A stretch of DNA of 64,000 bases, from positions 160,944 to 224,943 of the forward strand of contig VJWM01000250.1 of NCBI GenBank assembly GCA_010909165.1. The letters are read 5' to 3'. Position 1 is the first letter of the stretch; each line of letters opens with the position of its first letter. Shown here piece after piece: positions 1 to 64,000 of the stretch. The position numbers and the translations under genes are program-made. The notes below the pieces were generated by a model, which did not search any database, was not told the DNA's origin, and saw only the letters and a list, made by a program, of their open reading frames with translations. Source of the stretch: Anthoceros angustus. Lineage: Eukaryota; Plantae; Anthocerotophyta.

Positions 1-415
1 TGACGCCCAGAAATAGATGTGGAGAAATGTTTAGTGTTTTGGGATGGAGGTATGTGAGTGAAAAGACGACAGTAGGCAGTGGTTTGGAACCTACGACGAC
101 ATTCCCATGTATACACAAAGCATGGATTCTTCCCCACCCCGTCCGCCTCGTGATATGTTAATGACCGCTTCCGTCACTGCGGCAAGGGCTGCCCATGTAC
201 CACCCCTTCCTACATTTCTGTGGATGCTGCTGTTTCCCAACCTTGTAGTATCCGTAGGAATGCATCCTATTGTGAGCAGTAATTACGCGGGGCGCATCAC
301 GTCGGCCATGAACAAAGTTGCTCGAAAGGGTGAGATAGGTATGTATACAGAAACCCGTCATCCATGTAGTCCCACAGGAGTGGAGGAGGGATGGTGACGG
401 GGTCGCTGGTCACAG

Positions 416-3400
416 TCTGGAAGACCACATGTGCACTAACCCCGCCTCCCAAGTGTCGATGAACGATTTTTTTGTTTTGATGTGTTAGAATAGCAAAAGT
501 GCTTTGAGAATCGCCCCGAGTCGTCTTTTATACGGAATGGTCCTTGGCCCTTGGAGATAATAATAATTTTCGACCTTAGGTTTGACCCCGCAGGGTGGTA
601 GAAATAGAGTCCTTGGGTATTGGGAATTTTAGAATAAAAGGTGTCTATATATGCTAGGGATGCTCACAATATGCCACGCTTGAGTAGTCAAGTGGGTGGT
701 GGCTAGTTCCACCACGGTGGCCGAGAAACGGACGCATGCACTGTGGGGAATTTACAACCCTAGTGGCGGAGCGGGACTACCACCGGAGCGCAATCGAGAA
801 GGGCACACCCAAAGACTGCGAGGTCGCGACTTTCCGTGAGGGGCCGGAGCGGAGCCAAGAAGAGGGCGCGCACAACCACGCCAGCCAACCGCCTCATTGC
901 AGGAGGAAGGGCGCGACGATCGACAGGCGGCGCGGAGGAGAGAAATCGGCCGCAAGTTCGCGAGGAGCGTGGAAGGAGCGCGAGGGCGGCTCGATTTTTT
1001 TCCGACTAACTGCAGGGTAGTCGAGGTTTTGTTTTTGGGAAACAACGAGAAGGAGATGGCGCCCGAGCCGCGTCAAATCTCACTCACGCAGGGCCCAACA
1101 TGGACCATCGGAAAGTGAGAGCCGGCAGCCCGTGCGTGAGCCGGGTCAAGTTCATGGAGAAGAAATGGTGCTACGATACCGCATTGGTGCAAGAGTGCGC
1201 CAATTAAGGACCAAGTCGCAAGAGGGTGACGCGAGGAAAAGGCCGCAACTGGATTTGGCCCTCTTTCGAGCAAAGGGGCGAGAAGCATCAAGATGGGAGC
1301 TTGGTGATTGACCGAAAGAAGACCTTGAGAGCCGCAGCGCCGCCATGAAGCCTCGGGAAGTGAGAGTGAACAATGGGTGACTCGCCAACTCGTGTCTGCA
1401 AATGTGGATTGGCCAAATGGATTTTGTGTTTCCTACGTAACCTAAGTCGGATCATATGGCGGATCACTTCTTGGTTTTTCTTCACGAGGTGGTCAAGGGT
1501 ACACAAATTGATTGGGGAAGGATGATTTTCGAAAGAGCCTGTGAGGAGAAGGCGAATTTACTCTCTCTTCCCTCGGCCCTCCTTGATTTCGCCTTTTCCG
1601 ATTCATGTATTTGCCCGGGTGGTTGAAGTTGGTGTCCGCCCGCATGGTTGGAAGCGTGGAACTCAAGGTAGAAGAGGAGGAATTTAAGGAGGATTCGCAA
1701 GGATTCCAAGCTTGGGAATGCTCCCTCGAAGGTTCTAAGAGGGTGGGAAGTTTCCAAGGGTAAGAAGCGAAGGGAACGGCCGAACGGGGTCGAAAAGGGG
1801 AGGACAGCATAGAGGAGGAACCCAGCCACACCTGTGGTCACCAGTCAAGACTACAGCAGAACGCTGGTAAAGGAGGAAAATAAAAGGAAATGGCAAGTTG
1901 CTCCCTCCTGTGCAGGATGAACGCCGCTAGGGAGAATGAAGCGGGGGAAGAGGCAAGGGCACCAACCCCTAGGAGAGGAGGGGTTAACTTCACAGCCGAG
2001 ACCGCAACGGAGCTCCGGACATTTTTGGCGACATTTCACCGAACCGTCTGGCCGAGGTGGGGATAGAGACACCGTCGCGAGAATTGTTGTGGAGGCGGAT
2101 GGGCAAAGGGACAGCCCAATTTGGGGATTTGGTGGTTTGACTGCCATGGCGACGCAGCGGATCTCCTCGATCAAGCAGCCCATGGCTCTCACAGTGTGCA
2201 AGGCCAACAGGAGAAGTTGCTCAAGGAGAAGTTGGAAAGCCCGAAGGCGAGAGCAAGGCGGCCGAGGAGCGCAGACGGAGTGCGGGCGCCTTATGCAAGG
2301 CATGCAGGGACATGTCCACTCAGCAGAGGCTTAGTAAATCAGTCAAGGGGCGATGCTACAATTGAAGAGCTTCAAGATGAGGTCTCATGAGTCCAGTGAG
2401 AAGCGTGGCGTGGAGAAATTCAAGAAGTCATGAGAGGTACAAGCGGAAAGAGACGGTTAGGGCCGAGTCAAGAGAGAGGTGGCCAAACCAAGAAAGGCCG
2501 AGCGACCACCGCAGGAGCCAAGCAACCACCGGGAAGAACCACCACGGTGGCTAAACCACCACGTGGAACGGGAACCGAGGTGGGGAAGTCACCGAGGAGT
2601 GTCGCAGATGGAGGATGATCCGGAGAATCAACAGCCTGTGGATTGTCCACGGAGGAGAGGGTAAGGACCTCATCGGGGCGATTGTGCCCGGATGAGGATG
2701 CTCATGTCCCCGGCCGCTCGCATGGTGAGCGTGCTCACTCTAAACGCTATGTGGTTGTTGGGGAGGGGCGTAAACCACCGGGTCAGACATCTTGACCGCC
2801 ACAGCGCTACTGGTTCCTTCGAGAGCGGCGCCTATCCTGTGGTGCCGGAAGAGATGAGCGAGGCGCAGCGAGCATGGAGGGAGGAGCACGTATGGTTGTC
2901 CAAATGAGGAGAGAGGGACAATGGACATAGAGTCACAGGAAGGCGCGAGGGAAACTCAAAAGGAGAGTGAGGTGGAGGTTGTGGGGAAAATGATCAGGCG
3001 AGGCCAAGAGCGAGAGGGGTCCCCATGGGCCGAGGGGCGAGGCAAAGAATGAGGCGGCACTGATTTTAGGGAGTCGCGATAGCCTAGGACCGGGTTTTTC
3101 GTAGGATAGGGAGTTCCATCACCGAGAGTCATGTTGCTTAGATTGGGCGCCGTGGTAGAGCTACAATTTTAGACACTAAGAGAAGTGAGCGTGTTGGACC
3201 ATGTATAAGAGACCCTTTGGGTGTCTCTCAAAGACGATTTCGTGTGTGAACTTCCGTGTATCGAACCGGGGTTGATTGAGACGCCGTCAAGATCAAACGC
3301 GGGCGCACCGCCTTCGTCACAAGAGAGGCCGGAAGATCTCGGATGGTCGAGAGCGAGTGGCCAAGCTCCACGCCGGGGGTAGAGCGCCGAGAAGGGGCGG

Positions 3401-3960
3401 GTTGGAATCGAAGGCGAATCGAAGCAGTGAAGGGTTTCTCTTCCTCCCTCCTTCCAACGCTGCCCACTGTGTGTGTTCATTCCATGAGGAGGGGAGGGTG
3501 GCCTGTGGTGAGGTCTGTGGCCCAAGGGAGAGGGGTCTGGCGGTGAGAGGTTCAAGAAGGGGAAAGGCCTGAGGAGAGTGGTTGAGCGGAATAGAGAGGG
3601 GGAAAATGAGAGAGTGAGGGGGAAGGAGCGTAGGATCGCAGAAATTCGGAAGTGAGCGTAGGAGGGAGTGAGTATGTGCGTGTGTGTCCCAAGCCCTGGT
3701 CCGAGTGGAGTCAGACACGCGGCGCCGCGGGGCCTGCTGGTTGAGTCAACACGCGGTGGCGAACGCCACCACGCGAGTCACCAGGGTGAGTCTCCAGTGG
3801 GTTTGGAGAGTGGTGGGTAGGGTAAACGCGTAGGTCTAGAATCCATAGAGATTAGCACATCTTGACACAACACCATTCCCTTGGGATCGAATCCTAGGAC
3901 TATAACGACATAGAGGGTAAATGTGGCCTCTTTGCCTTTGGATGCAAAACCCATTCCACA
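416..3960 (+). repeat. 5' LTR (~3.5 kb) of copy 1
   Basis: Starts t(c)tggaagaccacat (other copies tgtggaagaccacat) and ends ccattccaca. TGTGGAA/TTCCACA inverted termini. Colinear with 9620-12980 and 21111-24911. Confidence 0.9.
1056..3087 (+). pseudogene. Frameshifted ORF inside the LTR: helical plant-TE accessory domain followed by coiled-coil/charged region
   Basis: ATG at 1056. Peptides recur across LTR copies: MEKKW, HEAWEVRVNNG, VFLHEVVKGTQIDWGRMIFERACEEKANLL, QQEKLLKEKLE. End inferred from the GVAIA* stop in copy 2. Confidence 0.65.
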
Positions 3961-3963
3961 TTT

Positions 3964-3976
3964 TGGCGCTGGGAAT
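3964..3976 (+). promoter_or_regulatory. Primer-binding site, tRNA-Asp-like (Athila type), degenerate
   Basis: tggcgctgggaat lies 3 nt after the LTR CA. The copy at 14530 reads tggcgctgccggaat. Both resemble the Athila PBS tggcgccgttgccgggga. Confidence 0.65.
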
Positions 3977-4046
3977 GAAACTCAAGGTTATAGGGGACTA
4001 ACCATAGCTTAGGTGTCTAGTTTTGGAGTGTATCTAGTTAGGTAGA

Positions 4047-7000
4047 TGGATGCCACGTTGAGTCGAGGGTTCGAGTCAAGTCGAGGGAAAGCCGCCAAGC
4101 CAACACGCCAAGGGAAAGGTTGAAAAGGGTTGCAAACCGCGAGTTGAGGAGGGGTCCAATTGAAGACGACCTGCTGGAAAAAGAAGGTAGATCAACCGAC
4201 GGGGTCCGATCTTGTTGGAGCAAGATCCCAACCTCGGACTTGGGGTACCACCGCCAAGGACCTGACCAATTCCAACCGACCTCTTCCAAAAGTGTGTGTG
4301 AGATCAATCGACCCCAACAACCCGTGGAACCGTTGAGTCACCAACCACCAACATAGCCGTCATGTCCACCACCACCGGTGGTGGTCACCACCAAGCAACC
4401 TTACCTCCATGGGAGAGGGAAGGGGTATGAAGACCCGATGAATTTGTTGAGCGCTTTGAGCAACATTTGCAAAACCAGAAGTAGGAGATGCACAACAGAT
4501 TCATTGTTCTATGGAGTTCTTCGGGGTCCATAAGTGGTATAGGCGATACCTCAAGTTAGCCACACCTCCAACCTATGAAGAAAAAACCGCCTCGAGAAAG
4601 GTTTAGGGGCGACGTGGATATCGTGTTGTCCAAGCTTGAGAGGAAAGAGAAGGAAACCTTGCAAGCTATGTGGAGAGGTTTCACACCACGCGATCAAGTG
4701 GCCTCATTCGAGCAGTGCAATACGGTGGTTCGCTAAAGGCCCGGGTTCTAAGATGGGGGGAAGGTTACAAGCGGAGAAGAATTTGGGCAAGGCTATCAAG
4801 GCGCTAAACTATGAGGAATCCAACCCGCAAGGGAGGAGGAAGGCTAAGAAGGAGAAGAAGAAGCCTGAAGAAGAAAAAGAAGGGATTCATCCTCCCCAAG
4901 GAAGTTCAGGAGCTGTAAGATTCCACGAGTTCCTGAGGAGGAAACGAGTGATGGAGGAGGAATCGCCATGAGGGTCAAATGGAAAAAGAAAAAGAAGGCG
5001 ACGTGGATGGAAAGGACAAGGAGTGCAAGGCAAACAGAGGCGATGTATGCAAAAAGGACGGAACAAAGTAGAAGGGAGGCCGAGGTAGCCAAGAAAGTAG
5101 AACAACAGGGAACAAGATGGAGGAGATGATGGCAAAATTCGAGAAATTCCATCTTAATGCTCAAGGAACATGAGAGGCGAGAGTCACGAACCCACGAGCC
5201 AACCTCTTCTGCTCAACGGTGGGCAGCAGGACACTCCAAAGCTAATTGTCCGACGACAAGGGTACACCGCCGGATATGAGGAAGAGGAGGAAGAGGGTCC
5301 GTGGAAGATACCGATCCGTGGAGGTTCACCAACCCAAGTGTACCCAAAGACCATGTACCCGGCCAACCCACGAATTCCACGGGTAGGCGTCAGAATCACA
5401 AGGGGCAATAACACCAATGGGCACCGCCTTGTGCTACAATTGTCGCAACCTTGACACTATGCTCACAATGCCTTATCCAACTCAAGGCAATGGAGATTTT
5501 GATAAACTATGTCAAGATTAGCAGGGCATTTGGCGGTGAAGTGTGCTCGCCAAAGCCCCAGAAGACGGTGAGGATCACAGCCCACCCGAACGGGAGTTCA
5601 CCGACCAAACCCAAGTCCGGTCCGCCATGCATGTTGAGGATGCACTTATGGCGGTATGGGAGGATGCCGAGATTGGAACCCCGAGGAGCTTGAGGGATTA
5701 GACAGAAGCGATTATTATGGGGAAGCCTCCGCCATGGTCGTTAGAACAAGGAGCACAAAAGCAAAAGAGAGGCGACGTGGGGAAAAAGAAGAAAGGAGGC
5801 GGATACGACCACGGATCGGATGAGGGAGAGAGTGTCGCCACCATGGAAATACCAACACCAAAAGATTTAAAAAAAACAAGTCCCGCAGTGACTTGGATGG
5901 ACCATATGTGCAAAAGAGTGATGCAGACATTGAGTGTTCCAATGCGGAAAGGTGAATGAAGGGTCACGACGAAGCGAAGGGGTGGAACCCCACCGATTTC
6001 AGAGAAAGTTACCGAACCGAGTTAGGGTTTCCACCGACGACGGGGAAGTCATGGATATGATACAAGAAGAATTGGCAAGGAGGCTACGAAAAGGCGGGGT
6101 GTCGATTTCCACCATGTGGGAGTCCACCACCCCACCGAAGGGCCACCGTACTCAAGTCATGACGAACCGGAACCCACACCAACCAAACTCGGATGGCGAA
6201 GCGGGCCACCGCTTTTCAATCTCGCCGAGGCCATCATGGACCAACATTTCATGATCACATTGACAACTCCTCCGAGACAATCCGCGTATAGGCAATGATC
6301 GAGGGCGTTAAAAGAGGCGCAACCCAAAAGAGGCGCAATGTTCCTTTCGCCATGGTGAACTTGGTATCCATGGTGGATCAAGGCCCACCAACCTGTGGAA
6401 ATTTCGGATGTGTCATTAAAGGAGTGCCTCGACACGGCCTGTAAATATTATGATGTAAGACACGGCTAGGAAATTGGGCTTGATATTGAACATACTACCA
6501 AGGTTTTGAGGCTGACATGTCCGTAATGGTGCCGTGGGGAACCGACAGTAACGACCATTGGAACCATCCCACTACTTGATTATGTAGTCATCCAAAGAAA
6601 ATCGCCAGTACGGCCCCTAATTGGCCGAACATGGATGTACGATCGCAATGCACGCCAAGGAAGTCGGTTTTAAACCGCTGGAATGGGATCCCAAGACCAA
6701 GGAGGGAAGGATGTGCCTATCGTGGAGTAAGGACATGTATGCAGTGAAACTCCAATCAAAATGTGGGCTGAGGAGGACACCGGAGAGAGAAGATAGGTTC
6801 CTCGCAACACATCTCAGGGTCGTTACGGTAACAATAAACTCCGCAAGGTAATCCGCCGGATCCCAAGTTGAAAGCAGAGAAGCGGAGCTACGCAGCTCAC
6901 GCCGGAGGATTTGTTTAGGGAATGGGGCATGAGAGAAGAGGAATGGAGCCGTAAGAAGGATTCGGGTTAGCACCGCACGAGAGCGCGAGTGGGTACAGCA

Positions 7001-9583
7001 TGAAGTCAAGGACGTTGAGGTTCTTCCAGGAAGGTGCTCAAATTCTCCGTAACAATGGATGCGGCGTTGGAGGAAGGAATGAAGCAACAATTCATCGAGC
7101 GCCGAGGTAGACATGAAGGGATCCCCAAAGAATGGGCGAGCATAGGATTGACTGGAACCGTGAGCAATCCGAAGGATTCCACAAGACAAGTTAAACCAAG
7201 TACTCCTCAAGGTAAAGGATCGCTTGGAGATGTCAAGGCGGACGTGATCTATCCTATAGTCAATACCGAATGGGTGGCTCCAATAGTGGTAGTACTAGGC
7301 GCCTGTGCAAAATCCGAGTTTGTCGACCGGAGAAGGTTGAATAAGGTCACCAAGAAGGATCACTTTCCGCTACCCTTCATCGATAATATCCTCGGATCCG
7401 TCGCAGTGTAATGGCGATTCATTCCTAGACGGTACTGGGTATAATCACCGCACCTTAGGGAGAGCGATTGGCCTCGACCGCTTACAACCGATCGGGGACA
7501 TATGCTTACAAGCGCAGCGATTTGGGTTGACGGAGCACCGGGTCCTTCATGCGAGCCATCACAAAATTTTCAAGGACTTCCTCCGACTTTATGGAAGTTT
7601 TCCCGACTACAGATGGGGCCGCAAGGACCATCCGCCGCACCTCCGGCGTTCGGAGCGCCGTCGAGCAACGCAATTATGCCTCGCATCCGTAAAAGTGCTA
7701 CCGCATGTCAAGGAATTCGCTAGCATCAATTTCAAGCCGAGGTATAGAAGTAGATCCGACAAGGTAAAGGTCATCGCCACCCTTAGAGCACCAATAACGC
7801 TAAAGGAACTCCGCGGGTTCCCCGGGATGGTTTGCATTATAGACGCTGCTCCAAATTTCGCCAAGCCGCCCACTAACGAGCTTGTTAAGGAAGGATGGAG
7901 TGGGAATGGACGACGAACGGGAGGAAGCATGTGACTTACGCACCACATCGCTACAGCCCCACGCTAAAAGGACCGGATCGGAGTAAGAAGTTCCACGCTG
8001 CTGATGTTTCAAAGATTTGCAATTGGGTCCCCCCAGCACGGATGAGAAGAAGAAGGATTTTCCGATCTACTATGCCGAGACAACTAACGGACGCGAACGA
8101 AAGTATACCACCACGGAGCGCCAATCGGGAATGGTTTACTCGGTCGAAATTACACTACCTCCTCTCGTATGAATTTGTGTTCCATGTTGACCACTTTGCC
8201 TTGAAACACCTTGTGAATAAACCCGACCTTTCGGACGACGCATCACTGGATCTTGCCGCCTGTGAGTTTACCTTCTGGGAAACGAGAGAGGTAGGAAGCA
8301 TATCAATGCCGACTTCATATCTCGATTGAAAACAGGAAGGTGGGGACCAGAAGACGACTTTCCGATGAGACACTTTCTAGGAGTTAAAACCAACGAGTGA
8401 AGCCCGCCGAAGGAGGAGAGCCGATCGATTGAGAAGGGAGGTGGCTTCTAAGACCAACATATCGAGATATACGATTATCTTGGCACGGGCCAAATTCCTC
8501 CACATCTTTCCAAGACATGATTCAAAGCGTTTGTCCACTACTCCGCACTATTCACACGGCACAATATGAATTTATACCGAGTCATCCCGACGGCAGGAGC
8601 GGTTATGGGTACGCACTCAAGTGAGCGAGTCCCGAGCTCTTTACACGAAGAAGAGGCGGAGGTCATTATGCCGCATGTCACATGCGTGAAAATTTTGAGG
8701 TCGGCTATTGGTGGCCTACAATGTACAAGGATGCCAAGGAGTTCGTGAAGCGCGACGCTTGCCAAAGGGTCGGCAAGCCAACAAAGAACAACCCAATGGC
8801 CCCTTGTCCCCATACTTGCACCGCACCATTCGAGAAATGGGGAATCGATTTTGTCGACCCTATCCACAAAACCAAGGCTCGCCAAAACCAATACATCCCG
8901 TGGCCAGACATCAGACGGATGGTAGAAGCACGTGCATCGCCGGTAGATTCGCGCACGCCGTCCGCGATTCTGCTCGAGCAAATCATCACCGATATGGTCG
9001 TCACCGGAGCCGCCGATGAGGAACACATTTCACAATCGTAATCTCCAACATGACCAACCACTTCAACGTCAGCTGTGAAGTCCACGCCTTTATAACCCAA
9101 AAGCCAATGGCCGAAAAGGCAAATGGCTTGTTGTGCAAGATCCTAACCAAACTCACCGGCTATGCGTATGATCGATATGAAATCGCATTCAAGACTGGGC
9201 ATTGACCGGAAAAGTGACAACGCAAAGAAACCCAGACATCTTACTTACGGCATTCATGCCAATAGAATTCAAGTTCCCACCGAGAATACAGAACCAAGTC
9301 GAATGCCAAGGAAAGTCATTGAAAGGTTGGTGGGTTTCGACACACGAGAGAGAACAAGCCTCCAAGTTATGCGGATGTCCAAAAGGAGGAAGGACACAAA
9401 GAGATTGAAGCCAAGAATACGTTGTTCCCGGGATCCGCTTTACTATACGATAACCGATACATGCATTTGTAAATTACATCTCGATGGATGGGGCCCTTCG
9501 TAGTTTCGAAGACAGATCAATTCAACTCCAAGATTTTAGTGGCTCACCGCCAACGCCAACGCGGGTCAAGAAATATTACTAAT
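4047..9583 (+). pseudogene. gag-pol (zinc knuckles, protease, RT, RNase H, integrase), heavily frameshifted
   Basis: IYPIVNTEWVAPIVVV; KKDHFPLPFIDNIL; HYLLSYEFVFHVDHFALKHLVNKPDL; PFEKWGIDFVDPI; C-terminal KLHLRWMGP. No chromodomain. Confidence 0.88.
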
Positions 9584-9607
9584 AAGTTGGCGAGGACGCC
9601 AACAAAT

Positions 9608-9619
9608 GAGAAGGGAGTA
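9608..9619 (+). promoter_or_regulatory. Polypurine tract
   Basis: gagaagggag immediately before the LTR start tgtggaag. The same arrangement occurs at 21098-21110. Confidence 0.85.
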
Positions 9620-12600
9620 TGTGGAAGACCACATGTGCACTAACCCCGCTCCCAAGTGTGAACGATTTTTTTGTTTTGTGTTAGAATAGCAAAGTGCTTT
9701 GAGAATCGTCGAGTCGTCTTTTATACGGAATGGTCCTTGGAGATTAATAATAATTTTTCGACCTTAGGTTTGACCCCAGAGGGGGTAGAAATAGAGTCCT
9801 TGGGTATTGGGAATTTTAGAATAAAAGGTGTCTATATATGCTAGGGATGCTCACAATATGCCAGAGTAGTCAAGTGTGGTGGCTAGTTCCACCACGGTGG
9901 CCGAGAAACGGACGCATGCACTGTGGGAATTTACAACCCTAGTGGCGGAGCGGGACTACCATGGAGCGCAATCGAGAAGGGAAGGGCACACCCAAAGACC
10001 GCGAGGTCGCGACTTTCCGTGAGGGGCTGAGCGGAGCGCAGAAGAGGGGCGCATACACCACGCCAGCCAAATGGCTCACTGCGGAAGAGGAAGGGCGCCG
10101 GAGGAGGCGTGAAGGAGCGCGCGAGGGCGGCTCGATTTTTTTTCTCACCGTAATCGCAGGGTAGTCGAGGTTTTGTTTTGGGAAGACAACGAGAAGGAGA
10201 TGGCGCCCGAGCCGCGCCAAATCTCACTCACGCAGGGGCCCAACATGGACCATCGGAAAGTGAGAGAGCACGTGTGAGCCGGGCCTCAAGTTCATGGAGA
10301 AGAAATGGTGCACCCGCATTGGTGCAAGAGTGCGCCCGCAATTAAGGACCAAGTCGCAAGAGGGTGACGCGAGGAAAAGGCCGCAGACTGGATTTGGCCT
10401 CTTCGAAAGCAGTGTAAGAAGCATAAGATGGGAGCTTGGTGATTGACCCCAGAAGAAGACCTTGAAACGGCCGCGCCATGAAGCCTGGGAAGTGAGAGTG
10501 AACAATGGTCGGGTGACTCGCCAACTCGTGGTTCGTGGTGGGGATTGGCCAAATGGATTTTGTGTTTCCTGCGTAACCGAAGCGGATCATATGGCGGATC
10601 ACTTGGTTTTTCTTCACGAGGTGGTCAAGGGTACACAAATTGATTGGGGAAGGATGATTTTCGAAAGAGCCTGTGAGGAGAAGGCGAATTTACTCTCCTT
10701 CCCTCGGCCCTCCTTGATTTCACCTTTTCTCGATTCATGTATTTGCGCATTCGTGTGTTTAACGAGTTGAAGTCGCGGTCCCCGCATGGTTGGAAGCCGT
10801 GGAACTCAAGGTAGAAGAGGAGGAATTTAAGGAGGATTCTGCAAGATTCCGTGAAGTTGGGAATGCGCCCGAAGATCTAAGGAGGGTGGGAAGTTCATGG
10901 GCAAGAACGGAAAGGGCAGCACCCTCGAGAGGGGAAGAGAAGGGAGACACCAACAGGGAGGTTAACCCACACCAACCGTACTGGTGGGGATAGGATCAGA
11001 CACAGAATTGGAGGCGGATGGGCAAAGGGACAAATTTGGGATTTGGTGGTTTGACTTCGCCATGGCATGACGCAGATCTCCTCGATCAAGCCCATGGCTC
11101 ACCGCCGAGTGTGCAAGGCCAACAGGAGAAGTTGCTCAAGGAGAAGTTGGAAAGCCCGGAAGGCGAGAGCAAGGCGCCGAGGAGCGCAGACGGAGTGCGG
11201 CCTTATGCAAGGCACAGAGCGTTAAGGCACATGTCCACCCAGAAGCTTTAGTAAATCAGTCAAGGGGCGATGCTACAATTGAAGAGCTGATGAGGTCTCG
11301 CGAGTCCAGGAGTGGAAGCGATGGCGCCTTGAGAAATTTCGGGGAGAGATACAAGCGGAAAGAGACGAAGCTAGCCGTAGTCAAGAGAGAGGTGGCCAAA
11401 CCAAGAAAGGCCGAGCAATGCCACCGCAGAGCCAAGCAACCACCGGGGAAGTAACCACCACGGTGGCTAAACCAGCCACCGCCGGAACGGGAACCGAGGT
11501 GGGGAAGTCACCGGCTGGAGTGTCGCAGATGGAGGGATGATCCCGAGAATCAAGCAGCCGCCTGGATTGTCCACGGAGGAGAGGGTAAGGACCTCAGATC
11601 GAAGGGCGACAGTTACGGCGTCCGGATGAGGATGCTCATGTCCTGCCGCCGCATGGTGAGCGTGCTCACTCTAAACGTGTATGTGGTTGTTGGGACAGAG
11701 GGGCGTAAACCACCGGTCAGACATCTTGACCGCCATGGCGTGCCACTGGTTCCTTCGATAGGAGCGGCGCCTATCCTCCGCAAGTGGTGCCGGAAGAGAT
11801 GAGCGAGGCGCAGCGAGCATGGAGGGAGGAGACATGGTATGGTTGTCCGAGGAGGAGCGGACAATGGACATAGAGGTCACAAAGGCGCAACGTCCGCGGA
11901 AGGCGCGAGGGTCAGCAAAGGAGAGTGAGGTGGAGGTTGTGGGGAAAATCGCTGATCAGGCGAGGTCAAGAGCGAGAGGGGTCCCCATGGGCCGAGGCAA
12001 GAATCGCGGAGGCGGCAGCGCTGATTTTAGGGGAGTCGCGATAGCCTAGGACCGGGTTTTTTCGCGAGGGATAGGGAGTTCCATCACCAGAGTCATTGTT
12101 GCTTAGATTGGTAAGGGCGCCGTGGTAGGAGCTACAATTTTAGACACTAAAGAGAAGTGAGTCGTTGGACCACGGATGTATAAGAGACCCTTTGGGTGTC
12201 TCTCAAGACGATTTCGTGTGTGAACTTCCGTGCATCGAACCGCAGGGGTTGATTGGAGACGCCTGTCAAGATCAAACGGGTTCGCGCACCGCCTTCGTCA
12301 CAAGAAGACCGGAAGATCTCGGATGGTCGAGAGCGGAGTGGCCAAGCTCCACGTGTAACGGTGAGGGGCGCCCAACATGCCGAGAAGAGGTAGGGTTGCG
12401 GAAAGTCGGGGTGAGATGAAGGTGAATCGCCCAAGCATCGACCGGGTTTCTCCTCCTTCCAACAAGCCGCCACTGTGTTTCATTCCATGAGAGGGGTCTG
12501 TGGCCCTGTGGTGAGGTCTGTGGGGGAAAAGGGAGAGAGGTCATGTGTGAGAGGTTCTCAAGAAGAGGGTGAGAGCGTGGGAAGGAGTGGTGTGAGGAAA

Positions 12601-12980
12601 CGCGAGTAGAAAGAGAGGGGGAAAGCGAGGAGGAGACGTGAGGGGAGGGAGGAGGAGAGTGAGGAAGTCGAGCAGGAGGAATTAGAGTAGATGTGAGTCT
12701 AGCGTGTGTGTGTAAGCCATAGACCCTGTCCGGAAGCCGGTCGAGTAGACTCCGCGAAGGCGGGGTGTGGGGGGAGTCAACCACGTGGCGAACGTGCCAG
12801 CCACAAGGTGGCCGAGTCTACCAGTGGTGCGAGAGGTGGTAGGGTAAGGGCCAGGTAGGTCTAGAATCCAGATTAGCACACCTTGACACAACACCATTCC
12901 CTTGGGATCGAATCCTAGGACTATAACGACATAGAGGGTAAATGTGGCCTTTGCGCCTTTTGATGCAAAAACCCATTCCA
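9620..12980 (+). repeat. 3' LTR of copy 1 (contains second copy of the LTR ORF, ~10200-12049)
   Basis: Colinear with 416-3960. Ends cccattcca, with the terminal CA dinucleotide missing. Confidence 0.88.
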
Positions 12981-13049
12981 TGTTCTAAAACCGGCTGAGC
13001 TAATACCGACGGTTTGCAATCGCAACAACAAGTGGTAACGGATGTCTTG

Positions 13050-13240
13050 TACACAAAGACGCACCTCACGTAATGTGCGTGATAAGCGTCAAGATCACTG
13101 TGAAGAAACGATATATCCGTCAGGTAATCAGAATAGGACTTGGTACATACAAAGACGCAAACTCCATGCCGAATGTGCGGGTGATAAGCGTCACACTCGT
13201 GAAGAAAACCTATATCTGTGGGTAATCAGAATAATAATAT
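13050..13240. repeat. Imperfect ~100-bp tandem duplication
   Basis: acaaagacgca...aatgtgcg(g)tgataagcgtca...gtgaagaaa...ggtaatcagaata occurs twice. Confidence 0.6.
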
Positions 13241-14620
13241 TGTATAATCTAGTGGTGATGTACACATCCGTCGATATATACAAGTAGGTACCAAGCAGAA
13301 TTTATAATGTGACAAAGGAAGAAAAAGAAGATAGCGAATTATGACCTGTGAGGTGGAAGACCGGTGACAGCTTAATGGGCATGTTACTTTGATATTCGTG
13401 TCTCGTCACCATTATCAAATAGTTGGGAAGAGAGAGTGGAAAGAAGAGCCGGTACATGAAAACATTAACTAATTGTAATTCTCCCAATGGGGTGTACAAA
13501 GATGGGGACCCAGAGAGAAGAGAGAGAGGGGTCCTTGTTACAAATCACTATGTTGCGAATTGCATTTTGGGAATTCATAAACAATGCGATGAGAGAGGGA
13601 TGTAGTTAAAAGAGGGTGAAGTGAAGTAGGAGAGAGGGGTGGTGTCTGTGGTTGCAGCATGGTAGCCCACTTGGGAAAGAAATGACAAACTTAATACCAA
13701 GCTTCCAAATGATATTGAAGTTAGAAGTGTAACATAAAATTGCAAAATAACGATCCAGAATATAGGTCGCCTTTCTAGTATCGGGTCGCCGCATGCCGAA
13801 AGGGGTATGAAATTCTTCCAAGCGAGGGCCTCAGGACCTGCAAGGCGAATCTCCTGCAAGTCACTCGACTCAAGGTTTTTCCGTCGTCCTTCCCAAACCG
13901 GCCGCCACCGTAACGGTTTTATTCCACGGGTCCGTGTGGCCCAAGGTGAGGTCCGCTTGGCCTGTGAGAGAGAGAGAGGATCTATTTGTGGAGGTCCCCT
14001 GAGGGGGCGACGAGTGTGCCTGGGGCGGCTTGGGGAAAATTAATGATCGAAAGAGTGGAAGGAATGGAGATCACTGGGGAACCAAAGGCATGAGTGAGGC
14101 GCCATGTTCGAGAGTTGTGGGGCATAACCCTGTGAGAAGATCCGAAAAGTGCTATTCCCCGAAGAGAAGTAAGAGTACATGTAGGTGTGTGTATGTCCAT
14201 AACCCCCAAAGGACCGCGCCTGTAGAAGCCGGGTGACAATGTCACCCGCGACACGAAAAGGCCATGGTGGGACCCGCCACAGTTGGTTGAGCCAACCACT
14301 ACGGTGGTTGAGCCTCCCACTATGGTGGCCGAGTCTTCCACTGGTGGTGGGGCATGGTAATGGGTTAGTGGGCATGGGGAGGGGTAGTGCTATCGATTGT
14401 GGTAGGACTAGAGTCCATAGTTTTAGAACATCTTGACACAAAACCATTCCCTTGGGATCGAATCCTAGGACTATAACGACATAGAGGGTAAATGTGGCCT
14501 CTTTCGGATGCAAAACCCATTCCACATTTTGGCGCTGCCGGAATGAAACTGCTGTCAAGGTTATAGGAAAAGACTAACCATAGCTTAGGTGTCTAGTTTG
14601 GAGTGTATCTAGTTGGTAGA

Positions 14621-17600
14621 TGGATGCCACGAGTTGAGTGAGGATTGAGTCAAGTCGGACGGAAGCCTCAAGCGCCAAGCACTGGAAAGGTTGAAAAGGG
14701 TTGCGAACCGGGAGTTGAGGAGGACCCAACCGAAGACGCCGCTGGAGGAGAAGAAGGGAAGGAATCAACCAGATCGGGGTCCGATCTTGTTGGAGCAAGA
14801 TCCCCAACCTCACTTGGACGAGGTACCACGGCCAAGGAACCTCCACCAATTTTTCCATCGACCTCTTCTAGTGTGCAGATCGGAGATCAATCATTAAAAC
14901 CGTGGACCGAATCCAACCACGCCACGCCCACGATAGTCATCCACCACTGCGTGATGGTCACCACCAAGCAACCTACCCGCTGTATGGAGAGGGGGTATGA
15001 GGACCTGATGAATTTGTTGAGCGCTTTGAGCGACATTTGCAAAACCAGAAGGGAGATGCAGCCAGATTCACTGCTCTATGGAGTTCTTCGGGGTCCAGAA
15101 AGTGGTATAGGCGCGAATACTCAAGTCACCACACCTCCCCACCTTTGAAGAGTTAAAACCGCCTGTGAGAGGTTTAGGGGCTTGACGTGGAGGGATACGT
15201 GTTGTCCAAACTTGAAAAGTCAGAGAGGAAGGAAGGAAACCTTGCAAGCGATGTTGAGAGGTTTCCTGTACCACGCGATCAAGTGGCCCTCATTCGAGTG
15301 CAGTGCACACGGTGGTTCGCTAAAGGCCCGGGTTCTAAGATGGGGAGACACGAAGGGCGGAGAAGAATTTGGGCAAGGCTATCAAGGCGGCGCTTAAACT
15401 ATGAGGAATCCAACCCGCAGGGAGGAGGAAAAGAAGGAGTGAGGAAGAAGCCTGTGAAAAAGAGAAGGGATTCCTCATCCTCCTCGGAAGAAAGTTCATC
15501 AGTGAAGAGAGCTCCTGAAGATTCCACAGAAAGTTCCTGAGGAGAAACGAGTGATGCCGGGAAGAGCGGATGAGGAGCGCGCCAAATGGAAAAGAAAAAA
15601 TGAAGGGTCGCACGGACAACAAAGAGTCAAGGGCAAACAACAAGAAGCGATGTACGAAAAGGATGCGAGAAAGCAAGGAGGGAGGCCGAGGTGGCAGCAA
15701 GAAAGTGGAACAACAGGAAACAAGATGGAGGAGATGATGGCAAAATTCGAGAAATTCCATCTTAACGCCAGAAAGGAACACGAGAGAAGGAGAGTCGTCA
15801 CGAATCCACGAGCTAACCTCTTCGCTCAACGCGGTGGACAGTGTGGTCACTCCAAGGCTAATCGCCTGACAACAAGAGTGCATCGGATATGAGGAGGAAG
15901 AGGAAGATACCCGTGGAGGATACATACCAAATTCGTGAAGTACAAACCGTGTACCAAGACTATGTATCCCTCCAACTTACGAAATTCCGCATAGGCCGTA
16001 ATCACCGGCGGTAATAATCCAATGGCACCTGCTACAACTATCGCAACCTTGACACTATGACATTGCCCTTATCCAACTCGCAAGGCAATGGAGATTTCGA
16101 TAAACTGCGTCAAGATTGCAAGTGCAGGGCATTTGGCGAAGTGTACCGCCAAAACCCCAAACGGGGTTCAGCCGGCCCGAGCCAAGGTTCCGTGGCCCGC
16201 CATGCATGTAGAAGACGCTGATGGCTATATGGGAGGACGCCAAGATTAAGACCCTAAGGAGCTTAGAGGGTTTAGATGCCACGATAGTGATTATTATGGG
16301 GAGGCATCGCCATGGTCGCTGTAACGGGAGCTCAAAGCTAAGGAAGAGGCGTGGGGAAGAAGAAGAAGGAAGGAGGTGATACGACTACGTGGTCGGATGA
16401 GGGGAGCGTCTCGCCGCCAAGCGAGGGAAATGTCAAAATTTGCGTAACCAAGCTCAGAGGTGGAACGGACCTGCGCATCCGTACTGACGAACCAACCAAT
16501 GGGTGAAGGTACTTGTGAGATACAGAGTGTTCCAGTGGGCGAGGGTGGAAATTCAAATGAAAAGGAATCGCGAATGGACATAATTGAAGACTTTACAAGC
16601 TCCGCAGAAGGCCGAAAGGTGGAAAATGGGTTAGGGTTTCCACCGGACGTGCGGGGGGAGGTTATGGATATGATCCAGGAGGAGCTGGGCAAGAAGGCCA
16701 CGGTAGTGGAGTCGGAGATGCCGGTTTCCAATGCCGCCCCACCCGAGTCCGCCACCCCACCCGAGAAGCCACCGCACTGAAGCCAAACGGGGTCTACAAC
16801 CAACGAAACTCGGGGGAGAGGCTTCCTTTAACTTAGCTGAGGCCATCATGGATCAGCATTTTATGATCACATTCGACAACTCCTTCGAGACAACCCACTG
16901 TGATAGGCAAGCAGATCGAGGGCATTGAAGGAAGCCCAAGAAAAAGGCGATGCCTTCCAAACCAGTCCAAGGCCACTTGTGTCAATCTAGTATCCATGGT
17001 TGACCAAGGACCAACTCGAGTAGAGATCGGTGGGATGCTCATAAAAGGGTACCTCGATACGGGTCGTGTGTGAATATCATGACGAGGAAACGCCGTAAAA
17101 TTGGGGTTGGAAATCGAGCATACAGCAAGGTTTTGCGGTTGGCGATATGTCCGTAATGGTGCCGAGGGGAGAACGACAAAGTGTTAAAATCATTGGAACC
17201 ATCCCTATCTAATGGATTATGTAGTCATCCAAGCACAAGTCGGGTATAGTGTTTTAATTGGTCGAACTTGGATGTATGGATCTCATAAACAAGAAGAAAG
17301 GAAGTCGGATTCAAACCTCGGAATGGGATCCTAAGACCAAGGAAGGTAGGATTTGCCTAACTCGAGTAAGGACATGTACGCCGGTGAGACCCCAACGAAA
17401 CGGAAGGATACACCTCCGCTAAGACACGCGGGGAAAACAAGAAGACAAATTTTCGCACACATCTCATGGTCTCGAACAGATTATCGCAGATATTCCGCAC
17501 GCGATCAACTGTACGCATGGGTAACCATGGATCAGACCGGATTTCAAGAGAAGGAGGGCGTGAACAACCGGAGGAGGATGCAGAGTGCTTCACCCCTAAG

Positions 17601-20600
17601 GATCCGCGAGAGAGTGGGGCATGCGAGAAGAGGAACCGAGGGAGCCAAGAGGGTTTGAATCCGCACTGGAGCGTGAATGGGTACAGTGATGAGGTTAAGG
17701 ATGTTGATGCTCTGTGAAAGTACTCAAATTCTCAACAATGGATGAAGTGTTGAAGAGGTATAAACAACCGCTGCACAATTCATTGATGTCGCCTTCTAGG
17801 TGACTAACCGATATGAAGGGTATACCCAAGGAGTGGGGGAGCATAGGATTGACTGAACCCGGAGCAATCCCAAAAGGGATTCCGCAGATGTTAAATCCAA
17901 GTACTCATTGAAGGTAAAGGATCGCTTGAGTCAGATCTCAAGGCGGATGTAATCTATCCTATAGTCAATACCGAATGGGTGGCTCCATTGTGGTGGTCCC
18001 AAGAGACCAGAAAGATGGTTTGCCAAGATCGGTTGAATAAGGTCACCAAGAAGGATCATTTCCATTGCCCTTCATCGATAATATCCTAGATCCGTCGCAG
18101 TGGATGGCGTATTCATTCTTAGATGGGTATTCATTATAACCAAATTTTGATCTCCGGAAAGTGATCACCGCTTACAACGGACTGGGGACATATGCCTACG
18201 CGCATTTGGACCGAGCGCTCGGGTCTTTCATGCGAACCATTGTCAAGATCTTCAAGACTTCTAGGGACTTTATGGAAGTTTTCGACGACTTTCGGAGCCG
18301 AAGGACCATCCATGCACCTTCAAAGTGTCTCGAACGGCGTCGAGCCACGCAATTATGTTTGCATCCAAAAGTGCTATTTGGCATGTCGAAGGAACCGCTG
18401 GGACATCAATTTCGAGTATAGAGTTGATCCCTAAGGTCAAGGTCATAGCCACTCTAGCACCTTCAACGCTAAAGGAACTGTGGGTTCGGGATGGTATTAC
18501 AGACGCATTCCAAATTTTGCAAAGCCCCACTAACGAGCTTGTTGAGGAAGGAATGAAGCAACCGCTATGTAATTCATCGATGTTTTCGCCTCGAGACATA
18601 TGGGATTCCCAAAGAATGGGGCAGCATAGATTGACTCGAACCAGAGCAATCCCAAGAAGGATTCCACAAGACAAGTTAAACCCAAGTACTCCTCAAGGTA
18701 AAGGATCGCTTGAGATGTACCTCAAGGCGTGATCTATCCTATAGTCAATACCGAATGGGTGGCTCCAATAGTGGTAGTACCTAAGAGGCGCCAGCAAAAT
18801 CCGAGTTTGTCGATCGAGAAGGTTGAATAAAGTCACCAAGAAGGATCACTTTCCGCTACCCTTCATCGATAATATCCTCGATCCGTCGCAGTGTAATGGC
18901 GATTCATTCCTAGACGGTATAATCACCGCACCTTAGGGAGAGCGATTGGCCTCGACCGCTTTTACAACCGATCGGGGACATATGCTTACAAGCGCAGCGA
19001 CGGGTTGACGGAGCACCGGTCCTTCATGCGAGCCATCAAAATTTCAAGGACTTCCTCCGCGACTTTATGGAAGTTTTCCGACGACTCCAGATTCGGTCAA
19101 GGACCATCCGCACCTCCGGCCTCGAGCCGCCGAGCCACGCAATTATGCTCGCATCCGCAAAAGTGCTACTGCATGTCGAAGGAATTCGCTAGCATCAATT
19201 TCAAGCCGAGGTATAGAAGTAGATCCGGACAAGGTAAAGGTCATCGCCACCCTTAGAGCACCAATAACGCTAAAGGAACTCCGCGGTTCCCGGGAATGGT
19301 CGGTATTATAGACGCTTGCTCCAAATTTCGCCAAGCGGGCTGCCCCACTAACGAGCTTGTTAAGGAAGGATCGAGGGAATGGACGAACGAACGGAGAACG
19401 CATTCCGTGGATCACGAGACGACACTACAGCTACCACGCTTAAGAGGCCTGATCGAGTAAGAAATTCCATGTTTTCTGATGTTCAAGATTTGCCATCGGA
19501 ACAATCCTTAGCCGAGATGAGAAGAAGAAGGATTTTCCCCATCTACTATGCCGCACAACCAACGGAGCGAAAGTATACCACCACGGAGCGAATCGGGAAT
19601 GATTTATTCTCGTGAAAATTCGACACTACCTCTCATATGAGTTTGTGTTCCATGTTGATCACTTTTTGAAACACCTTGTGAATAAACTTGACCTTCTCGG
19701 GATGATAGCTCCGGATCCGCCCAGTGAGTTTACCTTCATGGTGGAGACGAGAGAAGGCAGAAACGTCACTTCATATCCCGCTTAAAACAGGAACGTGGAA
19801 CCAAAACCAGAAGATGATTTTCCGATGAGACATTGTTGAGGATGAGAGCGAAGACCCAATTCGAAGGAAAGGGGAGGGAGATGGCCTCGAATGAGAAGGG
19901 AGGAGAGGTTCACAAGACCAACATATCGAGATCTTATGATTATCCGGCACGGGCCAAATCCTCACCATCTTCCAAGGCACAAACAAAGCTCGCTCACTAT
20001 TCAAGACCACTTCGGCACAACACGAACTTATACGCATGGGTCCCGGATGGCGGGGAGCGTTATGCGCACAAAGTGTGAAAGTAATCGAGCTCATTACACG
20101 AAGAGGAGGCTGGAGGCCATTATGCCGCGCATGTCACTTGCAGAAAAATTCGAGGCCGGCTATTGGTGGCCTACCATGTACAAGGACGTCCAAGAGTTCA
20201 GAAAGCGACGCTGTCGGCTGGGAAGCCAACCGCCACAACACAATGGCCACTTGTCCCCATACTTGCCGTAGCGCCATTTGAGAAATGGGGATCGATTTTC
20301 GGGCCCATCCACCAAAACAAGACCCGCCAAAACCAAGACATTCCGTGGCCACAGACATCAGACGAATGGTGGAGGCGCAGCGCCGCCACGGGATTCGCAA
20401 CGTGGCTGTGTTCTTGTTGAGCAAATCATCACTAGATATGGCTGCCCATTGAGCTGGTCACGATAGAGAGGTACGTCAATCGTGTAATCTCTAATATGAC
20501 CAATCATTTCAACGCCATCATGTGAAGACTACTCCCTACAACCCAAAGGCCAATGGGTTGACAAAAGGCAAAGGCTGTTGTGCAAGATCCCGACCAAAAC

Positions 20601-21068
20601 CTCAGCTAGTTGCGCGATATGATCGATATGAAATCGCATTCAAGATCTGCATCGACTGGAAAAGTGACGCACCCAGCAGACTCGTATACCTAACATATGG
20701 ACATTCGCCAATCATGCCAATAGAGTTCAAGTACCCACCCCGAGAGTGTGAAACCAAGTCGAATGCCGGAGGAAAGCGCTTGGAGAGGTTGGTCATTGTA
20801 AGACACACGAGGATGTAGCAAGCACTAAGTTATGCAGGATGTTCAGCAAAGGAGGAAAGAATGGCACGATAAGCGACTGAAGCGCCAAGAGTATGTTGTT
20901 CCTGGAGACCTGGCTTTATTGTATGATAACCGATACATGCATTTTCCAGGTAAATTACATCTCAGGTGGATGGGACCCTACAAAGTCTTGGAGGTTTTCG
21001 ACAATGGATCTATCCAGCTGCAGCAATTGAGTGGATCGCCCCTGCCAACTAGAGTCAACGGCTAGTTA
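14621..21068 (+). pseudogene. gag-pol of copy 2, frameshifted, with duplicated RT segment
   Basis: Same motifs as copy 1. The RT block (atctatcctatagtcaataccgaatgggtggctcc) occurs twice, at ~17950 and ~18730. Confidence 0.85.
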
Positions 21069-21110
21069 AAAGTATTAAGGTTAGGACGCCAACAAATGAG
21101 AAGGGGAGTA

Positions 21111-24100
21111 TGTGAAGACACATGTATCCTAACCCTTCTCTCAAACTGTGGGATGAATGATTTTTTGTTTTGGTGTTGTATAGCAATGCTTTGAGAATCC
21201 CGTAAGGCCTTTTATAATGGAAAGGTCCTTGGCCCATGGTGATAATAATATTTTCTTGTCCTTGACCTGTTAGGAAGGTTAGATAGAGTCCTTGGGTTTT
21301 GGTAATTTTAGAAATAAGAAGGTGTCTATATATGCTAGGATGCCTACATTTTGCCACAGCCATGCACAAGTGGGAGGTGGCTAGTTCCACCACGGTGGCC
21401 AGACGGCGCATGCACTGTGGGGAGTTCACAACCCTAGTGGCGAGCGGCCGCCACGGAGCGCAATCGAAGAAGAACACACCGACATCGCGAGGTCGCGAAT
21501 TTCCGTGAGCGAGCGCTGGCGAGCGCAAAGAGCCGGGCGACGATGCAATCGCTCGCGCCAAATCACCGCTACTGCGGCAGTGGCGGGCGCACGCCGATGT
21601 GCGAGCGGCGATCGAGGAGGGAAACCACGCGGGCGAGCGAGGAAGAGGCGCAGGCAAGAGGACGTGAGGAGCGGGGGAGCGAGGGTGGTGCTTTTCCTCT
21701 CTCGACCAGCCCGCAGGAGAGCCGGGTTTTTGAAGACAAGGAGAAGGGAGATGGCGCCGAGCGCGTAAATTACATACAAAGGGCCCAACATGGACCAATC
21801 GGAAGGTTAGAGCGGTGATCTTGTGTGAACCGGGCCTAGATTTCATGGAGAAGAAATGGTCACGATACCAAAGATTGGTGCAAGAGTGCCCGCCAACCGA
21901 GAACCAAAACGCAAGAGGGGCGACGCGAGGAAGAGGCCGCAAAATTGGGATTTGGGGCTCTTCCGAGCCGCAAGGGGCGAGAAGAATCAAGATGGGAGCT
22001 CGTGATTGAACCGCAGAGGAAGAAAACTCGAAAGCCGCAGAGCGGCCATGAAGCCTGGGAAGTGAGAGTTAACAATGGATGGATCACGCAATGGTCCGCA
22101 CCGTGGGTTGGCCAAGTGGATTTTGTGTTTCTCGTAATCGAAAGTTAGATCACATGGCGACTACGGTCTTCCTTCATGAAGTGGTGGGCACGCAGATCGA
22201 TTGGGGAAGGATGATTTTTGAAAGAGCTTGTGAAGAGAAGGCGACTTGTCCCCTCCTCGGCCTTCCTTGATTTCACCTTTTGATTCATGTGTTTGAGCAT
22301 TCGGATGCCTAACGAGTTGGAAGCCGTGGTCCGCCTTCTTCATAGCCGGAAACCGGCCGAGAACTCAAGGTGGAGGAGGAGAGTATAAGGAGGATCTGTG
22401 GAAGGATTCCAGTAGCTTGGGAATGCCTCACCAGAAGATCTGGATGAGGGTGGGAGGTTTCAAGGGCAAGAGGAAGAGGGTAGCGACGATCGAACTGGGT
22501 CGGCCAAAAGGGAAAACAAGAGAGGAGGAACCCACACAACACCTAGGGTCACGAGGTCAAATCAGCAGGGACGTGAAGGAGGAGAAAGGAACGGCAGTTG
22601 TCCCCTTCGTGGGATGAGTCACGCTAGGGAGGTTGAACGGATAAAGGGTAGTTGCATCAACCCCAGGAGAGGAAGGGTAATTTTGGCACCGAGCTCAAGG
22701 ACATTTTTGGCGATCTCATTAACCCCACCAAGTGGAGATAAGTGACCGCAGGCGGAATTGTTGTGGAAGGAATGGGCACGGAAGCCCAATTTGGGAATTT
22801 CCAGGTCGACCTCGCCATGGCTCGACGCGATCTTCTCGATCAGCAGCCATGGCTCACTTGGCCGAGTGTGCAGGCAACAAGAGAAGTTGCTCAAGGAGAA
22901 GTTGGAGGGCCTGGAGGGTGAGAACAAGGTGGCAGAGGGGTCGCAGACGGAGTGCGAGGAGGCATTGTGCAAGGCATGTGAACAACAAGGCCATGACCAC
23001 CCAACAGGAGGCCCTAGTAAATCAAGTAAAGGAGCGACGCCACGATTGAGGAGCTCCAATGAGGTCTCATGAGTCCAAGAGTGTGGAGACGATGGCGCCT
23101 GAGAAATTCAAGAAACCGGAGAGATATAAGCGAGAGAGATGAAGCTAGGGCCGAGTCAAGAGAGAGGCAAAACCAAGAAGGGCAGAGCAACCACCGCAGA
23201 GTCAAGCAACCACCGTGGGGAAGCAACCACCACGGTGGCTAAACCGCCACCGCCGCTGGAGGAGGAACCGAGGTGGGGAAGCACCATGAGCGCCGCAGTG
23301 GGATACGACTCCTCGGATTCCTAAGGCGCCTTCGGATTGTCCACGGGAGGAGAGGGTAAGGACCTCAGAGCGTAAGCGACAGTCGCAAGGCCGGATGAGG
23401 ATGCTCATGTCCTCGGCTTCGCCGCATGGTGAGCGGTGCTCACCTAAATGTGTATGTGGTTGTTGGGGGAGGGGCGTAAACCATCGTGCACACATCTTGA
23501 CGCCACGGCGCGCTGGTTCTTTCGAACGGGAGCTGGGGCCTACCCCCCCCAAGTGGTGATCGAGGAGATGAGCGGCGGAGGCCAGAGCGTGGAGGGAGGA
23601 GCACACGGTGTGGCTGTCCAGCGACGAGGAGTGGAACAACAGGCATAGGGCCTATAGACGCACGACGCCCACGGAAAGACGCGAAGAAACCGCAGGCAGC
23701 GACAGTGAGGTGGAGGTTTTGGGGGAGAATCGCTCGGATCAGAGGCGTGGCAGGAGAGCGAGAGCGAGGGGAACCCCCATCGGCCGCAGGGCTAGGCAGC
23801 AACCGCGGACGCGGCCGCGCTGATTTTAGAGGAGCGCGACATCACAGGCCAGGGGTTTCTTTTCGGGTTAGGGGATAGGATGTTTTGAGGGTCTGCGGAG
23901 CTGTAGTTACCGGAATTGGTAGGAGCGCCCGTGGTAGTGGGCCATATTTTCTAGACACTGGAGAGGAGTGAGCTGTGGAGATCCGCAGCTGGATGTATAA
24001 GAGACCTTTGTGTCTCTTAATGCATAATTTCCCTGTGTGAGCTTCCGTGTGTTGAACCTACGCGAGGTTGGTTAGAGACGCCTGATCAACATCAACCTGC

Positions 24101-24911
24101 CGATGCACCGCCTTCTCACAAGAAGACCGGAAGATCCTCGGGTGGTCGAGAGCGGAGTGGCCAAGCTCCACGTGGGAGTGGTGAGCGTGAGAGGTAATCG
24201 CGCATGCCGGGAGGGGGGGGAATTTCCGCGAGGGTCGGGGTGAGATCGCCGAAGGCGAATCGCCCAAGTACACAAGAGTTTTCGCCCTTCCTTCCCAAAC
24301 CGCCACCGTAACGTGTTTTATTCCATGAGGTCCAGGTGGGCCCAAGGTGAGGTCCGTGTGGCCCGTGAGAGAGAGAGGATTTATTTGTGGAGGTCCGGGA
24401 GGCGGATGAGTGTGCAGAGGGGATTGCGATGCGCTTGGGGAAAACGGAATGATCGAAAGAGTGAAGTGAATGGTGAGATCACGGGGAACCAGGGCGGAGT
24501 GAGGCCACGGCGCTCGAGGTCGGGGCATAACCCTGAGAAGATCCGATGTATTCCCGGAAGAGAAGTAAGAGTACATGTAGGTGTGTGCATGACCATAACT
24601 CCCCAAGGACTGAGAAGCCGGGTGATGACATAATCTCCCGCGACACGAGAGTGGCGCTGGTGGGGCCCGCCATGTGGTTGAATCGCCCACTACGGTGGTT
24701 GAACCTCCCACTGGTGGCCGAGTCTTCCACGGTGGTGGGCATGGTAGCTGTTACGGGGGGTGAGGGGTAGTGATTGTGGTAGGACTAGAGTCCATAGTTT
24801 TAGAACATCTTGACACAAAACCATTCCCTTGGGATCGAATCCTAGGACTATAACGACATAGAGGGTAAATGTGGCCTCTTTGCGTCTTCGGATGCAAAAA
24901 CCCATTCCACA
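21111..24911 (+). repeat. 3' LTR (~3.8 kb) of copy 2, with third copy of the LTR ORF (from ATG 21751)
   Basis: Starts tgtgaagac after the PPT and ends ccattccaca. Encodes VFLHEVVGTQIDWGRMIFERACEEKA and RQQEKLLKEKLEGLEGENK. Confidence 0.88.
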
Positions 24912-25299
24912 CTCCCCCTTATGAAGGTAAATAGGAGTTTTTTTTGTGTTTGGTGCGAAGAATTAGGCGTTATATGAGAAAAATGAGGCTAAACTAGCCT
25001 AGCCAGGGTAAACGGGGAAGGTCCGGGGAAAAGGGCCTCGCTAGGCAACGTCGGAACTCCGGAGTAACTCCGGAATGACTCCGAAGGAACTCTGGCGTAG
25101 ACCTGAGTGAAGTCCAAAGGAAGGAGAGGCCTTAGGGTCAGGCGTAGGGGCGTAATTTGATAAGAATGACACGCGGTCGCCGAGTGGATGATGTATATGC
25201 AAAGGCCGTAACCTTAGAGTTGTCGTTGTACCGTTATAGGCATGTAGTCACAACCCAAGGACATGCGCCAAGAAGGCGGCGGGCATGAAGTTTATGGTA

Positions 25300-27768
25300 C
25301 AAGATGCAGGATGGTGGTAGTTACCGGCAGCGAAGGGACACCTTCCTGTGCACCGATTATGCCCGACGCCCCACTGCTGAGAGGAAAGTCATCTTTCCGG
25401 GCGACCTCCCGGTAGTTCTCTCAGTCGCTCATGCTTAGACACCCAGCTCTTTGACGCTTTCTCTTCTGGGGCTCGACCGCAACGCCCTGTGGCCTTTGAC
25501 CCTTCTTGGCGCGCAAATTCCTCTCGAGCTCAAGGGTACAACGGAGACCATCGACGCCCGCCCTACCTTAGCAGACGGAGGCGAGCCATATGGGCCCAAG
25601 AAGAGCAATGAGGTCTTGGAGCCCCGCGCCAGGAGAAGAACATAGTCACTAGGCGCTACCCCGACTTTGGTCACTGGCTTGAAGAGGTCGGACCTGTTGG
25701 ACCAGCGGGTGAGAGCAATGGCAAAAATTATTGTCCACTGGAACATGCTCACCAAGGTGGATCGCCTGGGAGATAACCTCCTGGTGTTCCTGCACACCCT
25801 CCTGAGGGGCAAAAGGGCGGATCATCTTCGCCCGGATAGCCCAAGAGGCCTGGAAGCTGCGCAACGAGCAGCCTCCCCCATCAGCGCTGTCCCCTTTCAT
25901 CCTCCATGTCTGGGGACACCATAACCTCCGGAAGGAGGGAGAGGAGGAACGAGCCCTCCGTCGAGGGCTGGCCACCCTGTTGGAGGGGGAGAAGGATGGA
26001 GGAGAGCAGGACCCGGACAGCCGGCCGATCGCGGGGCCCAAAACGCGGCGCGCACAAGAGGAGGAAGATTGGGAGGGCATCCCTGATGCTATTCACCTGG
26101 AACAGACCTCCTCTCCTCCAAGGGAAATCTGGGAAGAAATTCCCGCTTCCCTCTTGCTAGTACCAACGACGAGCAAAGCAGCCCATGATCGTAGGATAGG
26201 ATTGAGCTGTACCAGCAGCACCGCGGGCGGCGAGGACAACTGACCTCCCACTTGAGCCCCGATGGACCAGGCGGAGGGCGATGAGCAGGCGCTGAAGCTC
26301 ACCGGTGAGACCGTGTTCTCACCCATGAGCGCGGAGTGGGCGGAGGTGGAAGCGGCCGTCCGGAGGGCGGAGAGGGATGCTGCCCAAGGCGCGGGAGGGC
26401 ACTGGCAGCAACCCCATCCGGAGCCGCCTCGCCCACAAGGGAAGTGCCACCCCACCCTTCACCCCCACTGAACCCCAAGCATCGGAGGGCGGAAAAGAAG
26501 TTGGCTGCGAAACGTGCCAAGGAGGTGGAAGGACCCGCACCGGATGGTCAGGACGTAAGGGTCCTGATCGGGTCCGCAGCATGACTTTAACATGGTCCGC
26601 CGCATTCGGCAATCCTTGACGAACTGGGAATGCCCGCCTCCCCTGGGTTTACGGGGAGCCACGCGCGGCGGTGGAGGAGACCAGTGGGTCCCGGGCCCGG
26701 GATGCATGGTGGGGTGGCAAATGGTACCGCTGGAGGACGCAAGAGGTGGAAGCCACCCGGAGGCGCATGGTGGAGCTCCAGGGCCAGACGGAGGCAGCCC
26801 AAGCAGCCAAGTGGAAGGCGGAATCCCTAGCTTGGATTGAAGAGGAGAAGCGCCGGACGGCGGAGAGGGAGGCAAGGTCCACCCGGCTGATCGGCCCGGT
26901 TTCACCGCGGTCAGCTGAAGCGCGCAGGAGGCCTGTGTGCGCGGAGGCCTCGAGTCAGCAAAAGGAGGAAGCGAGGGCAGCAGCAGATGTCGTGCGTTAG
27001 AACGTGGAGGACGCCCGGGACTTAGTAGAGGCCGCACGAAGGGAGAAGAGCCAAGCTCTGGAGGCTCAGCTGAAAGGAGCAAAGGAAGCAGAGGCAAACG
27101 CCAAGACACACCGGGACCACTACCGTAGGGACCAGAACTGCTGGAGGGAGGCGGCTGGAGCAGCCACAGCTCGCCTAAAGGAGGAGCAGGCAGCCTCGGA
27201 GTACACACGCACAGCCCACGGAGCAAAGATGCAAGAGCGGTTGAGGGAGATGGGAAACCTCTAGACACAGCTTCAGGAGGTGGACGAGGCGCGCAAACTG
27301 GTAGAACGCCAGAAGGAGACCCTGGAGCTATAACTCCGGGTGGTGGAGGAGAGGAACGGGATCCTCCAGGGCTGGATTGGGGACCATGAGTGGGAGTTGG
27401 AATGGCTCCAACTCTGCCTTAGGGTGGAGGAAAGCCACCAGCGGAGCAAGGAGTTGGACATTGAAGAGCTCAAGAGGGAGCTTGCCGATGCCACCAGCTT
27501 GATGGAACTCCCGGAATGGCTCGAGAGGGAGATGGGAATCCAGGTGACGGACCAACACCAATGGAGGCAGGAAGAGCAAAAGCTGCTGGTTTGTCTGCGC
27601 AGGGCGAAAGGAGAATCCCGGGACTTGACGGGCCAACAGGCTGCCCTCCGGAGGGAACAAGAGACAGAGCATGCCAACGAGAAGAAGCGGCTAGCCAAAG
27701 CTTCCTTAACGGCCTCCAGGGATGCCGCAAGGGCCCAGCTAGAAGGCTTGGGGGATGGGACCGCCCAA
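25300..27768 (+). pseudogene. Decayed retrotransposon accessory ORF (coiled-coil C-terminus), related in style to the LTR ORF
   Basis: DNLLVFLHTLLRGKRAD resembles VFLHEVVKGTQID. A long in-frame E/K/R/A heptad-rich stretch spans 27004-27774 with in-frame stops. Truncated by the Copia LTR at 27769. Confidence 0.5.
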
Positions 27769-27999
27769 AGTTAGAAATATTGCAGACCACGTTGGTTAAG
27801 GTCGACTAGACCAGACCCAATGCGGATTAGTCAAACTAGACTTAGCTAGTTGGTTAACTAGCATGCTAGTGAAAGGACACACCCCCTTGTAACCATCCTT
27901 TATAAGCCCACCTATGAACCAAACATACTCATTGTTAATAAACCATATGCTTGATGCAAGAGGCTTCCGCATACGCATCTCTAATTTGGTATCAGAGCC
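27769..27999 (+). mobile_element. Short Copia-type LTR (~217 bp) plus tRNA-iMet PBS; truncated element
   Basis: agttagaaat...aataaa...gcttccgc...tctctaatt, followed directly by a perfect PBS tggtatcagagcc at 27987-27999. Confidence 0.75.
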
Positions 28000-30759
28000 A
28001 TGTGATATTCTAATGGCTTTGTTGCTAGTTTTCTTCTCTAATCAACTTAGGAAGTTAAGCTAGCAACCTCATACTCATTTTAGTTGATGAAAATGCATTT
28101 CAATATGCATTTCTGATAGCATATTATCATCTGCATCATAGGCAGCATCCGCTAGTCTTACAGTCATCTAGAAACTCATGTTGCCCATCATACCATTGCT
28201 GAGTGAAAATAATTAGCTTAAAACGTTCTAAGTAAAGTAATAAGTATAGCTACTTTATTGATTATTTTCATTTGTTCAATTTTCATCAAACCAAACCAAT
28301 TTTTCTAAAATGATTGGCTATGGGTTCTAGCCACCCTTCTAGTTCTTGTGATTCTATAAGGCCTAGTCATTGGGCCTCTTATAGGTTAATTTTGCTTAAG
28401 AATAGCATCATTGTTGCTTATATTCTTCTAAGCAATCTGCCTATTTTAGCTTTTGCTTTTAGCCTCTTAATCTTCAAGCACAAGCACTATAGGTCGCAAA
28501 CAACGACGCAACCATGCTGAGGCAAGGAGGAAGCACGATCAGGCAGCCCGTTCACGCTCGTCAAATCGCAATTGTGCTCGAGGTTTTGGATTATCATCGG
28601 CGCCAAGTGTCTTCATCATCTTGGATCTAATTCCTTAGCCGATGTGCTTGCGATTTTGCTGCAAGAGCGTGATTGGAGACCTTCACCCGCCCTCGACTCA
28701 TGGACAAGGCAAGATGCAGCTATGCAGCACATGCTTATCGGGCCTCGACGAAGTCACTTCCATCACACCAATGGTGCCTCACCTCAAAGCCAGGCTTTCC
28801 TGAGGCGATCATGATATTTACCAATCTACGAACGTAATGGAATATAGCTTATTTTGGAATAGATATGTGTTAAAACATAATGGTGATTTTAGTTACAGTT
28901 AAATTAGGTTTAGTTTTATTATTCGTTAATTAATAACCGTCAATACAACTGCTTTTGTATAAGACCCTTTCTTTGTGTGTAATTTGTATCATCTTCGATT
29001 CCAACTTGCTCTTGTCCCTCTTGCTTACCTCTTGCACGATCTTCACACATGCGATCCTAGGCTACCAACTTCTTTATGGTATCAGCCTTGATCGCTCATA
29101 CCCCATGTAGCTAATCCTCATGGGGTAGCTATGCTTTCTAAAAAAAAATGGAAGAGGGGAACACATCCCACTTGCCTTCAACGAGGCAAAATAGCAAGGA
29201 AGCATATGGAGCCCCACCGCACTTCTTGAAAATGTAGCAGATGCATCACGCATCCTTCCTCAAAAGTAATCGAAAGGATTGAACCCCATACCAATCCAGA
29301 GGCGCACGCACCGTCCGGCTCGCCGTCTGCCCCTCGAAGGAACCACGGGCTTGCAACCACGGACATTGTGGAGGTGCGCACCGGGCGTCTGCTTTGAGAC
29401 ATGCGCAGGCGTACCAAGATGACTGTGATCCTGCCTCGCGGATCCGCTACCAACCAACCGATGGAATTCGAATTCGCGCACGAGGTGATGATGGCCGATT
29501 TCGCGATGGGGGGCGAATTAGCGCGGCGCAGGATCAAAATTGTTGAGTAGCGGTGCAAATTGAGGCGCCAGACATTGAGGCGCAGCCACAACACCGCCAC
29601 GAGACGGGGGTGTATGCGTCGGCCGCTGACGGGTTAATATCGCCGTCACGCTGACAAGTACGGGTTGCAGGCAAAGCAATACCGCATTTCTAACTTACAA
29701 GACGCTCGATCGCTGCTCATTTTAAAAGGATTTTATTCCCGCCCAAGGCACCACACCAGAAGTCGAACCCGGGTGGCTCGGGTACTAGACATAGATACTA
29801 ACCACTATACCAAGGCAGCTTCTTATTTCGCTATTGTTTTTAGTTAATTTATCTACACTAGGTTAGATCCTTTACATCCTCATTGGTTGTAATATGCTTT
29901 GATACTAATCATTTTTTTTATGTATTTTGATCTCAATGATGATAGTGATGACAATGAATCATTCAATACATTGTTTGGCAATTTATTTGAAACTTTAGAG
30001 ATAGAAACTCCTGTAGAGTATTCTATATAGGATTTTTCTCCACAAGCTGTACAATCTAGATTAAACATGTCGGGATCTTCTTCTTTGCCTCCCGCTCTTC
30101 TCACTCCTCTTAGGATAGAATTCAAGGATAGAGATAGATTTAATGGGAGATTACACTATATGGGCAATGCGGTGTCACAAATTTTAGAAGAAAATGAATT
30201 GATGGGGTTGTAGACGGTCCGAACTCGCTCCCGCCCAGAGCCGCCTCGATCTCATTTTGAATGGCACCAAGGATCGCAAGAACTATTATTATTTCGCCTA
30301 GATCGAATATGATGACACATTCCTTGGGTGCCGCCACTTCAAGTGATGTGTGGTATAACTTTAAGATGATTTATAAGGATAGGAGCTCACCTCCCTAGTA
30401 CAAGCTCAATTTTTAGTCTTCATGAAAGACAATGAGGTGGAGTCTTATATAACAGTTTCGCACTTGTCGCTAACCTTGCATATTGTGGAACAAATTTAAG
30501 TGAAGTTCGTGTCGTCCCTACTTGCAACCTTACCAAGCATATCAATCTTTTGTAAGCGCCGCAGTGCCATGATAAGAACAGGTCAATCAACAGTGCAACC
30601 CCGCTATTACACTCAGAGGTGTTTGGAGCTCTTCTAGTAGAGGAGAGGACTCGTGGACTTAATAAAATGAAGGCCACCAAGTGGTCAATCAAACTCAAGA
30701 ATTTTGTTCACTTCGAGGCAAAGGGGCTGAGGACGGTGGACGTGGCTTCCCAACCAAAT

Positions 30760-31405
30760 TGTCGCCATGATTAATTAGGTTAGCTAATTAATTAACCTAG
30801 GTAATTAGGCTGATTACTAGATAACCAGTCCGCAGGCATGAAACGTGTGGGTTTGTTTAGGGCTCGGGAGCGAGGCGTGAAGGGCAAACATATGATGCTG
30901 GATGATGGCGAACGTGAGTGACTGGGCAGCTCGGGCATTATTGCGCAAGATGGTTGTGAGGTTGCAAGCGTGGGCAGCATGGCGCCGACGGTGGAGGAGA
31001 CCGCGGCAACGCCGGAGCAAGTGTGGCATGATAAGTAACCGATCCGGGCTTAGCTAAGTAGTTGTCGGTTCTGGCAGTCAACAAGGGCTTGACCTTCCCG
31101 TAGCCGGCTTAGGGACATGAGATATGCTGATTTCAGAACGGAGCAAGTCGTGGAGCGCCATGTCGTGTGTGGTCCGAGTGTGTCGGTTGATGTCCGAGGA
31201 CTTACCGCAACTCACAACTGCTTGTTAGGGCGGTCCGAGGATCACCTGGTGTTTCGAGTTGGTGATCCGCCGGGCCGCGCCTGGGTGTTGTGAAACCGAT
31301 TGCGCTACGGGTTCACCGCTGTATGTTTTGCCCCAAACACCGGTTTTGAGTGAACAAGACACATTAGCGCCTTGCGCGGCGACGATGTTTCTCTCGTATG
31401 GTTTT
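30760..31405 (+). repeat. Repeat A1
   Basis: Colinear with 36178-36842, from gattaattaggttagctaattaattaacctagg to ctctcgt(a/g)tggtttt. Confidence 0.9.
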
Positions 31406-31701
31406 ACTCGATAACTACTTTGAACCTTGCCGCCATCTTGGTGTGCAGAGAGTTGTGTGCACAAAGACCTACCCGTCCCGATTCATGGGCATCATGGTGT
31501 GGACTTAACGCAAGGCGCTTTGTGAGCTAAGGGGTGACGGGATACTCACCGGCCGAGTGTCCGTGGAGGGTGGTACACCTATCTCGAGCTTGCTGGTGTT
31601 CTAGCAAGGAGTCGGGGTCAAGTCGTGACACAAATTTTTGTGTAATACTCCTTCCTTTCCTAACCTCCGTTAATCACGACTTTGTTACTTTTGCATGGGC
31701 T

Positions 31702-34100
31702 ATGTCATCCGATGGGAGCGATGAGGAGCCAGCCTATCATTTGAGGAGCAGGACTGCATTTATACCTTTCCCACATGAGAGCACGACGCCAATCTGGACC
31801 GCGAGGCTTGGTTCATCCGAGTTAGGACTGCTGAGGAGCCGACTTCATCATCCTCTACCTCCGCCAGAGTACCACGGGCCGTAGTGCTGGGGTAGTGTCC
31901 AAGCGTGAGGAGTGAGTTGGTCACCTCTATCGACCATTGTTCAGGTCGTGAGTGGAGCTACCAGTCCTGAGGAGGAGGAGTCTGGGAAGTCTGATACCAT
32001 GGAAGGATCCGAGCTGCTCACAAGTCCGAGAAGTTTTCTCAGCAGGCTGTGACGCAGATTTTAGGGACTTCAAACTGCTTTATGGCTTTAACTAGTCGCC
32101 TTAAGCATGGAGCCGCCACACTACTCCAGACATGTTTGAACAATGCTCGGTATCTAGCGGATGAGGCCTCGATCTTTGAGATTCATGCACCGTAAATGTT
32201 GGCGAGTAGAGAAGCCTAACTCGCCACGCAGCTGCCTGCAAGTGGCATACACGCTTGATGGCCATCGCAGAATCGGGCAGTACCGGCACAATTGCGCTGC
32301 TGGGCTCCCACCACCCACAAGCAGAACATGACTCCACGTGAGATGGCTATCGCCACACCGTGCTCCATATGTTAGATGTGCCCAATCATGACAACCTCAG
32401 AGAAGACTTCTTTGCAATTTTGGATAAGGCCTTTCCAACCAAGACCCCGAGAAAATTGCTTTAGCCTTTGCGGCAAGAAGGGTGAAACAAGACATATGGC
32501 CTTTAGGCGATTACAGTTGAGGGATGGCACGGTATGTTGATCGACCTGTGAGGCGACATGTGTTCTTCGCTTGAAACCGACCCCATGTTTCATTATCACC
32601 ACTACGCTGGTTGACAAGTATGGGGACAACTACACACCGGATCAGTCTATCGGAAGAGGAGAAGAAGGAGTTGGTTTTCTCAACAGATGCTTCCCAAAGA
32701 TACCAAGGCTTTCCACCATTACCAAAGAAATGTTTTCGTGGAAGGGTAGTTCAAGAATAACGCAGATCGCCAACAAGGGCAAGGAGTCCAAGCCGCCAAG
32801 GTCAGCAGCCATCGCCACCACACTTTGTAATGTGTGGCGAACATCTTTGCCCGCATGCAGATTTTAGTGTCGACTCACATCGCACTCAAGAAACCAGTCA
32901 CGTGGAGGCGCTTTGTTTTTCAAAGTATCCGAGCGGCGACCTTGGAAAACAGGGACAGACTCTAGTGCTACCACTAAGCCTACCATCACTATTGAACTGG
33001 AGCAACTGCAGTGGAGTGCCTCTACAGAGCAGCCACAGGAGGAAATCACAAGAAGAGCCAAGTCAAGCGCTGGCTAAGCAAAAGGCTGCTCAAATGATCG
33101 CCCGGAGACACCAGACCGACTACCAGTCAAGACTTTGGCGGCAAGCTTGAATGCGCTAAGCCTGCCAATGCTGTGGAACTTGTAACTACTGGGACATCAG
33201 ATGATCTTGGTGAAGATTATGGACCAGTCATGGAGGCTTATGCAACACACAAGGAGCAGTCCAAGGCTGAACCATTGCATGGCAAAGGTCTAGGCGTGAT
33301 TGATTCAGGTGGCCATTACTACAAACCCGGGTCATACCTTAGAGACGCATCACCACACACAAGGGAGCTAGAGCAAATGCCTGTGTCTTTCCAAAGAACT
33401 TCCATCGAGTCCAAAGATACCAAAGGAGAGGGTCGATCATCTACCTAAAGGGGATCAAGAGGAGCAAAGGACCCACTGTGTTCCCAGCGATCACATGCTA
33501 GACACACACAAGTCCGAACAGCCGTCATGCTAACCATGATGTTAACGCTAAGGAGTTGTTGAAGAGGGTGTACACGGCACTTGCTCGCCTTTCATGTGAT
33601 GTAGGAATTGAAGAGGTTAACTTGGACACCATGTTGCAATCTCCACAGTCGAGGTATCTATCGATGATTGCAACAGCCATCATGGTCAGACAGGGCTGGA
33701 TTCACTTGTTTCCGGCAAGACTGTGCAAGCTGCACAATTGGCTTGGGAAAGCTAGGGTCTACCAATCGTACAGCCCACAAATCGGCGCAAGGCCACAGTA
33801 AGCAACGTGCTTGTGGACAATCGGGCTAGCCATGTGCTGGTAAATGAATTTGCGCCTAGAGCTGTGTTGTTGGACACAGGAGCACAACCAGTGATCATAG
33901 GGAAGGTTCTGGCTGCTAGGCTGCGGCTAGAAGGGAGTGCGTTGAAGCCTTCCCCATGGAACATTCGTGACACGGGGCGCTTGAGTCGTGAAAGGGGAAC
34001 ACAACCCAAATAAGATCACTTTGAAGCCCAACACAGCAGATGAGGTGAGCTTGGCGTTGTCTAGTCACGGTGCCACTAATTATGACATCCTGATGTGAAT
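31702..34100 (+). pseudogene. gag-like ORF and retroviral-type aspartic protease of the DNMT element
   Basis: ATG at 31702 (MSSDGSDEEPAYHLRSR). Degenerate Cys/His knuckle near 32830. Protease motif RAVLLDTGAQPVIIGK near 33860. Confidence 0.7.
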
Positions 34101-34518
34101 TTTCCTTCTCCAGAGTCTCAATTGACAATCGGATGTAAGTGCCTTTTTAGGCCGATTGGGGGAAGCGAATTGCCTACCTACCCTTGGATTTGCATGACAG
34201 TACCGAGGCTACACTGGTGGAAAGACAGTCAGATGGTGATCCACCTTGGGGATGGGCCAGCTCTATTACCACCAGCATTATCGCGCCAAGCATGGTTAGT
34301 CGAGTGTGGAGAGGAGATCCTCCTCACATGCTCATGAGGGAGATGTGTTGGGAACACAACCTCCTCGTGAAAGATCCGCCATTCGAGCCTCCCATAGCCA
34401 GAAGGAGCGCATGCAAGCTCAAGAACATGTTTGCGTTATGCAGAAAGCCTGCACGACCATGTGGGAGGGAGCACATGTTTCCCCATTCAACTGGATTACT
34501 TGGCTACCTTCATCACAA

Positions 34519-35787
34519 GGTATCACCTTGGTGGAGCCGTTTAGGGGCCTATGCACCGGTCTTGAGGCGTTGTTGAGGTGTGGCATCACGCCTTCGTACA
34601 TCTATCGTGATGTTTGTCCAAATAGGCATATTGCCGCACATCGGTGCACTGCTGCAGTAGCTTCCCCAAAGAATTTTCTGTGCAAGCCAAGAAGCATGTT
34701 TGACGCCTCCCACGTAATCATTTAGTACATCCAGCAAGCACACGCTCAAGCATGGTTGGTGGGTGGTGGAGAGGACATCCTCTCACATGCTCATGAGGGA
34801 GATGTGTTGGGAACCATCTCGAGGCTCGATATCCGGCCATTACGGGCCTCCCATAGCGGCGGGCTTGTCACGGCAAGCTCAAGAGGTTGCTCGTGTTATG
34901 CAAGTCTTTGCGGCTTCAGACCCGGTACCACGGGGAGGGAGCACATGTTTCCCCATTCAAGATGCAGTGATTACTTGGCTACCTTCATCACGAGGCATCA
35001 CCTTGGTGGGTTGTTTGGGGGCCTATGTCTTGGTCTTGAGGCATCTTGAGGTGTGGCATCACAGTCTTCAGGTACATCTACTGTGATGTTTGTCCAGCTG
35101 TTAGGCATATTGCCGCACATCGGTGCACCTGCTGCAGCAGCAGTTTCCCCAGCAATTTTCCAGGCAGGCCAGTAAGAGCATGTTTGACACTCTCCCACAG
35201 AACATTCAGTACATCCAGCAAGCACACGTTCAAGCCCTTGGGCATGTGGATTTGCTGATTGCAGGATGGGAGTGCCAAGGCCTATCTGTCAAAGCCGGAG
35301 CAGGTTGCAAGATAACCGCTCAGCTTATTTAGGATCCGGGTGCAAGCATTGGCTGCTGATCAACATCCTCAAGTGGCTTATCTGGCTGAGAACACACACC
35401 CAATTGGATGCTCTACCACAATCAAGGCCAAGACATGGCCGTGATCCAAGACATCATTAGACCTCCTTCACCATGGATGCAGCCTGTGGGCAGCTATGCT
35501 CATGACTCAGAATTATTGGACCAATTTGGTCCCCTTACCTATCCTCAGACTTGGCTTTACAAAGAATTAGAATGGAGCCCACCCGCTCCTCCCATGTGAT
35601 GTCCCTGGATGACAATCACACCCAGCCTCACAGCCAGGAGAGCCCTTGGTTTCCTACCAACACACCGCAGCCAAGGAGAACTCGCCCACGTTGGTCACTA
35701 TCCTGCCCTATGCTTATAGGAATAACGGTCCTGGTATGCTTTTTAATGAAGATACCAAGGTGTGGGAGGAACCTACAGTGCAGGAGA
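34519..35787 (+). pseudogene. DNMT3-like C5-cytosine DNA methyltransferase domain (frameshifted, N-part duplicated)
   Basis: Motif I GITLVE(P/L)F(R/G)GLCTGLEALLRCG; RYIYCDV; motif IV HVDLLIAGWECQGLS (35243-35287); motif VI AYLAEN (35376-35393); motif VIII-like MDAA..GSYAH.LR.YWTNL (~35473-35530). Confidence 0.85.
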
Positions 35788-35931
35788 ATTGATGATCCAG
35801 CGCTCATGTTGTTGTGTGATGGCTGTAATGGCGGCTACCACCTATTTTGTCTTCAGCCACCACTGACTGAGGTGCCAGAGAATTCGTGGTATTGTCCCCT
35901 TTGCCGAGCTAGGGACACCAGTAACAGCTGA
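35779..35931 (+). pseudogene. C-terminal PHD finger (first Cys lost at deletion junction)
   Basis: CRRIDDPALMLLCDGCNGGYHLFCLQPPLTEVPENSWYCPLC followed by a stop; fits the C4HC3 PHD pattern. Confidence 0.93.
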
Positions 35932-36015
35932 TCAGGTGAACCCTTGGATTTTCCTTTGGCATCTGATAGAGCTTGCCTGCAGTTTTGGTGACTTGTAGCA
36001 CCACACTGGGGGGGG

Positions 36016-36175
36016 GATAAGGACTTACCAGGATTCCGTTCATCCCTACTCATTTTCTCACAGTCACGTTCATAGCGACCCCCTCAAAGAGTGTGAGGTC
36101 AGGACTTTCGTTCGCATACAATTTTGGTTGCCTAATGTCAAGGGCACTTTTGGCTAACACTGTTTCAGCACGACA
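36016..36175 (+). repeat. Repeat B1 (160 bp), preceded by a G9 polypurine tract (36008-36016)
   Basis: gataaggacttaccagg...ttcagcacgaca, near-identical to 36843-37002. Confidence 0.95.
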
Positions 36176-36177
36176 GC

Positions 36178-36842
36178 TGTCAGGCCATGCTGATTAATTA
36201 GGTTAGCTAATTAATTAACCTAGGTAATTAGGCTGATTACTAGATAACCAAATCAATTAGGTGCATGAAACGGTGGGTTTGTTTAGGGCTCGAGCCAGGC
36301 GTGAAGGGCAAACATATGAGCCGGATGATGGCGAACGTGAGGACCGGGCAGCTGGCATTATTGCGCAAGATGGCCGGAGGTTGCAAGCGGGCGCATGGCG
36401 CCGACGGTGGAGTGAGACCGCTGGCAACGCCGGAGCAAGTGTGGCACGAATCATGGGCTTAGCAGAAGTAGTTGTCGAAGTTCTCCGTGGCGCCGCGGCG
36501 CCGCTTGGACCTTCCCGTAGGGTTAGGGACATGAGATATGCTTTGTGATTTCGTGAACCGTAGCAAGTCGTGGAGCGCTATGTCGTGTGTGTGGTCCGAG
36601 GTCGTGTTGATGCCGGGTCGAGGACCACCGCAACACATCGAATCTCGCTTGTTAGGGGCGGTGTCCGAGGATCCGCTGGTGTTTCGAAAGTTGGTCGATC
36701 GGTCGGCCGCGCTGCGGTGTTGTGAAACCGGATTGCGCCACGGTGGTTCACTGTTTGCGGTTTTGCCCCAAACACCGGTTTTGAGTGAACGAGACACATT
36801 AGCGCTCCTTGCAGCGCGACAGTGTTGCTCTCGTGTGGTTTT
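36178..36842 (+). repeat. Repeat A2
   Basis: Begins tgtcaggcc 2 nt (gc) after B1 and matches A1. Confidence 0.92.
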
Positions 36843-37002
36843 GATAAGGACTTACCAGGATTCCGTTCATCCCTGCTCATTTTCTCACAGTCACGTTCAT
36901 AGCGACCCCCTCAGAGAGTGTGAGGTTAGGACTTTCGTTCGCATACAATTTTGGTTGCCTAATGTCAAGGGCACTTTTGGCTAACACTGTTTCAGCACGA
37001 CA
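36843..37002 (+). repeat. Repeat B2 (element 3' end)
   Basis: Second copy of B, ending cacgaca. Followed by aaatt and resumption of the Copia gag. Confidence 0.95.
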
Positions 37003-38649
37003 AAATTTTCAGCGTTCCACATATAATCCACAGCAGCACCAAAGCAGAAATATGACCTGCTATTGGTGCAAGATACCCGGCCATATTGAGAAGGATTGCC
37101 GGAAGAAAAAGGCCGGTGAGCCTCGACGAGATACAAGTCTCCCTGAATCAAATGTCACAACAACAAAAGCTAAGTCACCCACAATCTTAGTTGTTTGTCT
37201 TTCATCTGTCCATTCTCAAGTAGAAACTTGGTTTTTAGATTCTGGAGCCACTAGTCATATTTGTTTTGACAGACACTCATTTAAAACTTTCTCACCCACA
37301 TATGATGCCAATCAGTTTGTGCTTTTGGGTGATGATGGGCTTTCCATCAAAGGCTTGGGCTGGTCACATGTCCCTAGACGAGTCTTCACTTATACTTTCT
37401 GGCATTTTATTTGTCCCTTCTATGACCAAAAATTTGATGTCAGTGATTAAGTTGTCACAACAACACTCTTGCCGAGTCTGCTTTGATCAATCTGGTTGCA
37501 CTGTAACGCATGTTCCATCAAGTCAGGACCTTTTCATAGGCACCCCTTTTCATGATTTGTATTTATTAGATGTCAAATCGATAGTGCAACCTCAACCCAC
37601 TCAGTTTGTTAATGCCATTCAAAGACAAGCTTCAATGCAACTTTGGCATTGTCGTCTTGCCCACGTCAATTTTCAACGTCTAGCATCTCTAACAAAGGGT
37701 GATAGTTTTCGAGATCCACTTACCTATCTCCTTCTACCCCTTCGCGGACGCCCGCACCTTAGTAAAGCCTTTTCTAAGCCATATACGGATCTCCACTCAA
37801 CAAGGGCCTCGCCTTTTGGATACTATTCATAGTGACATTTGTGGCCCTATGTCCACCAGCTCATTTGGAGGAGCTATTTATTTATTACATTCATAGATGA
37901 ATGGAGCCGCTATTGTATTGTTTATGTGTTAAGACATAAAAGCGAGGCTCTTATGTGTTTTCAAACCTATGTGCGTTTTGCAACCCGTAGAGATGTGTCA
38001 CAAGGTTAAAATTTTACGCAGTGACAATGGTGGCAGTACATCGCCATGCTTTTTAACTTTTGCTCTTCGGAAGGGATCCATCACCAGCTCACCGTGCCGT
38101 ATACTCCTGCTCAAAACTCTTTTGCTGAGAGGAAAAACCGGACACTCCAGGAGGCTACTTTGGCATCTCTCACTTTTGCTAGTCTCTCTCGTGGATATTG
38201 GGCTGAAGCGTTGATGGCTGCTAACTATGTTCTCAACCGACTACCTTCTAAGGAGCTTGGTTTGACTACTCCTTATGAGAGATGGACAGGACACAAGCCC
38301 CGCATTGGGCACTTGCGTATATTCGGATCACCAGCTTATGCTTATGTACCTGTAGCTACTCGTCATAAGATGGACTTGAAGGCTATTCGCAGGATTTTTG
38401 TGGGCTACTCCGACGATGTGAAGATTCAAGTTATTTGATCCTCTACACGTGTGACCATCTCACGCAGGTGGTTTTTAACGAAGATATTTTGCTTCACAAC
38501 ATGTCCGCCACACTCCCTCGAGCAACTATGCCTCTTGCATCTATATCCGTGTGACCCACCTCTCGAATTTGCATTTGATGATTCTTCTGTTACTATTTTT
38601 GAGGATGACTCCTCTTTGGCTTCAGAGGGGCTGATAACCCTTCGCTAAT

Positions 38650-40745
38650 CACCTTGTAGCTCCAACTCCCATTGTTGCGGTGATGATCACCACTCTTCGG
38701 GTAACAAGGAGGAGGACGATGCGAGTTGTCCAAGTTAGAAACGACTTCAAGAAGTCCCTTGCCAACTGTGGTGAAGGGTACTGCTAACAAACGGGTGGTT
38801 GCAGATGATGTAAACCCTGTTGGTGTCATCTCTCGGGCTACCGGATGGTGATTTCTCATAACCTCAACCTGAGCCTATTTCTGCTCATGTTGAGGAGTCC
38901 CCAAGAGAAATTCTAGAAAATTGCTTGGACTTGGATGTGAAGGGCCCAAGGGGCCCTAAAAGGAAGCGAGACTGGGATCTTGAACATGAGGTCCTGGATA
39001 GCCATCTGCATGAATTTGGTGAGTTCCTTCAGGCCAGTTGAAATCATGATTGCGTTATTTGTGATGGGCTATTTTGTTCAGTCCTGTGGTGTTTTATTGT
39101 AGGATTCATCTTGAGAGACTCTCCATCATTCTTTCCCATGAAAGATAGAGCCTACTATGTGCTGAAGGCATTTTGCAATCCTTTAATCCATCCTTTTTGA
39201 GAGCAAAATGTTGCCACATTGCAGCTTGTGGAATCAAGTCTCCGGAAGACTATTTCAGGTCCTTGGACGTTTCATTGTGTTGTTCAACAGTTTTTAAGTC
39301 CTAACTTACGATTTTGGAGGAATAATGTAAGGAATGAGGCTCGGCACTATTTGAAGGGTGAGAAGAAAGTCAAGACATACTTGCCAAAGAGCCTGAAGAG
39401 GGAATACTGGGAAGTATTCTTGAAAGAGGAACAGGCGAAGATTGACGGGTCTGTCAAACCCAGCCAACAAAAACTTGTTGCTCTGAAGAGGAGCACAGAG
39501 GTTGCTAGCAAGCCTTATAGCCACTATGGATTTGGAGGTCAACGACACTTTGTGGATAGGTTCAAGGGTAGGTTTGGTAGGGACCCATCGTTGGAGGAGA
39601 TCGGTCAGGTCCAAGCCGTGACACCGGTCAAGAAGCTACATGCATTTTGGAAGGCTAAAACGCAAGTCCTCCATTGGGGACTCGGAAGGATGTAGTAGGG
39701 AAGTTGGACGTGGAATGTGGAATCTTTACATGAAGCAGGGTATGAGAGTGAAGAGTGTGATGAAAAAGTCATGGAGGCAATTCTTCAGAAGAACGTTTTG
39801 GATGAAGGCTTCATGGTGGAGCATTTGCTTCCTCGAGCGGTGGCAAAGAAAGCAAAGAAATCCACTGGCTAATCCACGGTGAGAGTTTACACTCAGTACC
39901 TTATCCTTGTTCGTTTTGGTTTATTAGTGCTCTGATTAAGGTGGAAATTGTGTGACGCTTAGCTGGGGGACACTATCTATTTTGTAGACTTGGCTAAACT
40001 TGTGAACTGAGCATGCTCGAGACTGGAGGGTGGAGTGGAGAAATTTGCTTTGTTGGGTTTGTGGGTAGAAGGTGAATAGGCTGCCTGTATTGCATTTGTA
40101 GAGTTTCAAGTTCAAACTAAACCAAATGATATTACTACGGGCCCCTGGACTATAGTGTTTTGTTTTACTACGCAACTAAACTTTACAACGAAATAAAACT
40201 TTACTACAAGCTAGTACTTTACAACAGACTAAACGGGCCTACTATTTACAACGGAATTGAACTTTACAACGGAGGTGCACATTACAACGGAAGTGACCTT
40301 TACAATGGAGATGTACATTACAACGGATAATGTTGTAAAGAGTTTTACAATGCCAAGAGGGTTAGTTAACATGGGTTATCTAACTAAGGTTATATAGTAT
40401 GAATCCGAACCTTGGTTAGCCAACTTCAGTTAACAAGACTAGAGTAAACTAACCATGGTTGGAGGAACCCTAGTATTTAAACTGGAAAGTACTGTAGTAA
40501 AACGCTTTGTACAGTAAATGTAGTAGAAGATGTTGTAAAGGCTAACCGGAGTACGGTGTACTGGGTTTAGGTACACCATACACATGCGCCCATACCGTAT
40601 ACGAATACACCGTGTATGGCAGGAAGCCTTTTACTACGGACACAAACACAGTGTGCTTACTACGAGTGTTTTACTACAACCTTAGTAAAGTCATAGTAAA
40701 ATCCGTAGTAAGGTCCGTAGTAAAAGGGCCCGTTTCCCAGTAGTG
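38650..40745 (+). mobile_element. CACTA (En/Spm) transposon fragment: TnpA-like remnant, subterminal repeats and right terminus
   Basis: Ends ...cccgtttcccagtagtg (reverse complement CACTACTGGGAAA). Many tttac(t/a)acgg repeats in both orientations at 40130-40730. ORF 39219-39695 (SHYGFGG..FGRDPSLEEI) resembles TnpA-type proteins. Left end not found, so the left coordinate is approximate. Confidence 0.75.
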
Positions 40746-40936
40746 TCTTGCTGCTGCGTGTCGTCATGTCCCAAAGGTGGACTGCAATGATAAGGGCAAT
40801 AGTCGCAAGGATGAGAGCGATGAGAGCGAAGATTTCAGCTGTGGATTTGGCTATTGTCGAGGAGCTCGCGCAGAATCGGCCGAAAGGGCGGCGCCCGTAA
40901 GCGGGACGTGTCAGGCTTAGTGGACTCCGTTAGGTT

Positions 40937-41139
40937 AAGAGGGAGCGTTAAAGGGGTAACCCTACACTAGTCAACTAAGTGATGAACTAGGGTTATCTAT
41001 AGTGGGTTAGTCAACCAAAAATACTTAAACAATTTTGTTCAATGTTTAATCATTTATTACTTTTTTGGTAGCTTGTATGCACAAGGGTCTCTCTTTCTTG
41101 GCTCTCGCTCTCTGTTCCCAAAATTCACTGATTCTTACA
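40937..41139 (+). mobile_element. PPT plus short LTR-like 3' end of an unrelated plus-strand element
   Basis: aagagggag followed by (c/t)gttaaag...gattcttaca. It replaces the distal part of the chromovirus 3' LTR. Confidence 0.4.
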
Positions 41140-41345
41140 GACCACTGATCACTAAGAGTCCTCTCTAAGTAGCTCTTCATTTGTGGGTGTAGCAATTCCT
41201 CGCTAACAGGAGATTGCATGAAGCATGCAACACATGCATCTTCTTAACAGGGCAGCTACTAACTTAACTTTTTACCTCTTTTAACTTTTCACTTTTCTAC
41301 CTTATTTCACTAGTGCCGTTACTCTCCCCCACTGGGAAGATGTTC

Positions 41346-43532
41346 TCAATGACCCCCAGTGTTACGTGAGATCATCCATGATCCTTGTTGCACATCTTCA
41401 AGTGAAACCCAGATAGGATCTGCATAACCATGAAGCCTTACAAGATACTCTGGTACATTACCACGAACAGCAAGCGCTTCTCTCTCTGCCAAGAATTCAA
41501 TAATTTCTCGCAGACCATGACTGTGTTGAACCAAGATGACATAATCCTTCCTGTTCATATCCTCATTGTGTTTCGAAATCACAAATGGTTTCAGCAAAGA
41601 GACATGAAATACATTATGAGAGAAGATCCATTAAGGCAAATGTAGTTTGTAAGCCACATCTCCAATGCGCTTCAGAACTACGAAAGGTCCTCCATACTTA
41701 GGCCTTAACTTTGAGGTCAACCCTTGTGGCCGTGGGAAATTCTTCAATTTCACCCACACCTTGTCTCCTACTTGAAACTCTACCTTGCCGGCTCACAAGA
41801 AACTTCTTTTGCATGTCCCGAGCCTTGGCCAATATCTTCTTAGCAACTTCATGCCCGGCCCTTAACAGCTCAATGCAATCACTTGGTTCTCTTGCTGTTG
41901 TCTCAAACACACCAGCATTCAACATCGAAACTACGTCCATCGCTTTGTTATCTGTCATCTGAAAAAGGTGTGTAGCCTGTGGAGCTATTTACAATGTTAT
42001 TATAACTAAACTCTGCATCCTCAAGATGATTACTCAAGTCTCGCTAGTCCATCTGTACACAGTGTCGTAAGTATTCTTCTTGGATTCTGTTCACCCTCTC
42101 TGTTGATCCATTTGTATCAGGGTGGTACGCTGTGCTTATACATAATTGCACTCCTAAGCTCTTCATTGCCAAAACTCAGAACTGGGATCTCACACAATAT
42201 GCATAGGCGTCCATGTAACACATATACATGCTTCTTGAACAATGAGCAACATGAACATCGACATGAGCTAACTCACCGCTTCTTTGTAGGGATGAAGTGT
42301 GCTTGCTTGTCAATCTATCAACCCATGATAGTGTGTGTCCATTCTTGGTGGCAATGGCATAATGAAATCCATTGATATACTTTTCCAAGGCCCACTTGGA
42401 ATAGGCAGGGTTGCAACAAACCTCGATTTGTCCGCTCCACCTTATCGATACCTACACAAGACTTAACATACTCAACAAGATGCTTGTACATTCCAGCCAA
42501 TAAAATGCTTTCTCAACTTCTCATAAGTTGGGTCAATTCCTCTATGACTGCACTTGGCACATCATGACACTGCAAGCAACTTCCTTCTCAACACATGAGA
42601 ATCGTGAATCACAATCTTTGCTTGAACATCAACAAGCCATTTCTAAGCTTAAACTTAGATCCGGTTGCTCCACTTCATTGATCCAATCAATGGATCTCGC
42701 AGATAAGCTTCCTTGATCATGTGAGTGTCCTTGGCTCAATCACCATCTGTTGCAGCTAGCTTAGGCCTCTTGAAAAGCGCTTATCAAACTTAAACTCGCT
42801 ATGACTCAAAGCATCTGCCACAAGATTCTCCTTCCCTGGCTTGTACTTAATAGACACATCATACATTGCTAGGAAATCTTGCCATCTAGCCTATCTTGCG
42901 CTTAGTTGCAGCTGATTAGTAAAGAAGCTTGTGCTTACATTGTCTATGTACAACACAAAAGATCTTCCTGAAAGCTAACTTCTCCAAATCTTGAGACAAT
43001 TGATGACAGCAGTCATCTCCTTTTCATAAGTGGAGTACTTCCTTTCATGTTCATGCAGCTTCTTTGACTCGTAAGCCACTAGTATACCTTTTTGCATGAG
43101 CATTGCACCAATTGCAATATCTGACGCAGCAGTATATACTTCTATATCCTTCTTCGGATCATAGATTGCCAATTGGGTAGTCTTGAGTTTCAACGAAACT
43201 CGAATGCCCTCGACATTCATCATCCCACTTCCAAGCCTTCGCCTTCTTTAAGAGATCAGTTAATGGGGCAGCAATCTTGGCAAACATCGGTACAAATCTT
43301 CTGTACACGCTAGCCAATCCCAAAAACATACACACCTCGTGCACATTCTTTGGTGGCAGCCAACTCTGTATGGCCTTTACTTTATCAAGATCCATCCTGA
43401 TACCATTCGCAGAGACAATGAATCCAAGGAAGTCTGAATCCAAGGAAGTCTATCTCTTCCTTGACAAAGTCACACTTTGTTATAGCTAAGAACAAAGAAT
43501 TTGCTGTTAACCTTTCTAACACTTTCCTCAAG
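41346..43532 (-). pseudogene. Chromovirus pol 3' part (RT end, RNase H, integrase, chromodomain)
   Basis: [24 protein letters not shown]; [12 protein letters not shown]; IAIGAMLMQ; chromodomain-like segment at the C-terminus. Confidence 0.88.
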
Positions 43533-46500
43533 AGTTTGAGGTGCTTTGCGGAAGCGTTTGATCAAAGATAGTGCTTTACTAATTGATACAATTGATTACA
43601 AGAGGTGGGCTTTTATAGCCTATGTCTGAAGAGTTGTACCTCTTCGGTATAAGATACCAAAGGGTATGACCACGCTGGGTTAAGCTAGCTAAGGTAACCA
43701 TAACCAACGCGGTCTGTACTTCTAACTCTCCCTCTCAGACTAGTTGGGTTATCTAAATCAAAGAACTAATAATCATTTGCCGCTGGAGTATTGTATAGGT
43801 ACTACGGTCTTCAACTAAACTCAACTCACCGATCGTCATAGGTCATAAGTAAGATTGAAGCAAGCGGTCTACAATAGTTGTCAACTTCAAGTAATCGTTA
43901 CGAGATAAGATCGCCTCACCAAATGTGTGGTGGTCCGACTTCAAAAAGCACTGATCAACCAATCCAAGCCCTTCTCTGTGGGCAGTGTTTGAACTTGCAA
44001 GGATTTTGTCGATTATGTCTGCTTTGTATTGTCGTTGTGGGTACATCTTGTACCTTAACAATTCCCTCTCGGCGTCACGAATATAATGGTGTTGAATCTC
44101 AATATGCGTGCGCATGAAAGACGGATTAGCGACAAGAGCAATGGTGACATATTGTCACAATTAAGCTTGGGCCCTTCACTTCATATCCAAATCTTCACAT
44201 AGCTTTCTTTCCCATTCGGCCTCTTTAGTGGCTTGAGTGCTTTGTACTCGATTACATTGATGAAAGTGATATTGCAGCTTGTTTTCTACAAGACCAATTA
44301 ACAACAATGGAGCGCAAGCAATATCTTTGAGATACTTTTTCGGTGTCGTCAAGCCCAATCTGCATCGACAAAGCATGTCGATGGCGGATGCTTCTTTCCG
44401 CTAGGCTTGAAGCAGGCGAGGCCATAATTTGGAGTACCCTTGAGGTACCGCATGATGCGCTTGAGAGCAACCCGGTGATCCTTTTCAGATTCTCGAGGCG
44501 AGCAATAGCATTTCACGGTGTTGAGATATCAGTGCAGTCGATTACTCAAGAACATGAGAGTACCAACTCCCATACGATAAGGAATATTTTCCATCTCTTT
44601 CTTTTCCTGCTCGATTGTGGCGGTAGCGGATGAAACTCTCCTCAGGCGCGGTGTCGCCCGTGCATTCTCCAAATTGAGCGTTTTAACATACCATACATAT
44701 CTTCCTTGATGGAGATAGATAGCACCGATGGTATCTCTATGTACATGCATACCAAGAATATATTTAACTTTGCCGAGATCCTTCATCTCGAATTCTTTAC
44801 TAAGGTCACTTTAATCTTGTTAACTAGTTCAATATTGTTGCAGAATAACTAAGTCATCAACATATAGTGCAACCAGCTGAGGGAGGTGCGAGTACATAGA
44901 TATTGGTGTCGCTTCACTTTGGATAAACCCTATCTTCTTGAGGTAAGAGTCCATTCTCTCATACCATAAGCGTGGGCTTTGCTTTAGTCAGTAAATAGAG
45001 CGAATAAGTTTACACACCTTGTTTGGGTATTGCTCATCCTCATAGTCTTGGTTGATCCATATAGATCTCTTCTTGCGAGATGACCATAAAGGAAAGCGGT
45101 ACAAACATCAAGGCGATAAATTTCAGTTAAGCTCGGCACATAAAGCCGGGAGCATTCTCACAGGCGACCTTGACTACGGTGAATAATATACCACGATAGT
45201 CCACTCCTCTTTCGACTATAACCCTTAGCCACTAGTCTCGCCTTATAGCGAATACGAGGTTCAACCTCCGGAATTTAGTTTTGAGAACCCACTTGCATTT
45301 GTGATGGTTACGCCTTTGGCAAGTTTACTAGAGTCCGTATTGTTTTGATAAGAGAATTATATTCATCATCAATAGCAAACTTCCACTTAGCGCATCGTCG
45401 CGAATATGCCTCTTGAAGAGTGAGAGGATCTCCCTACGAAGGGCAACAAAAGCGTTGAAATGACTGCGGCGGTGGTGGTGTGACTTGATTGAACTCTAAA
45501 TCAAAGGGGATCTCATTCCAGAGGTGTCTCGGTTGACGATGACGCGAAGGATACCTTCGCTCAGGGGCTGGATCAAGTGTTACGGGAGAAGGTGGAGCAG
45601 GAACTGTCTCTGGGTCTTGTGAATTAAGAGCACCAAAGTCGTCTCTGTTTTCATAAGGATCAACAATGGCCTGTTCATCTTCCCCCTCTCGAGCAGGAAT
45701 AATAGGTATAGGTGCTGCTTGAGGTGAAGAGGCCAGGGATGGAGCAGTTGCGGGACCAGTCGGGAAAAGCAGTGAGTCAAAACTCGGGCATAAGGTCACC
45801 AGGTCGGAAGAAGCGATGTCGTCGAAGGGCGGCGAATCCATGGACTCGAGCATGCTAGCAGAGCCTCATCAAAAGTGTGACGAGCATATACAATAGCATG
45901 GGTATCCAAGTCAACGGTTTATAAGCCTTACGGTCCTCGCCATAGCCAACAAATACCGACGCGAGCGCTTGTCAGCGAGAGGAATATTAGCATAGGGGCG
46001 TGAAAATCCGAAGATGAGTAATAAGAGGCTTATATCCATGCCAGGACTCAAAGGGTGTCGGCGAGGACTTGGACTTAAGAATCGCCTGATGTTAACCGCT
46101 TGAAGGGTTTGGGGGCCAGCGGGCTAGCATGGCGCGGGCCATGGCGAGCAGATCGCCGTTGGCCTTTTCAGCAACCCCATTCTGCTGAGAAGTATAGGGA
46201 ACCGTAAACTGACGGATAATCCCCCTCTCAAGACAGAAGTCCTTAAATTGCCGGTTATTTAATTCTCCTGCATTGTCAGATCTAATGCACCGAAGCTTGC
46301 AACCGGTTTGCAGCTCAGCCATAGTGACAAAAGGAGTAAAGGAGCCGAAGGAATCACTCTTCAACTTGAGCGGAATAGCAAAGGTATAGCGACTATAGTC
46401 ATCAACAATAGTCATAAAGTGCGCCGCCAAGTGAAGGGGGGAGTGGACCACAAAGATCAACATGGACCAACTCCAAGGGTGAGAGGCGTGTAAAGTAGGA

Positions 46501-49500
46501 TAGGGAAGCTACGTTGTTTAGCATATATACAAGGTTCACATAGCAGATGCATGAAAAGTGTGGTAGCTTATCCCTAAATAAATCACTAGACATCTCTAAA
46601 AGCTTATCATGATTAATATGTCCAAGCCGAGAATGCCATAATAGGAGTCACCTTTGCGAGAACTCCCTCAGCCATGATGGCCATGGCGGGAGGCGTGGTC
46701 GAGAAGGCTGTGATCAGCAGTGCAGGAGAAGACATAGAGGTCATGCAGACGACCTCTAGCAACCACGCCGACCGGGAGCAAGATCTTGTGAGGAGGCAAT
46801 CGCCTCTGCCGAACTCTAACAGAAAGTACCGTCCTTCACCAAGTTGCGGACGGAGATAAGATTCTTCGCCATTTGCGGAACATGTAGCACATCACTTAAA
46901 AGAAGGAGAACCATCTTCAAGAGTAAAAATATGATTACGGTGCATAATAGTAAGGCGAGTCATCGCCGAGAAGAACAAAAGCGTTGATCTTGGGGAGATA
47001 ATCGAAAACATATGGTGATGGCGGCAAATATATGCGGCGGTGAGTCCAATAGCCAAGAGGTCTTGTATTCGAAAGCTACCAAGCTGAGCAATGTCGGCTG
47101 TTTACGCTTGGAGGTCGAGGCCATATTGGCGGACTTGGAAGGCGTCGAGGCTCACCGGCTTTCTTCTTGCGGTCGGGCTCGTGGCACAGAATCGCGATTG
47201 CAGTACCGGGCTTGGAACCACCGAGCTTGGAGAAGGAAGGACCGCGAGAAGGAGCCGAGAAGGCGATGAAGGGCCGTCTCGGTGGAGGAGGAGGCGTAGG
47301 TGGACGTTGGCCTTTGCTAACGAACATAACTCGTTCACCACCATGCTTGAAGTCGCGTTGAATGGAAGCCTCCTCTTGAAGGAGAGCGCCGCAATTTCGG
47401 AGATGGAAATGTTGGGTGTCGACTCTACACTTTGATGAGCCTCTCGAGGTGCCATTACGAGAGGACACAAATGCTTGAAAGTGGCGGGAAGGGAGGCCGA
47501 GTTGGACACAAGCTTCAAATTCGATAAGGAGTGCCTAAAGCGTGGGCCCCGAAGATATCGAAACTTCCCAACATAAGTACCAATGCTCTCATTATTATGC
47601 ATGCGTAAGAATAAAATTAGATTCGTATTATAATGTCATAACATTGGTAGATTGAAAATATCTACTAGCGCCAATGCTCTGCGTGATAGTAGCCCCATCA
47701 AGATGATGTAGGGTAACTTCGTCAAGGCCTGAAATAAGAATGTGAAGTGCAAGCTGTCTTGTTTGATCCAAGAGTCGAGAGCAGAGGGACCAGAGGCGTT
47801 GAATGGTGCCATCCACTATGCCAAGCAAGTCAGTGAGTATGGAGCATACTTGGCATATCTCAAACTTTGTCGTCAAACGGTCTTTTCTTTGAATTCAGAA
47901 GACATTCATATAATTAATAATTGGTATGGGCGTCACATTTGAAGAGGACGCCGATGCCATGGTTCGATGATCAAGTAATATATAATATAAAGAAGGAACA
48001 GTCTAGTTATATAGAGGAGCTTCTAATATAGTAATATGAGAAAGCTTGATGAGCGTAAATAGTATGAAAACAAAGATTAAAATCAAATAGCCCGATGAAC
48101 TATGCCACGATCACCGGGGCATGAATGATATAGGTCTTTGATGAGGTGGCAATCTGAAAATGTTCAACTTGTCCCAAAGGTGATGACACTCCAATTGGAA
48201 GAGCTCACAGTGGCACTGTGATTCATACAAGTGTCGAGGTGGATTCGATCTTGGTGAGGCGAGGAGAAACAGGTTCGTGCTTGATGGCTGAAAAATGCGG
48301 GGCAAGAGGTAACGACGGTGGCGATTTTAAAGTGTGCCCCGAGATCGGAAGAGGTGTCCAGTACCGCCGGGCAGGAGATCCAAAGGGCAGGGGCGTAAAC
48401 AGGCGGGGCCGTTTCGTACATCCCCATAAGAAACTTATGTGGAGTTTCTTTGGAAAGAAACTTAGTTTAAGTTGGCGGGCATCATCAGCAGGGTGAAGCA
48501 GCGGCAGGCGATCGGTCTGGCGCCCGATCGATCGATTGAGGTTGAGGCGCCTGCGGGCGCCACGCGACCTGCTGGAGATATGAGCGGCGCCATCCGGGCT
48601 GTGCGACCGAAACATCCAGTCGAATCCTTCAAATCTCGGTGATGGAAAAATTGGAAGGTGCTGTTGGATTAGCGCGGTGGAGGGCGCCTCATTTTGACGA
48701 GATTGCATGAGATTGGAGTAGTCACGCGATTTCGTGAGATATCCAATCGATCGCATTGCTGATTTTCCGATGCATTTAGCCGAATTCTCCAAACACGGAA
48801 AAGACGTTGTTAGAGAGGCCTGATCTTATACCGCCTTGAGATCTCATTTGCGGATACATGATCATCCTTCCGAAGTCGAGAGAAAATCCGGCGGCAATCT
48901 CGCATGAACTTGAGCATAGGAAGTTGTCGATGGGAGGCTGAATGTGAGTTGCTTTTGATGCAATAGGTGAACTCCCCATGGCAGGTTGTTGCTGATGATG
49001 CTGGCTTGAATGTTGAGAAATATTATCATGTTGTATGTGCTGAAAATTTTGCTGAAAGTCTTGCGAAGTTGAAGCAATTCGTCCATCAGCATAATAGAGT
49101 TTCTTAGCTGTTTTGGATGAATGATTTGAATCATGTCGTTTAGAATGTTGTGATGAAGAATTTTGTAGAGAATGGCTTTGAACTGGTGTAGTTGGAGTAT
49201 AATAAGGTGAATGTGTTCCCGTGTTGTGAGAATGATAGGAAACAGAATTATTATACTCGGAGCTCGAAATATCTCCACAACATCGCAGCAAATCAGTGTC
49301 GCCACTAGAGGACCAAGGTCTAGATGACCTTTGATGGCTTGATGTACTTTCTGTCGAAGATGTCAGCAAATCATTTTGAAGAAAGAAGTTGGATAGCATG
49401 AAGGCTATCTTGCTCCCTAAGTTGTTGAAAAATGTAGAATTCAGCCTATTATAGTTATGAGAACATCGAGGATGCACTCTACGTCTACTTCTCCTCTCTA

Positions 49501-50063
49501 TTTCTCCATTTCTCCTTGCATGATAGCTCTTGTGATTGATTCTTCTTGCCATGTTGTAACTTTATGTAAAACAATAAAGAAACAATGTTTTGTGCAAGGA
49601 AGAATGAGTAGAGTGCAAGAAGGAATAAGATGAAGAATGAGAGAGTGGCAATGAGCCATGAAACTTTAATGAATATAAAGGTTAATCATAGAAGAAGCCA
49701 AACTATTTTATTAGAAAACATGTTTGGTTGAATATAAGAAACTATAATAAGTATAAAAAGCTTCATATTACAAATACCAAAGGCATAAGAAAGGCGTTGC
49801 ATATTAGAAGAACATCTAGATTCACATCATAATGCATGATGAACTTAGTAATCAAACTTTGCTCTAATACCAAGTTTGAGGTGCTTTGCGGAAGCGTTTG
49901 ATCAAAGATAGTGCTTTACTAATTGATACAATTGATTACAAGAGGTGGGCTTTTATAGCCTGTGTCTGAAGAGTTGTACCTCTTCGGTACTAGATACCAA
50001 AGGGTATGACCACGCTGGGTTTAGCTATGCTAACCTTAACCAACGCGGTCTGTACTTCTAACT
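43533..50063 (-). mobile_element. Structurally complete, degenerate Ty1/Copia element with AG..CT termini
   Basis: LTRs 43533-43727 and 49873-50063. TSD TCAAG at 43528-32 and 50064-68. PBS tggtattagagc (rc of 49861-72) and PPT tgagagggag (rc of 43728-37). Motifs: IRSDNAGE, PYTSQQNGVAE, MKDLGKVKYILGM, HIEIQHHYIR. Excision restores host RT EEHVQHL|RKVLERL. Confidence 0.95.
48776..49552 (-). CDS. 258-aa S/H/Q-rich open frame in the Copia leader, upstream of gag; function unknown
   Basis: Uninterrupted ATG-initiated ORF in sense orientation between PBS and gag. No recognised domain. Confidence 0.3.
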   Translation of the reverse strand: MARRINHKSYHARRNGEIERRSRRRVHPRCSHNYNRLNSTFFNNLGSKIAFMLSNFFLQNDLLTSSTESTSSHQRSSRPWSSSGDTDLLRCCGDISSSEYNNSVSYHSHNTGTHSPYYTPTTPVQSHSLQNSSSQHSKRHDSNHSSKTAKKLYYADGRIASTSQDFQQNFQHIQHDNISQHSSQHHQQQPAMGSSPIASKATHIQPPIDNFLCSSSCEIAAGFSLDFGRMIMYPQMRSQGGIRSGLSNNVFSVFGEFG

Positions 50064-50227
50064 TCAAGTGTTGGACATGCTCTTCCAAGGTAGAACTGTA
50101 TATCATGATGTCATCCAAGTAGATCACAACACACTCATCCATCAGATCTTTGAATATAATATTCATGAGAGTCTGAAACGTGGCTGGTGCATTGGTGAGT
50201 CCAAATGGCATGACAAGGAACTCAAAA

Positions 50228-51008
50228 GAATAGGGAATTGGAATGGAGCAGTGAGCTTCACAGTTGTAGATATGGATGATCATGAAATCATCTTGGGCTT
50301 AGAATGGATGAAGGCCAACAAGGTATGTGTGAACGTGGACTCACGCACCATACAGATCTTAGGAGATGAAGAGCACAAAGTGAGTTGTGCAGTTCTCAAG
50401 CAGAGGCTTGGAGACAGCATCGAAGAAATCATCTCTAAGGAGAGCTCAAATGTTGTGTAAAGGATGGAGAGGAACTCTTTTTACTTGTGCTGCATGGACT
50501 AGAAGATGGCCTTGAAATGGAGTCTCAGATGTAGCCAAAGATTCCAAGGGAAGTGCAGGCTGTCTTGAATGAATTCAAGGACTTAATACCTAATGAGTTG
50601 CCTCCTTTACCTCCTTGAAGAATTGTAGATCATGAGATTGATCTAAAGCCAGGAAGTACACCGCCTTCAAGATCGCCATATAGATTATCGCACGATGAGC
50701 TACAAGAGCTGAATAGACAAATGTCTAACCTACTAGCCAAGGGCTATGTGAGAATCTCAAAGTCCTCATTTGGTGCGCCAATGTTGTTCACGTGCAAGAA
50801 GAATGGAGGATTGAGATTATGCTTGGATTATAGAGCACTCAATCAAATTACAGTAAAGAATTAATATCCTTTGCCAAGGATGGATGATTTATTTGACAGA
50901 TTGATAGGTGCTAAGTATTTCACCAAGTTGGATTTAATGGTTGACTATTACTAGATTCGCATCGCAGAAGGACATGAATATAAGACTGCTTGTAGAACGA
51001 GGTAGGCA
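50228..51008 (+). other. Internal inversion of the chromovirus protease-end/RT N-half
   Basis: The plus strand reads [37 protein letters not shown], while flanking protease and RT are on the minus strand. Breakpoints are approximate. Confidence 0.9.
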
Positions 51009-52325
51009 CTTCTTGCAACTCACCTATGTATTGCAGCATTCCTTTAGTTTGTTTCACTCTACATGGCTCAGATGTATTAGCCCATGTCAAACCAAGCTTG
51101 CTTGCCTTGCTAGGAAAAATGAAATGATGTGTTGCTGCCAAATCAAGCAACATCCTCGCTTCTGCTCCATTTAGACATCCATGTATATACGTGAGCTCTC
51201 CACCCGCCCTCCAAATAGTGCTGTCCTCAGCACTCTGAGACTCACCACATGCAGTCGTCGCAACATATGGCCGAACCCGTCACTTGGGATCCTCGGATCT
51301 AACACTTTTGTGATCCTGAGTCTTCGGGACTGTGGATTTCGTTCTGCTACATTGAGAGTCTGTTCAGCATTCGGGCATTCATTTGCATAATGTCCCGGCT
51401 CTCCACATGAGTAGCAGACTGTTTTTCGAGAACCCATTGTAATTGTTCTATGAGCTCCACGGCCTTTTCGCGCTCCTCGATTTCTTCCGTGGAAATTTCC
51501 TCTTGAATTGCCTCTTGTAATTCCATTAAGAGGCAATTCCATTTCCGCCAGTGTCCTTAGCAACTCCTCTGCTGGCACTACTAGAGCTTCCTGTAGCTTG
51601 GGCATACCGACCACGGGTATTGCCTCGAAACCTTCTCGAGGAGTTGGATGTACTAGAATGAAACGTATCTGGAATGGCATGTGCTGCTGTAATGGCCTCT
51701 GCCAATGTAGTTGGACTATGCAACTCAATTCTGTTAGCAGCCTTATCTTTCAAACCAGTCATAAAGCGATGCAGCTTATCATCCTCATTCATGGTAGTGC
51801 AATCCAGGACAGCTTCACTAAAGGTACTTACATAATCTCGTATAGTACCTGTCTGCTTGATATTGTCAAGCTATTGTCTACTCAAACGTGAAACATTCGC
51901 AGGTTGGAACTGCTTCTTAAGGGCTTTTTTGAAAGGTGCCCAGTCGGTGATGGTATGTGCTCGGTTACTCTGGGCAACATTAGCACCATAACTCTGCCAC
52001 CAGACCGAAGCATAGCCCTTTAAGAAATTGCCAACAGTATCTAAGTAGTACTCCAGCTCAAGACCAGATGAGGCGAGATAAGTCTCAACATAATAGATCT
52101 AAGAATCAATAACTTGCAGATCTCTTTCTCCCTCATATTTATCTGGTAGAGCTAACTTCATGCTCGAATTCGAAGCCACTTTGAAGATGCCTGTTGAATT
52201 CGCCGGAAGATTTCTTGTTGATCTTCCACATCTTCGCCTTGGTGAGCTGTGGGCTCTGGATTCTTCTTTGTCCTTTTCCTTGAAGTCATCACATTGTCCA
52301 AGACACCTAGAAGAATTTGATAAAG
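51009..52325 (-). pseudogene. Chromovirus gag (zinc knuckle) and protease start
   Basis: EDDKLHRFMTGLK, CYSCGEPGHYANEC, MLLDLAATHHFI. The gag N-terminus continues at 54441-54624. Confidence 0.85.
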
Positions 52326-54440
52326 AACAGCGTCTGTTTAGAAAGGGGTTTCTCCTGTCAAAAGGGGTTTTGGAGAAAATCCCAACCCTATATCGCCGGA
52401 AACTGAAGTTGGTTTGGTATTTGTTGGTTTTTGTAGGTGCTCATCCATCGGTTTCGGGCATTCTGCTCAAAGCTTTACCACTTCTGTGGAGTCATTTACA
52501 TGACGCCTTATACTCGAGTTCATGGCGATTTAGTCGGTGTGATGAAGGGCCATGACCTCATTGTTCCATAATTTCCTCATGTCCATAGTTTACGCATTTT
52601 GTGGTTTTGTATGTTTTGTATACGGGGGCCTAGGCACGCATAAGTGCGTGCCTAAACAACGCTTATGTGCAAACTTGACCCATGCTGCAGCCACCAAAGA
52701 AACGACGATCTTCTAATGGGAAGCATGTCCTTTTGGCGGTCTACGAGGATGCCATTCCCGACAAAATAACAAGTAGCGGAACATCGTGCGGAGGTTCACC
52801 TAGACCACTCTTATATACCTATCCTATGCCCTAATGCGTGAGAAGAATACCTATCCCTTTTATTCTTTACGGTGTTTAAAGTCTCTTTCGGTGGTGATCT
52901 AGTACCGGGTTATCATCAAACATGCGAGGCCCAAATGAGTGAACAAGTGCATGCACCGGGGCAAGGGGCGGGTGTGCGCACAAGTGCGCACTTGTGCGCG
53001 CACCACCCAGCAGGGGGCAGTGTGCACACCAGGGGCAAGGATGCCGGTGCGCGCACTTGTGCGCGCGCACCACGGGGCAAGGGGCGGGTGTGCGCACTTG
53101 TGCGCGCACTGGGGCAAGGATGCCGGTGCGCGCACTTGTGCGCGCACTGGGGCAAGGATGCCAGGTCTGCCTTGTCTTCAGGGGCAAGATCTTGGGTCGC
53201 CTTGTCTTGGCGCACCAGGGGCAAGGATGCCGGTGCGCGCACTGTGGGGGCAGGATGCCCGGTGCGCGCACTTGTGCGCCGCACTGTGGGCAAGGATGCC
53301 GGTGCGCGCACTTGTGCGCGCACTTGTGCGCGCACTGGGGCAAGGATGCCCGGTGCGCGCACTTGTGCGGCACCAGGGGCAAGGATGCCGGCAGCACTTG
53401 TGCGCGCACTGGGGCAAGGATGCCGGTGCGCGCACCACGGGGCAGGGGCTCGGTGCGCACAAGGTGTGCACCGGGGCAAGAAGGCCCAAGTGTGCACATA
53501 AGTGCGCACTTGTGCGCGCACCAAGGTCAAGAAGGGCCTGGGAGCATGAACCCAAATTGTTGAATGCCTCCTAGTGCATTCCCAGTTCATCCAAAGAAAA
53601 AAGAGCAAAAGCCTAAAAAATTCTAAAAACCCTTAAAAATTACAAAAGTCCAGTTTTTGAGGCAGCACAAGTGCGCACTTGCTCTAAAATTTTGACAATT
53701 TTTGGATTTTTTGCATGTTTTTGATATTTTGTTGTTTTAAAGGGTTCCTTCGGCGTTTTCAACCTTTTTGTGCGGCTCCCTAATGTGGATGTTGTTCTTA
53801 TCTTTACTTAACCTCATCTTTTTCTAGTGGTTAAAATTTGAACTTAAACTTTGAACTAGTAGTGAGAACCTTTTGCATCTTTTGAATCTTAAGGCGGTTG
53901 GCGTGGGCCCGGCTCTAAGTGCAGACCATGCCACTCTCATTCTCACACTAGGCGTGGATCAAGAGCATCGAGGCTAAAGAAGATATTATTGTCCCAATGT
54001 CTAAGGAACAAAGGCACATAAAATTTTTGGAGAGGTATAGTCATAGGATTGACTAGTATGAATGAAAGGTAGGTGCATAAGTTTGCGCAGTCAGCAAGCC
54101 TAAAACTCTAAATGTTTTGTATCGTCCAACACGCAATGATCGCGGATGTTGGGCTATTTAGATGTAAGTCTTGGCGCATAAGTTTGCGTCGAATTTTGTG
54201 TCGATTTGAAAAAAAGCCGAGCGAGAATGGGACTTTAGGTTTTGCCACGTACTTGCAATCTACAATCTCAAATAACGTGTATCAAAACAATTATTCAAAA
54301 GGTTGCGGGTAACATGTCTGTAGAGAAATATCAAAAAGCCTGATTATAGTGCGGATTTTTTCAAGTGCAAAAAGGGGTCCGGCCAAGTCCGTGTGCAAAA
54401 AGGGGTTTCAGGAGAAACCCCTTTCTAAACAGACGCTGTT
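52326..54440. mobile_element. Non-autonomous TIR DNA transposon (~2.1 kb) inserted in gag
   Basis: Perfect inverted repeats (aa)cagcgtctgtttagaaaggggtttctcctg / caggagaaacccctttctaaacagacgctg(tt). Flanks give TSD AAAG or an imperfect 8-mer (ataaagaa/ttaaagca). No transposase. Confidence 0.9.
52950..53530. repeat. GC-rich minisatellite with palindromic cores
   Basis: Variable ~35-45 bp units ggggcaaggatgccggtgcgcgcacttgtgcgcgcact; gtgcgcgcac is self-complementary. Confidence 0.95.
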
Positions 54441-56431
54441 AAAGCACTTCCACCATATGTTTCTTCCGGTTCTCTGACTTCTCTCCAGATGGGCCTGCTG
54501 TGTTCTGAAGCGGCGCTCTCACTTCCTCTTCTTCTGACGATGATGAATCTTCAGGCGGTTGAGGCGGATGATCGCCGGGAGAGTGCTGCTTCTTCATCCT
54601 CTCCTTGCGCTTCTTATTGACCATCTTGTGCACTCTCAAGTTACTCGGAGGAATGGACGATGCTCTTATACCACATAGTAGCACTCCTCACCGCACAACT
54701 AGTAAGGAAGCGACAAGTGCTGGCTTCCCACCAGTCTAGGACCTCGTCAATTCACTCCTCAAGAGACTTGAACGATTCTTAACGCTCTCAACCTCACAAC
54801 ACAACACTATGCTCCAAGTAGCCAACACTAGGCTCAAAGTAGCCCGCCATCCACTAACGACTTGCAAGCCACCTCCTCGAGGTGCTACTCCTTATTGAAA
54901 GAATACAACAATGGAATCTAGCTATCTACGCCCAACTGGCTACTGCCCTTGATTCCACGACAAGCTCACTAGCTAGCTCTCCATAGCTCTCTCAACACAA
55001 GGCTTGAAGTGCATACTTGCCTGCTCTCTCAAAGAGTGAGTGTCTCCTCCTCTTCCTGAAAGCCCTTGCTCTAGCCCTTGCTCTAGCCCTTATGTATCCC
55101 ATAGCCTGACCTCAACTAGGCAGCTATTAAATCTAGGGATTCTTACAAACCATTGATCACTAAGAGTCCTCTATAGGCAGCTCTTCATTTGTAGCTGTAG
55201 CAATTCCTCGCTAACAGGAGATTGCATGAAGCATGGAACACATACATCTTCTTAACAAGCTACTAGCTTAATTTTTTACCTCTTTTAACTTTTCACTTTT
55301 TATCTTATTTCATGCTTACTCTTGAGCCATATGCAAAAATCTCGGGTTCAATGAGGGTCTAGGATTTGTAGAGAGAAGGGATACCGTGTAACGGTAACGG
55401 AAACTCCATGGGTTGTAGGTGCCATCGTGGCAGCTAAAGGGTGGGACCGACCCGCCATTTACAGACGCGAGGGGCGGATATGCTGCCAAGGCCGGGCACC
55501 GTGGTGGCGAACGCAATTAGAACCGCAATCTTCGCGGCCGCACCATGAGCTGCGTTTCACGTCTCAAGCCGCCCCGCCTCTCACCTGTTTGAGCGGCTTC
55601 TTTCCGATTCGTTGGCGCTTCAATGGCACTTCTTCTCCAGATGTCCATGACTCTCTCTTCGATTCATTGAAGTTATCCTAACCCGTTTGAGGTGTGGAAG
55701 ACATGAGAAGATGCAGCTCGGAGAGGTGGTGAGGCTCTGACTTTTCACGGAATTTTGGGTGCCAAAATCAAGCTGCAATAGTAGTTTTCCGTCAGTAAGA
55801 TCTCGATTTGAGGCGCACCGGTGTGGTGGGGTTAAAAACAAAACACTTTCGGGTGGTGCAGCACAGAGGTCAACCGGGCCATACCGGAAGCCCCCGTTGG
55901 TCTCGTGCCACGGTGAGCTCAATAAGTGGGTCAGCCCCGCCTTTGACCTATGCGAGGCGCTGATCCTCCGCCAACCGTGCGAATTTTGGTCTGGAGTCTG
56001 CGTTGAAGTGGGGGTGGTGTCCACTTCCGAGCACGAAACCCGCTACAGATCTTCGTGTTCGTCACGAGTGCCAAATAAGCTGACAAATGACTGTGTAAGT
56101 GAGGTTTTGTGGCAAACGTCTGTAATTCTATGCGCACTTGTTGTGATGCAGCTCTTCGGCCAACACTGTTAAGCCAGCTCGCGACCGGGCGCGGAACTGC
56201 AGTGTCCAGGCGGAGTATGAACCTACTCTGTGGAAAGGGGCTAGTCCATGAGGGACACTACGAGAAAGAATGATCGCAGCCTTCATTTTGAAGAAGTTAT
56301 GGGTACAAGTATTGTGTGGACAAGGGAGACTATAGTTGACTGACGAGTCCCCTAAAAGGGACGTGGTCGAGCTGACCCGTGTTGATTGCATGACCACGCA
56401 CGCTCCACCAGCTTGTTGCGTATCGGGAGAT

Positions 56432-59400
56432 ATGGAGAAAGCTTTGCTGCTCCGGGAGATTGTGAACAATCTATTCTACTCTCAGTACGAACAATTCAGG
56501 GCCTTCCTTCATCTACTCGGTGAAAAGGATCCTGGTTTTGCTCTCAACGTGCTACACTCCATACTTCACAAGGGTGGGCGAGTGCAGGGCGTACTATGGT
56601 CGGAAAGTATCCCATCTGCTTCCCATCTGGCTTGGCTTTGCTTACGGGACTATGATACTTTGCAAAATAAGTTGGAAAGGGCAAGCTGGACTAAGTTTGT
56701 GTCCATGACACATGCCTGTGAGTTACTCCTTTATGTTGAGGAGCTCGGCAGATGTCTTGAAGAGGAGATGCCTTTGTCGGAAACGAACGACAGGAGTCTC
56801 TCAGGTTTGGGACTATTCCAACGTTTTATTAACGGCCGGTCAGTGATCGCGCCTTCTGAGAGGAATCGTGTGTTGCAGCTTCAGGGCAGGAGGACTGTGC
56901 ATCCACAGCTTGGTCTGGCCCATCTGTGGATGCTGCATTCACGCAGCAGGCAATTGGGTCTGGTTTTCAAGTGCTGGAACAAGTGTCTACGGCAATCATT
57001 CATCTCGTCAGGCACTTGGGTGCCCATGAACATTTCCAGGGAGAATCAGAGCCCGAATGTGTAAACTTGGAACTCAACAATTGTGATCCTCAGGGCCGAG
57101 GTACAAGAACAAAGCATGGCTTAGGTGCTACACATGGCCACGTGGAGTCTGCCCAGGAAAGTAGATATGAAGGTGTGGGATGCTTTGTTGACAGTCCTGA
57201 GAACATACTAGAGAAACTCATGCTCGCAGTGCCAGAATTATTCTCTGCATTTTGTAAAGCCTGTGCAGAGTGGGGTTTGCTACCTTCTGAAACAGTAAGC
57301 AGTGCTTGCACCGGGGAGAGCCTGAAAACACGATATGTTTCCATGGTGGACCTTGATGGGCTGTGCAAGGTGACAAGTTTGGCGCCCTCTTTGACATCTG
57401 ATGAGGATATGTTATGTCTACATTCACTGGTGCGAATCATATTGCCAAGAGCACATATGCGAGCTATGAGGAATAATCTGCAGGCTAAGTTTATGGTAAA
57501 AGCGGCCCAGCATCTTCGTTACTTGAATGAGTCCTTCCTGGTTGCAGACCCCGCTTACAGGTAGGTCTTCGAGAGACAGTTCAGGTCGGGCGACTGCATT
57601 TTACTGAATTCCAGCAGTTGTATGATGCTCTGCTGTATGTGACATCTTAACGTTTTGCAGAGATGTTATCAAAGTTCTTCTTACAGAAGCATTTAAGGAG
57701 GCTTGTGGAGATCATTTGTGGCCTACAGCTGGAAAACTCAAAAGTCTGCGAGTTGTTTTATGCTCAGAAATGTTGGCCTCTGGTGGAACGTCTATCTGCT
57801 TGTTGTTTGAGGTATCTGTGTGAACTACCGTGCCAGGGTTCAGATGTTTCAACCCGTTTGGTTGCTATCCTTATCAGTAATACTCTGTGGCTGTGATTTA
57901 GTCCATGCAAGACAATATATTGCGTGAGGAAGTTACTAGGAGCACCCAGGCCAGTAAAGATTTACTTTCTGCACTTCTTGCATGCATGCACAAACATTTG
58001 AGAAATATCCATGCACGGGAAGTATCTATCGAGACCAAGACACAGGCCAAAGATGCTGTTTTTGTGAATATCAAGTGTGACATATTCCAGTATGCATACG
58101 TTCATGGAGCACAGGCAATCGGCGAAGTGGTCTATGCCACTCTTTTGCTTTTGGATGGTCTGCAGTTCCACGCAGCTGCTGATGTATGTCATGGAAGATT
58201 GCTGGATGTCATGAATTTTTTTCTTCAAGATTTGTACCCTTCACTTGTGGCAAACATGCCAGATTCTGTCTTGCTCTGTTAGGTTAAATTACTGATGTAC
58301 ATTTGCACCAGGTTCTTGCTCCTTTTCCCCATCTACAACCGATAATAGCTGTCATGGGTTGGGATCTGCTCTTCATGAAGACATCAGCACTCCAGAAGAT
58401 GGTTCAGATACTTTGGGTCTGTAGGCCAAAATTCACACACATTGACAGAGGAGCCGATGGGGTTGGTGGCACTTAATTTTTTGAATGATCTGGTCCTTCT
58501 TGTCTTTGGAGTTTAGTTGTGCATTTCTAATTGGCTCAGAACGAGTTGCAGATTGCTGCTGTGGAATACCTTTGTGAAGAGCTTCGCTTCCGTCTGGAGG
58601 TTGCCTATTTTGTCTCTGACCTCTCTGTAGATTGGGCATCGAAAAGGAGAGGTTCGATCTTCAATTGCCGTGCAAATTCAGGTACTGAAGACTGTGCGTT
58701 TTGCATGTCGTGTTTGCAAACGAATTTGTTGATTACAATTTCATTCTCATGTCTGGCCAAAGTACTAAGCTGGAGCTCATATAGGTCCGCATGAAGAAAT
58801 TGAGACTGGCGACCCTGCAGATCCTTTTGTTGCCAATCTTGTTCTTGAGCATTTACAAATGCAGTCCCCTATGCGTGTGAGTTCTCAACTTACAAGGGTG
58901 CAGATGTGCATCTTCCACCATGCTCATGTTTGTATGTTCTGTCCACTGAAGCTTTACAAGCTGAAGTATTGGGAGTATTTTTCTGTAATCCTGAGCTGGG
59001 CTGCTACTGAACTAGTTTTGAGTTTTTGCAGGTTATCTTTCAATTTCTCCCCGATATTTATCCTCATGATGCTTTATTTCTCTTGGGCAAGCAACCAACT
59101 GCATCTCCCCCAGTCTCCGGAATGGGAAGGTCTGGCCCACTGTTCCCCATATTTTTCATGGTAAAAGTAAAGCGGGACTTGGTGCTAACTTAGCAAGTGC
59201 ACCTTTGACTAATTAAGACTGCGCTACAAAGATGTCATACCCTGAGCTACTCTCAGAACTGATAGTGCTACCATGAATTGCATTATTTGCAGGGAAGAAG
59301 ATCTTGAGTTGATCCATATGTATTTTGGGATTATGGCTGCAATTCGATTACTGTGTATCTTGAAAATTGATGTTTCTATGAATCCCGAACTAGCAGCAGC

Positions 59401-62400
59401 AAAAGAGAACAATGGTCATATCCTCTCGGACGTCCAGGAGCACTTGGAGCTGGTTTGCACGCCTGCTCGCTGGGTAAGTACGTTGACTTTCTTTGCCACC
59501 ATTTGCGTGACTGGCTTTCTGTGTGAAATGTAAAATCAGAAGTACGTCTGCTGTAACCTCGTGGCCTGTCTCTATGCTGCAGTTGTGGATGCTCAATGCT
59601 GTTGTCTCTATCTTTTATCTGGGGCTGGAAGTGGTGGAATCTAAGCACACTACCCAAGAGATAGCAGCTGATCAGCCTGCTGTGCACAAGTGTTTGGTGG
59701 CAAGGGACGGTGGGATGAATGCAGGCAGCTTGATGGACGTGTCTGTGATGGCTGAGTTCTTAACTATCGTCAAGACAATTCTGTCAGCTAAAAGGGGCTT
59801 GGCAAGAATTCAATGTGACTTGGAGGAAAAAGGGAGCTCCACAAACTGGGCTGGAAGAGCCTCACAGGTGGAAATGATTGTTGATGACTGGAGCTGGCGC
59901 ATGGAAGGCATGCAGCGGCTGAGTGGTCAGCGATTGCCTTGGACCTACGTATTGATAGCCTCTCCTTCGACTTTCTTGAACATGTAATCCACACCATCTG
60001 TTGGTGGCTCTGTACTGGAATTCCATGTTTCTGATATTCTTGCCTGTACGAGCCCCCTAGTTAAATTTCAAGTTTGTCTCAGTCAAATGAACGTCCTGCA
60101 ATTCCAGATCCCTGCTTTTTCAACTGAACTGTGCTTTCTACACGTTGTATACAGATGCCTGCAGAAATGCTGTTATGACCTTGGGAGAGATACTTTGGAC
60201 CGGTTTGATCTGCCTACCCATGAAGTTGCTTCACTATTGCTGGCCGAATGGATAGACAGGGTCCACCCCTTTCCTTGAGATCCCTGAAGTTTGTAGCATA
60301 ATTTTCTGCCAAACTGGAGTCATGTCCTTGGTATGGTTTGAGATGAAGGTTTTACGTCTGGCTGCAGTGAACCTTGCCCAATTAGTTCTTGGTGTCTTAC
60401 TCTGAGATGTTGTGTCGCTTGAATGTACATCATGTTGATGTTGTTCAAGTGTCCATCTTATAGGTGGAGGCCTCAAAGGTCAGATATGTTGACGGAATTT
60501 CCATTCCAAATGATGCTTTGGACCAAGTACATGATGCAACTCTCTCCGCTCTTTCCAATGTGAGTGTTGGCTCTTAAGTTCCGCCCATGTTCCGCCTTCT
60601 GGAGTTCTGACAGTGCCACTTGTTCGTTGTTAGGCAATCCTCTGTCTGGACTTCTGTATTGCATATTCAGGTTCAATTCAGACATCATTGGCTCTTCTTA
60701 ATGAGGTACAAAGTTCTACTGACCTAATCATACGTCCATACTGTTTGTTTTAAAGGCTAAGGCTACTTGCAGCAATTAAAGGCTTGCAGGGGATTATGTT
60801 GTGCAACTGCGGTATGCAGGCATCTAAAACATTGGCAGTGAACGAGGGAAAGCATTTTCTTTCAGAAACAGCTGACATCACACGTGTTAGTAAGCATCTT
60901 GTGGATCATATTAGGGAGGCTTTCTCACAGGTGAGGATGGGATTCTCTAAGCTTCGCTGGTGCATGGAATGATATTTGTTCAATCACCATAGTATTGAAA
61001 CGACATGGCCCTATGTCTCTTCTTGGCTCATTGCACTCAACATGGGTGTTGTTAACTACAGGACCACTTCAGATCCATGCAGACAGAGTTCGTGAGACCC
61101 TACATAGGTGCTGATCCTCGCCAAGGCCCTAGACTGCGGGCCCTGCTTTTGCTGCAGCAAGTCATTGGTGATGCTTCCAGTGGGAAAAGGCAGTTTCTAA
61201 GTGGTACAATGCTGAGATTTGCAATTAGTGTGTGCAAAGACCTCCACTCTAGTGGTTAGCTGGGCAATGTTGACACTGTGTTCATGTCTGTGTGAAGGTA
61301 AACTTCACAATATTGTGAAAGCCCTGGCTGATGACGAGGCCGATGACATAGGGGTCAGACCGGAAAGTGTTGACAGTAAGCATTGGCATTTTGAGGCAGG
61401 GGTGGCACTCGGTCTTGGCTTTGCTGTCATTGCCAGCCTAGGCACTGGTGCTGGGGTAAGCCTGCCATTTGGCGAAATAGTGCCATATCCTGTGGTAAAA
61501 GGAGGGAGACGATGGCTGAGCTCTTTGGGCAGCAAACCATTGGGCTTTCTTTCTGCCTTCACCCTGTACATTGCGACAATTGGCGATGTTGTTGATGGAG
61601 TGGATACAACCCATGACTTCAATTTCTTCTCTTTGATATGCCAATCGCCTAAGGATGTGTGTCCTTTCAGATTCTGCTTTCACTCTTCATCTTCATCTCT
61701 TCTGCCTTCTGCATGGAAATAAACCTTGCTTGGAAACCTGATGCTAATCATGGCTTCCTTGCAGCTGTTGACACGTCTCAGCTTTGAAGAAATCAGTTTC
61801 GATGCGGCAGTAAAGGTTGCTGAAATAATGGGCGTCGACTTGGTCCAGCATGTGATATCTGTGAGCGCACATTGTGTGCATCCTCCTTATGCGGCTAAAG
61901 GATGGGCTACAATTCATGAAGCCCTGCATCTAAAATTCAGCTTGTCGTCAAATATTGGGGGACTGGCCAAGGAGACTGGCCACAACTTGTGGCTGGATGG
62001 GATCAAACATCTTATGACAATTTCCCCTCCTCGGGCAACTTTGGTCTGTGTCTTTGGTAATAACAAATGCTCAGCATGGTCAGAAGATTGTGCACAAACG
62101 CAGCAGGATTGTGCCCGAGCTCTTTTTGAGTTCACTTTGGAGCAATCAGAGAAGTAAGCACTCATGGAAATGCCTTGAAATATTGCTTGACTAGGTCTGT
62201 AATCTTTACCATTGGTATGTGCAGTTTTCCCATCCTGAACCGCTGGATCCAGATGCAAGTGAATCTCCAACGGCTTTCATGTTTTCCCAACAACCGTAGT
62301 TGCAAAAACTGTGACAAGATGGTGGCTGGGCAAAAGACATTGAAACGGCTGCACAGCAGCTTAGATGAACCTCAGGAAAGGCAAGAAGATGATCAGTCTT

Positions 62401-63439
62401 TGCGTACGCCACAAGAAGGTCTGGTGAGGAACCTTGGCGGGGGGAAAGAGGTCACCCAGCATGAGCTTGAAGTCACCAGCCTTTTCCAAGTGCAGATGGT
62501 AGAATCCTCTGAAGCCAATCAGGCCCAGGGACGGGGGCAACTAAATCTAAAGACAGCTGGATCCTGCAGTGTTTCTGAACTTTCTTTTGATTGGGAAAGT
62601 AGAGGCCCCTATGAGGATGCTGTGTGGAGGTGACCGCCAGGTGGATTCTTTTGTACTGGCATCTGCCTTTTTCCACAGTGTCACGCCTGATGGAATGGTT
62701 TTGATTTGCAGGTTGGTGGGAGAAGGGAAGTTAATGGACGCTCTAGCTCTAGCAGATAGGTGGCTTTGTGATGGAGCTCCTGATCGGTTGCTGGAGCTGC
62801 TTGTAGAGAAGGGACAGGGCAGTGCAGAACAATCTACACAGTGGCATGCCCAAGGAGCACATTCCAACTCCTGGAACAATAGTTGGCAGTATTGCATCCG
62901 TCTACGAGACAAGAATCTTGCTGCAGAGCTGGCACTTAGGTAAGGGCCCATTGTAGTTGCTTTGGAAGAGTTTCATGAGGAATTGGCTGTCAGGCGGAGA
63001 AGGGTTGTAAATCTAATGCCTAGGTCCTTATCTGACTTTGTTCCAAAGCTTTGAAGGCTCCCTTACTCTCCATTAATGACGTTTTGGAGACCTCTGCTCT
63101 TGAAGTGGGAAGCTGCTTTGGGGTGTAGAACTTGAATGATGTTGTCCACCTTGATATTTGTGGTATTTTTGCCCTGCAGGTATCTTGATGGCTGGGAGCT
63201 TGCTGCTGCTATAGATGTTTTAACCATGTGCAAGTGTCAGTTGTTGCCGAATGAACCACAGTATCAGAAGGTGCCAGTGATATACTGCTTCTGACTTTTC
63301 TGGCCTTTTGCAGCGAAACTATACATCCTTAATGCTTCCCCTGCCAAGTTTACTCTTGCAGGTGTCAGAAAGGAGGGATGCGCTTTTGCAGTTCAGCAGG
63401 ATCATGCAGGCTGATGCTGAATTTGTGAAATGGCAAGAG
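56432..63439 (+). CDS. ZFYVE26: ZFYVE26/spastizin (SPG15)-like protein, plant type (Arabidopsis At2g25730 family), multi-exon, 3' part beyond window
   Basis: Family-like peptides recognised from memory: NNLFYSQYEQFRA..VLWSESIPS; PFPHLQPIIAVMGWDLL; GKLHNIVKALADD; DTTHDFNFFSLI; FPILNRWIQMQVNL; SFDWE..PYEDAV; GKLMDALALADR; NSWQYCIRLRDK..WELAAAIDVLTMC. Short GT-AG introns, e.g. 56805-56878 (frame-restoring) and 57561-57660. Last exon seen is 63362-63439. Confidence 0.9.
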
Positions 63440-63489
63440 GTATGCATTGTTGCTGTTGGGGAAGCATGTGTCGCCTTCTTGACTTAGCT

Positions 63490-64000
63490 TCTGATCATGT
63501 CACAAATGATGCGATGAGCATGGGTCCACATACATCACGTGAACCAACTCAAGAGGTTTACTCCTAACCTCTTGTTCGATGTGATGATTTTGTCATTTCC
63601 CATATAAGCAGTGCTCACACATCGAGAGATCGGAGAAGTTAAAATAGGGGATATAATAACGAGATAAAACCTTCATTCCCTTACGAGACATATGTCTCCA
63701 GCAATGCCACAAGGAAACATTTGGCTGCTCTGTTACGATCACATGATCTTTGTGATGTTTACACGAAGTGAGTACAAAGTGCCACACTTGATCCGTAACA
63801 CAAGAGAACCTTTGGAGATCTTCCAAAGTGATCCCCAAACCGTGATGGTAACCAGCATCATCAAGCATCTGCGCTAATCATGCTCTTTGTCAACTTGAAC
63901 ATGCTAACGTCCTTGACATGAATGAAGATCCGTTGTCAAACTTGAGTTGCACATCACCTCGCTGCGATCGGCATGCGTAGTTATTTCAAGCCTAACGCAT
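63490..64000 (-). mobile_element. Ty1/Copia fragment (GAG-pre-integrase/integrase start) inside an intron
   Basis: LWHCWRHMSRKGM...CEHCLYGK followed by an LELVH.DVCGPM-like sequence on the minus strand, starting ~50 bp after a GT donor. Confidence 0.82.

Follow-up and report, generated by a model that had tools for sequence, protein, structure and literature searches.

A deleted Gypsy retrotransposon with a DNMT3-type methyltransferase domain, and the moss, liverwort and algal relatives of its family

Retrotransposons equipped with a cytosine methyltransferase carry the very enzyme that is normally used to silence them. In print, they are reported from dinoflagellates and one charophyte (PMC5890265), as well as from other algae in a preprint, which also mentions 'streptophytes (Gypsy-DNMT3)' and, in Cymbomonas, other elements whose domain is DNMT4-like (10.64898/2026.05.21.726589). 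KnitGypsy-Dnmt3, described from one charophyte alga only, namely Klebsormidium nitens (de Mendoza et al., 2018, PMC5890265), is a Gypsy element with an intronless and unrearranged Dnmt3-type domain in the Pol frame, as in the family considered here, and its repeats are likewise arranged as A-coding-B-A-B (legend of Fig. 4c, PMC5890265); unlike it, the copy reported here is deleted. In its available parts, the text of that paper, as distinct from the figures, mentions neither a PHD finger nor an EC loop and says nothing on priming or on target duplications, and its table of methyltransferase genes gives 9 for Physcomitrella, 10 for Selaginella and 33 for Klebsormidium, Sphagnum and Marchantia not being listed (PMC5890265). 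SymbioDIRS-Dnmt3 from Symbiodinium also combines a Dnmt3-type domain in Pol with the A-coding-B-A-B layout found here, and it methylates CG in yeast, but it differs by its tyrosine recombinase in place of a DDE integrase, its unrelated reverse transcriptase (RT) and its dinoflagellate host (PMC5890265). In the literature covered, in which subscription papers and Repbase reports are thinly represented, nothing was found on elements of this sort from land plants, nor on the end mechanism proposed below.

The locus lies in a 64-kb window, i.e. the whole stretch of DNA analysed, which is mostly made of retroelements plus an intron-containing gene at 56336-63440. It is a genuine member of the Gypsy-Dnmt3 kind that has undergone a deletion and stands on a branch of its own. 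The element spans 30760-37002 on the forward strand (6.2 kb), in the order gag - protease - C5-methyltransferase - PHD, and is nested in a Copia gag that it interrupts, the insertion being bounded by a four-base target site duplication, AAAT, at 30756..30759 on the left and 37003..37006 on the right. The 5' portion of this gag (30067..30755) was read from the sequence, with no Pfam match on that half, and the 3' part of the Copia element (37007..38500; zinc knuckle, protease, integrase) was recognised by Pfam through zf-CCHC (weak), Pol_BBD, gag_pre-integrs, rve and SH3_retrovirus. Another Copia, at 47100, has a 41-base stretch in common with the interrupted one. Within the element, a gag-like region (31999..33090) is homologous to the N-terminus of protein P0076 from the liverwort Calypogeia fissa, 114 of 360 residues being identical across 13 frameshifts and 2 stops in a frameshift-aware alignment, and matched no Pfam family. 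The aspartic protease (DTG at 33873), together with a conserved stretch behind it (33657..34195), is also homologous to P0076 (73/180 identical), its Pfam match to Asp_protease_2 being weak (E 0.005) and under the curated cut-off. The PHD finger (35779..35904), without its first Cys, matches PF00628 with an E-value of 3.4e-12 and is identical to Sphagnum P0054 at 22 of 32 positions. No second copy of the element was found within the 64-kb window, in which the tblastx rows corresponded to summed-score noise.

The linker and DNMT3-type methyltransferase occupy 34747..35786 as aligned to P0076, the aligned part starting at 34751. A preliminary description of this DNA had placed C5-methyltransferase motifs in the correct order behind a retroviral protease, which holds true: behind the protease DTG come motif I at 35008, motif IV at 35249 (WEC), motif VI at 35379, motif VIII at about 35489-35525 and the first half of motif IX. 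Among the strings it quoted, motif IV (DLLIAGWECQGLS at 35249), YLAEN at 35379 and YWTN at 35514 are literal in the sequence, whereas those for motifs I and VIII are composites across frameshifts, copy 1 reading LVEPFRGLCTGLEALL. The frameshift-aware translation it had recommended aligns to P0076 with a score of 450, against a maximum of 56 over 200 shuffles, at 145 identical residues out of 343 (42%) with 15 frameshifts and 0 stops; when 106 tiles of the window were scanned with P0076, the runners-up scored 120, for a tandem duplicate described below, and then 55. P0076, P0057 and P0048 were the best-scoring alignment guides among the 16 tried. The window is colinear with P0076 from residue 1 through gag, protease and methyltransferase, and the alignment of motifs I, IV, VI, VIII and IX needs neither introns nor motif rearrangement. 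The window contains a single instance of the chain IV-VI-YWTN, the patterns of which were composed only after the sequence was known, and 0 of 2120 dinucleotide shuffles of the 64 kb contain one. As the reading frame shifts every 20-30 codons, PF00145 had no match on the six raw frames or on stop-free pieces of the window methyltransferase; individual pieces of the window gave no match in word-index searches of proteins either, and a PDB sequence search with such pieces returned nothing besides DNMT3A at E 1.1. In a search of 1.84 billion proteins, a profile of 80 positions drawn from the motif I piece of the window nevertheless found 29 proteins, 12 of which carry PF00145, so that the lack of this domain, given at the outset as a reason to abandon the methyltransferase reading, concerns the raw frames only. 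One of the 29, P0002, was a false match (DUF285) and was dropped.

A second search, with the closest relative as query, retained 9 proteins among 7985 scored candidates, including some with a named source, namely Calypogeia fissa (liverwort), Sphagnum magellanicum (moss) and Cymbomonas tetramitiformis (alga); Tetrabaena socialis (P0028) was added as a further named relative by a separate search. No named Klebsormidium sequence was returned by the protein searches, and no relative was found among viral contigs. By scanning metagenomes with P0048, 517 stretches were confirmed, and the best 80 of them (L001-L080) are referred to as moss-type since their median identity to the Sphagnum protein is 78%. 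All 80 of these best 80 of 517 loci show the order gag-PR-DNMT-RT-RH-IN-PHD (PR, protease; DNMT, methyltransferase; RH, RNase H; IN, integrase) as far as each reaches, in line with the order proposed in the preliminary description; 26 of the 80 are complete, and 2 more are complete with split matches. A sister lineage has the order RT-RH-DNMT-IN-PHD and includes P0006, P0021, P0023, P0029, P0051, P0052, P0028 and P0053, those with a species name coming from chlorophyte algae. In several sister-lineage proteins, an extra conserved domain without a Pfam name follows the PHD finger, and may be a second methyltransferase.

Short fragments and near-copies were excluded from the tree, whose 32 rows are the window, 24 proteins, 3 loci and 4 phage enzymes. 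In this tree, which has neither Klebsormidium nor host DNMT3 sequences and in which the read-through of the window was guided by P0076, the window falls outside the RT-RH-DNMT-IN clade (100/99), on a long branch, and is placed next to the PR-DNMT-RT type, a position that is only modestly supported (92/71). Judging from the named Sphagnum magellanicum and Calypogeia fissa proteins, and not from the window, the lineage occurs in land plants, as had been surmised. A single element might instead have captured a host DNMT3 gene once, a scenario with which the single copy in the window would agree; hardly any credence can be given to it, given that the same domain sits at the same place in 80/80 loci (best 80 of the 517 confirmed) and in the named liverwort and moss proteins, and that DUF3444, present behind the host DNMT3 of non-flowering streptophytes (PMC6453930), was not found here by Pfam.

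Regarding the state of this copy, the methyltransferase breaks off inside motif IX at 35786, and a change of frame leads into the PHD finger; on both strands of the element, the scores obtained for motif X, RT, RH and IN were no better than shuffle level. The PHD finger with which the methyltransferase had been said to be paired is thus present, but RT, RH and IN are missing from the announced series. At the deletion joint (35774..35783), the same 10 bases serve twice, encoding motif IX when read in one frame and the start of the PHD finger when read in another, which suggests a microhomology deletion. The missing stretch would amount to about 3.3 kb, the corresponding distance having a median of 3263 bases in 37 moss-type loci. 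Two separate deletions, one of RT-RH and one of IN, had also been considered, and were dropped because the closest relatives have PR adjoining DNMT. Upstream lies a tandem duplicate of the linker and methyltransferase N-terminus with motif I, which ends before motif IV (34287..34746); it is 77% identical to 34747-35235, meaning that the first 460 bases of the interval initially noted duplicate the next 490, and the duplication joint carries a 5-base CAAGC microhomology.

The smaller breaks are of another nature. In the window methyltransferase, all breaks are frameshifts (15, with 0 stops), whereas stops predominate in the 78 moss-type relatives (388, with 23 frameshifts); 10 of the 12 classified frameshifts of the window are base losses. 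Indels dominate every long repeat pair of the window, with 52 gaps to 34 substitutions between the terminal repeats A1 and A2 of the element and 90 gaps to 37 substitutions between neighbouring Gypsy repeats. On this sequence pattern, the window frameshifts look like long-read errors, and they are therefore of no use for dating this copy. The same figures would be expected if the locus were a nearly intact young element, the deletion and the duplication being assembly errors just as the frameshifts; we regard this as quite improbable, since the clean 10-base two-frame overlap at one joint and the 5-base microhomology at the other are what recombination or template switching would leave, and read errors do not produce a loss of 3.3 kb. 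In C5-methyltransferases, motif X belongs to the cofactor-binding fold, and with motif X absent the enzyme of this copy is predicted to be dead. Without motif X, RT, RH and IN, this deleted copy likely can neither methylate DNA nor move autonomously, and the earlier suggestion that it could methylate its own cDNA finds no support in this copy.

At the level of the family, the kind of enzyme is clearer. When a profile of 23 family proteins was compared with the PDB, DNMT3A/B/C sequences made up the best 29 of 58 matches (E 2.5e-15 to 1.6e-9), followed by weaker matches to HaeIII (3.3e-6), DRM2 (0.011) and DNMT2 (0.055), HhaI also coming behind DNMT3; motif X is present in the relatives by the same comparison. 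A structure model of the relative P0048, confident over residues 80-410 and speaking for the family, retrieved by Foldseek top matches that are all DNMT3A/B/C (E 1.5e-14, TM 0.79 of target). As far as this model goes, DNMT3 is the nearest structure for the family, which bears out the DNMT3-like resemblance noticed beforehand.

In the window methyltransferase, the catalytic Cys is kept and the usual Pro before it replaced by Glu, as already pointed out. This EC is found in 65 of 78 moss-type loci (from the best 80 of 517), 69 of 78 having EN in motif VI, and in 23 of the 32 motif-pattern proteins among P0001-P0054, the other 9 having PC; these counts indicate an inherited family trait and not decay. 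As a departure from the usual PC, the EC dipeptide counts against reading the family enzyme as active. Besides, the motif I glycines are kept alongside the catalytic Cys and the motif VI Glu-Asn. The methyltransferase has a median dN/dS of 0.39 over 2988 pairs from 78 loci (0.28 for the most distant pairs) and RT one of 0.35 over 1700 pairs from 59 loci (0.22 for the most distant pairs), the pairs not being independent and the copies being decayed; a break-free methyltransferase region exists in just 1 of 78 moss-type loci. For KnitGypsy-Dnmt3, purifying selection on the domain was reported, with a published dN/dS <0.2 against 0.39 in this family (PMC5890265). Intact members would likely methylate their own cDNA. 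A non-catalytic role of the domain, as a DNA-/RNA-binding or flipping module, or an action on RNA, would suit the predominance of EC over PC among the pattern-matching proteins as well as the Klebsormidium domain, for which no methylation was seen in yeast, a result that its authors considered inconclusive (PMC5890265). The retention of the catalytic Cys, of the motif VI Glu-Asn and of the motif I glycines, the PC of 9/32 relatives and the complete DNMT3 fold in the P0048 model make such a role unlikely.

CpG observed/expected ratios range from 0.31 to 0.62 in the coding part of the element, against 1.04-1.10 in its repeats. This depletion was not read as a trace of self-methylation, because the neighbouring host gene is at 0.40. 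This gene (56336-63440), with short GT-AG introns of about 80-240 bases, resembles the plant spastizin (ZFYVE26) homologue; there was a weak Atlas lead to a ZFYVE26 cluster (0.88, rank 27) and no usable PDB or Pfam match, and 10 of its open frames, looked up for exact matches, gave 0. Together with its CpG ratio, its CHG ratio of 1.33 makes up the pattern that gene-body CG methylation would leave, and two open frames overlap near 57060, possibly through an assembly frameshift. Elsewhere in the window, another Gypsy family is present at 500-27800 in at least 3 copies, nested or in tandem and mostly with indel differences, its repeats lying near 594, 9781 and 21262 and its RT/integrase pieces at 7000-9100 and 17900-20400. 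Further pieces of Gypsy RT/RNase H, Copia integrase and gag-protease occur at 42000-43450 and 45400-47640, both on the reverse strand, and at 50060-51870. At 52326-54440, a 2.1-kb stretch flanked by perfect 32-base inverted repeats, possibly a non-autonomous DNA transposon, contains a GC-rich 38-base tandem array (52960-53550).

The repeats of the element follow the layout A1 - coding - B1 - A2 - B2, from TGTCG to CGACA. Repeat A1 (30760..31405), which begins with TGTCG at the left end, is 82% identical to A2 (36178..36842), mostly with indel differences; B1 (36016..36175), which ends with CACGACA, and B2 (36843..37002), which closes the element with CGACA, are 98% identical without gaps, 3 of 160 bases differing. 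A G9 polypurine tract (36008..36016) stands directly before B1 and overlaps its start, and the same G-run-ATA occurs in moss-type loci. The B1/A2 junction (36172..36181) is a palindrome, GACA-GC-TGTC, predicted to be the integrase attachment site; in moss-type loci, junctions of this type have a 2-base spacer in 21 of 22 cases. The window and the moss-type loci have in common the G-run before B, the ATA start and the CACGACA-nn-TGTCA junction, the rest of B having diverged. In two moss-type copies (L019:12700-12745 and L031:13150-13205), the B end includes the terminal CACGACA unit in short tandem arrays, the repeat number of which differs between B1 and B2.

Directly after A1, there is no tRNA-type primer site (TGG). 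Instead, in the minimum-energy fold, 12 nt within A1 (31056..31067), the putative RNA 5' end and self-primer, pair with 31409..31420, the predicted primer-binding site of self-priming type; when A1 was shuffled 300 times, 4 of the shuffles attained such a duplex. In 35 moss-type loci, a self-primer matches 12/12 in 17, 11/12 in 11 and 10 in 5, these counts being the best of 16 offsets with G-U pairs allowed and no shuffle control; it sits 31-36 bases behind a TATA-like box, which 2 of the 35 loci lack. When set against 300 shuffles, the duplex beat all of them in only 5 of 10 moss-type loci. An exact 4-bp target duplication flanks 6 of 10 full-length moss-type loci, and a 5-bp one 0 of 10. Upstream of gag, A is found in 30 of 33 moss-type loci and B in none of the 33; downstream of the PHD finger, 18 of 31 have B-A-B, 11 have B alone and 2 have B-A. 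The single-B copies (A-coding-B) are L005, which has a matching 4-base duplication, L057, L068, L073, L076 and six more; they would be either one-LTR circle products or B1/B2 recombinants.

In LTR elements, the primer site and the purine tract bound the LTR copied by reverse transcription. With a primer site after A1 and a purine tract before B1, the reverse-transcribed LTR would be B-nn-A, the CA/TG palindrome lying inside it. The best explanation of the whole, to which we give a probability of roughly 60%, is that the locus is a deleted, likely non-autonomous Gypsy copy from a family of the type gag-PR-DNMT3-RT-RH-IN-PHD, whose intact members would likely self-methylate their cDNA and whose ends would arise when integrase opens a two-LTR circle within one of its LTRs. 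The RNA would begin within A1 and prime itself on the 12 bases after A1 in a Tf1-like manner, self-priming being known in Tf1/Tcn1 elements (PMC6317226). The plus strand would then start at the G-run before B1, giving B-nn-A as LTR and [B-nn-A]-coding-[B-nn-A] as linear DNA. Its ends would join, the A end to the B start, to form the A2/B2 joint; a single staggered cut at the GACA-nn-TGTC of the first LTR, placed behind CA on either strand, would then yield two CA ends with 2-base overhangs, which are the processed ends usual for integrase and would be inserted as A-coding-B-A-B with a 4-base duplication; a precedent may be seen in the foamy virus integrase, which cuts the palindromic LTR-LTR circle junction (PMC1180852). 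The methyltransferase, packaged with RT, would mark the new DNA, much as a particle-carried methyltransferase was proposed to do by the authors of 2018 (PMC5890265), and the PHD finger on the integrase would read target histone tails.

The circle model also predicts a second product, A-B-A-coding-B, from the other palindrome; this form was found in 0 of 33 moss-type loci, which counts against the model and is left unexplained by it. Alternatively, no circle would be needed if the internal B1/A2 junction templated both ends of the linear DNA and the integrase acted on ordinary ends. Such templated end rebuilding has reportedly been proposed for split-repeat DIRS/PAT elements. It would account for B never standing before gag (0/33 loci), and the layout is that of DIRS elements (PMC5890265). 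This second route is possible but on balance doubtful, as the primer site directly after A1 and the purine tract directly before B1 are canonical for an LTR B-nn-A, the A2/B2 joint has no added base, and A-coding-B copies exist (11/31, one with a matching 4-bp duplication), even if recombination between B1 and B2 also yields the latter. Extending the circle model, it might tentatively be proposed, with odds well short of even, that these elements form an old green-plant Gypsy lineage, spread over chlorophytes, liverworts and mosses in two domain orders, which is self-priming, has its attachment site inside the LTR, integrates only via circular or joined DNA and is methylated by an EC-loop DNMT3.

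The window copy itself is damaged and mainly adds a third, distant branch. Through its moss and liverwort relatives, the family is placed in hosts amenable to culture and transformation, in which the host DNMT3 makes CHH methylation, so that what the element gains from its enzyme becomes testable. With the EC loop, natural variation is seen in a catalytic motif regarded as almost invariant. In addition, the DIRS-like repeats, left unexplained in the 2018 paper as far as its available parts go (PMC5890265), could be accounted for by the end signals in a way that lends itself to testing. Such ends would be missed by finders requiring two matching LTRs, perhaps the reason why plant catalogues lack the family.

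Compared with known systems, the Gypsy-Dnmt3 kind is already known, and it is the land-plant range, the EC loop, the two domain orders and the end signals that are absent from the papers found. DIRS/PAT elements have a tyrosine recombinase and no target duplication, whereas the relatives carry an rve integrase, with TG...CA ends and a 4-bp duplication. As here, Tf1/Sushi and Tcn1 have no tRNA primer site, their RNA 5' end being predicted to pair behind the 5' repeat; they differ by ordinary LTR pairs and chromodomains, and the available part of the source never mentions PHD or methyltransferase (PMC6317226). The host DNMT3 of non-flowering streptophytes is multi-exon with a C-terminal DUF3444 (PMC6453930), whereas the element needs no introns and has a PHD finger instead. 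The sister lineage, with Tetrabaena socialis P0028 and Cymbomonas tetramitiformis P0053, has a homologous methyltransferase, often with WEC, and a PHD finger after the integrase, but its methyltransferase comes after RNase H and not after the protease, and it forms the separate clade (100/99). Finally, the relatives from a liverwort (Calypogeia fissa P0049/P0076) and a moss (Sphagnum magellanicum P0054), together with L001-L080, all of them unpublished, share with the window the domain order, the WEC loop, the G-run-ATA start of B, the CACGACA end, GACA-nn-TGTC, the self-primer and the 4-bp duplication; they differ by a methyltransferase identity of about 42-45% and by an A repeat of about 300 bases, against about 650 in the window.
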